Below are positions 1 to 64,000 of a DNA stretch of 64,000 bases, piece by piece (the first letter of the stretch is position 1; each line of letters starts with the position of its first letter). The notes under the pieces were generated by a model. The model was not told where the DNA came from. It made no database searches and was given only the letters and a program-made list of their open reading frames with translations. The translations under genes and the position numbers were made by a program. Origin of the DNA: Phoronis australis (Eukaryota; Animalia; Phoronida); contig NMRA01000439.1 of NCBI GenBank assembly GCA_002633005.1, positions 248,001-312,000 on the forward strand, read 5' to 3'.

Positions 1-2528
1 GAGATACGTGCACTGAGACATATGAACCCACCTGGGTTCCTTGCTTTTGTATTATGTGTGAATCAATTGAACATTTAAATAAATGTATTTCTTTCAAGTA
101 ACAGGTTTAGTTCTATTATGTCTAATTCTATGAAAGAAAAAACTAGCCAAACAAAAAACAATACTGCGTACATGATATTTTTGTAATCAGCTACCAACAA
201 AACCAGATAGCACACTTTAAAGTACACCTCACATAGATTTTTTTAACCACTGAAATATATCTCCCATATTATACTGACACAAACAAGATAAAATAGATTT
301 GTTTGGTTTTTTACAAAAGAAGATGAACTTGCTTCGAAGACATTATTTTTTTAAAAAAGAAATTCATTGCAACGCAATAATTCTGTGAAGGATATGATAT
401 TAGAATCACCTTAACTCAATATCTGAATAGGTGCTGATAGTCAACTTTAGCCTCATCAAATTTAGGCTTGGGAAAACAAAAGTCAACATGCCTTTCACGT
501 ATTGCAGCATAAAAAACCCACAAAATGAATCTTAGCCATACGGTAAAAATTATCGAAACTGGGAATTTGGGACTTGGAAACTAAAGGAAATATTGAATTT
601 TCTTGATGCTGGAATGCGGGACAAGGGCGGTTTTTGGCATTCACGATATTTCTCAAATTTCAGAAGTGTCGTCAATCCACAGAGTCTGTCATTTTATTTT
701 CTTTACAATGATTCTTAAATTTTGGATGGGATAAGCTCAGACCTTGAGCAAAATAACTCATTTTTCACTGGCTCAAATTAGAGAAATTTTACCATAACCA
801 AACTACAAGTCAACACCCTAATTTTACACAGCAAGGTCTTTGTCACAGGAACTGATTGAGTGTTTCTGCAGCCAGAGAGCATGGCATCGAACTGAAATTA
901 TTCTACTTTGAAGTTGGCAATTTACTTTATTTATCATACTTTGATCTTTTATATTTTTTTTGCATTCGTGTGGTTTGTTGTGTAATATACATTAAGGGTA
1001 ACACAAATGAGAACATGAGGTTATACAAATATTGAAAACCAGCATGAAACGGAATATAATCAAACGAAAAATCACACTCGTAACAGCATAATCACCACTA
1101 GTCTTTGATCATGACATATTAGTGATTGCCATTAATTTAGTAGCCAGAGAAAAAAAGGAACACGAAATCAATTAGCCCTTCATTAAAGCAAGAATTCTAC
1201 AACAACGCGTAATAGGTAAAATCTGGAAAATCTCGCTCACACTTCCAGCTTATTTTGGAATGATGCGTTTTATTTCAATTTGTGCCGATTCAATGATATT
1301 TTCTCTATTTCCTAAAATAATAAACGTATTCAATGCTTCCTGTCAAAAGCTTATGTAAATTAGCGAGCAGTTTTTGAGTCTACAGGCTAAAAAGAGGAGG
1401 AGTTTGAACGATATTTGTCAAGTTTTGTTGACCATGTGTCATAAAATTTGTCAAGAGAACCAGGAAAAAAACAATTATGGTAAACCATTGGGATAGTAGG
1501 GAACTTGCAATAGCATCTTGACATTTTTATGAGAAGTAACAGTTATAATATAATTTTCCACTTATTTTCCACAAAAGTAGTAGTCGAAATTGTTATTCTT
1601 CATTTTAAAAAGACTTAGTACTTTGCTTTCACAAATATTGGAAACTTCAACAAAAGTAGTCTCATGACATATACACAGCACAAATTATGAATAAATTTTT
1701 CTTAACGTTTATTTTTGTGGAGAACTTTGACAAAATAGTCCCTGGAATGCCATATTGAGTGCTAGATAAGTGGAAAATTAACGTAACGGTATGTCAGACA
1801 TTTAGGTAGAAATGTGAAATAAAACGTTCCTAGATCATGAGATCAGTTATTGAAGTAGACGTCAAAGGGGTGTCAAACTGACGCAGTTCTAGATGAAATA
1901 TACAACTAAGAGGGTCTACCTTTACCCTTTATGTGGTGTGGAGTTTCTAGCAGAAGTATAAGTCAACAGTCTCACCAGCAACAAGTAACTGAGCACTTGT
2001 TTCATCTGATCATCTAAAGGTAAGTGAATTTATCAACAACTGTAAAATGTTTAAGGAGATTAACAGTCTAACTGGGTAAAGAACTATTGCAAAACGTCAT
2101 GATTCACACACAATTGGGTAAAAACAAACGTGCATCCCACATACACAGAAAATGATCAGTTTTCAATACTTTATTCCATCACAGCTTAAGGAAATTGATA
2201 AAACAAACTCACTTCTCTCCACAACCTGTTTTGACTTAACACTGCGTTGAGTTTGAAATTTTCCGTTGCAAGTTTGAAAAGCTAATGAAACAAATTTGAA
2301 GTAACGCAAGATTGGCAATTAGGACATTTTGGTCTTGTAGTACATAATGTGCTCATTGCATTTATTCCACTAAAGACTTAACACATAAACTGGCTGCAGT
2401 AGGGACAGGGACTTAGGAAGCCATACATGGATTCTGAAATTCCAATTCAGTTTGAATTTTCTGTTGCGGAAAACAATGAAACTTCATTATGAAATACAAG
2501 GAAAGTCAGATTTTGTTCTTTTGCAGTC

Positions 2529-4566
2529 ATGAAAGTGGCACTCTGCATACTTGTTGTGACAGTTTTGGTTGGACACTGGTGTGCCATGTGTCTGCAGATA
2601 ACCCCGGGCAAATTGGCAAGTCCTTCTTTTCTGTGTTTCGTGGAAAAAATTATCAATAATTGGGATTTGCATCACGTGATATTACAACAAGAGCAACGTG
2701 GAGCGCTGAAATGTGCCCACGACAGCACCGCAAATGGTGTGCTCCTATGGGTGTATTTAGTATCATAGAAACGGCCGTTAGATGGCACAGAATGCGTCAA
2801 ACCCCTACGACCTTGATAAGCGTGACAGCGAGTAATACTAGTTCCTGCTTATGATTACACAGCACAGCGGGACGGCTGGTTTTGGTCATTAATGACGAGT
2901 GTGAGAATTTGGTTCGCCGAGTGTTATCGGAGAATTCTCATGACCAGGCCTTCATGCAGCGTACGTCCTGGGCGTCCATTTGGACGCCCTAGCACTAATA
3001 TAGACGCCCTGGCAAGGACGCCCAATGTATCATTTGGACGCCCTGTCAATCAGAATTTCTCCAGTTTGGACACCCACATTGAAAGATTACTAAGACTCCC
3101 AGTTAATCAAAGCGGGAAGTTGGCCCTTTCAACTCGGAAAGAGATATACAAAGTATTTAAAATGTTGCAATATTCAAACTACTTGGTAGACCTGTCAATC
3201 ATTAGCACGTGGTTGGTTGCCAGAGTGTCTGCTTTCAATAGACTCACATGCCACTGCCATTCTGTACTTTATATAGGGACATGGACCTTGCTTAACTCCA
3301 AACTGGTGTTTCAGAGCTGTAATTTCATGTACTTCATCTTTTTTTAAAAATACCAAAAGCAAAATAAATGTCATTACTTTAATAATATGATGTGCCGCAA
3401 GAATATCCCCATTTAAAATGTTTGAGTTTTCGCCTGTTTCATGCTTTTCTATGTGCGTCTAAAATGGAGCAGCAGTGACACCTGTTGTCAAAATATAAAC
3501 CAACATCATCTGTGCATTTTTCTTTTGTTGGTAACTGTAGCTTTGATGACTCATTGTACAGAATATAAAGCTAGTGAAGTTGATATAATAAACTTTATAA
3601 CAGAATTTGACTTGAGATGACCAAAAACAGTGCACTCATCGTTCAACCAATATCTGTTATATCTGTAATACCCGTTTGGTAAGCTATTTGGCTGTTTTCG
3701 TAAATTTAAACATAAAAGTCTTGACCAACAGTATTTTAGTACTTGAAAAAGCCCAATACAAGGGAGCTGTTTTTGTAAACTTAGGTGTAAAAGCCTTGTT
3801 CAACGCATTTTTTAATTGTAACTGGTGAATGGGGTGGGGGGGGGGGTAATGCGGCGTTGGAATCATGGACGCCCTGGAATATTGAGAACCCATTTTGGAC
3901 ACCCTATGTTCGAAATCCTAGATGAAGCCCTGCTCATGACCCCACACTATATACCGGTATCTGAAATGGACTCTCTGACAACAGTTGGCAATCAAAATCT
4001 CACTCAATGCTAATGAATAGTCAATACACCAGCTGTAACACCTAATTCAGCTGACTTGGGAACATCGTGCATCAGAAACGGCCAATAGAATTCACAAGAA
4101 ACTTTCAGATATTATGTTTCATGCACAGGCACTCGAATTTCCTGATGACTCATGATCAAATATTGAGAAGTAGAGAGTGATGTCAGTGGTGATCAAGGAC
4201 CTGTTGTTTCATGCACTGTTCTCAATAACGCTGTTAGGAACAGTTTTAAAAATAGTACTTTTATGTATTTCATGAAAAATCTATCAAGTTGCATATAACA
4301 AAACTGGAACGAAACTTTTAGAAAACTTTTATAAACAGTATTTTTGATAACTCACCTTGAATATATCAATGAAATTTGATCACCTTAGTGATATCAATTT
4401 TAGTGAAAATATGGTCACATGATCCAGTTGATTACAAATTCGGAAAAGTTTTTGCAGCTGTGTACCCATTACGGAGTCACCAGGTGGCAAGACTGTACCT
4501 ATGATGCAGTCACCACGTGGCGAGACTATCTCCTCGATGAGACAATTCACCTCGAGCTCCAAATAA
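2529..4566 (+). CDS. Candidate small secreted peptide gene (coding exons 2529-2578 and 4458-4566; 52 aa)
   Basis: Strong donor AAG|GTAAGT at 2019/2020 and strong acceptor TTTTGTTCTTTTGCAG ending 2526, followed by a signal-peptide-like MKVALCILVVTVLVGH. The second coding exon is speculative. Confidence 0.3.
2686..2795 (-). mobile_element. Diverged terminal fragment of the same HINE family
   Basis: AACAAGAGCAACGTGGAGCGCTGAAATGTGCCCAC... aligns with 4863-4970. Confidence 0.7.
2945..3932 (+). mobile_element. hAT-type MITE with 8-bp TSD
   Basis: TIRs CAGGCCTTCATGCAG / CTAGATGAAGCCCTG; perfect TSD CTCATGAC at 2937-2944 and 3933-3940; subterminal GGACGCCC repeats. Confidence 0.85.
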
Positions 4567-4862
4567 CATGTCGAGAAAGTCAAAGACATTTTGACAGTCT
4601 AAAAGTTGCACGAGGTTACGTTATGTCAGACGTAGTTCCACCTTCATATTTATATTCGTGTGGATGACAAAAATCAGGAGCAATCTCAATTGTACAAAGT
4701 AGTTGACAATGTATCCTACACATTAGCTTTCTAGCAAAATATAAAAAATAAGACCAATAACACATAAAATTCATCACACAGGCACTCCTACACTGAAAAT
4801 TATAGGGGTCTATCTCACTCTTCATCTTTCCAAACATTATAGATAATTTATCTTTAAATTCA

Positions 4863-6847
4863 AACAAGAGCAACGCGGAGCGTTGAAATGCGCCCACAAT
4901 TGCACCGCATACGGTATCCTTCTAGGGTTGTTTATTGGTACCATAAAGTGGCCAGTGGAGGGCATACTTTGCAAAATGGAAAGGCATGGTCATTGTCTCC
5001 TCAATAGGCTAGGGGCAAAATGTGAGTAATCTTCATAATATACCAGTTGCTTAAAGCACCACAGAAACATAGAATTAAAAACAAATTTACCAACATACGA
5101 GATTAGCACAGCATTAGAATGCCAGAAACAAATTTCTACTTGGAACTTTTCCTTCACAGTCACGAAGTAACACAAAGTATACACCTGAAGACCTATGAAA
5201 ATACAGAGGTCAATGTAAAATACTAAAATTGCCACTAGAGGCAAATACTAAAATTGCCACTAGAGGCATACCGGTAATCAGAATCATCCTAAAGTCGTCA
5301 TCGTCCGTTGTCAACATCACATAAATACACTTGCTAAATTTAGTAAAGATCCTGCAAACGGTTTGGGAGATACAGCCATGGGCGCAAAAAAACAAAACTG
5401 CCACTAGGAGGCGCCACAGTAGTCCAAATCGTCTGAAAATCATTGTCAGCTGTCTTCCTTATAGTAAGCACATACACGCCAATTTTCACAATCATCCTTT
5501 GAGCGGTTTGGTTGATAGAGGGGTGGACGCAAAAATACAGACTCGAAAACAGTAAAAATGGCCACTAGGTGGCGCAAACTACGTCGAATCCATCTGAAAA
5601 CAGTAGGATAGCGTCATCTCACTAATAGGTGCCTACATACCAAATTTCATGAAAATCCGTTCAATACTTTTGAAGATACAAAGGTAAGCGTAAAAAACTA
5701 AAATTGCCACTAGGGGGCACACCGGTAGTCGGATCCGACCAAAAGTCGTCATCTTCCGTTGTTAACATCATATAAATATACTTACACAATTTGTAAAGAT
5801 CCTGCGAACGGTTTAGGAGATACAGCCATAGGCGCAAAAAAACAAAACTGCCACTAGGAGGCGCCACAGTAGTCGAAATCGTCGGAAAATCATCGTCAAC
5901 CATCCTCTACATAGTAAGCATATACATGCCAATTTTCACAATCATCCTTTGAGCGGTTTGGTTGATAGAGGGGTGGACGCACAAAAACAGACTCGAAAAC
6001 ACTAAAAATGGCCACTAGGTGGCGCAAACTATGTCGAATCCATCTGAAAACGGGAGGATAGCGTCATCTCACTAATAGGTGCCTACATACCAAATTTCAT
6101 GAAAATCCAATAAGGACTTGTGAAGATACAAAGGTAAGCGTAAAAAAATTAAAATTGCCACTAGGGGGCACACCGGTAGTCGGATCCGTCCAAAAGTCGT
6201 CATCTTCCGTTGTTAACATCATATAAATATACTTACACAATTTCGTAAAGATCCTGCAAACGGTTTAGGAGATACAGCCATAGGCGCAAAAAAAACAAAA
6301 CTGCCACTAGGAGGCGCCACAGTAGTCGAAATCGTCGGAAAATCATCGTCAACCGTCCTCTACATAGTAAGCACATACATGCCAATTTTCACAATCATCC
6401 TTTGAGCGGTTTGGTTGATAGAGGGGTGGAAGCACAAAAACAGACTCGAAAACACTAAAAATGGCCACTAGGTGGCGCAAACTATGTCGAATCCATCCGA
6501 AAACGGCAGGATAGCGTCATCTCACTACTAGGTGCCTACATACCAAATTTCATGAAAATCCGTTCAGGACTTTTGAAGATACAAAGGTAAGCGTAAAAAA
6601 CTAAAATTGCCACTAGGGGGCACACCGGTAGTCGGATCCGTCCGAAAGTTCGCACATGCCGTCCCATTCATGAATGGAACATATGTGCCGAATTTCATGA
6701 ACGTATGTCAAAGGGTTTTGGAGATAGAGCAGCGGACGCCGGACGCCAGACGCCGGACGGACGCCAGACGGACGCCGCCCGCCCGGACGGACGGACGGAC
6801 AGAGATGACGGCATAATGCGTCCACATATAAATATGTGGGCGCATAA
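4863..6847 (-). mobile_element. Non-autonomous Helentron (HINE/DINE-1-like) with internal tandem array
   Basis: Subterminal inverted repeats ATGCGCCCACA (4888) / TGTGGGCGCAT (6835); hairpin 6816-6845; (GGAC)n microsatellite ~6730-6800; 3 x ~451-bp repeats; terminal stem-loop CAACGC-GGA-GCGTTG (4871-4885) next to a CTCTTGTT end; A/T-run flanks with no TSD. Confidence 0.85.
5221..6650. repeat. Higher-order tandem repeat: ~451-bp unit made of three ~150-bp subunits
   Basis: CCACTAG cores at 5257, 5401, 5562, 5707, 5851, 6012, 6158, 6304, 6465, 6610 (spacings about 144/161/146); extra 25-bp duplication at 5221-5266. Confidence 0.9.
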
Positions 6848-8753
6848 CAAAAATTGTTGTTGAAAGTTTCAAAACTTTTTTTATCTTTCAAAGGCTGCAA
6901 CTGAAATTCAGATCATTTTTAGGGCAGAAGGTACAGGAGTTTTCAAAGAAGTTGCCGATATAATTTCTTTCTGTCAAAAATTTGCCAAATTTCGAAGGAT
7001 AAATTACTGGCCAATTGTTAAAATGATTTTAGTGATATTTTTTATTTGGTTTCCTGGTGTATTTATGACCTAATTTTGACACACCGAACCAAGAATTGCT
7101 ATTTTTATTTTTAAATTTTCAAGAAACATACAAAGTCTGGCAGACAGATGTTCGGTATGAACATTGCCAAGATCTTTTTGCCGAGACGGTGCCACGTTTT
7201 CTCCTCAGATGAGTGACCTGAGTTTTGCTCACTACAATCGGGTACGATGAGACTTGGCTGGCATCAGCACGAATCAGGTTTTGAACTTGATCCCTCAGCA
7301 GAGACAGTTAATATGCGTCTCTGATGTCCAATTTGGTTATGGCTGTCCACTGTTAAATTTTTAATTCATGCTGTCACAGACGCAACAAAATTAATTTTGC
7401 CTTCATCTAAAGAAAATATGTTCAAGTAACCTCGAAAAAATCATCCAACAATGAGAAAATGTGAAGAGTGCAAAAAGTAACGGAACCAGCACGATGCGTT
7501 CTCCTTGTAAAACTGCTTTCTGGAGAAACTTGACACCCCAGACGTTTACTGCAGTTACTGAATTAGGCACAACGCCATGACCCAGACAGAAATTGCGAAC
7601 TCAAAGCAGCTGTTTTGGCCACAGGAAAAAATTGACAATGAAATCTAGCAACAAAAATGTTTACTTTCAGTTACTGCTACACTTTACTAAAAAATGCCGC
7701 TTAAATTATTAACAATTGACCGTCTAACCTCCATACTCTCACTTTCTTCCCATGCACAGCTACAATATCGACGACAATGTCTTTTTTACGGAAAGCCTGT
7801 GAAGCTATCAGCATAATGAATTGTGGGAAACCAACTAGCATACACACAGAGGAAACTAACAAAATTGGTGCATAATTCTTACGTACCATGTAGCCTATCA
7901 CAGATATAGTATACAGTGAGAGACTTAACGTTTACTAAATTAAAATTTAACTCGGGTTTCGCCCTCATTTAAATCGGCTTGCATATCACGTATCTCGATA
8001 TAATAACCCACAGTTATCATTGCGTATGTTATATAACATATATTTACTGCTAATGAAAATAATTGTAACTTACACCTGAATAGAGGAGACAGCAGCCAAT
8101 CAGTATAGGGGCATATGTGAGCAAAGGGCGTTTCTCCTCTAGGCATCCATTTATACAGGAAGGCACACTGTCACGCTAACGCCACCTAGGACATTGCCCA
8201 TTGTGTATTTTGCTAAATCAAGAGAGCTGGTGGTTGATCAAACAAAGCCAAATGTAATACACAACAAGTCTGCCACACAGCTCGAAGGATTGCCTTCACA
8301 GCAGTCAGAAGCATACTCAATAAGGCGGCGAGCGCTCGCAATCACTCTTGATAACTAGTTTGCTTAGAAATCCAAGATGGCGTCCAACCTGACCTTAGAG
8401 TTTCAAGACAATTACCTATAGGAAGGACAGTGAGGTACACTTAGGGGGTACACTATGAAAGAATACCACAATATGCACACGATTGTTGTCGTCAGAAGGT
8501 AATTGTTGTAAATTTGGTACAGAAATAAACCATTTAATTTAATGGCTGGCATAATAAGTTTGCTTTATACTGAGTATAGCAGCCTTTCTTGGTTTTCTGG
8601 AGCAAAAGCACGCTACAATAGGGAGCTCTCGCTTTTGGCACTTGCTCTCAGTTTAGGTGGGCACGTTCTCCATTGAACAGGGATTTGAACTCGGGAACAT
8701 CCAAAGAGATGCACAATATTTTCATCATGGTATAAAAATAACCTGAAACTTAC

Positions 8754-8928
8754 CAGGCAGCTTCTTACACACAGCGGGCAGTGACTTCGTACAGAGGTCA
8801 TCCGTCCATCTTCCGTCTGACACGTTAAATGATACGCATCCCTCACCATCGCGACGGGACGGCTCATTGGCTGCCCAGTTGGTATAAATGACCGGCCAGT
8901 TGTTGACCCACGAGTAGATGCCAGATTT
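8754..8928 (-). CDS. exon 47, CTLD-K C-part (EPS/WTD)
   Basis: KSGIYSWVNNWPVIYTNWAANEPSRRDGEGCVSFNVSDGRWTDDLCTKSLPAVCKKLP; phase 0-1, GTAAGT donor. Confidence 0.9.
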
Positions 8929-11900
8929 CTACAAAATCAATACAGGTAATAAGAGAAGCCCACATCATTAACGTACAATTTGTCGAAGACACCGTGCAAT
9001 AATGTCAAATCAAATTCCAACTAAAAAAATTAGGGGCTTTGTGCAATTTTGAATTAATCTGACAGAATAAGGTTTGCCAAGAAAGCTATTTAATCACATC
9101 AGTTTCATATTATTGCTGAATGCTGGCATAAAGTCTGTTGGAGATTCACAGGGATGTGCAACAGCCAATCCACACCATTTTCGAAAAAGTTAAAACGAAA
9201 AGACCAGGATACAAATAGCAGAAAGTCGGAAGACGATACTACAATATATGATTACAATATATGATACAATACAAAGATAGAAAACGTGAAGAAATCCTTT
9301 GCTTCAAATTCTGTATTAAAATGTTTTTACAGTTTCAAAATACCTCTCAGGAAAAGAATATCCAACGCTGACACTCTCAATGGTCATGATTGGGCAACTC
9401 GACCGGTTTGCCTACTGCGAAATCTGCCACAATGATCATCTTGAACATTTATATCAAATGAAATTCAGTCAGTGTTATTGGTAAGTAACTATTGTTCAGC
9501 AACGACTACTTTTTTCTTGCTAAGTTTTACTAAAAAATGTGTACATGCGTCCCAAAAAACAACAGATTGGTGTGAATTCAAAAATCAAAGTCTACAGACT
9601 TTAAAAATGTCCACTTTTTATGAGATAAATTTAAGTTTTGTAGAAATTTGTCTGAATGCTCGGTCCCTCATAACAAAGTTGCTATAAGCCTGCATTCTGT
9701 CTAAGGAACATCAAGCTTTTGAATAACACCACTTATACTGCTATGATACTGATATAACACTTGACACATCAAATGACCCGCAAACCAACTTATTGAGGAT
9801 GGACTTGAGCAATAACAGCATTTTGGGCTTGGAGGCGGTAACTAGTCGGCAAAGCGACACAGAATTTTTTGGGTGGTTGTAAATAATAGGTGCCATTCAT
9901 GCACAATAACCCTTTTGAAATTGATACACAACGTCACTGAAAGCAGACTTTTTGAACCCAGCTCTTAGCATACAATTGAGCCAGTTGGGCTATGCAAGTA
10001 GGCACAGCTTAACAATAAGTTAATGGTCTGGGCTGAGAAGACAATTGTTTTATTACCCCCGCTGGATTCTGAAAAGCATAGCCTGAAATGAAGTGCTCCT
10101 TTCTCCAAGCCCAGAAACCACTTCATGTTTGAGCTAAAAATGCCAAGACCAAAAATGTTGTAACCCTAAGTGGTCAAAATCAAAAGCAAGTTCATGTTTC
10201 CCTTGTAAAGCATGGAGATATTTCACAACGACTTGCGTAATCTTTTGTTTTCGCAAGATTCGTTCATCTACGGTACTTGGCCTTTTATTTATACAGCTTC
10301 AAAATCACCATGGAGCTTACCACAGTATCCGCCAGACCAGTCCAGAATGACGTGACCCCGTTCTGCTGTTGTAACCACGTGCGTAAGAATGACTGTTCAT
10401 ACTGCGATGTGATGGTGACCAGAGTGGACGACTGGAGTGTTTGGCAGGTGGTCAAGGCCTTGGACCATGAGCTGGACGATCCAAGGAAGTAGTAGCAGGC
10501 ATCACCGTACGGCACCCAGCCAGAGGAGCAGGTGTTAACTGTTGGCTCAGGGGTAAGTATATCAGCCTCTGAATAAACAAATGAATTCGATTAATTTTGC
10601 CAATTTCTTCAATTTGCACAAAAAAGTATACTAAATAGCAACAGGTCAGTGGTATAACTTTCAGTCTGAGGATGAAGGAATCATTAATTTTTATTTCAAA
10701 AATTACGCTAATTTCTCCTGACCAGTAACTGACCTATGGTCAGGTGTCATATCAGCGAGTGGATGATGGAATTGGTTTTTATAACGTGAAAACATTAATA
10801 AATAATTCTTTTGTTATCAAGTACTAGTCAATGTAATGGGAAAAAAGAGGCCAAGGCCACTGATGTACGCGCAACACCCGGCATTCACACGAGCCAATCA
10901 CTTCCCTTATAGTCCTACTCCTCCCTCCAGCTTTTCAAAGCCTCCCTCTTCAAATACCCAATTTACTTGACTTAACACCCACCCCATTTCTGGAGATCCC
11001 TCAGTTTAAACACCCTGGGTGTTAAAGGGACATTGGTGAAAAAAGTGATTTTCTGAGATCAGCCTCAACACGGAAATGAATATGAATGGGGTTTCAATTG
11101 CTTTGCTGTAGAAATCTATAAACCCCAATCGACAAATGGCAAAGCATTGTTAGCATTAGACACCGATCCTTAACCAGCGTTGAATTATGGGAATATCTGG
11201 CAGGCAATGGTGAATAATGTTGATTTCATAAAATCAGATTTTGTTGTTTCATATCTCTGGTTAAACGTAACAACTTCACTTAGCACAATAGTCACCATAG
11301 TGTCCCTTTAACCCGAGAAGTATCGGTTAATGAATTTCCTTACAGCACCCATTTGACACTGTTCACTTACTTTTATATGTCATACAAATATACCCACGGT
11401 AACCGGTACACCTGACATCATTCCATCGACCCACGTGATTGTCGAGGGAAGTCTGCAGTTCAACACATTTTTCCTGAAATAGAATAAAAATAGAAATGTC
11501 ACAGGAAGTGGAAATGCGCTTTTACACTAAATGCGAAAATGGTTCTTCTCATCTAAAAATGTCCTCTTTTAAATGTTGAAAAGGTGAATAGCTCGCTACA
11601 GTAATCATATCGGGTTAAATCTGTGAACGGCAACTCCAAATTATGTTGACATTAATTTTTCCGTTTTACTTCTACAGAATGAACTGAAGACGAATGTCTG
11701 TTGTTTGTGTACTCAAATATATTGATTTTATTTATCAGCTTCTAGTCCCAAGACTGCAGTCGCTGGCTCTTGATCTGACCTTACGGCTACAAACTGAGTT
11801 ACCATTCATGCCTCTCGATGTGTTAATACCGGGGACATCAAATGACAAAAAAATGAGCAACAGGATTAAACAGTAACCAAGACGTACCTGAGCTTACAAT

Positions 11901-14900
11901 TACAGACATTTACCTGCAGCTTATACTAAAACAGAGCAGGAAAATACGAAGAATTGTTAGGAGTTTGAGTTCAAGTTTACATTTGAACAAGAGCCCTGAA
12001 AATTACCAAACATTTTTTGAGAAAGATTTTTTTAAATTTCATTCATGGTTTTAACGTTATATACAGGACCCTAGAACAAAACTTTCGAATTTTGGAACGC
12101 CACATCTCAGAAACTTTGACATATACTGTTAGAAATTCTTTATACAATGTTCCATTATTGCATGAGAAGGTATCAAAACTGGGACTTTTATGGAAAAAAT
12201 CAAAAGTTGAATGAAAAGGAAATGAAATACTATAGAAAAACGTAACTGTTACAGAGTTTTTGAGATTTCATCTTGAACATTTATATAAAATATTAATAAT
12301 ATAACCATGTTATTGGTATCATTGTTACTATGGATGAACCTTTCTTGTGTTGGCAAAACTCAATAAATGACATGGTCACATGACCCAATTAATGTCAGAT
12401 AAAAAATGAAAAAGTCAAAAATTAAAGTTTACACACACTGGTTTTCTAATTTCAGAAAACCCATACTTTTACCGACTTAAAAGCAATTTTGGTAGATATT
12501 TGGCAAGTCTGACTCGTGGATGAGGCCCTACATAACTTTAGGACTATCATGAGGACCAACCTAAACAGGGGCAACCGTAACAATTCTTATATTTGGGACA
12601 AAAATAATATTGCTGGTGTTGGGCATGTTTACATTTTCAGAATTGATGTTTACTGTATCGGTGAGAAATTTGACTAAACAGAGTTTCACTTGACTACCAT
12701 TGTGTCAGCACAGAGACTGAAAGCAAAACGTCTACAAAACACGTCAAGTTAATTTTAATTGAAGTGACGTACGTCTTTTGAGTTGGGTTCACCCTGATCC
12801 CAGTTTGTGTAAGTAACATCGTCGTTGCTGACCCACATGTAAGAGTTGTCGCGCATTACTTTCAAACCAATCCATACTGTTCGATCCGTTCCACGCAGCT
12901 TGCTAACGAGGAAGTCTGCAAATGGATAATATCAAATTTTGCATGATTTTTGAGATTGGAAAATGAACAGCAGCTTGTTACTGCCGCAGATCACAGGCGT
13001 AAAAAGGACAGTCCACGTCAAGCCAGATCTTTGAGCCTCATCTCATGAAGAAAAAAAACTAAACTTTAACTTCTTACCAAGCTAATAAATACACTATGAT
13101 CTGTGTTCGGACTGTCAATGTCACAGACATCAAAGAATTATGCAACAAACATTTCATCATCACCGTAGTTCAAAGATATGAGAATTGACAAGTTGAGAAC
13201 ATGTTATAAGAAAAATCAACTTACTCAGAGATCAAGGTGAGAACAGTTCTTGACACAGAGTCAAATTTTTAAGTCAACTTGTAGTAGCAAAAACTAGTCT
13301 GAGAGATGTCTGACGGCAAGATATAAAGATCTTTCACAGGTGGTGCGAGCACATAATATCATGAATACCGGCGATATGATGGATAGCTTTGATAACGAGA
13401 AATTACTCGTTAAAACACGTAGTAACAATTTCAATATCAAAGCAGCATAAGATTTTAGACAACATCAAAGAGTATCATGATGTAAGTGCAATGTGACAGG
13501 CAAAAAATATCCGATGTATAAAAATTTACAAAAACAAAGTATACAAAAATAAGAATTACGTCATTAGGAATGTTTCCACTCTTCTTAAAAACGGAGCGTT
13601 GCATTTTGCAACAACTTGCCTACGACTGCCTACGCTACAACCAAATTTCAGACATTTGACGAAACAGGCCCTTGAGGTTTCAGGTATACACCATAACTTT
13701 TGTTGACAATCAACGCGAATACATCAAAACTCTCCAGCATGGTCCCTTGACTGTTTTAACAAATGCTCACCCCCACCCCATCCCGGCAAACTGAATGTAA
13801 ACCAAACACACCCACAATTCCCAGACTCTGTCAGTGTAATATTATTTGCCCTTGTATTATCAATTATTTATAGTTTATTTCATCTTAATTATTCTTCTTT
13901 CTCACCCTTCTTAGATTTGAGTTCATAATATCAGTTTTGTGCAGCCCTATTTATATTTTTAAGGTCAGACAGCATCTAACATGGCCCCCGGCGGACATTT
14001 GTAATGTACACTTTCCTCTCGCTATTAATGCAAACATAATACAAGTTACACTCTCACCACTCTCCAACTCAGTACGTCAACCAGTACAGCCACTCTAAAA
14101 CACATAATGTACACCTCTGCTCCTGCAACAAATTCCAACATAACAGCCCTTCACACAGGTCGTTCTCATACTCCATCAGTACGTTACCCTGAGCACACAC
14201 CCCTATATACAATGTACACGTCTGCTCCTACAACATAACAGCCCTCCACACACCGTTCTCAGACTCCGTCTGTATGCTAGCAAGTACAGCGCCCTCCTTT
14301 TTGCATGCCTGGTTGGCCTTCTCCCANNNNNAAAAGCGGACGAATAATTAATAAAATTACGAAAAGCTGTAATTAAGTGAAAAATATGTCTAGGATAACC
14401 AACCAACCTTATTTTAGCTCAAAATGACATGGAAAAAGGTTGCCTTCGCCTTAACATGGCCCCCGGCGGACATTTGTAATGTACACTTTCCTCTCGCTAT
14501 TAATGCAAACATAATACAAGTTACACTCTCACCACTCTCCAACTCAGTACGCCACCCAGTACAGCCACTCTAACACACATAATGTACACCTCTGCTCCTG
14601 CAACAAATTCCAACGCAACAGCCCTTCACACAGGTTGTTCTCAGACTCCATCAGTACGTTACCCTGAGCACACACCCCTATATACAATGTACACGTCTGC
14701 TCCTACAACATAACAGCCCTCCACACACCGTTCTCAGACTCCGTCTGTATGCTAGCAAGTACAGCGCCCTCCTTTTTGCATGCCTGGTTGGCCTTCTCCC
14801 ACGGCTCGTAGTTATTCCAACCACTGTTAAATATTCTGTAGCACTTGTTGTAAAAACCATGGTAACCCTTGGGGCAGTAGCCAGGCAGGGGGGCGGGGTG

Positions 14901-17900
14901 TGGAGTTGTGATGGGCTTGGCCCCAACATACTTCTCGCACACAAAGCCGGTCTTGAAGGAGCAGTGTTCATCGTTCCAGAAACCTGAAGGATAGATGTAA
15001 AAGGTCAAATAAGCTCATAGTGAAATTTACCTTGCGGATCTACTTACAGTAAAAATCCCTTAAATGTAAACTAGCTCAAGGACTGATGTATCAGTTGACT
15101 GCATGATGAATCGCACATTGTGATTTTTTCCTATCAACTCTCATGGGTTAATTTCAGTTACAAGTAAGACATGTCATGAAACAACTAAAGATCACGAGAT
15201 AAGGAGTTTTCTCTAATAGTTCGTACACTAGTGTACAAACTGTTTTTCCCTCAGACACCTACTGTATGAACTATTAGAGACAAACAACATGTTTCAAAGG
15301 CCGTGTACGAACTAATAGCGTGTACAAACTATTAGAGAAATCACCGTCAATAAAAATTTGTTTGCCCTTTCCCAACCGACCCGCTAAAAACCAGAGGACT
15401 CAGAAAATTTTATTGACAAAATTCATCTGACTTTTTATTTATTACTCTACACAAAATGCTGTAATCAATTTCGCACTTTTGCTTGATTGATGACACAGCC
15501 CAGGAATAAGTCCTTACCAGTAACTTGGTTGTTTCGTTACAAAAAATGTGTGAGCAAAAATCCTTCAACAAAATCTCAAATGTGAGTTGTTAATTTCTCA
15601 AGACTCTTGAAGAAGGTGTGGCCCATTGGTTGAGAAACAGTAGCAAAATTGATGAATGAAGTTTAAAAAAAATTCTGTTGCCTACCTACCTACCGAGATG
15701 TTAAACGTATGGCCGGGTTAGAGCAAACAAAGATATTTTTAAGGCTGGCCCAAGTTTAAATCTTCATGTCAAAACGGACAACACACGCATGCAGAAAGAA
15801 GGACAGGCGGAAAAAGGTGTTACAAGCATACCCCATGCTCAACTCACCTGAATCTCTGAACATCCCTCCGCATGCTTCGCCCCCACCAAAATCATTAGGT
15901 TCCATCCTAGCCCAGTTGACGTACTTCAGGGGTGCACCATCTGCCCACCTAGTAGGTAGATCAAACAAGACTTTTTCTACACGAGCTGTTACTATGCTAG
16001 GTGTAGCTATTAAAACAATGTGTGACCACTTCAGTGTATAGTCACTGATTTTCAAGTGGGCCCACTCGGAAATAATTACATAAAATAAAATACAGAGAGT
16101 TATTTAACAAATTAGCTGTTCTACAAGAGATGTCACTAGGTGTTGCTAAAGAATAGACGGGAAATGAAGCGATTTACCGGAAAGGTCAAAGAAGAACGTT
16201 TTTCAGGGAAATGCACTATAGAATGAGAAAAGAGAATTTTATATTTGCATGCGTTCCTAATGTTGATTCATTAGTAATGTTTGTATTTGATCCACTTATT
16301 GATACTAAAACAAAATCGTCGCTCGGAGAAGAACCAGTTATCCGCAGGCCTTCTTCAACAACAACTCTACAGTAGGAACAGATTTTACATGAAGTAATCC
16401 TAAGGTAAGACCGTGCATGAAAACAATAATATCAAAGCACATATTTCAAATTTTCAGCAGCACAATGCCATCTAAAACTAACACAAATACATCAAGGGTT
16501 CTTTCAATGAAAAAATGCTGACCAGTAGGTAAGTGATGAATGGAGTATTCAAGCCCTTAAAGGCACAATGAATGCAACAAAATCTATACAATGCCTGACA
16601 ATTCTGGTGAAGCACCAAATGCAAAAACAGAGGCATATCTAAAGAACAAGTAAACATCGACGCCCAATTGGGGAAAGGAGACAGGTTATGACTTCACAGG
16701 TGAAATTAAGCACAGAATCTGATGTGACAAAGCACAGCAGACTGAAGACAAGGGTTGATTGCGGTCAAATAGGAGCATTGTCACAATTGGAACCTAGTGG
16801 AGTAAAGTTCAATCTTTATAAGCAAAGGGCATGAGTATACCTGTGACCGCCGCCAATGGCGAGCTCATTCAATCCGATCCACACCTGCCAGGAGTTGAGA
16901 GATTTTACCTGTAAAGGATACAATGTAAGGTTTGCAGACAGCTAGCTGTGATCACAAGACTATAGTACAGTTAAAATAACAGTCTGGAAGAAATTTCATT
17001 GACTCGTGAACAAGTTAAGAAGTAGCAATGCCAGAAATTGTGTGGAAGGTTTGAGAATGATATTACAATATGGAATATAATTTAAATCCTGTTTACGTAA
17101 CATGTCAGTCAGCGTTGCCTATTTTCCCTAAGTCCAGCATGATTAAGGTCAACTGCTCTTCAGTAAGTCTAAAAACAAATTGAATGGAACTATTTTTTTG
17201 AAGAGACTTATGAACATAGATTATTTCAAAAATGTGTACTCTGAAAACATACATCTTCCTATGCATTACCTGTGCCTGAATGAAGTTCTGTTCACGCTGA
17301 CTACTAATAGAAGTCAGGTAACCACCTCTTTGCATGCAGTAACTATTGGCCTGTCGCCATGACAACGCAGTATCCCCCTGGCCATCCATAAACAGGTAGC
17401 ATTTTCCATCCAACGCCTTCCAAGAGTCATTGTCCGGAGCACAGCTACCAGCTGACAAATGAGGAACAGAACTAGTCAAACTGATGGTACTTCATCGAGA
17501 CAGTTAACATCCATGTTTCGCTTAAAGCCCATCAGCAAAAATAGCCAACCCCTAATTTCACAACTGAGACCTGCTCCAAACTGCCCAATGACATGTCTTT
17601 GTGAACGCCATGCTGTCTTAACCCGAAGCAGGCCTTTATGCAGCGGACGTCCTGGGCATCCAAATGGACGCCCTAGCACTAATCTGGACGCCCTGACAAG
17701 GACGTCCAATGTATCATTTGGACGCCCACTGTCAATAGGAACCTTTCAAGTTTAGATTCACACATTGTAATGAATACTAGGAAGACTCTGAAGGCTCACA
17801 GTGGGGGCTGTTTTTTCAAAGCAGGAAGAAAATATATACAATGTATATAGAAAGTATATACAATGTTGCTATGCTCACACTTGGTTGATACCATTGTAAA

Positions 17901-20900
17901 AGTCTTGGTCTACAGTTAGTAAAAATGCTCACTACAGAAGGCTGTTTTGTAAACTTAAATGTAAAAACCTTGGTCTATGCATTTTTTTGTAAAAAAATGT
18001 GTCTGGGGGGATTGCTGGGGGTGGGGGGNTCATGGATGCCCTGGAATATTGGGAACCCCATTTTGGACACCCTATTTTCGAAATCCTGGATAAAGGCCTG
18101 ACCCGAAGGTACAAAACTCTTACCGCTTACCTTTGATAAATAAACAGTCAAGAGTTTCAGTTGCACCTCACCTTATACATCTGGGAAAATACCTGAAGTC
18201 ACCGGCTATTCATTATTCCTTGAAACGAGACGGGCACGTTTACCCGAATCAATCGTTCATGTAAAAACAACCCACCGCACACTTCTAATTTCGAAATGCC
18301 CATGCCCAGCTGACCCCCGCCATGATTTCTAGCTCCCTAATTTAAGCGTCTGGGCTTTAATCAGCACTGGTACATTAACACAGAAATAATATGAAAAAGG
18401 AAATGAGCACCAGTTCTATAGTTTCCGTGAAGTTGAACATCCCATGTCAGTACTGGCAGACAATCAGAGTTCTCAAAGTCACGGTGTACAAAACCACGAC
18501 TAAATGATATAATTATCCAATCTTTTTTTACTAGAGTCTGTTGCAATTCTAGCTAAATCAGGACAAAATCCAGACCGGTACTGCTCTTGTTGAAATCCTG
18601 ACAACTTACTGCACAAGTCTATTTCAATCACTGTAGCGGCAAGTGTAATAACGTAACATAAAACTCCAACAAAAAAGCTTTTTTATGGCGACAAAGTGTG
18701 ACAGAACTGCTCTAAGTCTGGCAGTCTGACAGTTTGGTCAAAGTGTAACATATTAATCTGGTTTTTACTCATCTCACTGTGTTCAATAAGTCTCTAATAC
18801 TAACCACAGACTCACACTATTGTTGGAGCTTAGTTGTTCCACAACAGTCTACTAATAAACAGACAGTGTATGTATGTCTGTCCTGACTGAAAGACTGTTT
18901 TAAAAGACATGCAAACAAAGTGGTATTGCAAGAAGACGATTTCTACTTACGGGGACCGGCCGTTGGCGGTGGTGTGCCTGGAGTGGTGAGAATAAGGTTG
19001 AAGTCTGGAAATTACAAAATGGAATTTTTTAATTACTTTTAGCCAATTCTGCCAAAATAATGAAATTTCAAAACTGACTATGATTTGTGAAATGTGTACT
19101 GACCATACGATTAATGCGAACAGGAAATACTTAAAAACCACCTAAAGAGTGGACGCATTTAAATCTCCATGATAATACATTCAAACCAGTTTTCGATAAA
19201 AAGTATGCGTGAACACCATTTTGTGATCTAAAGCAACTTCTTCAACAAAATTTTTAAGTGTAACTGTTCAGAGAGATTTTAATTTCTCTTCTCGGTGTAA
19301 AAAGATGGCAACAGCATGGTTACATGTTGAAACTGGAACCGGTGTAACAGTTAGAAACTAGTCAAGGACATGGATCTGACCTATTGTCAACCATTTTTCT
19401 TATAGCAACATTATTGTTTTTTCAGCTGAAAAATGCATTTTTGCGACTATTGTTGGATGGGATGAAGCTTCTTGAAGTTATTAACTTAGACAAGGGCAGC
19501 AATTAGCTTAAGCTATAAAAAGCAAAATGCATTTATTTGTTATTCCATTACACATAGCCAATTCTTGCTGCTGGCTGCCACACATTTGCTGAAATCAAGG
19601 CTAATACGTGTTTTTACCAAAAACATTACTACTTAAAGTGTCAAATTTAACACAGTGGCAGAATGTTTGACTAGCAACTGCGGAGCAAGCAGGTTGATTG
19701 ATTCAGCACTACTGCTAACTTCTTTAAAAACATTTTCTGATCGAGAATGTTCCTTTAATGCAGCGCATAAATTGACGATTCTGTTCACACCACCTATTGA
19801 GGCGAAGTCTTCAGCAATAACAAACAGTTCTTTGCAAGCACAGCAGTCTTTTAATCTAAAGTTGCACCAAGGAAAAGGTTGAGGTCAATTCTGGAGTGGA
19901 AACCAGATCTTACCACACACAAAAACCCTTACCAAAGAGCCTGAATGCCCTTACACTGCACGCCCCAGTTCCTGCCTGTTGCGTTTTGAATCACTTGCAC
20001 TAAAACTATCCGAAGTTGTGTTGGAGTACAGGTTATGTGGTAAGGGTGTGATCCGTGGCAATAGCTTTTTGTGCAAGGTACATTTTTGCTGTGTATGATA
20101 GGGATGGTTTCCACCCCCTGAAGTTCATGATGGTAAACATAAACAAGAATGGGTCGTGCACTTAAACAGCCTTAGCGTGATTTAACAGGAGAATCCACAC
20201 CTCTCCTCAGTTTGCAAATCCAGTTACGCTTGTTTCCACAGAAGTTGTCGTTCCATTGGCCGTTCCAGACGTCCATCTCTGCACAATTCTCATTGTTGTT
20301 GGCATTGTTTGGCTCGCCCCTGTTCCAGTTGGTGAAGTCAGATGGCGACCCGTCTGTCCACACGTACCCTTTCTTACTGTCACGGTTGTTGAAGCCAATC
20401 CAGTAACTGATGGATGAGCCTCTATATCTACAGTTGTATGGGGAGGGGGTTAATGACTTGAAAAAAACTGACTGCTTAGAACAAGGACAAATAAATTGCC
20501 CCAATACTTCACTTCTTTGTTGAGACTTTCAAAGCAAAAACATCTCAGCTTGCCTTAAGTACACTCCTTATACTCCTTGAGAGGCTCTGAGTATCGTCAT
20601 TATAGAATTATGGCAACAGGAATCATCAGAGCAAAAAATGTGATTGAACAAGCGAACAATAAGTCGCAAGTGGAGATTCAGAATTTCAATAAGAAGCAAG
20701 TCTTGAAAAAGTTAACAAAGTTTACAGCTTTTTGAAAATGTAAGACAAAAACTAGAGCTGCAATTTGCCCTGTTCAGCTAGCTATAAGACAGAAACCAAT
20801 AAATTAAGTTCGAAATCATAAAATATTTTAAAAAAAAATCTATGATGATAAAATATTTCCAAAAAAAACATCTACGCTCTCCTCCCCAGACACAGAACAC

Positions 20901-23900
20901 TCCTAGAAAACTTAAGTGTTAAGGGAGAACTTCACTTTATAATAATTTCTCTGAAAAACACAAAATCAAAACTGAAAACAGTCACAATAATGGTTGTGAA
21001 TCTAGGATATGCACATGCAAGAGTTTGAAATCTGAAAACTTTTCCGTTAAAATATGACATTGAATAAGGGACCTTGTGCTTTCACCATGAAGAATAGCTA
21101 GTCCACTAAAATATATTGAGACAACAAGTTAAACACTGTATTTCATGCTCAATGGCTATAACATGTAGTCTGTGGTATTTGATAAAATATCAACATAATA
21201 TTTCTGATGAAAATGCAGTTAGTAAAACATGCATGTATGCTGAAAATCCACATTGCATACAAAAATGCCGGTGCATACCAAAAATCCAAGAAAACGATGT
21301 TGAGATAACAATTNNNNNNNNNNNNNNNNNNNNNNNNNNNNNNNNNNNNNNNNNNNNNNNNNNNNNNNNNNNNNNNNNNNNNNNNNNNNNNNNNNNNNNN
21401 NNNNNNNNNNNNNNNNNNNNNNNNNNNNNNNNNNNNNNNNNNNNNNNNNNNNNNNNNNNNNNNNNNNNNNNNNNNNNNNNNNNNNNNNNNNNNNNNNNNN
21501 NNNNNNNNNNNNNNNNNNNNNNNNNNNNNNNNNNNNNNNNNNNNNNNNNNNNNNNNNNNNNNNNNNNNNNNNNNNNNNNNNNNNNNNNNNNNNNNNNNNN
21601 NNNNNNNNNNNNNNNNNNNNNNNNNNNNNNNNNNNNNNNNNNNNNNNNNNNNNNNNNNNNNNNNNNNNNNNNNNNNNNNNNNNNNNNNNNNNNNNNNNNN
21701 NNNNNNNNNNNNNNNNNNNNNNNNNNNNNNNNNNNNNNNNNNNNNNNNNNNNNNNNNNNNNNNNNNNNNNNNNNNNNNNNNNNNNNNNNNNNNNNNNNNN
21801 NNNNNNNNNNNNNNNNNNNNNNNNNNNNNNNNNNNNNNNNNNNNNNNNNNNNNNNNNNNNNNNNNNNNNNNNNNNNNNNNNNNNNNNNNNNNNNNNNNNN
21901 NNNNNNNNNNNNNNNNNNNNNNNNNNNNNNNNNNNNNNNNNNNNNNNNNNNNNNNNNNNNNNNNNNNNNNNNNNNNNNNNNNNNNNNNNNNNNNNNNNNN
22001 NNNNNNNNNNNNNNNNNNNNNNNNNNNNNNNNNNNNNNNNNNNNNNNNNNNNNNNNNNNNNNNNNNNNNNNNNNNNNNNNNNNNNNNNNNNNNNNNNNNN
22101 NNNNNNNNNNNNNNNNNNNNNNNNNNNNNNNNNNNNNNNNNNNNNNNNNNNNNNNNNNNNNNNNNNNNTCCTTTGAGCGGTTTGGTTGATAGAGGGGTGG
22201 AAGCACAAAAGCAGACTCGAAAACAGTAAAAATGGCCACTAGGTGGCGCAAACTATGTCGAATCCATCCGAAAACGGCAGGATAGCGTCATCTCACTACT
22301 AGGTGCCTACATACCAAATTTCATGAAAATCCGTTCAGGACTTTTGAAGATACAAAGGTAAGCGTAAAAAACTAAAATTGCCACTAGGGGGCACACCGGT
22401 AGTCGGATCCGTCCGAAAGTTCGCACATGCCGTCCCATTCATGAATGGAACATATGTGCCAAATTTCATGAACGTATGTCAAAGGCTTTTGGAGATAGAG
22501 CCGCGGACGCCGGACGCCGGACGGACGGACGGACGGACGGACGGACAGAGATGACGGCATAATGCGTCCACATATAAATATGTGGGCGCATAAAAATACA
22601 GAGAGTTATTTAACAAATTAGCTGTTCTACAAGAGATGTCACTAGGTGTTGCTAAAGAATAGACGGGAAATGAAGCGATTTACCGGAAAGGTCAAATTCT
22701 TAGCAAAGAAGAACGTTTTTCAGGAAAATGCACTATAGAATGAGAAAAGAGAATTTTATATTTGCATGCGTTCCTGTTTGTTAGTAATGTTTGTATTTGA
22801 TCCACTTATTGATACTAAAACAAAATCGTCGCTCGGAGAAGAACCAGTTATCCGCAGGCCTTCTACAAAAACAACCCTACAGTAGGAACAGATTTTACAT
22901 GAAGTAATCCTAAGGTAAGACCGTGCATGAAAACAATAATATCAAAGCACATATTTCAAATCTTCAGCAGCACAATGCCATCTAAAACTAACCCAAATAC
23001 ATCAAGGGTTCTTTCAATGAAAAAATGCTGACCATAAATGCCTAGGTAAGTGATGAATGGAGTATTCAAGCCGTTAAAGGCACAATGAATGCATCAATAT
23101 CTATACAACGCCTGACAATTCTGGTGAAGGACCAAATGCAAAAACAGAGGCATATCGAAAGAACAAGTAAACATCGACACCCAATTGGGGAAAGGAGACA
23201 GGTTATGACTTCATAGGTGAAATTAAGCACAGAATCTGATGTGACAAAGCACAGCAGACTGAAGACAAGGGTCGATTGCGGTCAAATAGGAGCACTGTCA
23301 CAATTGACACATAGTTCAACCTTCATAGGCAAAGGGCATGAGTTTACCTGTGACCGCCGCCAATGGCGAGCTCATTCAATCCGATCCACACCTGCCAGGA
23401 GTTGAGAGATTTTACCTGTAAAGGATAAGATGTAAGGTTTGCAGACAGCTAGGTGTGATCACAAGACTATAAGTACTAACAGTTAAAATGACAGAGTCTG
23501 GACGAAACTTTGTTGACTCGTGAACAAGTTAAGAAGTAGAAATGCGAGCAATATTATGGTTTTACATGACGTGTAGAAGGTTTGAGAATGATTAAATCCT
23601 GTTTACGTAACATGTCAGTCAGCGTTGCCTATTTGTCCTAAGTCCAGCATGATTAAGGTCAACTGCTCTTCAGTAAGTCTAAAAGCAAACTGAAAGGAAC
23701 AACTTTTTTGAAGAGACTTATGAACATAGATTATTTCAAAAATGTGTACTCTGAAAACATACATCTCCCTATGCATTACCTGTGCCTGAATGAAGTTCTG
23801 TTCGCGCTGACTACTAATAGAAGTCAGGTAACCACCTCTCTGCATGCAGTAACTATTGGCCTGTCGCCATGACAACGCAGTATCCCCCTGGCCATCCATA

Positions 23901-26900
23901 AACAGGTAGCATTTTCCATCCAACGCCTTCCAAGAGTCATTGTCCGGAGCACAGCTACCAGCTGACAAATGAGGAACAGAACTAGTCAAACTGATGGTAC
24001 TTAATCGAGTTAACATCCATGTTTTGCTTAAAGCCCATCAGCGAAAAGTGCCAATCCCTAATTTCGCAACTGAGACCTGTTCCAAACTGCCCAATGGCAT
24101 GTCTTTGTGAACGCCATGCTGTCTTAACCCAAATGTACAAAACTTTTACCGCTTACCTTTGATAAATAAACAGTCAAGAGTTTTGGCTGCACCTCACCTT
24201 ATACATCTGGGAAAATTCCTGTAGTCTCCGGCAATTCATCAATAACTTTGAAACGAGGCGGGCACGTTTACCTGAATCAATCGTTCATGTCAAAACAACC
24301 TACCGCCGACTTCTAATTTCTAAATGCCCATGGCCGGCTTCACCCCCGCCATGATTTCTAGCTCCCTCATTTAAGCGTCAGGGCTTTAATCAGCACTGGT
24401 ACGTTAACACAAAAATAATATGAAAAAGGAATTGAGCACCAGCTCTATAGTTTCCGTGAAGTTGAACATCCCATGTCAGTACTGGCAGACAATCAGAGTT
24501 CTCAAAGTCACGGTGTACAAAACAACGACTAAAGTGTAATAACGTAACATAAAACTCCAACAAAAAAGCTTTTTTATGGCGACAAAGTGTGACAGAACTG
24601 CTCTAAGTTTGGCAGAGTCTGACAGTTTGGTCAAAGTGTAACATATTATTAAGACCTAGTTTTTACTCATCTCACTGGGTTCAATAAGTCCCTAATACTA
24701 ACCACAGACACGCACTAATTGTTGCAGCTTAGCCGTTCCACAACAGTCTACTAATAAACAGACAGTGTATGTATGTCTCTCCTGACTGAAAGATTGTTTT
24801 AAAAGACATGCACACAAAGTGGTATTGCAAGACGACGATTTCTACTTACGGGGACCGGCCGTTGGCGGTGGTGTGCCTGGAGTGGTGAGAATAAGGTTGA
24901 AGTCTGGAAATTACAAAATGGAATTTTTTAATTACTTTTAGCCAATTCTGCCAAAATAATGAAATTTCATAACTGACTATGATTTGTGAAATGTGTACTG
25001 ACCATACGATTAATGCGAACAGGAAATAGTTAAAAACCACCTAAAGAGTGGACACAAATCACCAGATACATTCAAACCAGTTTTTGATAAAAAACTATGC
25101 GTGGACACCATTTTGCTATCTAAAGCAACTTCTGCAACAAAATTTTTTAAGTGTAACTGTTCAGAGAGATTTTAATCTCTTCTCGGAGTAAAAAGATGGC
25201 GACAGCATGGTTACATGTTGAGACAGCAACCAGAGTAACAAACGCAGTTAGAAACTAGCCAGAGACGTGGACCTTACTTACTTCCAATGGATATTTCTTA
25301 GAGCAACATTATTGGTTTTACCGCCAAAAACCCATTTTTGCCATTATTGTTGGATGGGATGAGGCTTCTTAAAGTTATTAGCTTAGACAATGGCTAGCTA
25401 GCTATAAAAAGCAAAATGCATTTTTTGTAATTCCATTACAAATCGCCAATTCTCACTGCTGGCTACCAAACAGTTGCTGAAATCAAGGCTAATACGTGTT
25501 TTTACTATTTAAAAACACTAAAAATACATTGCTACTTAAAGTGTCAAATTTAGCACAATGGTAGAACGTTCGACTAGCTACTGCGGAGCAAGCAGGTTGA
25601 TTGAGTCAGCACTATATACTGCTAACTTCTTTAAAAACATTTTCTGATCGAGAATGTCCCTTTAATGCAGCGCATAAATTGACGATTCTGTTCACGCCAC
25701 CTATTGAGGCAAGGTCTTCAGCAATAACAAACAGTTCTTTGCAAGCACAGCAGTCTTTAAATCTAAAGTTGCACCAAGGAACAGGTTGAGATCAATTCGG
25801 AAGTGGAAACCAGATCTTACCACACACAAAAACCCTTACCACACAGCCTGAATGCCCTTACACTGCACGCCCCAGTTCCTGCCTGTTGTGTTTTGAATCA
25901 CTTGCACTAAAACTACCCGAAGTTGTGTTGGAGTACAGGTTATGTGGTGAGGTTGTGATCCGTGGCAATAGCTTTTTGTGCACAGCACATTTTTGCGGTG
26001 TATGATAGGGACGGTTTCCACCCCTTGAAGTTCATGCTGGTAAACACAAACAAGAATGGGTCGTGCACTTAAACAGCCTTAGTGTGATTTAACATGAGAA
26101 CTTTGAATCCACACCTCTCCTCAGTTTGCAAATCCAGTTTCGCTTGTTTCCACAGAAGTTGTCGTTCCATTTGCCGTTCCAGACGTCCATCTCTGCACAA
26201 TTCTCATTGTTGTTGGCGTTGTTCGGCTCACCCCTGTTCCAGTTGGTGAAGTCAGATGGCGACCCGTCCGTCCACACGTACCCTTTCTTACTGTCACGGT
26301 TGTTAAAGCCAATCCAGTAACTGATGGATGAGCCTCTATATCTACAGTTGTATGGGGAGGGGGTGAAAGACTTGAAAAATATTGACTGCTTAGAACAAGG
26401 ACAAATGAATTGCCCCAATACTTCACTTCTGTGTTGAGCAAAAACATCTCAGCTTGCCCTAAGTACACTCCTTATACTCCTTGAGAGGCTCTGAGTATCG
26501 TCATTGTAGAATTATGGCAACAGGAATCATCAGAGCAAAAAATATAATTGAACAAGCCAACAATAAGACGCAAGTGGAGATTCAGAATTTCAATTTGAAG
26601 CAAGTCTTGAAAAAGTTAACAAAGTTTACAGCTTTTTGAATTTGCTTGACAATGTAAGACAAAAACTAGAGCTGCAATTTGCCCTGTTCAGCTAGCTATA
26701 AAACAGAAACTAATAAATTAAGTTCGAAATCATAAAAAATATTTTAAAAAAACCTATGATGAAAAAATATTTCAAAAAAAACATCTATGCTCTCCTCCCC
26801 AGATATGAAACACTCCTAGAAAACTTAAGTGTTAAGGGAGAACTTCACTTTATAATAATTTCTCTGAAAAACACAAAATCAAAACTGAAAACAGTCACAA

Positions 26901-29900
26901 TGGTTGTGAACCTAGGATATGCACATGCAAGAGTTTGAAATCTGAAAACTTTTCCGTTAAAATATGGCATTGAATAAGGGACCTTGTGCTTTCACCATGA
27001 AGAATAGCTAGTCCACTAAAATATATTGAGACAACAAGTCAAACACTGTATTTCATGCTCAATGGCTATAACATGTAGTCTGTGGTATTTGATAAAATAT
27101 CAACATAATATTTCTGATGAAAATGCAGTTAGTAAAACATGCATGTATGCTGAAAATCCACATTGCATACAAAAATGCCAGTGCATACCAAAAATCCAAG
27201 AAAACGATGTTGAGATAACAATTGCAATCTGCAAAAGTATAACGTGGCAAAACTAAATCACAGAAGAAATTAAACAGAAAATTAAATCAGGAAATTGACC
27301 AGCAAAACTTCTCATTTGGATGAGAGCCATGCACAAAAAATGCACACCCATCAGTCTATACATCTGTCTGTCCGTCTCTCCATTAAGAATGTAACATAAA
27401 AGTTTGTGAGGCAACACTGATCAAATTCTCAAGAGCAGTGGGAAACAAACGAAGGAAACAATGCATTATGTTTTGAGGACGCCGTCGGCCATCATGTCCC
27501 TTACAGCTTGTTTAAAGCTGTAAAACAATGGGATACAACAAACACAACATGTCTTGCTTTTGAAAAAGTTAAAACACCAGCTTATTGGCTGGACAAAATT
27601 ACGGTGGCTAGCAAAGACTATGTGGCAACTATAAACTTGTAAGTCAATGCCAGTCTTTCTTGGTTTTGTTGTATCAAATGACAGACCCATTAGCCCAGGC
27701 TCCAGGGAGCACTGATGCATTGAAACGTGTGTAGACCAATCTGGCTCCCTGCGGTGACTGAAGCGTAAATACCAAGCAGAACATGCATTGCAGCACTTCT
27801 GAACGCCATTTGTTTATTAGAAATAAACAACAACAACGATAAATTGTGACGAATATGACAGCCATGCACGGAGACACTTAGTGGAACTGACGTGCTGAGG
27901 AGATCATGATGGCAATGAATGTGAACGTGCGTCTGCGCTTGCACTCAGCGTCCATATTCTACACCATCATGTTCAATGTGAAAGTTCTATAGATGTTGAG
28001 CACAAAATTTTGTGCTTGCTCATCATGAAAATCTTGTGCCTGTTCAATATCACACGTACAAAGTGAATGTTGGGGCCAAATGAAAAATTCTGCACACAAT
28101 CATTTAGTACGAAAGTCTGGTGCAAATTCAATCAAATTAAACGTTTCTGAACCCGAATTGGAAAAATGGCACACGTGTTCATTGAAAAAGTTTTGAGAAT
28201 GCTCAACATGAACATTCCACGCATGTTCAATGTGAACGTTCAACACAGTCATGTTCAATGTGAACATTCTGTGCCTACTGAGTATGAACACAATGTACCT
28301 GAGTGTTAAGTATCAAGATTCTGTGTATGTTCAACATCAAATAAATTAATGTTCGTTGCTTGCAGAACATAATTAACATTTTTTGCTTGCAAAACATAAA
28401 ACATTCTACACTTTTTTAATATGAAAACCCTATGCATGTTCAATGTAAATTCTTTCAGAACATGTTCAACTTGAAGGCTCTGTGAACGCCAAGCGAGAAA
28501 ATTCAGTGCCTGTTCGGTGTTACGATTCTGGGCATGTTCACTGTGAATATTCTGGGCATGTTCAGTGTGAATACTCTTGACATGCAGGACATGCAATTAT
28601 TCTTTATAAATATGTACGTGTTCGCAATGAACATTCCGTGAGTGTTCTACACGAGTATAATTCATGCATCCCATGCAGATATCTTACGGCCAGAAGAAGT
28701 GAAACCCAAATAATCGTCGTGGCCATCGCGTTTTTCCCTGCCGTGCCAATATCGCTTTTTTCACTTTCGAGAGTTCAGTCCAATTATGAAAGCTGACTAA
28801 ATCACCGCCCTGATTTAGACAGTCGGAGCGGGCGTCTACCCAGGTCCTGCGTAAATCTTGGTTGGTAACGTAGTTGATCTAGACACAGAGGTAATAAATA
28901 GAAACAGTTTAGATGTAGTTCAAATAAGACAACATACACCTGCTTGAATAGTGACTCACAGAACGTGCTTTCTCCAGAAATCGTTGTGATAGGTTGAGTT
29001 GTGAAAGCTGGCAAGTTCTGCACCCTGTTTCTGACAGTCGGAGCGAGCGTCGACCCATGTCTTCTGAGCATTCACGTCGTCTGGCTTGTTAACCTATTCC
29101 CATGCAAAATTTGAAACAAATACACACCTTAAACTGAAAGAGTATTTCGAAGGTGACAGCAAGTTGGTTTTAATTTTAAAAATCAATAAGAAGCTCAAAA
29201 AAGATTTATGATGGGGCCAGGAGACCCGTGTCCCACTCTTACGTGTCGGCATTCCATTTTGAGGACTATATTCAAGATTTGTCTTTTGAAAGTTGCAGTG
29301 GGAAAAGTACACCCTACATTAATGATTCGTGTGTAATTCGGCAATATATGGTTACCTTCATCTTTTTTGTGCTTCATAGCTTAGCAATTGTCAGATGATA
29401 ATAAAAGTTAATCTTTTTGTTTTGGCTTGTCTATAAACTTCATGAAATGAATTGAAATGCAAACCATCTTAGACAATACTAGATGTTTCCAATTGATGCT
29501 TTTTCAACATGACCTCAATATTTCTCAAAATAGTAAGAACTATTGCACTTTCAAGTTTAATTCTGAATTTAAGACAGAGCTCCCTCCAACAAAATGACAG
29601 CTGGAATGAAACTAATTTTCCATATTTTAGGAACTTGGAAAAACTGTTACTAAACAGTACACCAAATACATACGAGATAGTAACTTCGTTAATAATTGTT
29701 CTTGTTTTAGCTGAATCTTGATGTTATCGCTCAGGAGAGTTTAATGGCACATTACATGGTGTGATACAACCAGTTTTTGTAAACTTTGCAAAACAAGATA
29801 TATTATGATTTCAACTTTTCAAAAGGTTGACCATGCAACCAGTTCATTAAGCATTAAGATTCAGTAAAAGATAAAATAAACTCAGCAATGAATTTTCATA

Positions 29901-32900
29901 ACCTTACGCACCTGGAAACAGTAGTCACCAATGGTTTCCCAGCCTGATGGACAAGGGGGCGGAGTTACGAGACGAGTGACAGGTGGAGGCCCTGTGTAGC
30001 CCACCCTCGACTTCTCACAGATGGCATGCAGACGAGACTTGCAACTTTGATCTGCCCACAGCCCTGCAGTTTGGCCGGCACCCATGGCAACGCACTGCCC
30101 GATTGTGTTGTCTTAAACAGATAAAACAGCCGTTTACAAGTAAAAACAACAAATTAAAGATGAAAGATAGAAATTAGAGAGAATGAGCTAGACAACAATT
30201 TCTCTTCTATTTATCATTTGAGAGTTGGGAAGACATTTTAGACACTGTAGATTATAAAAACTAAATACGTCAGTGAAAACTGAACTTTTCATGACTTGAA
30301 TGGCAAAAATTTCTTAACCACAACAGAAGAAAAGAGAAACTGCTGTTCCTCTGTTGATATGTCCCAACCTATTGTGTAACTTGCCTGAGCGACATAAGGG
30401 GGCGACTTGATTTGTGCACACCACTGTGTATCAGAGCGATCTTAATATCCCCCAAAATGCAGTGCAATTTGATTGGAAGGAGCGTCATGATTTGTCAACG
30501 GTACCTGGCTGACTCGGGCCCCAGTTGGTGTAGAGAACGACAACAGAGGTATCACTGAATGTGTACATGCCCTTGATCTTGTTATCAGTCAGATCCGTCC
30601 AGTAAGACTGGTCCCGGTTACCTAGCTGACTGGACAGGAACGCTTGTTCAAACCTGCAAGACGGGTCAAACACGATAATAGGAATGTTCGCTTAAACTTT
30701 CAAGAAGGGTTTAAAATGTAATTTATGAGAATACTCATCCATAACCTGCAAGCCAAGTTAAACAAAATGTGAAGGAATTTGTATTCAAACTTGCAAGTAA
30801 GGTTAAGCACGATATAGGGGCACTTGCTCGAACCTGAAAGGTTAAAAATGATGACATTTAGGAACACTTGTTCAAACACTGAAATGGCGGGAGCATGCCA
30901 CCCAAAAAACAACCTAATTTGTATCAATTTAGATCGAGTAGTTCTCCTCGATAGCGGCACGTACGGTTGCGTTACCTGACACCTGACGGCAGACGGAGGT
31001 GATGAAATTTTCCACTGACGTCATCGGTTTCACACGCAGTCTGTTCAGCAGTTCACAACACGGGTAACTGGTGTCAGCTTATCGCTTGAATTCATCGTTT
31101 AACACCAATAAATGATCAAACTTCGATGTAAAACCCTTAAAAATACACCGAGTTCTTATAAAAACGTGTTGTCTTATTTCACTGTTACGGATTTATTNTT
31201 GAGCAAGAGATGACGGAACACTTGTTCAAACTTCCAGACATGGTCAGTCATGAGCTTGAGGAACAGTTGTTCAAACCCTGAAGGCAAGTATGAGATGCAG
31301 GTAGCTTGTTCAAATCAGAAAGATTGAGTAAGGCATGCATGGTACATCTGCTAATGAACAATTTAAAGATCTTTGTCCAAACTGAATATATAAAATAGTA
31401 ACCAGTCTTCTCTCCTTATTTCACCTTGCATTATAATACTGTTTTCACTTCAACTTTCTGCCCCTTCTGAACATTAGAACGAATTACCGATTGGGAAAAT
31501 GCGCTGTACAAAAAAGAATACCGCTAGCATTCATTTCTGAAATTAATTATTTAAGGAACAACCATTTAGAAATATTCAGGTTGACGGTAAATATTCACTG
31601 AAGGTTTAATATCCATATCAACTATAGATTATTAGATAATTCAGTGTAATGCGCCATCTGGTGGTGTGAAGTGGTGAAGTTGTTCTATAAACAAGCAAAC
31701 TCACACACTCTTCTGCAGCTAACTGCTTTTCAATTCATGGATTTTTTTCGGATTCATCAGATTGGAGACATCGCAAATCTGATAAATGCAACAATTTCTG
31801 TCACACAGACATTCATCCGGCATCACTTGATTTGTAACGCCAACTGCGTTTAAATACTAGGCTGACATATGGCAACAATTTCTCCAACGCGTCAAGCATG
31901 GTGAGAGAAGTTGCCACGTAAACACTGCAAAAATCTTGCTTGATTACGCAAAAAACAAAAACCAACAACATCTCTCATTAAGAAACAGAATGAATAGCAT
32001 GAATGTACTTTAAAAATGAAAAGAAAATGAGAAGTTGACCTACTTGTTATCCACTCGTACCAAGTTACCGCCAAGACTCTGACAGAAGTGCCGCGCCCAG
32101 TCCCAGTTGCGAAGGAAGTCCGAGAACAAGTAACAAGAACTCTTGTACGGAATCCAGTCCTACAGGTAACCCAAACGGTTAACTCAGCAGATATTTGACG
32201 CAAAAATAATGATCATAATTGCTGCTTTTCCATTTTTCAAAAGCTGACTATGGGACACAATGTGGTGAACAGGTAAATTTTCATTTTGTCAAATTTCTCA
32301 ACAAAACATTTCCAGAAAATTTATCTTGCTTTTGGCATTTTTATACTAATCGGAGCATTTTACCCCTAAAGATGAAACAACCACAAAAAAAAGAAAATTT
32401 TGCATTGCATTGCAACTACTTGAATTAGTAAGCCCTTCTTCAAATAATTTCCAAGGAAACAATGATTGCTTGCATCTCAGAGAAACATTCGCGATCACTC
32501 ACCCGGTCACATCCAGGGTGGCTGGGTGGTACGCTGGGAGGGGGCAGCACTTGTTTGGGTGTCTTGCACAGAGCAGAATACTGTGCGTCACACAAGTCGT
32601 CATTCCACAACCCATTCTGGAAAGTATCATGTATCTTAAAACGGCCATTACACACATGACTAATGACAAGATTAAGAAAATTAAGGCATGGCATTTCATT
32701 CTTATGCTTCGACTTGAAATTGGTTATATTAAATCGCCTGGAATTCTCCGATAGCCATACTGTGTTGGCGACTGAAACTGAAGTTAACTAGTCTTGATGA
32801 GCAAATTGACGGGCCAGCATGCCTGGTTTCAAGCAATAACAACCAGCGAGTTTTTTTCTTAAATTAAAAATAAATATAAAGCACAATAATTGGAATTAAG

Positions 32901-35900
32901 CCCAGAAAGTGCTAGAAAGCTTATGTATTAGTATCTGGGTATCAGTTCTTCTATAGTATCTTAAGTGCGTGTTTGAATGTGGCGTGGCAACTTTTGGCGA
33001 CCTGTCATTTTTACAAGGTCATCAAACCAGGCCACCAAATCGAATCCTGAATGACCTGTTTGTGGAAGTACCACAGCTGTCACTACAAAATTACTTTTAT
33101 TAGCCACAATCCTGATCGACATAACCATGACCACCATACCAGCATACCTCTCTAATCACGTGAACGCAGTCTTCCTTCCTGCCTTGCCAGTTATTAGGCT
33201 CATGTGAATTCCATTTGGTCAAGAGTACAGGCGACCCATCTGACCACTCAAAGTACATGGAGTGGTCAAGGTCGTTCAGCCCGATCCACACATTTGTTTT
33301 GGCTGTAGACAAGTGGAGGTTGTCAAAGTCAATTCATTCTGTTCATGTGTTACAACCAATATTGTTATAAGTGACAGGAAAATTGCTCAAACCCTATAAA
33401 CATTAAAACAAGTTATCATTTCTAATAACATCCTGTTTTTTCCTGTTTCGTAGAGTGTTACTGATGTCTTCCAGGATATTACTATCTTTCTGAGTGTAGT
33501 ATGTTTCCAACAGGCAGTCCTGTGAATGAATGATGCCAAGTGTAAAAACTTTTTTTGACGAGTTTCACAATAAGTTTTCACGTGTTTTCATATTCCACGG
33601 GTTTTCCACTTTAAAAATTTTGTCTTTTGCAGATTTTTTAAAATCACGACAAGGTGTTCTTAAGTAGTTTTCACAGCTCCCACTTGTCAAAGATTTTGTC
33701 CCAACCTCACCAATACAACTTAAAATAATGACCAGAACTGACATATTTTAAATTTTTTTAAAGGCTTCTAACATCCTAGTGTGAATAACCATTTCACAAA
33801 ATATTGTGCAATTTTATGGTAGCAGTGGCATAAAAATTGCTTCTTAAATTTTAGGAAAACAATAATCTGTATCACTAGTTGGCCAAAAGTGTCCTAAATT
33901 GATGAGATTGAACCATGATAAAGTAAGGTGTAAGCGGTGGAAACATCCCTTATTAATATTCGATGACAGTCATATTTGCATAAGGTGTTATGTGAAGGTA
34001 GTTGGGAGTAAAAAGAGGCAGAAAGTAAGGTTGGCAAATATCATTTGTTAAGCACAGTAGTTCAAACCAGAAATAATGTGACAAAATACAAACAAACACA
34101 TTATGAAGATGGCTGCTGTTCACGCAATTTCAAACTCCACTTACCACCAGCTATCATTGAAGTGACAAAGCTATACTCCACAGGTGTCACTACAGAAGCC
34201 AGGTCACCGCCCGCTGATCGGCAATAGTCCCTGGCATCCTGCCAACTTTGTAACGGATCGCCAACAAGCATGTAACATGAGTCGCCATTAGGAGTCCAAC
34301 CGTCAGCGCAACGCAGAGAAGTAGGAGCTATAAGGAGGTCAGTGTTCAGGTACAGAACAAGTCCGTTTCTCACTTCATTCCAATTTGGTCGACAACCGCA
34401 TTTTGGGCTTGGAGGGGGTAACTAGTGCATAGTGGCTTAGAATACAATTTACTAGGCTGGTTCTATTGAGCTCACAGCACCACAGGTTTGTAAGCAGAAT
34501 TAAAGTGGCAGATACAAACAAAACTTATTGCCTGATGTCAATCAGAAGTGGTTTCTAGGCCTTGGAAAAAATGACTGCTTGTTATTGCTCAAGGCGATGC
34601 TCGGCACATAAAATGGGGCGTCGTGTCACGCCAACTTGTAGAGTGTGATCTCGAGCAAGGACAAACTGACAGTTATTACCACATCTAAATATTACTTCCA
34701 ATTTGACCAAGGAATAATCTGAGACCAATTTCTTAATAGCAAGTCGTCTAACCCAAAAGTTGATGCCAAGTTTATAGCGGTTTAAAGCTTTCTAACAACA
34801 AAGTTGGGTTATGTAGCTTTAATGCATCAATCAGTTAATTGCCATGAGTACGCTTCTTACCAATTCCGGTGCTGTAGATGGTGCTTGCATACGAGCCGCC
34901 GCATGCACCTGTGGTGTTGACAGTGTTGGTGCACGGATTAGTGCACCGGTTACTCACACTGTACTTCCCGTAACTGTTACCACAGTAACAATACTTGGAG
35001 TTTTGCAGTCCAGCATACATGTAACCCTGGAAACCACATGCAGTACAGAGTAGTTTTATTACACCGTAAACAAAATTTCAGAAAATTTCCACTATTCGAG
35101 CAGATTTTTCAGCAAGTGTCCTACCGACTGGCTCTTACATAGAACTACATATTAAGTTAAACTGGTTCCACAATTAGATGGCATTTTTTAACAAATTATT
35201 CATAATTTAAGCAAATACAAGAGCAAACCTTACTGCTCAGAAAAAACATATTTAGGCAGCAAGATGAGATGAACAATCTTCTTGAGGAACAACTGAAATA
35301 ATTTTGGATTAAATTCCTTCTACTCTACTTCATGATTTTGACAACACTTGGAACCTAGACATTAATGTGAAACTGTTATTCAGGTCAAATCCAAGGATGT
35401 CCAAACATAAGAAAAGCCAAGTGGTGGGTGGGAAATGAAACTTAAAACAAAACATGATAGTTTAAACGGGAACTTTAGAAAAATTCAGGAAGTAAATGTA
35501 CAGCCAGACTTAGGCGCAAGATACCGTGCGTGGACAAGTTTTGAATGCCGCGCCGAAACCAAATTCAGTCAGCAAAATCTCACCAATTTAGGACATGGTG
35601 GACAAGTGAAACTTTATGTAGGAAGAAATAAAAACATACTAATCTTAATTTCAACACCACAGCTACCAGACAACGCTTTGCAAAAATTGTGGACATTCAC
35701 AGCAATGTTAGAAGCCTTTCAAAAATTAAAAATATCAATTTACGTATTATTTTTGTACAAACTGTGAGATTTTACCAAAAGTCTTCTGAAATGAGAAGAG
35801 AAAGGGGAACTCAGACACACTAACTTGAAATGAAAGCCAACATAATAGTGACTGATGAAAGTCGAAGTTAAAATGCTCACATTTTGAAAGCAATGCCGGA

Positions 35901-38900
35901 TGCAGGACATAGGCCAAATGTCAAACTTGGGACTCCAAGGTTCAAACGGGAGGTCAGGATCGTTGCGTTTGTCCTCGTAACAGCCAATCAGGATATTCTT
36001 TGTGTTCCCCTTAGGAATGCCTACAAAGATACACAGCAGAATTCAAAATCAGCAGGAAACATTCTGCCACTCCTTAGCATTGTGAACACAAAAGGTGCCT
36101 TTCGATTGACCCAATTTCCAACTATGGCATGCAACATGGGCCGAGTTCTTAGGGAAAAAAAGCAATTTGTTTCATTCACGGATATTTTGAGACGATTATC
36201 GTATTTACATGAATTGTTTGAATATCTGCCTGCGAAACATTGTCACTCTGATGGCATGATGGTTGCAAAGAATTTATAGATAAAAGGTGAGAAATACCTC
36301 ATTGCATAAAATTCATACAAGAATGTAAAACACTGCCCACCAACTACTCTAGCGCCATCTAGCAACAAGGCATACTTCATCGCATTGCAGCTACATCTGT
36401 TAGCGGCTATTGGCTGTACATAAGTGCTAACAGCACACAAGGGGGCTGGGTTTATCATTCATAACAACGAGGCATGTCGCACAGGCAGTTCAACCTACCG
36501 TGACAACCGTAGACCTCCCATCTGAGAGCTATGAACTTGTTGAATGTGTCTGGGTATAGGCGGATGTATCGGGCAGTGAACGGGCTCGACAGCAGGTACT
36601 TGCGAATAGTCTGCGCATCGTTGTTGCCAGTAAAGATCTGAAATACGTGTGCAATAAAGTATTTTCAAAAGTAACTATGAAGCGTGCTATACAGCGCAAG
36701 CCAAATGCAGACAAAATGACCCGGTATTCTACGTCATGACTGCTGGGTGGAAGTAGTCTTCCCTCATGACTCGGAATGAACGAGAATGAACAGGAAGTAA
36801 GTAAGGTGCCAAAGTCATTCTGTACAAATATTTTCGCTGCCCTATAGTTATTAGCACTATTTTTTGCTGTTAACAGAATTAGCAAACACGACAGCAAGGA
36901 AAATGATATTTTGTCAGATTACACATGTCTTAAATTGTATTGGCCCAATATAAATGAACATGATAGATGATAAACAAAAGACTGCTAAGACTGCAAATTA
37001 GTTAAGGTCTGAGAAAGTCAGTTTTGGAGTTTGCTGTTGTGTAAGATAGACTTTCTGAAGTTATTAGCTTTAATCATGCCTATAAAACAACAAAATAGTA
37101 GGTTTTGTCAGTTTTATCAGAAAATCAGTTTCCCGATATTGGCTTCCACTCACTTTGTAGATGAATTAACGGAGATCAAGGCCCATGACCTTATCTGTTA
37201 AATAAACTTAAAATACTAAGCACCTGGTTGGTTCTTATAGCTATTGCAAAGTGTCGGACGGCAAAGTCGGACGGTGCTGAGGTCGTGGGTTAAAGTCCAT
37301 CTCTGAGCTGATTTCAAAATTTAAACCATGTCGCCGCAAATGTCACTTTTAAGAGAAATGTTACCTTTTTAAAAATACTTTCATCCAATTTGGCACATTT
37401 TACCTAGACTATGAAAGGTAAAATTTAATCTTTCAGTCAATTTATTAACAAACAGCATGAAATTATGTACCTTGCGTTTTCCAGCCTCCTGGTATGAGTA
37501 CCATGTCTGACCATCGTTTCTGTACATTATGTAATACGTCTTCACCCAGGCATTGGTTCCTGTTCTCCCTCTGGTGGCCACTCCAGTGATGTACAGGCTA
37601 ACTTCAAAGTCTACCTGCAACAACACAGTCAAACACATTTGAAATTACACAGAACTAAGTACAATTACCAAGATATTGTTAAATGTAAAGTAATGGTCAT
37701 TAGGTGAATACCGCGAATTTAAAAACCGGTCCCATGTATGTAGCCATGCCAGATGCTTTGTGCACATCTAAACGACCCAGTTTTCTCTTGTGAAAGTGGA
37801 GACAGCATCATGCTGAGAGTGAACTTCCGCTCCACGTTTGGTTGACTCGTGTTACAAATCAAACTTGCCTGAATTTACTACTGAAACTGTTTCTGGCCAT
37901 TTTTGTTGCTACTTGGTGAATCTGTCTTCATTGTAAAAAAAGTCCACAATCCATTTTTGAAGCATCGAACGTGGCTCAGAAATAATAACGTTACTTGTGC
38001 TAGCTTAATTCAAATCCGAGTCCTCCAGCGCACAGTTCCAAAACAAATGACTTACAACATAAATCTGCTGCCATGGTAATTGATATGGCCTAAGGCAAAT
38101 CATTGGAGGACCTTACATGACTTGTCTGTTGATCAGACTCGTGCTTAACAGTCACACTTCAGATCACCTAACGTATGTTTAGTGACTATTCTAACAGGAT
38201 GTGGAGTACATGTGACCTCAAAACTCTTAGTGGGCGGGGCCTGAAAACTGATCACACTGACCTGGATCCATTGTCCTCCACTGTCAACCTTGGGAGTCCA
38301 CGCCCCTGGCAAGCCATTGGCTCTGACGGTGTTGAGGCGGGACCTGGACGGAGTGTGAGCATTGGTGTATTGTGAGCTGGCTGTCAGTTGAGAGTCCAGA
38401 ACCTTGTGTGGTCCATCAATCAGAGGAATGGGTTCACAGCCTGGAATGGGAGGATGTTTAGCCTGATTGGTCATTTCACCCGTCAATCATGTAACAAAAT
38501 TCACAAAGTTGCGCCCATGAAACAAAGAAATATTAGAAGGCAAAGTGTTAATATTTACAAAATTTCTACAAAAATTTCATGCTTTTCATGGTATTACTTT
38601 TACCAAAATGACTATAAAGTCCCTAAACTTATATACATCTGGGTGCAAAAGGACAGGTTATCTAACAAATCGTGACAGCAATCATTCCCTATGTTTAGCT
38701 GTGAATAATCTAGAACCGACGTGGAAGTATAGATCACGAACATCTTTAAGTCTGGCCTGCACACCACTTGTTGGCCACGTCATGTGACCTTATGAACTTA
38801 AGTCTGGAAAGACTTCTGCCCCGACCGGGACTCAAACCCGGGACCTTCTGCTAACTGTGCAGACACTCTAGTCCACTAGTACTGCTGAGCCATAGGGACT

Positions 38901-41900
38901 TATGTTCATTATAGGTCACATTATGTTCATTATAGGTCACGTGATGTGGCTAACAGGTCACATGCACATCAAACTTAAAAAATGTTTGTGAAGCTTAACA
39001 ACGCAACTGAAACTTAGTTTTTTAAAATAAGGGGATATATCGACCTGACCAGCCAAATGAATGCACGGTCACTTGGTGGAAATCGATATCAACAGAAGGA
39101 GTTCAAAGAGGGCAACGTTGTGACCTATTGCTTGTGTTACGTTACATCATAAAATCATGCAATTTTTGGAAATTCTTCTACAAAATCATACATGTAAATG
39201 TGCATATAAAACCTTTTTCATGGTGTACCTGCAGTCAATATTGTGTTGACCAGCTACAGTATAAACTTGTTGTAAACAGATTGCTAAAATCACTGAATAC
39301 CAATTTGACATTCCTCACCTAGAGTACAGCCAATCACGTCGAACCTCAAGGAGACATGAGACACAAAGGTCGAGGGGTAGAGTCGCACATAGCGGGCAAC
39401 GAATGGTGACGCAAACATATTGACCACTGTCGAATTCTGATCAGTGTTGCCCGTGAATGCCTGCAAGTATTTATTAGGTTAGCGAGTGTGCAAATCTAGA
39501 GTAACTATAATGTAATCACCAAGTTTAGCAGATGATTCACAAGATACTAGCTTCAAAATGTGATGAATATTTTCAGTCATCCAGTTGAGTTAATTGTATA
39601 AAAATAAATCAATTACTGGACTTACGGTTTACTGAGATGGCTATGTTACGGAGAGGTGGTTCAGGAGAGGTGTCAAGGAAGCAATTTAATATAAAGCAGT
39701 TGAGAATCCTAGCCTAAACAGACAGGGGGGCCTGAGGTTTCTGTTGCCAAGGACGTGGGATGGGGCACTAAAGAGTATCCCGCATAAACTGTGCTATGGA
39801 TCACATGACGAGTCACGTGACACCTCAGTGGCGTGATGAAAACCTCAAGAGAAGGACGTAACGTAGCCATCTCAATAAACCGTAAGTCTAGTAATTGATT
39901 TATTTTTCTAGATAAGCTCCAAAATGTCTTATCTAAAACAACTAATTGAATATTGAGAGTGTTCAAACAATAACTCAGCTCCCTTTGCAACTGTCAAGTC
40001 ACTTTGGGATACAGTTAAGTTACCGATACTTCATTTGCCATTTTTACAAGAATGTACAAAACGCAGATTTTTTCTCTCACTTTTCAAAAGTACAAGAAAC
40101 TGAACAACAGAGATAAAAATTAAGATGCTGTTTTTCTCACATTTTCATTTGTTGGTTGAGCTCGTTAGCTACATCAGCACCGTTATTACATAAATGCCCA
40201 AATGTTCACATCAAAGAACCCTGCGATATCAAAGCCGTGGGAATTTTGTTACAGTTTTAACATTTTGAAAATTAAATAAAGAGTTGAACTTTGTATTTTC
40301 AAATCACCATTTCACACAAAAAATAATGCTAATAGCAAGCCCACACTTGTGAAAATGACAACAGCTTTGAACAGTGCTCTAATAAATAAATGTTGTATGC
40401 TCACTAGCCAAACACTAGCGACATCTTGTGTTGTCCTACAAAATTCACTACCTCATCATAAGTGAGTACCACCCACAACATAATCCATCACACACAAACA
40501 CCAGCCTACCTTGACCTGTCCAAAAGGCTCTTGGTAAAACGTGGGCACCGTCTCGCCAGACTTCCAGTACGCCACCTTGTATGATGTGACCCACTCCGGT
40601 GCGTCACTACGACCCTGGGTGACCACCCCGCGGATACGTAAATCTAGACCCAGGTCAACCTTAAATAACAAATTGGGTGAACTAGTAGGAAAAAGAATAC
40701 TATCTTAAATACCTAAGGCAAAAACATTTTTCTTTCACTGACCTTGGGAGACACAGAAAGCCAGAAAAGCAAGTTCCCAAGAACCGACTATGTTAAAAAG
40801 TTGAAAATGATGGGCCTAGCAAGGTGGCCACTGTTTTTGCTTCAGAGGATGGTGTTTTAATAAACAAAGAAACATGTCAAGCCAGTTTGAATCCATCGTT
40901 GTTTTTATTAACAAATGCAACAAATTGCTATCATGGAGATGGACAAATAACTGAGCAAACAGCTAATCATAAAATTAGAGTACCATCAACCATAAAAGTA
41001 AGATGTTTTATCAAACCTTGCATGGTTGTAATAAAATTTATAGGCTGGACCAATGAAACTTTGTTAGGATTACAGATTTTTCTTATAAGAAATACTGTAC
41101 AATTCTATTTTATTATAGAGAGAAAGAGGATAAAATGAGATGCAAATTACAGAAAAATAGATTAACTTTTTTAGTTCAAAATTCATTAAGAGATTCATTT
41201 AATTTTAATTTCAACACAAAGGAGATACCTGAATGTATTGATTACTAGAACTGCCAGAGGACCAGCCCCCAGCTAGGTTGTTACTTTTCTGCATATCAAT
41301 ACGCCCACGGGCAGCTGGACTGGTACTACTTTCACTAGAGGCAGTCAGGGCACTGTCATCTGCTTTCACATCACCGTTGACAAGGTATTCTCCAACGCAC
41401 TCAGAGTCTGGGAAAAGTCAACATTAACCAACAACTGTCACAGAAACCACGACAGTAAACACAGAGACCACAGAGCAACATGAGGCTGATCTGAGAGAAT
41501 GTGGTGGTAAAAAATTCTGTCAGGAAATTTTTATTTGAATACAGCCAAGGTCAGTGAGCACCTCGGAATGAACATGGTCGTTTTGATGTTCTTTGCTCCT
41601 TTGCACTTAAGATTAAGTATTTTAATCCTTACAACACAATTTACATGGCTGAATGCAAAAACGATCTGATGTCAGCCATGTAGTTCTTATGACAATGACA
41701 AAACATGACTACCTTGTTTGGTAATTTGACCTAGATAATTAGCATATAATTTGACCTAGATAATTTGCAGGTAATTTGACCTAGATTATTAGCATGATTA
41801 GAAAAAAACTGTAAGTAATACTAACATTGTCAGGATATTTGATAATCAATGACATTATACATTCTGCCTGGCAATCGTTTCCTGATTGACCAGTGTATTC

Positions 41901-44900
41901 TATAGAGCCAACAAGCAGGGCTGGTTCTGGTCTGTGGTATCCCAACTCATTTTGAGACCAGTGCTCAGCGACCAAAAAAGCAGGATTTGCCAAGCAACAA
42001 GTCCCACATTATTTTTGCTCGTCTCAGGTTGATTTTCTTGTTTTTTTAAAAAGTGAGCACCTAATTTAATGCACCACCAATTTTATTTTCAAAAAAAAAA
42101 CAACACAGAACCAACTAATATGCTTCTTTTGGCCTCAGCACTAACAAAGCAAAATAGGTTGAGCGCAATAAAACAAGAACACAGCACTCTGCTTCGCGAC
42201 AACTGGCATAGTTATTTTGGCAACCAAATACAATGCCAGCATGGCAATTTGTCGTAACTACGGGATATGGAATGACCAATGACAAAGAAGAGGAAAAATT
42301 TCCAGGTGATGTATCGTTCCACAATAAATAGGCTTGTGTGATAGAACTATTTTTTTATTTTAAAATTTAACTGAAATATACGTTTTCATGAATAAAGTCA
42401 AAATAGTGATAAAAAGAGACGAAACAAGAGGAAACTGGAAATCAAATAAGATGAAATTGAAACCACAAAAAGAGGAAATCCACATAAAAGAGGAAAATTC
42501 CAGGCCCTGTAACTAGTATGGCAGTGAGTCTCTTTCAACTTCGGTAATATCTTATTAACTTAGGACATGAAGAAACAATACTTTAAAAATTATAGTGAGC
42601 ATTCACAGCAATGTTAGAAGCCTTTGAAAAACGAAAATGTGCAATTTTGTGCAAATTTTTTGCCTGAAATTGTCAAGATTTTACCGTATTCGATGAACCT
42701 TATTTCACCAGGGGACGCCAAAGTTCTTATGGCACATGAGAAAGAAAAAGTGGTACCTGCGATGCATCCCAAAATCTCCCATCTCAAAGAAGGCCTGTTG
42801 TTCCAGGTCTCTGGCCTGATTCTGACGTAACGTGCCTCGAACGGGTAGGTCAGGTTGTGCTGCACTTTTGTACTTCGGTCGATATTGGCTTTGAACATCT
42901 ACGAAGAAATGACATGTGACCGAACATCGTGACAACATAGGATGTCCCTAACACTGATGCCTAAGACTGTGTAGTTTGAATCAAAATGACTATGAAGTGA
43001 GCTAATATACTTTAAGGATGCCTTATGCTTCAGCAAAAGGAGTGTTATATTATCAGGTCAGGATTAAGCCAGTCGCTCGTGAGACCATTGGGTGTTTTGA
43101 GTTTATTAATTGCTTTTTGACAAGTGGCAATGAAATTTTGCTCTTGTTAAACTGCATGTCTTGTGTACCATAATGCAAATCTGTTAATGCCCTCTGTGGA
43201 TAACTCATGTGCAATGTGGGTACTACATTAACATTATGTTGATTAACAAAAATAAATAAAATAAGATTACAAAAACTGCTTTAAAGTGGAGGACAGAGCC
43301 AGGGGGGTCAACACCCTTTGTGGAAATGCCAGTTGTGTTAAGAGAGCCCAGAAAATGTTCCAATCCATGAGGTCAGCTATGGTGCGAGTGGCCTGGGGGT
43401 GGAGTTAAAGTACTCTGTGGAAAGTTCAATTGTGTTGTGAGACCCCAGAAACAAATTCCATTCCATGAGCTAATAAGGCAACTATGGAAGGCAGGATCAG
43501 AGGCAGGGATAGCACTCTCCATGGAAATGCCAATCGTGTTGTGAGACATCAGGACTTCATAAAGTGGGTGGAGCTAGGGGCGGAGTTAACACCACAACAA
43601 ACCTTGACAGTTCCTACAGGATCCTGGTAATGCGTCCACCTAGTGGAGTCCGCATACTTGTATTCCATCCAGTAGCTGGTCACCCATTCATCGGCGTCAC
43701 TGCGACCTTGCGTGACCAGACCTTTTACCACAATGGGTACCGAGAAATCTGCCATTATCCACTCAGACTTGGATGTTGTGGTCTTCGGTGCCCAACCCCC
43801 TCGGTCTGTGGAAGATATTAAACTCAAACATGGTACATGCATGGGCAACAAAACAAGAATAGATCATACCAATTATTCACTGTGATCAAGCTTTACAACC
43901 AAACAGTATAGGCAACAATTACCAATTTTTACAAAAAAATAACAACCCCAACATTATGGCACAATTCCAAGTAACAATAACTAATAATCAGAATAAATTA
44001 TAAAAACAACAATTATAACACTCATAATAGTACAAAATTTAAACAATTAATGTCAATGATATAATGCAAAAATAAAATTAATGGTATTTTAGCTTAGCTC
44101 AACCCAGTGAAAACAAAAACTGAAAGGGACTTCAAACTCATGTCTGTTAAAACCTGCCAAAATTGTGACATTACACAACACTTTGTATGGATCATTCTAG
44201 AACCTGACTTCCATTCTTTTGTTCTCAATGTTTCTCTTTAACAACCTCAATCAGCTATACAATACTGTTTACTATAAAGCTTTACATACTTAAGGGGTTG
44301 TCAAACCGCCAGGTGCCAGCTATTCCTTGTCCAGTGTAGACAGCCACGCCCCCGACCTTATAAGGAGAAGGGTCCTGCCAGCTCATGAACACGGAGTTAG
44401 CGTCCAGTGGATTGTCACCAGTGCCCACCTTGAAACAAGAGAAGTAGATGATAATTATCGAGCAATGGTGCTGCTTTGAAGCTTTCATAAATCATTTTGA
44501 TTAAAATCAATTAATATCAAGAAATAGTGAAAACGAATCACTTTTAAACAAAAATGTTAACTATATGTTGATTTCCTTGAGCAGATCATAATGTGCCCAC
44601 TAATCATAAATCTCTGCAAAACTTTATATGTATTAAGACGACAAGAAAAGAAACAATATTTCTTATTTGGTCAATATTCAGACAACAAACCAAGTTTTAC
44701 TGAGCGAGAACACAGTAAAGAAAGCACACAGATCTATCAACAATCTCAGTCAGCACCCCAGCTTCCAAACAAACCAATCATGGACGTTAAAGCAAGCCTA
44801 AATTGTTGGTAGTTTGTTATTGTGTACTGTTACCTTGATGAAAGCTCCCGCCCAAGAGATCCAGAACTTCTTGAATGAGTTAGCACTGACCATGGAGCCC

Positions 44901-45477
44901 ATAACAGAGGTCTTGGGGTTGTCTTGTATTGCGTTGCGAATCGCACTTTTACTATTGCCCCAGCCTCCAATGACTATTTCGTATGACGACTTGTCGGTCG
45001 AGCTATCGGGGTCGGCCTTCAGGTTAATGTGGGCATCGCTGGTACCTGGGGCAAGAGGTAAGGGATATAACCAGGAGAGAGCAAGGGTGGCAAATGTAGC
45101 TTCAAAGTTGTGACAGTAAGAATTCGTCACTTAACAAAATATTCAACAGTGTGCTGTACAAGATGAAATAAACCAGTTAAGAGTCACTTCACTGTCATGT
45201 GATCACCTACCCTTGAACTGGAATGTGATAGAGGTGGAGGCCAGAAGGTGGAGACCGGTGACAGGGGTGTAGTCCGTCTCATCTCTGGTGTTCAGGGTAA
45301 TCACTCTCTGCGTACCTATAGGAAAGGTGTAGACATATGAAAACAATGTTCGGGTACATAGACGTAACTGATAGGCGGTGAGCGCGGGACTCGCCCCCTG
45401 ATTCGGACAAAACAGAGAAAAATGTAGGCAGGCTCAGAGAAAAAATAAGGGCTGGGAAAAGTCATTAATTGCCCCAG

Positions 45478-45510
<33 letters not shown>

Positions 45511-48500
45511 NGTATGACATTTTTTTGTAGTTGTTCCAAAACTTTAATGTAACTTCACTGGTCCACTTATGAGAACTAAACCAATCACCAACAAGGGTGC
45601 AACTTTAAGCCAAATCTCTTACCAGCAGTGGTGAAATCCAGCCTTGAGTTTTGAGGTCCATGATTTATGTCAATTGAAGACGAGGAAGTGATGCGGTCAT
45701 CTGTTATCCAGTGGTTGCCTGATATCATGGCTTGGGCTTCACAGTCAGTTGGTGTGACAGAGGTGGCGAAAGGTTCAGTGGAGGGGGTAGGAGCATTAGC
45801 TGGAATAGAGCTGGTTGATCAAGCTTTTGATGTGACTTAATCATTTCAAACATAATTGTATATATTAAAGTTATATAAAATAATTGCAGGTGGTTTGGTA
45901 CATTGTGTGTACCAGATGTGCGCAGGCCACTGAGGTGGACCCATTGCACAGATCACCTGGAACCGATTTTATGCTATTATTAATATAAAGACAAAACCGA
46001 GCTGAGGACCTGAAGACCTGATTAGAGGATGTACCCTAGAGGGACTCGAACCTACAAACTTCGGAACATCCAATCGCAGAAATGGCCAATCAGATTCACA
46101 TGAAACTTTCATATACTACGCTTTATACACTGTTTTCTGAACGCTGTTTGGAATTGTTTTTAAAATGTTCCACTTTTGCATGAGGGGCTATGTAAATAAG
46201 ACATATATGATCTTTATGAAAATTTTTTAAAGAAATACAAAATGAAAATGAAACACTAATTTAGAAACCTGTACCAGGGTTTTTGAGATTTTATTTCAAA
46301 CTTTTATATCATACGGAACTTGAACATGTTAGTGATCCTGTTAATTTGCTATGAATGCACCTTTCTTTTTTGCTATTTTTTTTAAAACGCAAGGTCACAT
46401 GACCTAACTAGTGCCGGATTGGTATAAAGTCAAAAATCAAAATTCTACGGAATTTGCACTTTCAGAAAATACATACGTTTGCTGAGGTAAATTCCACAGT
46501 TTTGTAGATACAAAGGCTAAATGTAAAGACTTGTCGATTGGTCCTACATAAACTTAAACCAGCATAAAAAGCAGCACTATCTAAATGTGATTTATATCAC
46601 ACAAATGAGTGAGCACACGAAATGATAAAACATTTTTTAAATAAAATATTCTAGAAATGCTAGATGCAATACAGAAACTCACTCAAAAATGAATTACTGA
46701 TGCCATGCCTGCTCCGTTTGCACTCAGGTATAATTAATGCACTTTTCTGCCACCTATTCACCTCCTCTGAATACAATGTGCTCCTTGCAGAAAACAACAT
46801 CATAAAATAACTCAGTAACAACACCACACTAGAAAAATCTTCTCAAGAATCTTTTAAAGCGGTAATAAAACAGCTTTTTTGTTTGGACCATTTACCGATG
46901 TGAAACTGATTTCAGCTTGTTCCCAACTTAAAAGTGAAGTGGTTTCTGGGCTTTTACGAAAGGGAGAACCATGTTATTGCTTAAGACCAAGCATGCATAG
47001 AGCACCAAATGACCAGTTATGACAAGACAACTTAGTGTTGCCTAATTTCAAGCAACAACAAAGTGAGTCGTAACGGTAAACAGATTAATTAATCTTGCTT
47101 TTGTGACTTGAGACAGAGGACAGAAATTTGGTCTTACGGCCCCACGTCACCATCGCTGAAAAAAGGCTTAGCCAAGTAATTACGAACACATCACAGACTA
47201 GAATAATTTATAGAAATTATCTCTACTAACGTCTAAGTGAGTGTATATTCTCAGAGATTTTGCATTTTAGCTCAAGTGAGATTGAAATGGTTGTGTGAAG
47301 CCTGAGACTAACTTTCTGACTTAAGTCACTTTCCATGAAACAGACCTCAGGTTTATAAAAGACTTAAATATTCAAATTTGGGCGACAGGTGTTGTACGTT
47401 GCTAGATAGTAATTAGGACTCCCAAGAAAAATAACTAGGACATAAGTTTACTGTGACAGGTGTTCTTCAAAATTATTGCTGAATCAATTACCAAACACAA
47501 GCCTGACTTACTTGGCTTCTCACAGATGTAGCGGTACTTGCTGAAACATTTGGCGTCGTTCCATTTCCCACCCAAGAATGAGGCGATCACGACGCAGTCT
47601 TCACCGCCGTCGTAACCGTTGGGCTCTCCTGAATGATTAACACAGGTGAAAATAAACAAACCAGGTACTAAAAGTACACAAAGAGTGTACATTTGATTGG
47701 TACGTACTAAGTAAAATGTCGACATAATACGGTACAACCATGGACTCCTTGGACCAACAAATAGGTACACTGACACAGAATGATTAAGTGACCTATCGCA
47801 AGCTCTGCACCCTTGTAAAAAGTAACCGACAATTGTTGTTCGTCTGGTAAAATGGCGACTTGGAAGTAGATGAAGGTGTGTCAAGAACGATGCCTTCTGA
47901 TTGGTCAGCTAAAATGTCAATCAAAATCCTGGCGATAGGTTGACCCCATAGCTCATTGGGTTGACCTATCGCAAGCTCCGCCCCCTTGTGAAAAGTCACT
48001 GACAACGTGTTGTTTGTCGGGTAAAATGGCGGCTTGGAAACTGTCAACGAACCAGCAATTTCTGCTCAATAAACATACCATAACAGGAACCTTTTTTTTA
48101 CTAACAGAATGTGTGTGATTAAAAATGATTAAGGTGTTGAAGCTTTTGAAACTGGGGAAAATTTTTTAGAAGAACAGAAATTGTTCATCCAATTACACGC
48201 ACTGTGTGTTTCATTAGAAATTTTTGTGGGCATATTTGCAAATGTACCTCCCTGCAAACAGCTTCGCTACAGGTACCCTCATTCGGCAGTTTGACCGAGT
48301 GTGGGTCACTCATACCTGGATGCCAGTTCAGGTATCTGAACGGTGATCCATCGGACCAGCTCCAGCCACCCTCAGCTCCGAGGTCGTTACCCCCAATCCA
48401 GAAGTTCCCGGCGCTCAACACATAGGTCAACATGATACCTAGGAAAGTTCAATAGGTAAAATTACAGGGAAGAGATGACCACAGAATGATCTGTACAAAA

Positions 48501-51500
48501 TTTGGTATAATCATCTCTGTCAAGTACATCTACACTGAAGCCTGACAAGTTCCATGACAGAGAAAGTAATATAAATATATATTTGCATCTGCAAAGCTTA
48601 GAATCTAATTCTCTCAAGTCTTTCCTTTGTGCTTTGTCGACAAGACTACTAGGATCTGTCATGGGTGCTCATCCGTAAGATGATACGTGGCCCTGGTGAT
48701 TTACCCCTGGTAGACCTACCAAAGATTACTTTCTCATATTGCGGAAAATTTATATGGAAAACAGGACATCTGATTAGAAGGTAGGTCATCACTTAAAATG
48801 AGTGCGATCTTCCGAGAAATTGACAATAACATGCGATAACAATGGGTGAACAAAGTCCAACCACGTCATTGGACGATAAGAAGGTAAGTCAGACATCTGA
48901 TGAGCGTTCAAATGGGAAAGCGGATCAGATATCTGATGTGTCTTGTGATTGGATGGCATGTGAAAGCTGCATAACTGATATACTGGAAAAGAGCCCAGCA
49001 TCAAGTAATACAAGTAAGGCATCACTGTACAAGTAATGCGCACTGCCACGCTCCTTGAAAAAGGGAATTTAAGATACACTGTGAAATGGTCTAAATTTAC
49101 ATCTAATTATTATCAGAATTTATACAAATACATCCCTTTTTAAAGATGATTCAGAATAATTGATACCAATTTGCATTAATTTAAATATCACCGAAAGGTA
49201 TATGTGATCAGATAAAAATATGAGTGAACACATATCATTCACTTAACACCCTTGACTAATTCTAAGCAATCACAATCACGATACATGAGTGCCATGGAAG
49301 TTAACCTGTCATGAAGGTCTGCTCATGAGGCGTGTTGATGCTAAGTAGTTCACCGCCCTTTGATTGGCAAGAAGCCCTAGACCCCGCCCATGAAAGGAAG
49401 TCATCGCTGATGTAATAACAGTTGTTATTGGTTGAGTCGTACAGCCAATAGGGTCCACACAGAGGAGACCAAGGTCCTGGAAAAGTCGTATGCATTCAGT
49501 TGGAGAGGATTCTAGTGACCATGCAAATCCATGAAAACATTGTTTCCATTCAAACAAAGCAATATATTTGCAAATAATGTTGAGCTCAAGTGCTATGAAA
49601 AGCCTCATGTTATGTAGACTTTTAGTGAAAAATAAAAAGCATAGAATTATTGACAATTCATTGGCCACTGCTTGACCAATAAAATGCAGCCAAAGATATG
49701 TAGCTCCAATTAATTGGTCAAGCAGCCAATAAAATGAACCTACAATTTCAGTTTTGCCACTCCAATTTCTCAAAATATAATTTGATAAATCCTTAACAAG
49801 GACAAAATTTGGTTTGAACGTGGAGTCAAGAAGTGACGAAAAGTTTTCCGCCGATTTTCTCAACTCTGAATGAATCCACCAGAGGTCACACAGGCTTAAA
49901 AAAGCCACAAGAGGCTGGCAAAATGCTGCCTTTCATCTCAACCAAGTTCAGCTATGACTCATAATTTTCTGCAAACTATAATTTGTTTGTATACAACTGG
50001 ATAAATATTAAGGTCCATCAATATGACAACAGCATATCTTGAAAATCTGAACATTAAAACAATGACTATGAAACATAACCGATAACAACGCTCAAATACA
50101 CAACAAATCAATGGAACGTCATTTTCAACAGAGAACAAGAATATTGAAATCTTACTNACTCTTGTCTACTTGCTCAAACTCCCAAGTCACGTTTAACTGC
50201 CACTGGTTCTTTTTTCAAAAATATCAGAAAAATAGGAAGACCGTTAAAGCAACTGAAATTGTGAAAACCTGTTTTTTAAGTGGCCGTGTGCAATTGGAAT
50301 GCAGTAATGATCAGAGCAATAAGTCTTCACTTATTTAGCACACAATACGAGGGACAAGTGAAATTTTATTTCATCAAATTTTACAGCAATTAAAAATTAT
50401 TAAGAAAATTATGTTCTGTTGTAAGCTTGGTCTATAACGTGCAAAGTATTTGGTAAATATGTAAGATCTGCAACAAGGTAACCAGCCTTTGAAAAATATC
50501 AAAACCACTTTTTGGCAATTACTTTTGTGCAAAATAAGTGAAAATTACAGTATTCATCAACTGGAAATAACATGAAAAGAAAACTAATGTAAAAAATAGA
50601 CCATTTTCAGGTTTGTGCTATGAACAATTTAAAAAATCTGGCTTACGCTTTTCAACATAATATGAGTAGGAAAAATCGAGCTTTCCAACTTTTATTTGGC
50701 AATCATGGAATAGTAGCCATAGGAAGTGCAAACAACTGTATGTTAAAAGTATCGTTGCGATTTCGGTGGATCGACATGAGCAATACTCACTCGCTGGTTT
50801 CTTGCAGACAAAGCCCATTTCCCTGGCGCACGAGTTGTCATTCCACATTCCAGTGGTCCCTCCAGGACCGTGAAACTCAACACAGTTCTCTTGTTTACTG
50901 CTTGGTTCGCCTGTACCCCAGTTTTTAAAGGAGCCCTGCAATTATACGCGACACAGGATTTCCATTCTCCATGTTTCCACGAGTTAAAGTGTCCATAAAA
51001 ATGCGTTCTGTTCAAAAAGCAAACTTTTGATCAACTTGGCTCTTTCTCAGTTGAGAAGTGATTTAGACCACTTAACACAGACTATGAAAGTAGTCTCAAC
51101 TTGGCTCCTTCTCAAATGAGAAGTGATTTCTGGGCCCAAAAAGAACCGACACTTCCCTATTCTTTAAGATCTTACTCAGCCCAACAAATGACACGCCATG
51201 TCAAACCAACTTGTATAGCTTGCCTCGAGCAACAGCGAACAGTAAGTTCTTTTGAAGCCCCAAGATCATCCCCAATTTAACTATAAGGAACAATTTTCAT
51301 AACAAAAGTTTTTCATGGAAGGCTGGCTTAGGGCCACTTTACATATTGTACCGGAAAAGGGGAATAAAGGAAATATCTTGCCACTGATTGTTTCCAGGCA
51401 GAAATGATATTTGGGTATTTTTATAGACTCAACTATCCATTTGTTTTTCTTCCATATGTGTGCCTGTACACAATTTAGCCAAAACAGTAGACAATTGGAC

Positions 51501-54500
51501 AACAGACGGTTAAAATTGTGGCTTCGGAAGCCTAGCAGGTCTCAAAAGTCACGCACAACGTCGTTCTCCATCCTTAACTTCCTGATGTACTGTTAATTCT
51601 TGTTTTAGCGAGTTTTTTCATGGCTATGCTGATGCATTTGCTCTCCATTTTAAAGTCACAAGTCTTGCTGTTATGATAGAAGTTCGCACATACACCCCCC
51701 TTGGGAATTGAGGCAATGAAAACAGCCGAGGTGTTCCGGATGAGCGAATGAGCTTGAATCATGAGTCACCAAATGAGGCTACTATTCATCTAATGGGTAT
51801 TCACTAATTCATACAAATTTCTCGGGAAATTGACACAAATAATAAACAATTTCTCACACACTCAGTAATATTGAGACAACTATCCAATAAATCTAGATAA
51901 GTTTCATCTTGCTGAACGTCCACAAGCATTGTCCTCCCCCTTTAACGATCTTAGGTATCAAGAACACTTACCAACCCAATCTGATCACTTATCATCATTA
52001 CAAGACTGGTCTCAATGACTAATTGCACCGTGGTCATATTACAAGGGATTTCTTGAATTGATAAGATTTTTTGGAACTCGAATCAAATTATAGTTGCTGA
52101 ACAATAATCAAACTGAAAAGTTGGAGAATATGCCAGTAGATGGCAGTATGGTTGGCATCACGTTGACTGACAACCAAACACAACACAGAATAATTGCTTG
52201 AACTTTGCGACTTGCATTATCGATCAACTTTAATTAAGTTCTGAAAAGTACCAGAATTTCAGCTATAGGTGAAACCCATTACCTCACTATAATCTGTTCC
52301 ATCAACATATGTATACTTGTTTATAATGGCTTTGTCGTTGAGTCCAAACCAACTAGACTGTTCGAGATTAGCTGGAAAATGAAAAAATAGTTATCAATAG
52401 AAATTTCACTTCTCTGTGAATGTAACTTTCACAGTAAGAAACACTGATAGAATTAATTCACTCCATTTTCAATACAACTAAGACCTTATTTAGTCAAATA
52501 CCCATTTGTTAACCAAACTAAACTATGGAACTTCATTTTGCTAAATAATGTAATCAGAATTTGACTTGATCAGTTGAACTGGTCTATTAGGATACGACTA
52601 CCCAAATCATTCTATACTTAAAACGTTACATGGATACGATTCTTGTGTTGACCTGGTTATTTCAGTGGAATTCTGTCCGCTTTTCTGTAAACGACATCAG
52701 AGGCAAGATACCAAAAATAACAAAAGAACAACAGATCAACTTCTCACTGTACAATAACTCTGCTATCAAGCTAGACAAAGTTTTGCAAAAGTCTGTTCAT
52801 TTATTCTCGTATTTTTTATAATTTTAAGACTTAATGTAAATAAATGTCGTGCTACATTAAGAGTGAAATATAACCACAGAAATGTATCATTTGAACGTTC
52901 TAGAATTGATTGCATTGTATAAAGGTATTGTCATGCCAAAAAAAAAGTGTTTCAATAATATTCAACTGATCTGAAGACCACATAGTGAACATTTCTTTGC
53001 CAATCAGAGCAATAAATCCACAATACATTCCAAAATACACTGTGTTGCAGCGAGTCATGCAAAGTTTTCCCACTCCAAAAATGAGCTTTATATTTTGAAT
53101 CAACTTCATCTACGACATGCTAAAGGGCGTGTATAATCTATTGCCAGGCCAAGCTTCAAATCCTATACTACCACGACTATACCATAATTATGATACCACC
53201 CTAAGAGTAGCTTAGTTATGACAGTTACCATGCCCAGATATAACACTTTCTGGGCTAACTCTTATTATTCAGGGCTTGGAATGACCAATGACAAAAAACG
53301 CGGAAACTTTTACGGCCCAAAACATGCGCGCTACCCAGCCATGAAACCTTGAAATGTCGATGTGAACCTTTCGCCGACAAAAATCGGTAGGACTAAAAAA
53401 AAAAAACGTTACCATCATCAGTAGCATGCGTCTGCGTCTTTTTATCTTGTCCATCCACTCCTCCACTCCCACCCCCACACATTTTTGGCTGCAGAGCTGT
53501 AGTATTTGTCACCGCGGTTTACAATCACACGAGACGCCATTGAAAATCCCACCACGCTATCCCAGATGCCCCGGCAATGTTGACAATTTACGTTCCTCCG
53601 AAACATAAAGAGCAACTTCTGCTTTTCGAGGTGAACGTCGTCGGCAACGCCGCGGTAAGAAAGGAATATGCCGCAGAAATTTTTTATCAAATCCAGATTT
53701 TTTTACACGGAAATATAATAAAATGCGCGGACAGAACATTTGAAAAAAGCGGAAATCCGCAGTTCCGCGGAAAATTCAAAGTCCTGATTATTGGACATTG
53801 TATTTTTCATAAAAACATTAAAAACAATACCACTGATGAAAGATTGCTCATCTGCGTTGCTGACAGATGTCAACGTAGCGCTCTGGTCGATACACGCTGC
53901 ATCTGCTGCATCCCAGGACAACCATGTGGTATTGAACCAGTAACAGGATTGCTTAAATAACTTCCATCCAACCGGGCACGAGTAGGAGGCTACAAGTAAA
54001 AATGGAGATTATGTGAATAAACTACAGTTTAAATCCGATCCGACAACACTTAGGATGTGTGATGAGTGTGATTCTTAAGTTAAACGTGGAGACCAGCATC
54101 TGTTCAGCAAAAATGAATGTACAATAAATCATTTCAAAATATGCCTATTTTAGAGTTCACTAACAAGGATGACTTGAACATATTTTATACATGCAGGCGC
54201 AATACCGAGGGATATAAGTTCATTTTTCTCTGTGAAAACCAGATGAGCTCAATTATTTTACGTGGCCAAGGGGCACACACAAGCACAGTGTCAACCTGAC
54301 CTAGTTACTGCTGTACAAGACTTTGCTTGTCTAGATTTATCTGAAAAATCTGAGTAACACTTAGATTTACTATTTTGCCGCTTGTTTCACAATAACTTAG
54401 CACAACCACAGAACACGCCTTTGTGACATTTTACAATGACATCTGTGCACAGAATTTTAGTAAGTGATTAACTACACTATGAAAAGTTACTTACAAGGCG

Positions 54501-57500
54501 TAGGTGTGGCAATGGGGATGAGCTGTGAATGTATCTCCATTTCACAGACGAAAGGCTTCTTTACAAAACAGTAGTCAGTGATCCACTGGCCTTTTTTGTT
54601 GTCTACGGGAAAGGTGAATATGATGGAACAAAGGTAGGACATCAGGCGAAGGACAACATTATTAAGCCAAGTGAATAATGTGATGTAATAAATGTGTAAA
54701 CTAAATCCCTTGGAAATAAGATTTGATCTAAATATTTTCACATTTAGGAGTGAGAAAAGACTTTAATTTTTGTTTCTTGGAAAATTGCAACCTTTCCAGA
54801 TTTTCAAATCTCCTTTAGAGTATTTCAGTTAAACTGCAATATTTGGTTATAATTGAGACAAAATTTTTTAATCAAATTTTCAACTTTGTTGTGTGCTTAA
54901 GGTAACCTTAGTTTTGACTTAGTGCACGCAAATACATCTGGTACAAAGGTGAAAGCAAACATTTTTGACGTCACATTCACAAAAATATAAATCCTTAAAT
55001 ATATCTTGAAGAGAAAAACACGTTTCAAGAAATAACTACAATTTCCCTGGCACTTAGCAGCACCTTGGTATATCCGCATTCACATTTATCAAACACAATG
55101 ACTGAGTGACACAGAATGGATTCAACAGCCAATCAATCAATTTACACCAAAAACTTTTATTAGTTTTGTCCTTACGTTTGAGATAGTCAAGACTAATAAA
55201 AGAGACAACTACTTACTGGAAAGGTAAACAGCACAGTCCATGCGGCCAGTATTCTTTGGATACCCGTTATCCCAGAACTGCACGGATGGAGGGTTGTCGT
55301 TCCACAGAGCAAAAGTCCCATCTTTGGCTTTATCTGGAAGAAAAACCACCAGGTGGCAGTGACATCCTTCAAATCACTTGGTGAATGGCGCTGTAAGCCC
55401 ACCTTCAGTCAAAAAAGATATTTTGTTTTTTAATTTACACTGCTTACCCTGAATGTAAAGCATCACAATATACCACAATTGCATTGGCTACGATATGCTT
55501 CTAGGGGTGTTTTCAACAAAAAGAATTCTTCAATTAGGGACAAAAATGATTGCTAAATTTGCCATATTCCTACATTTTCTGAGACTAACCACATTGTTGT
55601 AAACTAATGCTCGAGATTTTACCAACTGCTTTTGGTAATAGGTACACCATTTAAACTCTGCTGAAAATAAAAGTAATTTTCCTGAAAAGTTTTTCTTGTT
55701 GAGAAAGTTGACAAAATGAAATTTCACTGGCTTGTATGCCATATTGTGCCCAAACTGAGCAGTTTTTACTATAGTATCTCGTAAAACATAAAAAGGCCAC
55801 TATGGGGCATAGCATAAACCAAATCTGTCTGAAACAAAGCAAGTACTGTCTCCATGATGGAAACTTTTTTGTAAAATTTTGCGAACATCCATTGAGGAAT
55901 CAGGTAGACATAGAAGCCATACACAGAGCAATATAGATGCTTGACGGATGCCAGACGGACCGTACCCAGGACAGGCACCACACCGACTGAGATAGCAGAA
56001 CCATGTTATTGTTTGTGAATCATGTGGTCTTAGACAGTCTGTTGGAGGACTTAGATACAAGGTTCAGTACAAATTTTTATCAACTAATATCTGTTTCAGT
56101 GAGGCTTTTGTTTTCACTTCAATTACAAAGCATAGCAAGTCATTGCATAACAAGACAGTCTAGCATAAGTATAGCGCTATGGCTATAAAACGAACTTAAG
56201 ATTCTTTATGTAATGAGAAAGAATGATTGCACAATTATGAACAGAATAAAGACTAAGGCTTACCTGAAATTCCGATCCAGATCTGGCGTACACCAGCCTT
56301 TGTTAGCTTTGGGGCCAACGTTTTGGCAACATACGTCTTTTCAGCAATCCTAAGTAAAAGCAACTCACCATTTTAGCAAAAACGCAGAAGAGTTTACTGT
56401 GAGAAATAATAGCCATTTCTAGTGACACTTATGCATCTGTAAACAATTAATAAAAATGTTACTGACAGAATATTCTGTCTGTCGCACTGAAGAAGATAAT
56501 TTCCTACATTTTAATTGATAAGATTTTACTACGAAACTATTATCCCTACTTACGTATCCATGACGATGAGCCCAGCACCAATACTTTGACAGTAGTTCAC
56601 AGCATCAACCCACGTCTTCTTGTTTCTGCCAGTCCTGACGGAGTAACACCTGCCAAACCACTCTCGCCACCCCCGGGGACATTTACCTGTAAGAACACAA
56701 TGACTGCAGTCTCCTGCTGACCCCAGTTGTATTAGAAGTAATGTGGAAATTAACTGGAATTTCATTTTCAAATTAATCACTTTTTTCATGGAAGCTAAAA
56801 TAGGATCACATTGATGCTCTTGAATAAGCAAATTCTGTACCACGGCCAGTGCTGGCTTGTTGATTAAACTGAATAAGCCATGGCTTAGGTGCTAGGTGCC
56901 CTAAGTTGGAACATGGCCCATATCTGCAGCGCCCCCTGGTGAAATAGTAACAGCTTTGTGGCCCCAAGAAACCTTAGTCCGACACTGACTGTACCTTAAC
57001 CATTACACAAAACTTGAAGCATTAGGGAAATTCCCAACATTGTTAGAAGGCCGAAACAAATAAAAGAGCTCCAAATTTAGCAATTAGTTTCTTCCAAAAT
57101 AGGCAAAATTTTACTACAAAACATTCACCATAAAAAACATTCAGATGCTCAACACTGACAGAAGGCGGAAACAGTGCAGTTTTAAAAGACATTTACACAG
57201 TGTTAACGGGTCTTCTCCATTACCCTACCTTGAGGGCGCTCACAGATGAACTTATGTTCTCGCTGACACGACTCCGTCCTCCACTTGTAGTTATTGCTAG
57301 ACATGACAAGAACACAGTTGTCACCGGCCTTTGAGCTGTAAGACAAGAACAATCCACCATATTTCCACAAAGCTGCTATCACAGTTCGTTATGTTCAACA
57401 AAATCATGTAATAGATTGGTCAGAAAATCACCTTAGTCAATAGAGAATCCAATAATTATGCAAGAAGGATCAGGGAGGCGGTCTGGATTTCAAAACAGCA

Positions 57501-60500
57501 CAATCCCTGATGGACAGAGACAATGGCGGTGCATAATCCTGTATTACCGCCAGCGACACCTGGTGGCAAACATCACACTGATGAAGGCTTCAGCCATAAC
57601 AGATGAGAATCCGAAAATTTCTGGAATTTTTTTCAATTTATCCGAGGATGCAGAGCATGAAAATAACGCTTTTGCTCAATCCACATGTGACGACATTATA
57701 ACATATCATAAAATTTTCCAATATACACACCGTTGTAAAAATCAAAAACTTTTGATTAACACACAGTACTGAGAAGTAAAGCAATCTCTTCATACAAAGT
57801 GGAACATTTAAAATTTAAAAACACTTCCCAGCATTGTTTCGAAGAACTGTGTTTATAAAGCACAGTATCTGAAAGTTTCATAGTGAAAAATTGGATCAGC
57901 CGTTTCTGAGACATGATGATCAGACTGAAGTTAGACACATTTGGTCAATTTTCTAGCGTCCTGCAAAACTTAACATTTCTTAACATTAATTGAATGGAGT
58001 TCATAGACGTCATCGTTATTTTAGTTAATGAACCTTTTCATATTTTTTTTACCTTGAAGTAGGTCATTTTGATCTGCCAATAAATCGCTCAATATAACTT
58101 TTAAATGGCAACTAAGGCCGATACATATAGCCAAACACTGAGCACAAATATCGAGCTCCTATTAATGACCACGAGCTGTAACAATGACCATACTTATAAA
58201 CACAATCGCTCAATATATCTTTAAATCTCAAAACCTGAGGCATACCTTGCATTGGGCATACCCGTATCCCACTCAGCAATGGCAGAGACGACGGCCGTGT
58301 TGTCCAGCCACCTGTATGATCCACTCTGAGGAAATGAATAGACACTGCTATGGTACAGCTCTTAGATACTTTGTCGAATGTGTAATGCTGGTACATCTGG
58401 AGGACAACAGGGGGCTCTGCATACAGATGATGTATGGTGCACTTCTATTGAACGTCTCGCAGACCCTTGCCCTCCTCCAGATGTCCAGACACTGCCTCGT
58501 TGGTGCCCGACCCACAAAATTTTCATACAATTTAGGGTACGCAACAAGCCAAGTGCAAGTATCACGATCTTGCCAAATTTGTTAAACAAAGTTTGCAAAT
58601 CATTGCCTTCCAGGTTTCTCATGCCCCTCAGTATTAAATAAATTGTCTACTGATGCCAAGACATTACATGGAGTGGATGGTTTTTAAAGCAAAGGTTATT
58701 TGCATATTTAAGTGCACGGCTTAATGATAAATGGCAGTTATGAACACAAGTTCAGTTGCTATATTGAAAAACTGAGAAGAGTTAAGACATTTATAGAAAA
58801 AATGGCCGTAGTTGTCACATCACCTGATCAGATATCCCAATCCAGACATTGTTGTTGGAAGCGGCACTGGGGCAGCTAATCGTATCGGTGACGAATCGCT
58901 TCTCGTTGACGTCCTGAATGATTATAAGGTTGCCATCATTTTCCTGACAGGTCTGTTGAGACTCTTGCCATGTCCGAGATGATTCAAACAGTTTGTAACA
59001 TCTTGTACCAAGTGGATGCCAGCCATCCGCTAGATTACACTTGTCGGCAATATCTGTAAGCACAGGAATAAATTTTAAAGATGGTGTATGCTAGGATAGT
59101 GGACATGGCGTACAGAACAGGGTGTTTTCAGTTAAGACTTCATACTCGCTCATCCTGATTTTTGAAGCTTTGTCCCATGTCGTGCCCCAAGCAGCACCAT
59201 CTTTTGGGCGTTATGATAGAGGAATGGATTGAAAACTTGTCAGCGCTAATTAGTTTGAAGTTTATGACTTCGTTTTGACCCAAATAGCACTTCACGGGTC
59301 CTTAAGGTTACACAGGATCCAAGAAAAATGGCCAAATTTGGCTAATTTCAAAACATCATATCTCAGAAATGGCTCATTAAAGTCATATGAAACTTTCGGA
59401 TAACATACACGATGCACTGTTCTCTAAAATGTTGCTAGGAATTGTTTTTCAATTTTTCCACTTTTGCATGAGGGGCTATCAAAAGGACGTCCGTAATTTT
59501 CATGACATAACTCAAAAGTTGCACAAAACAAACTTAAGACGAAACGATAATTTAGAAAACTGAGAAAGCATTTTTGAGATTTCGTCTTGAACATTTATAT
59601 CCAACAAAATTTTGTCATGCTGTTGATACTGTTTTTTTGAAGTGGATGTACTAAAAAGTCACGTGACCCAATTAAGAACACATTGGTATGAAGTCACAAA
59701 TAAAATTCTACGTGCTTTCTACCTTCAAAAATTAAAAACCTATAGGTTTGTAGATATTTGGCTACGTACACAAACACGAAAATTAAGCAAGTTCAACGTG
59801 AAGAGAAAATACTGTAAATAACATACTCACTTAACGAGCGTTTGCAGATATAATAGGCGGTGTACGTGCAGCTAGCATCATTGAGCTGACCATTGTGCCA
59901 GAAATGAACGCAATGCTCCCTCTTCTGGTAATTATCTGGCTGGCCCTGAGCCCACGGTCTGAAAGTTCATCATGTCATAGTGAGCTTAAACAAAAGCCAC
60001 ATCCCAAAATACCACAGCGCTTGTGGCATTTACCCACAATGCTTATCACAATTTTACATCAGAATTTAGTCTTTCTAATGCCAATTAACTTATACCTTTA
60101 CATAGTGAATTCCAACTTTATTATCAACGCTAAGTGGTCATGTGGACACTATACATCAGGGGTTGGAATGACCAATGACAAAAAAAAGAGGAAAATTTTC
60201 CAGGTTATGCATCGTTCCACAAACAGGCTTGTGTGCTAGAAAAATTTTCTTGTGTTGTAAACTTTAATTGAAATAAACATTTTTGCATGAATAGTCAAAA
60301 TAATGATAAACAGAGACGAAGAAAGAAGAAATTGGAAATTAAATAAGAGGAAATCAAAACCAAAAAAGAGGAAATCCTCTTAAAAGAAGAAAATTCCAAG
60401 CCCTGATATATCATTTATTCCATTATTACATTTCTCTTCATTGCACTCATTCAAATAACACAAATGCACGCAAAACTTGTCAATCACGCACATCATAATA

Positions 60501-63478
60501 TTCTTTACTAGTCCTAGTTACACCCTAAGTGTGTTAGCCGTTTAACTGTTCAAAAACACAGTGAGTCATTCAAAGCTTTCCCACCACAGCAAAACGGAGA
60601 GTTGAATTTGGATTCAACTGCTAGCAGTACAGCAATTATGGATTGAGAGCCTTATTTAGACCCATGCCCCAATACCCAAAATACGGTTTTTTTTTTCAAA
60701 AAAAAATTATTCCAGCATTTCACACTTAGGCGCCTACATTTAGTCAGATTCAGACACAGTTTCTAATGACTTTTTTCCAAAACATAAGTGATCAATATTA
60801 GCGCTATTCAACAATGCTATCATTATCTGATCTCCATTTCTAGAGATCCGAATGGAACTTTTGTATGGGTTTGAACTGTCATTACGTAATGTTGCACAAC
60901 AACTTGCCCTTTGACCTATTCCAAAGGTAAACCCTATTGTTCTGTTTAGAGCGTCTACCTTAATGACATGGGCTATGACAAAACATGCCACTGACAATAG
61001 TATGCTAATTAAAGATCATAATTATACTTGGGTTTTGGGCAAAAAGTTACAACAAACAACTTCACTATTTAGCAGTTTCTATGACAATTTCATATCTTCT
61101 CGTCGAAAATCATCAAAATTTTGATTTAAAAATTTTCGATCAATTTTGCAATTATTTAGCAAAACTAACTATTTTCCGTTTCACCTAGTTTCCTTCTTCG
61201 TTTTTTCCATATCTTCAAAGAATCCACGTAAATTTCAATGATTAGAAATTCAACAATTTCCGTCTTAAAACCATCTGTAAACATTAGCCTTTTTGAGATC
61301 AAACAGCTACAAGGCATAGTTGCAAAAATAGAAACAAGATGACAGATAGCACAAAATGTAAAAAGCCCCGTAGAGTGCCATCTTTGAAAATGATCACTTA
61401 GGCTCACGTTTTGGGGTGAAGCCTTTTTTAATATGTCCAGTTAGCATCCCTCAGTACATGTGATAAAACCACAAAGCGCAAGGAGTTTGTTAGTTCCTTT
61501 AATGGAAGCTTCATTCACTTCTAACTTAAAAAATTCCAGTTTGAAGTTTGTGATTTTTGCTTTGCACCTACTCAGTACTGCATGGTCTCTACTAATGTTG
61601 CATGTAACGGCAGACTGTCTTTTGTTTATTATAACTGCTGTTCATGTATTGGCTTAGAGCGCCACCAGTGAATGCTATACTACATGCATTCAACTCTGCT
61701 CAGGGCAACACAAGGAGGGATATTAACAAGAACGATTAGAGTTGAACATGCGAAGCATGAATGAATGACATACACTGTAACGACGCAACAAATGCCTTAA
61801 CGAATAAAGGATTTAACTGTCTTGACTCTTTTTCGTTCACAAAAATATCCCTTCCCATGTGCTGTCCTTGGCAGCTACACTGTAATATCCGTTGCTCGAT
61901 AAATTAAATTCAAGCAAATAACTTACAAATAGCCAGCATTATATTTCAGCTTGTTATCAGTCCACACAAATTTGCCATCAGTAGCTTTATCATTGAGGCC
62001 AATCCAGTAATCAAGCGCCCTCTTTTGCACCTCGCCAGACAAAAAGTCCTGAAAATAACATTGACTTGTACGCGAGTCATGCTTAAAAGTTCTGGGGCAT
62101 TTGAATCTCCACTTGTTGTGTTTAAACATCTTGGGTTGTTTGGCATGAAAAGTACATTGACACCTTCACCAGTCAAAAGTCAGGGCAACTTCCCGGTTTG
62201 CGTACCTCGAAATCTGCCTCATTACTGAAAGACACCAGAAACATTATACCATAGGGCCAGGCATCTACGGGGCCCCCTATGGAAATGGCAAAGACAAGAA
62301 AAAAGTTACAAAGTTGTTTTTAGGGCTTACACTGGCATTTTCCTTCAAAAGTTGTGGTTTGATCTCAAAAACATTAACTGCAATGGCCAAGTTCAGTTTT
62401 CAATTTCGTGGAGGACTGTTATGAAAAATGTTGATTGCGAGAGCATTTGTTCAAACTGGAAGGACTTGAAGACTTCGCGTTGTCTCCAAAAGTGTCCAGT
62501 TGCATTTGAACGATACAAAATTTACGGTAATGTCACTAATTGCCGGATAGTTTAGCCAACTTCAGCCAGGGTTTAGTAATTTTCAGAAAATCTTCTTGCA
62601 CACAGATGGAGTTCTACCGCCCCAGTGATCCTACTAGCTGCCTTCACATGATTCTTGCATCTGGATAAAAGCTGCAGAGCAAAACAAATTTGGCGCAAAG
62701 TTGGGGGTTTGGCTATTTGAAACATGCACATATAGCGAGTATAATGAATAATTATCATCAAGACATTATACTCACACTGGCCAACTGGGACACTTGTGGA
62801 CTTAGGCAATGACCATCGCCTCTGTTGGCCTCGGGCCAACAGAGGCGATGGTCATTGCCTATGCCTGTGGACTAAGACTAAGAGCAAGATTCAAAAAGAA
62901 CTAGTTTCAAATGTGTTTTACAACATCCCCAGATAAGCCACTATGAGGAGTTACCCCTCCAAGCCCAAAATGCTACACTTTTAGCGCCATGAAAGAGCAC
63001 GATATCTGAAAGACCAATAATGTTGTCACTGATTCTTCTACTCATAAAGTCATCTCGCTCATGTCACGCGCCTATCACCACGTCCACGGCTTGTAAAAGT
63101 TGTAGTGTTAGGCGATCACAGCGCTCGACAGTCACAGTGAAGCAAGCAGTCAGTGCCTGTCCACTCAGTGACGCTTTTTATATCGTGAACCACACCACTA
63201 CGGTCGTGGTATAGGCTTAACTGTACCAAAAGTGCCTTATTCCTTGTTGCATATTGCTGATCGGTTCATAACGTTGCCAGTACAGACCTGACATCACGAG
63301 CGAGTTTCTCTATTCACACTTACCGCTTCGGCTTTGTTCACTATTGTTGTCAACGCCCCCGATCGGCCGGCGCAGAGGCTGTTCGCTTCATCCCAGTTCC
63401 ATCTAGACGAACTGAAGAAGTAGCAATTATTTTTGTATGGGATCCATCCCTGGGGACAGCGAGGAATTTGACCATCAA
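8754..63478 (-). CDS. Giant MRC1-like mosaic C-type lectin receptor, partial. 47 exons, ~2,300 aa; architecture CTLDx5 - F5/8C(with nested Methyltransf_FA) - F5/8C - F5/8C - WSC - CTLDx6
   Basis: All 47 exons have GT/AG boundaries and matching intron phases, joining into one stop-free frame of 6894 nt. Segments resemble MRC1 repeats, e.g. WSDGSPFRYLNW, MYFEWSDGSPV..TKW..EP, FEQAFLSS, EPNN..N.E.C..WND..C....NWIC. Start codon and C-terminus not found in the window. Confidence 0.9.
10321..10568 (-). CDS. exon 46, CTLD-K N-part
   Basis: ADILTPEPTVNTCSSGWVPYGDACYYFLGSSSSWSKALTTC...FWTGLADTV; phase 1-0. Confidence 0.9.
11026..11307. mobile_element. TTAA-flanked MITE (Kolobok-like)
   Basis: TTAA|AGGGACATTGGTGA ... 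TCACCATAGTGTCCCT|TTAA. Confidence 0.7.
11371..11473 (-). CDS. exon 45, CTLD-J C-part (WND)
   Basis: EKCVELQTSLDNHVGRWNDVRCTGYRGYICMTYK; phase 0-1. Confidence 0.9.
12773..12915 (-). CDS. exon 44, CTLD-J (EPN)
   Basis: FLVSKLRGTDRTVWIGLKVMRDNSYMWVSNDDVTYTNWDQGEPNSKD; phase 1-0. Confidence 0.9.
13977..14801. repeat. 350-bp direct duplication 13977-14326 / 14452-14801 around a 5-N gap
   Basis: Near-identical copies; the first carries only the 3' part of exon 43 and stops at the Ns. Confidence 0.9.
14729..14983 (-). CDS. exon 43, CTLD-I end plus CTLD-J N-part
   Basis: FWNDEHCSFKTGFVCEK...GYCPKGYHGFYNKCYRIF...WEKANQACKKEGAVLASIQTESEN; phase 1-1. Confidence 0.9.
15208..15341. mobile_element. Short palindromic MITE
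   Basis: TTTCTCTAATAGTTCGTACAC ... GTGTACAAACTATTAGAGAAA inverted ends, with internal copies of the same motif. Confidence 0.65.
15848..15948 (-). CDS. exon 42, CTLD-I (EPN)
   Basis: WADGAPLKYVNWARMEPNDFGGGEACGGMFRDS; phase 2-1. Confidence 0.9.
16841..16908 (-). CDS. exon 41 copy a
   Basis: Identical coding sequence to 23348-23415; donor GTATAC versus GTAAAC. Confidence 0.85.
17270..17451 (-). CDS. exon 40 copy a
   Basis: Same as 23780-23961 apart from 2 synonymous changes. Confidence 0.85.
17629..18100 (+). mobile_element. hAT-type MITE, shorter member of the same family, 8-bp TSD
   Basis: TIRs CAGGCCTTTATGCAG / CTGGATAAAGGCCTG; TSD ACCCGAAG at 17621-17628 and 18101-18108; empty site in the duplicate at ~24127. 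Confidence 0.9.
18951..19004 (-). CDS. exon 39 copy a
   Basis: Identical to 24850-24903. Confidence 0.8.
20201..20427 (-). CDS. exon 38 copy a (duplicate, probably allelic)
   Basis: Same as 26115-26341 apart from 6 synonymous changes and one K>Q. Confidence 0.85.
22169..22593 (-). mobile_element. Second HINE copy, truncated by the assembly gap
   Basis: Near-identical to ~6398-6847, including the hairpin and GGAC microsatellite; absent at the equivalent site in the other copy (~16085). Confidence 0.85.
23348..23415 (-). CDS. exon 41 copy b, CTLD-I
   Basis: VKSLNSWQVWIGLNELAIGGGH; phase 0-2. Confidence 0.87.
23780..23961 (-). CDS. exon 40 copy b, CTLD-I N-part
   Basis: GSCAPDNDSWKALDGKCYLFMDGQGDTALSWRQANSYCMQRGGYLTSISSQREQNFIQAQ; phase 1-0. 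Confidence 0.9.
24850..24903 (-). CDS. exon 39 copy b, Pro/Thr linker
   Basis: DFNLILTTPGTPPPTAGP; phase 1-1; identical in both copies. Confidence 0.85.
26115..26341 (-). CDS. exon 38 copy b, CTLD-H C-part (EPN/WND)
   Basis: YRGSSISYWIGFNNRDSKKGYVWTDGSPSDFTNWNRGEPNNANNNENCAEMDVWNGKWNDNFCGNKRNWICKLRR; phase 2-1. Confidence 0.9.
27965..28650. repeat. Degenerate minisatellite (~25-27 bp, CATGTTCAATGTGAACATTC-like)
   Basis: Repeated (C)ATGTTCAATGTGAA(C)ATTC variants throughout the interval. Confidence 0.7.
28960..29093 (-). CDS. exon 37, CTLD-H
   Basis: VNKPDDVNAQKTWVDARSDCQKQGAELASFHNSTYHNDFWRKHV; phase 0-2. Confidence 0.88.
29912..30111 (-). CDS. exon 36, CTLD-G end (QPD across junction) plus CTLD-H start
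   Basis: DNTIGQCVAMGAGQTAGLWADQSCKSRLHAICEK...CPSGWETIGDYCFQ; phase 1-0. Confidence 0.9.
30505..30653 (-). CDS. exon 35, CTLD-G middle
   Basis: FEQAFLSSQLGNRDQSYWTDLTDNKIKGMYTFSDTSVVVLYTNWGPSQP; phase 2-1. Confidence 0.9.
30637..31340. repeat. ~44-bp degenerate tandem repeat seeded at the exon 35 acceptor
   Basis: GGAAC.CTTGTTCAAAC.TG.AAG-like units at ~30637, 30681, 30727, 30774, 30818, 30861, 31215, 31260, 31300. Confidence 0.7.
32044..32159 (-). CDS. exon 34, CTLD-G N-part
   Basis: DWIPYKSSCYLFSDFLRNWDWARHFCQSLGGNLVRVDN; phase 0-2. Confidence 0.9.
32503..32616 (-). CDS. exon 33, CTLD-F end plus linker
   Basis: NGLWNDDLCDAQYSALCKTPKQVLPPPSVPPSHPGCDR; phase 0-0. Confidence 0.9.
33148..33302 (-). 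CDS. exon 32, CTLD-F middle (EPN)
   Basis: KTNVWIGLNDLDHSMYFEWSDGSPVLLTKWNSHEPNNWQGRKEDCVHVIRE; phase 1-0. Confidence 0.92.
34145..34327 (-). CDS. exon 31, CTLD-F N-part
   Basis: PTSLRCADGWTPNGDSCYMLVGDPLQSWQDARDYCRSAGGDLASVVTPVEYSFVTSMIAG; phase 1-1. Confidence 0.92.
34861..35026 (-). CDS. exon 30, WSC domain C-part
   Basis: GYMYAGLQNSKYCYCGNSYGKYSVSNRCTNPCTNTVNTTGACGGSYASTIYSTGI (YAGLQ...C.CG...C...C...CGG....IY.T); phase 0-1. Confidence 0.92.
35881..36020 (-). CDS. exon 29, WSC domain N-part
   Basis: IPKGNTKNILIGCYEDKRNDPDLPFEPWSPKFDIWPMSCIRHCFQN (GCY.D...C...C); phase 1-0. Confidence 0.88.
36499..36637 (-). CDS. exon 28, F5/8C #3 C-part
   Basis: IFTGNNDAQTIRKYLLSSPFTARYIRLYPDTFNKFIALRWEVYGCH; phase 0-1. 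Confidence 0.92.
37471..37614 (-). CDS. exon 27, F5/8C #3 middle
   Basis: VDFEVSLYITGVATRGRTGTNAWVKTYYIMYRNDGQTWYSYQEAGKRK; phase 0-0. Confidence 0.92.
38262..38440 (-). CDS. exon 26, F5/8C #3 N-part
   Basis: CEPIPLIDGPHKVLDSQLTASSQYTNAHTPSRSRLNTVRANGLPGAWTPKVDSGGQWIQ; phase 1-0. Confidence 0.92.
38731..38995 (-). mobile_element. Palindromic element enclosing a tRNA-derived (SINE-head-like) segment at ~38816-38900
   Basis: Minus strand GTCCCTATGGCTCAG...GGGTTTGAGTCCCGGTCGGGGCAG (A-box and B-box like), flanked by ~70-bp imperfect inverted arms. Confidence 0.6.
39319..39460 (-). CDS. exon 25, F5/8C #2 C-part
   Basis: AFTGNTDQNSTVVNMFASPFVARYVRLYPSTFVSHVSLRFDVIGCTL; phase 0-1. Confidence 0.92.
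40510..40659 (-). CDS. exon 24, F5/8C #2 middle
   Basis: VDLGLDLRIRGVVTQGRSDAPEWVTSYKVAYWKSGETVPTFYQEPFGQVK; phase 0-0. Confidence 0.92.
41229..41407 (-). CDS. exon 23, F5/8C #2 N-part
   Basis: SECVGEYLVNGDVKADDSALTASSESSTSPAARGRIDMQKSNNLAGGWSSGSSSNQYIQ; phase 1-0. Confidence 0.9.
42261..42509 (+). mobile_element. 249-bp MITE with 6-bp TSD
   Basis: Ends CGGGATATGGAATGACCAATGAC / ATTCCAGGCCCTG; TAACTA on both sides. Confidence 0.75.
42757..42898 (-). CDS. exon 22, F5/8C #1 C-part
   Basis: MFKANIDRSTKVQHNLTYPFEARYVRIRPETWNNRPSLRWEILGCIA; phase 0-1. Confidence 0.92.
43312..43552. repeat. Degenerate ~100-bp tandem repeat, about 2.5 copies
   Basis: TGGAAA.G...A.TTGTGTT..GAGA..CCAGAAA...TTCCA.TCCATGAG repeated. 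Confidence 0.55.
43603..43805 (-). CDS. exon 21, F5/8C #1 resumes
   Basis: RGGWAPKTTTSKSEWIMADFSVPIVVKGLVTQGRSDADEWVTSYWMEYK...; phase 1-0. Confidence 0.92.
44290..44428 (-). CDS. exon 20, Methyltransf_FA domain part 3
   Basis: VGTGDNPLDANSVFMSWQDPSPYKVGGVAVYTGQGIAGTWRFDNPL; phase 0-1. Confidence 0.9.
44834..45045 (-). CDS. exon 19, Methyltransf_FA domain part 2
   Basis: GTSDAHINL...SYEIVIGGWGNSKSAIRN...FKKFWISWAGAFIK, the family's DAHI/YEI.IGGW.N..S.IR/FWI.W signature; phase 1-0. Confidence 0.9.
45211..45315 (-). CDS. exon 18, Methyltransf_FA (FAMeT-like) domain part 1
   Basis: GTQRVITLNTRDETDYTPVTGLHLLASTSITFQFK; phase 1-1. Confidence 0.82.
45623..45799 (-). CDS. exon 17, Pro/Thr linker plus N-terminal part of F5/8C #1
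   Basis: NAPTPSTEPFATSVTPTDCEAQAMISGNHWITDDRITSSSSIDINHGPQNSRLDFTTA; discoidin C...I.D..IT.SS...P..SRL pattern; phase 1-1. Confidence 0.88.
45900..46078 (-). mobile_element. Probable tRNA-derived SINE fragment; related piece at ~8670-8710
   Basis: B-box GGTTCGAGTCC on the minus strand at ~46042-46052; GGGA.T.GAAC...GGAACATCCAA shared with ~8680. Confidence 0.4.
47512..47628 (-). CDS. exon 16, CTLD-E C-part (EPN/WND)
   Basis: GEPNGYDGGEDCVVIASFLGGKWNDAKCFSKYRYICEKP; phase 1-1. Confidence 0.9.
47789..48045. repeat. Two-copy ~173-bp tandem repeat with an internal hairpin
   Basis: TGACCTATCGCAAGCTC..C.CCCTTGT.AAAAGT.AC.GACAA...GGTAAAATGGCG.CTTGGAA twice; GCGATAGGTTGACCC...GGGTTGACCTATCGC inverted pair. 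Confidence 0.65.
48316..48438 (-). CDS. exon 15, CTLD-E middle
   Basis: IMLTYVLSAGNFWIGGNDLGAEGGWSWSDGSPFRYLNWHP; phase 1-1. Confidence 0.9.
49306..49476 (-). CDS. exon 14, CTLD-E N-part
   Basis: PWSPLCGPYWLYDSTNNNCYYISDDFLSWAGSRASCQSKGGELLSINTPHEQTFMT; phase 1-1. Confidence 0.9.
50791..50935 (-). CDS. exon 13, CTLD-D C-part (EPS/WND)
   Basis: GSFKNWGTGEPSSKQENCVEFHGPGGTTGMWNDNSCAREMGFVCKKPA; phase 0-1. Confidence 0.9.
52283..52371 (-). CDS. exon 12, CTLD-D middle
   Basis: NLEQSSWFGLNDKAIINKYTYVDGTDYSE; phase 1-0. Confidence 0.87.
53270..53786 (+). mobile_element. 517-bp related MITE with 6-bp TSD
   Basis: CAGGGCTTGGAATGACCAATGAC / ATTCAAAGTCCTG; ATTATT on both sides; GC-rich interior with GCGGAAA motifs. 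Confidence 0.75.
53831..53989 (-). CDS. exon 11, CTLD-D N-part
   Basis: SYSCPVGWKLFKQSCYWFNTTWLSWDAADAACIDQSATLTSVSNADEQSFIS; phase 1-1. Confidence 0.9.
54495..54602 (-). CDS. exon 10, CTLD-C C-part plus linker
   Basis: NKKGQWITDYCFVKKPFVCEMEIHSQLIPIATPTP; phase 1-1. Confidence 0.88.
55217..55333 (-). CDS. exon 9, CTLD-C
   Basis: DKAKDGTFALWNDNPPSVQFWDNGYPKNTGRMDCAVYLS; phase 1-1. Confidence 0.85.
56264..56349 (-). CDS. exon 8, CTLD-C
   Basis: IAEKTYVAKTLAPKLTKAGVRQIWIGIS; phase 2-1. Confidence 0.88.
56554..56686 (-). CDS. exon 7, CTLD-C N-part
   Basis: GKCPRGWREWFGRCYSVRTGRNKKTWVDAVNYCQSIGAGLIVMD; phase 1-2. Confidence 0.9.
57229..57335 (-). CDS. exon 6, CTLD-B C-part
   Basis: SKAGDNCVLVMSSNNYKWRTESCQREHKFICERPQ; phase 2-1. 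Confidence 0.88.
58246..58325 (-). CDS. exon 5, CTLD-B middle
   Basis: SGSYRWLDNTAVVSAIAEWDTGMPNA; phase 0-2. Confidence 0.85.
58824..59053 (-). CDS. exon 4, CTLD-B N-part
   Basis: IADKCNLADGWHPLGTRCYKLFESSRTWQESQQTC...VWIGISDQ; phase 1-0. Confidence 0.9.
59302..59765 (+). repeat. Old interspersed DNA-transposon-like family; other copies at ~11990-12541, ~46075-46557, fragment ~4200-4450
   Basis: Shared blocks CCACTTTTGCATGAGGGGCTA, TTTTTGAGATTTC.TCTTGAACATTTATAT, GTCAC.TGACCCAATTAA, GTAGATATTTGGC; ends close to TTAA. Confidence 0.6.
59831..59958 (-). CDS. exon 3, CTLD-A C-part (QPD motif)
   Basis: PWAQGQPDNYQKREHCVHFWHNGQLNDASCTYTAYYICKRSL; phase 2-1. Confidence 0.9.
60157..60405 (+). mobile_element. 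249-bp MITE, same family
   Basis: CAGGGGTTGGAAT / ATTCCAAGCCCTG; flanks ATACAT / ATATAT; collinear with 42261-42509. Confidence 0.75.
61927..62048 (-). CDS. exon 2, CTLD-A middle
   Basis: DFLSGEVQKRALDYWIGLNDKATDGKFVWTDNKLKYNAGY; phase 0-2. Confidence 0.9.
62803..62861. repeat. Perfect 28-bp inverted repeat with a 3-nt loop
   Basis: TAGGCAATGACCATCGCCTCTGTTGGCC-TCG-GGCCAACAGAGGCGATGGTCATTGCCTA. Confidence 0.9.
63324..63478 (-). CDS. exon 1 (first in window), CTLD-A N-part
   Basis: DGQIPRCPQGWIPYKNNCYFFSSSRWNWDEANSLCAGRSGALTTIVNKAEA; AG acceptor, GTAAGT donor; phase 1-0. Confidence 0.9.
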
Positions 63479-64000
63479 CTGAAATAGATTAAATACTATA
63501 CTTAACGTGGGAAATATTCATTCATACAAGTCGCCGGACTCTCGCTGCCGACATTAATAGCCATCAGGTGAGCGGAGGGACTGAGAGCCCGGCGCGCTCT
63601 CAGTGGACGGTGGCCGTCCAGTGACGGCCGGAGTGGGTTCATTCACTGAGTGTCCGCTTTAATAATCGACGCAATTCATTAACTGTCCTTGATGGCTAAT
63701 AATTTCACGAGGGCACTCCATATTTGGCGGAGTTGAACCCCTGAGATACTGCCGAACTTATCAAACATTCGAAACCCTAGTACAAGCCTTTACGATCATC
63801 GCTGATTCTTTTGGGACGGAACACAATATGAAACACTTCCGTAGAGTTAGAAGAAAAAAACACGTATAGTTCCAAATCCATTAAGTGAACCATTCGTTCG
63901 GGAATAAAACTGGAAAGGGTCCCGTCAGTCGTTAGAAAAAATCGCTCATCGGAGCAGCAGATCCAGGCCGTTCATGTCAACATCGACCCGAAAAAATTTT

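Follow-up and report, generated by a model that had tools for sequence, protein, structure and literature searches.

A FAMeT module probably inserted in a discoidin domain loop of a multi-C-type-lectin gene in Phoronis australis

Organization of the locus

The window, a stretch of 64,000 nucleotides of Phoronis australis DNA, carries on its minus strand a gene for a protein with multiple C-type lectin domains (Table 1), in which exons 17 to 22 are all flanked by AG/GT splice sites. Spliced together, exons 16-29 give 722 codons free of stops. The full protein probably exceeds 2000 residues, and neither a signal peptide nor a membrane anchor was located for this gene.

Table 1. Coordinates of the features discussed, in positions of the window
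Feature	Position	Strand	Content
Exon 16	47512..47628	-	End of the C-type lectin domain that precedes the F5/8C block
Exon 17	45623..45799	-	177 nt; Thr/Pro linker followed by the N-terminal segment of F5/8C domain 1 (profile 3-39); phase-1 donor
Homopolymer (G) run	45478..45511		33-base run and one N in intron 17/18; possible assembly join
Exon 18	45211..45315	-	105 nt; first part of FAMeT (PF12248); phase 1-1
Exon 19	44834..45045	-	212 nt; FAMeT core; phase 1-0
Exon 20	44290..44428	-	139 nt; C-terminal part of FAMeT; phase 0-1
Exon 21	43603..43805	-	203 nt; continuation of F5/8C domain 1 (profile from 43)
Exon 22	42757..42898	-	142 nt; end of F5/8C domain 1
Exons 23-25	39319..41407	-	F5/8C domain 2, uninterrupted; comparison copy
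Exons 26-28	36499..38440	-	F5/8C domain 3, uninterrupted; comparison copy
WSC domain exons	34838..36020	-	3' limit is that of the reading frame, not a mapped splice site
Next C-type lectin domain, two exons	33139..34334	-	Phase-1 intron at the hemichordate FAMeT insertion position

A FAMeT domain between the two parts of a discoidin domain

The frame of exon 19 matches PF12248 at profile positions 28-106 of 140 [E 2e-16, 60.5 bits against a curated cut-off of 24.2], and that of exon 20 matches positions 98-139 [E 1e-4, Pfam]. On the discoidin side, the frame of exon 21 matches PF00754 at positions 22-83 of 127 [E 5e-11, Pfam] and exon 22 continues at 86-127; taken alone, the frames of exons 17 and 18 have no Pfam match. 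All 13 of the 13 near-invariant FAMeT residues are present in the cassette formed by exons 18-20, which holds the one FAMeT copy in the window. The original prediction depended on exon 17 aligning to the N-terminus of an F5/8C domain, and it aligns to the first exon of the paralogous domain 3 (score 70, reached by 0 of 2000 shuffles), to that of domain 2 (score 36, reached by 42 of 2000) and to the F5/8C N-termini of neuropilin-1 (E 0.015).

With placement profiles built without the window's own cassette or host exons, the spliced form reads F5/8C 3-39, FAMeT 3-140 of 141 (126 bits for the whole cassette) and F5/8C 43-154 of 155, so that split discoidin matches flank a near-complete FAMeT match, as had been predicted, and the insert falls between positions 39 and 43 of the 155-position profile with the two halves in register. 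The cassette is 105 + 212 + 139 = 456 nt long and is symmetric, the intron phase being 1 both before exon 18 and after exon 20, and the frame stays open on inclusion as well as on a skip from exon 17 to exon 21. The predicted phase-1 introns on both sides and the restoration of the domain by skipping were both recovered by computation: the joined exons 17 and 21 give one full F5/8C domain [138 bits, profile 2-156] whose loop is intermediate in length between that of neuropilin and those of the paralogous domains. Exon mapping also bears out the prediction that the loop that holds FAMeT in domain 1 is intron-free in domains 2 and 3. Slightly beyond this loop, domains 2 and 3 share a phase-0 intron that is absent from domain 1.

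We take the loop that holds the insert to be spike 2 of the discoidin binding face. An insertion at such a place might have broken domain 1, leaving a FAMeT domain that folds between discoidin pieces that no longer work, and the nesting in F5/8C is absent from the relatives examined (265 FAMeT-domain proteins). We consider this improbable, because the two halves keep the family pattern, both terminal cysteines included, and can be aligned with domains 2 and 3 over the whole length, and because other hosts retain both halves around a FAMeT insert.

Assembly and transcription

The gap between exons 17 and 18 contains one N beside the 33-base G run, the window shows other signs of imperfect assembly, and no bridging read occurs among the 15 joints listed of 65. 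The cassette could accordingly have been misplaced by an assembly join, or could be part of another transcript lying within the intron, but we judge either form of artefact very improbable. Exons 17 and 21 are in register (profile 39, then 43) with phases that agree at both ends, the F5/8C first exons and the domain bodies in the window are equal in number, at three each, and no start, stop or AATAAA/ATTAAA signal isolates the cassette (intron 20/21 scanned). There is no N between exons 18 and 21, and what remains of the discoidin domain therefore follows immediately after FAMeT regardless.

Three raw-read RNA runs and one contig set were aligned to positions 36300-48600, and the stranded reads show that the cassette region is transcribed on the strand of the gene. 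In the three runs, stranded depth per exon base was 7.2, 5.7 and 2.5 for the cassette against 12.2, 9.1 and 1.8 for the flanking exons, or ratios of about 0.6, 0.6 and 1.4 at low depth and with short exons under-covered. None of the 15 read joints listed of 65 is an exon junction, and those 15 lie in repeat-rich intronic stretches. The splice sites of the cassette are no weaker than those of its neighbours. The cassette is likely included in most transcripts.

A regulated switch, in which exons 18-20 are skipped en bloc in some tissues or states to alternate between a free and a FAMeT-bearing discoidin face, is doubtful, yet it has several points in its favour. The in-frame skip restores a full domain with a plausible loop length, the cassette has about 0.6 of the flanking depth in two of the three runs, and insect famet genes toggle whole pfam12248 copies through alternative splicing, according to PMC10015273. 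The third run runs the other way, and no skip junction appears among the 15 joints listed of 65. Three exons would have to drop together, and four of the six partial combinations introduce stops; the splice sites of the cassette are not weak. The symmetric phase follows from shuffling by itself and is the normal signature of any shuffled module.

FAMeT domains in other host proteins

Protein searches returned 4 proteins among 11 candidates for exon 19, 117 for P0004 and 0 matches among 3 candidates for exon 21, and covered proteins up to 2000 residues. An HMMER search gave 349 matches, with a best whole-cassette identity of about 40-46% among the best 150 of 349, and an Atlas search returned solely PF12248 clusters at 0.9 or above. 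Neither the three protein searches nor the best 150 of the 349 HMMER matches yielded an orthologue of the gene. Among 265 FAMeT-domain proteins we found no other case of FAMeT inside F5/8C; the two domains occur together in 9 of the 265, side by side, as in Branchiostoma P0009, P0010, P0014 and P0031, where they share one chain un-nested.

Other host folds are split by this module. In Lingula P0015 the order is MAM 2-47, FAMeT and MAM 45-163, and removal of the insert gives a single 218-bit MAM domain. The hemichordate 'macrophage mannose receptor 1-like' proteins of Glandiceps (P0018) and Saccoglossus (P0036) also combine multiple C-type lectin domains with a nested FAMeT, but here it is a C-type lectin domain that is interrupted, at profile 51-53, and F5/8C domains were looked for in these proteins and not found. 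The best match to the interrupted lectin domain is the one just downstream in our gene, at 44-58% identity over the matched pieces, and this downstream domain carries a phase-1 intron at the same site. In vertebrate CPAMD8, of the A2M family, the same PF12248 domain sits between residues 923 and 928 of the A2M chain, aligned within a short loop of the host CUB, and is present in 66 of 72 sequences. The upstream CUB match is weak when taken alone (5-6 bits), and the model of a partial CPAMD8 (P0120) has a mean pLDDT of 47 and a pTM of 0.29, with confidence in the FAMeT part only; FAMeT probably splits the CUB domain of this protein. CPAMD8 differs from our case in host fold and gene, and its insert is vertebrate-wide, whereas the nesting in F5/8C was seen only here.

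As judged from sequence, FAMeT nesting recurs, in the MAM domain of Lingula, in the C-type lectin domain of two hemichordates and probably in the CUB of CPAMD8. The phoronid case, unmatched among the 265 proteins in its F5/8C host, is less unique than first implied because FAMeT nests in three other host folds. We found no description of FAMeT nesting or of the FAMeT fold in the literature, subscription journals, structure-classification databases and supplements being outside the scope of that search.

Fold and function of the FAMeT domain

No PDB entry matches P0004 in sequence. We used as a proxy P0157, which is 40% identical to the cassette, and its model (pLDDT 93.6) has 12 strands and two 4-residue helices. 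The best fold matches are CBM66 [Z 13.7, rmsd 3.6, 136 aligned] and galectins [Z 11.6-11.0], and Foldseek adds GH16 and ERGIC-53. Scores almost as high [Z 10-11] are reached by SPRY domains and by the C-terminal domains of thrombospondins. FAMeT is thus predicted to be an all-beta ConA/galectin-like sandwich rather than a SAM methyltransferase fold, and the model would share its fold with CBM66, galectins, L-type lectins and SPRY domains [Z 10-13.7 over 119-140 residues, identity 4-14%]. A fold shared with lectins does not show function, because non-lectin SPRY domains match almost as well.

That the domain could be a true farnesoic acid O-methyltransferase acting from within a multi-lectin protein is hardly credible, the Pfam name alone speaking for it. 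The model is all-beta, no Rossmann-type methyltransferase occurs among its listed fold matches, and the cassette has no GxGxG motif; of the features of class I SAM-dependent methyltransferases, the proxy thus lacks the Rossmann-like alpha/beta fold and the cassette the glycine-rich motif I. FAMeT travels with extracellular lectin and adhesion domains in the protein architectures, and PMC10015273 states that its methyltransferase activity was 'never reliably shown in vitro'. The earlier suggestion of a binding module rather than an enzyme is therefore backed by the predicted fold, although it is not wholly new since doubt about the enzyme is already in print. The same domain occurs, stand-alone or in tandem, in arthropod FAMeT, in sea star footprint proteins, which place it in a secreted adhesive context, and in oyster MFCP, where the title of the paper speaks of microbe binding.

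Proposed arrangement and origin

The reading that we prefer, with a probability of roughly 0.65, is that a whole FAMeT domain, predicted to be a ConA/galectin-like binding sandwich, lies in a loop of F5/8C domain 1, where it was likely shuffled in as a 1-1 unit and is likely mostly included. The two ends of the module would be close together, so that the discoidin barrel could still close around it. At the spike end of the discoidin domain FAMeT would provide a second surface for recognition, with glycans or the surfaces of microbes as its probable targets, and it may mask part of the discoidin face.

The FN2 repeats of MMP2 lie inside the catalytic domain. Like our cassette they are internal, phase-1-flanked modules removable by exon skipping, according to PMC3927616 on class 1-1 shuffling; our case differs in its module, PF12248 in three exons, and in its discoidin host. 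The same source gives insertion into phase-1 introns as the rule for class 1-1 modules. The class 1-1 arrangement of the cassette is real and the pairing of module and host is new; the nested order supports the domain-in-domain insertion that had been proposed, for which exon shuffling as a phase 1-1 unit is the likely route into the F5/8C loop. A pre-existing phase-1 intron at the insertion site fits the lectin-domain cases, while domains 2 and 3 are intron-free at the F5/8C site. The module might enter introns wherever they are located, which would account for its presence within MAM, C-type lectin and CUB domains in other proteins.

A broader generalization, which we regard as doubtful, is that PF12248 is a misnamed and so far unrecognised galectin/ConA-like glycan-binding family that acts as a plug-in, having entered the loops of four or more host folds that are unrelated to one another (discoidin, C-type lectin, MAM and, in vertebrate CPAMD8, CUB), and that splicing toggles it on the discoidin binding face in this gene. 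The pattern of a lectin-like module that inserts into loops is more interesting than the F5/8C case alone, which remains a clear example of a discoidin loop with an entire domain inserted in it. The old question of the role of FAMeT becomes directly testable, with the predicted fold pointing to glycan or surface binding. The question bears on the literature about hormones in crustaceans and insects, on the adhesives of sea stars and on the human gene CPAMD8, which is linked to eye disease and has a variant reported in its FAMeT domain. Loops that tolerate an insert of 150 residues would also be of use to those who engineer discoidin, MAM and lectin domains.

At 0.53, the GC content of the cassette is close to the 0.51-0.52 of its neighbours and hence gives no sign of recent foreign origin. 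In a FastTree phylogeny of 88 FAMeT domains the cassette groups with Lingula domains (support 0.85), which does not suffice to name a donor or to put the events in order. A pattern such as read-through of a phase-1 donor would be expected to leave occurs at the end of 19 of 39 short single-domain FAMeT proteins, compared with 13 of the 72 domains of P0001-P0040, which are longer and mostly annotated; as soft sequence evidence, this excess fits a phase-1 donor after the module.

Exon structure and nested order of the domains

The minus strand of the window carries a long animal gene rich in C-type lectin exons, with three F5/8C (discoidin, PF00754) domains and a WSC domain in mid-gene. The exons put forward in the original prediction are real, with consensus-type sites at every one, and the spliced exons 16-29 give 722 codons free of stops.

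Exons of F5/8C domain 1 (17, 21 and 22) and of the FAMeT cassette (18-20), in window coordinates
Exon	Position	Strand	Splice sites
17	45799-45623	minus	AG/GT
18	45315-45211	minus	AG/GT
19	45045-44834	minus	AG/GT
20	44428-44290	minus	AG/GT
21	43805-43603	minus	AG/GT
22	42898-42757	minus	AG/GT

Pfam places Methyltransf_FA (FAMeT, PF12248) in exon 19 (E 2e-16) and in exon 20, and PF00754 in exons 21 and 22, with no match for exon 17 or exon 18 alone. Exon 17 aligns to an F5/8C N-terminus: against the first exon of domain 3 it beats all 2000 shuffles, and a search of solved structures matches it best to the N-termini of neuropilin-1 F5/8C domains (E 0.015); the match to the first exon of domain 2 is weak, 42 of 2000 shuffles reaching its score. 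With profiles built from sequences other than the window's exons, the spliced form reads F5/8C 3-39, FAMeT 3-140 of 141 and F5/8C 43-154 of 155, which is the anticipated split discoidin domain around a full FAMeT domain. The insertion loop, which we take to be the spike 2 loop of factor V, differs in length among discoidin domains. Arg43 of factor V is placed at the tip of spike 2 in a passage of PMC11098723.

Phase-1 introns flank the cassette, before exon 18 and after exon 20, and the same loop in domains 2 and 3 has no intron, both as first described. A later phase-0 intron of domains 2 and 3 is absent from domain 1, where exon 21 continues across its site; domain 1 has either lost this intron or is of different origin.

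Misplacement of the cassette by the assembly is highly improbable. One N adjoins a 33-base run in intron 17/18, and none of the read alignments listed from three RNA runs bridges it, but the stretch from exon 18 to exon 21 holds zero N, the two F5/8C halves stay in register, and the intron phases agree at both ends, which makes misassembly unlikely.

Transcription and splicing of the cassette

The cassette region is transcribed: reads on the gene's strand cover it in three RNA runs that carry the same species label, with about 18% of every run read. In these runs the cassette has a depth of 7.2, 5.7 and 2.5 per exon base, against 12.2, 9.1 and 1.8 for eight flanking bins, assuming zero intronic reads. 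None of the 15 listed read joints (of 65) is an exon junction, and all fall in repeat-rich intronic stretches. Both strands yield many RNA reads from intronic repeats at 42268-42509, 46076-46440 and 47870-48042, the last resembling a ~170-base tandem unit.

A regulated skip of exons 18-20 is possible but doubtful: splicing exon 17 to exon 21 leaves the frame open, as originally claimed, but the cassette splice sites match the consensus as closely as their neighbours do. Among six partial combinations, two are open (exon 18 alone, exons 19 and 20 together) and four contain stops.

Probable origin by exon shuffling

We favour, with a probability of about 0.65, a reading in which a phase 1-1 FAMeT module entered the discoidin loop through intronic recombination, was tolerated because its ends would lie close together, and would give the spike end of the discoidin domain an extra, putative binding surface in most transcripts. 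It is improbable that the insertion broke its host, leaving F5/8C domain 1 no longer working. Class 1-1 modules, according to excerpts of PMC3927616, insert as a rule into phase-1 introns and can be removed by exon skipping, and the cassette is likewise bounded by phase-1 introns on both sides; domain insertion in general is described as common (PMC2662426, in excerpt). Ends resembling read-through of a phase-1 donor occur in 19 of 39 short single-domain FAMeT proteins, in 13 of 72 domains in P0001-P0040 (collected FAMeT-domain proteins) and at 32 of 214 background sites. The short proteins may thus end by reading through such a donor, soft evidence because it is read from proteins and not from DNA. 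The observational part of the original prediction (nested exons, phases and frame) stands, and its interpretation is supported only in part; the value lies mostly in the recurring nesting of FAMeT and in a testable, fold-based function for a misnamed domain.

Predicted fold of the FAMeT domain

P0157, the collected protein that best matches the cassette (40% identity), was modelled with 52 sequences as its proxy, giving an all-beta structure (pLDDT 93.6, pTM 0.86). Foldseek matched this model to GH16 glucanases, ERGIC-53 and CBM66 at TM ~0.5, and a wide structure search put CBM66 at the top (Z 13.7, rmsd 3.6, 136 aligned), followed by lectin-like domains of GH32 and galactocerebrosidase and by galectins (Z 11.8-11.0); SPRY and thrombospondin domains score only slightly lower. 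FAMeT is thus predicted to be a lectin-like sandwich. That it is a true enzyme is extremely unlikely given the all-beta model, the lack of any SAM-methyltransferase fold among the structure matches listed and the absence of a GxGxG motif from the cassette. Six sea star adhesive proteins carry a FAMeT domain whose role there is given as unknown (PMC9382459, in excerpt), and an oyster FAMeT-domain protein is called microbe-binding in a paper title (PMID 34023375, a reference in PMC9358689). Excerpts of PMC9363628 and PMC13069473 give domain lists and CUB/TED topology. The titles, abstracts and excerpts surveyed on the FAMeT domain describe neither nesting nor fold.

FAMeT nesting in other host domains

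The Lingula protein P0015 has two FAMeT domains, and one of them interrupts a MAM domain (2-47, then 45-163) that scores 218 bits as a single domain once the insert is removed; FAMeT is nested here too, with MAM as host instead of F5/8C. In Glandiceps P0018 and Saccoglossus P0036 the host is instead a C-type lectin domain, which follows FAMeT from profile position 51-53; its first half lies upstream of FAMeT in P0018, and the P0036 record begins within FAMeT. In the window, this split lectin domain is matched best by the exon pair 34334-34152 and 33291-33139; the intron between these two exons is phase 1 and falls where FAMeT is inserted.

The flanks of FAMeT in CPAMD8 align to A2M chain residues 898-923 (weakly) and 928-973, and both are found in 66 of 72 CPAMD8 sequences, the upstream flank being absent in the other 6. 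Leu917 is assigned to CUB in A2ML1 numbering (PMC9156758, in excerpt), and with a presumed 18-residue offset this numbering would place the FAMeT domain of CPAMD8 inside CUB; a CPAMD8 structure model did not resolve CUB. Four annotated CPAMD8 forms (P0097, P0110, P0117, P0118) lack a short segment immediately before FAMeT, a hint that the module starts at an exon boundary. Of the other FAMeT domains examined, most stand alone or in tandem.

Local profiles were used to screen 265 FAMeT-domain proteins among the matches listed, with precomputed Pfam labels for 121 and a Pfam scan of 44 of the other 144. An F5/8-type domain is also present in nine (P0009, P0010, P0014, P0020, P0021, P0028, P0031, P0203, P0232), and in none of these nine does FAMeT lie inside it. 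This is weak evidence that FAMeT-in-F5/8C nesting is unique to this gene, weak because the searches returned only the best-listed matches. In the Branchiostoma proteins P0009, P0010 and P0014, the F5/8C domain after the FAMeT array lacks its first 15 profile positions. Outside animals or in unexpected company (P0094, P0181, P0013, P0246), FAMeT is found in a moss TIR-NB-LRR protein, another TIR protein, a gammaproteobacterial protein and a protein with CBM96 and FecR.

Other repeats in the window

Two copies of a block of lectin exons and introns (16087-21313 and 22593-27223, ~92% identity) flank an 855-base N gap; they are either haplotypes left unmerged or a tandem duplication of exons. A 98%-identical 350-base repeat (13977-14326 and 14452-14801), which includes part of a lectin exon and adjoins a 5-base N run, is probably an assembly duplication. 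A ~450-base repeat (5243-6851 and 22169-22596) has tandem copies at ~5.2-6.6 kb and related pieces at 22.2 kb.
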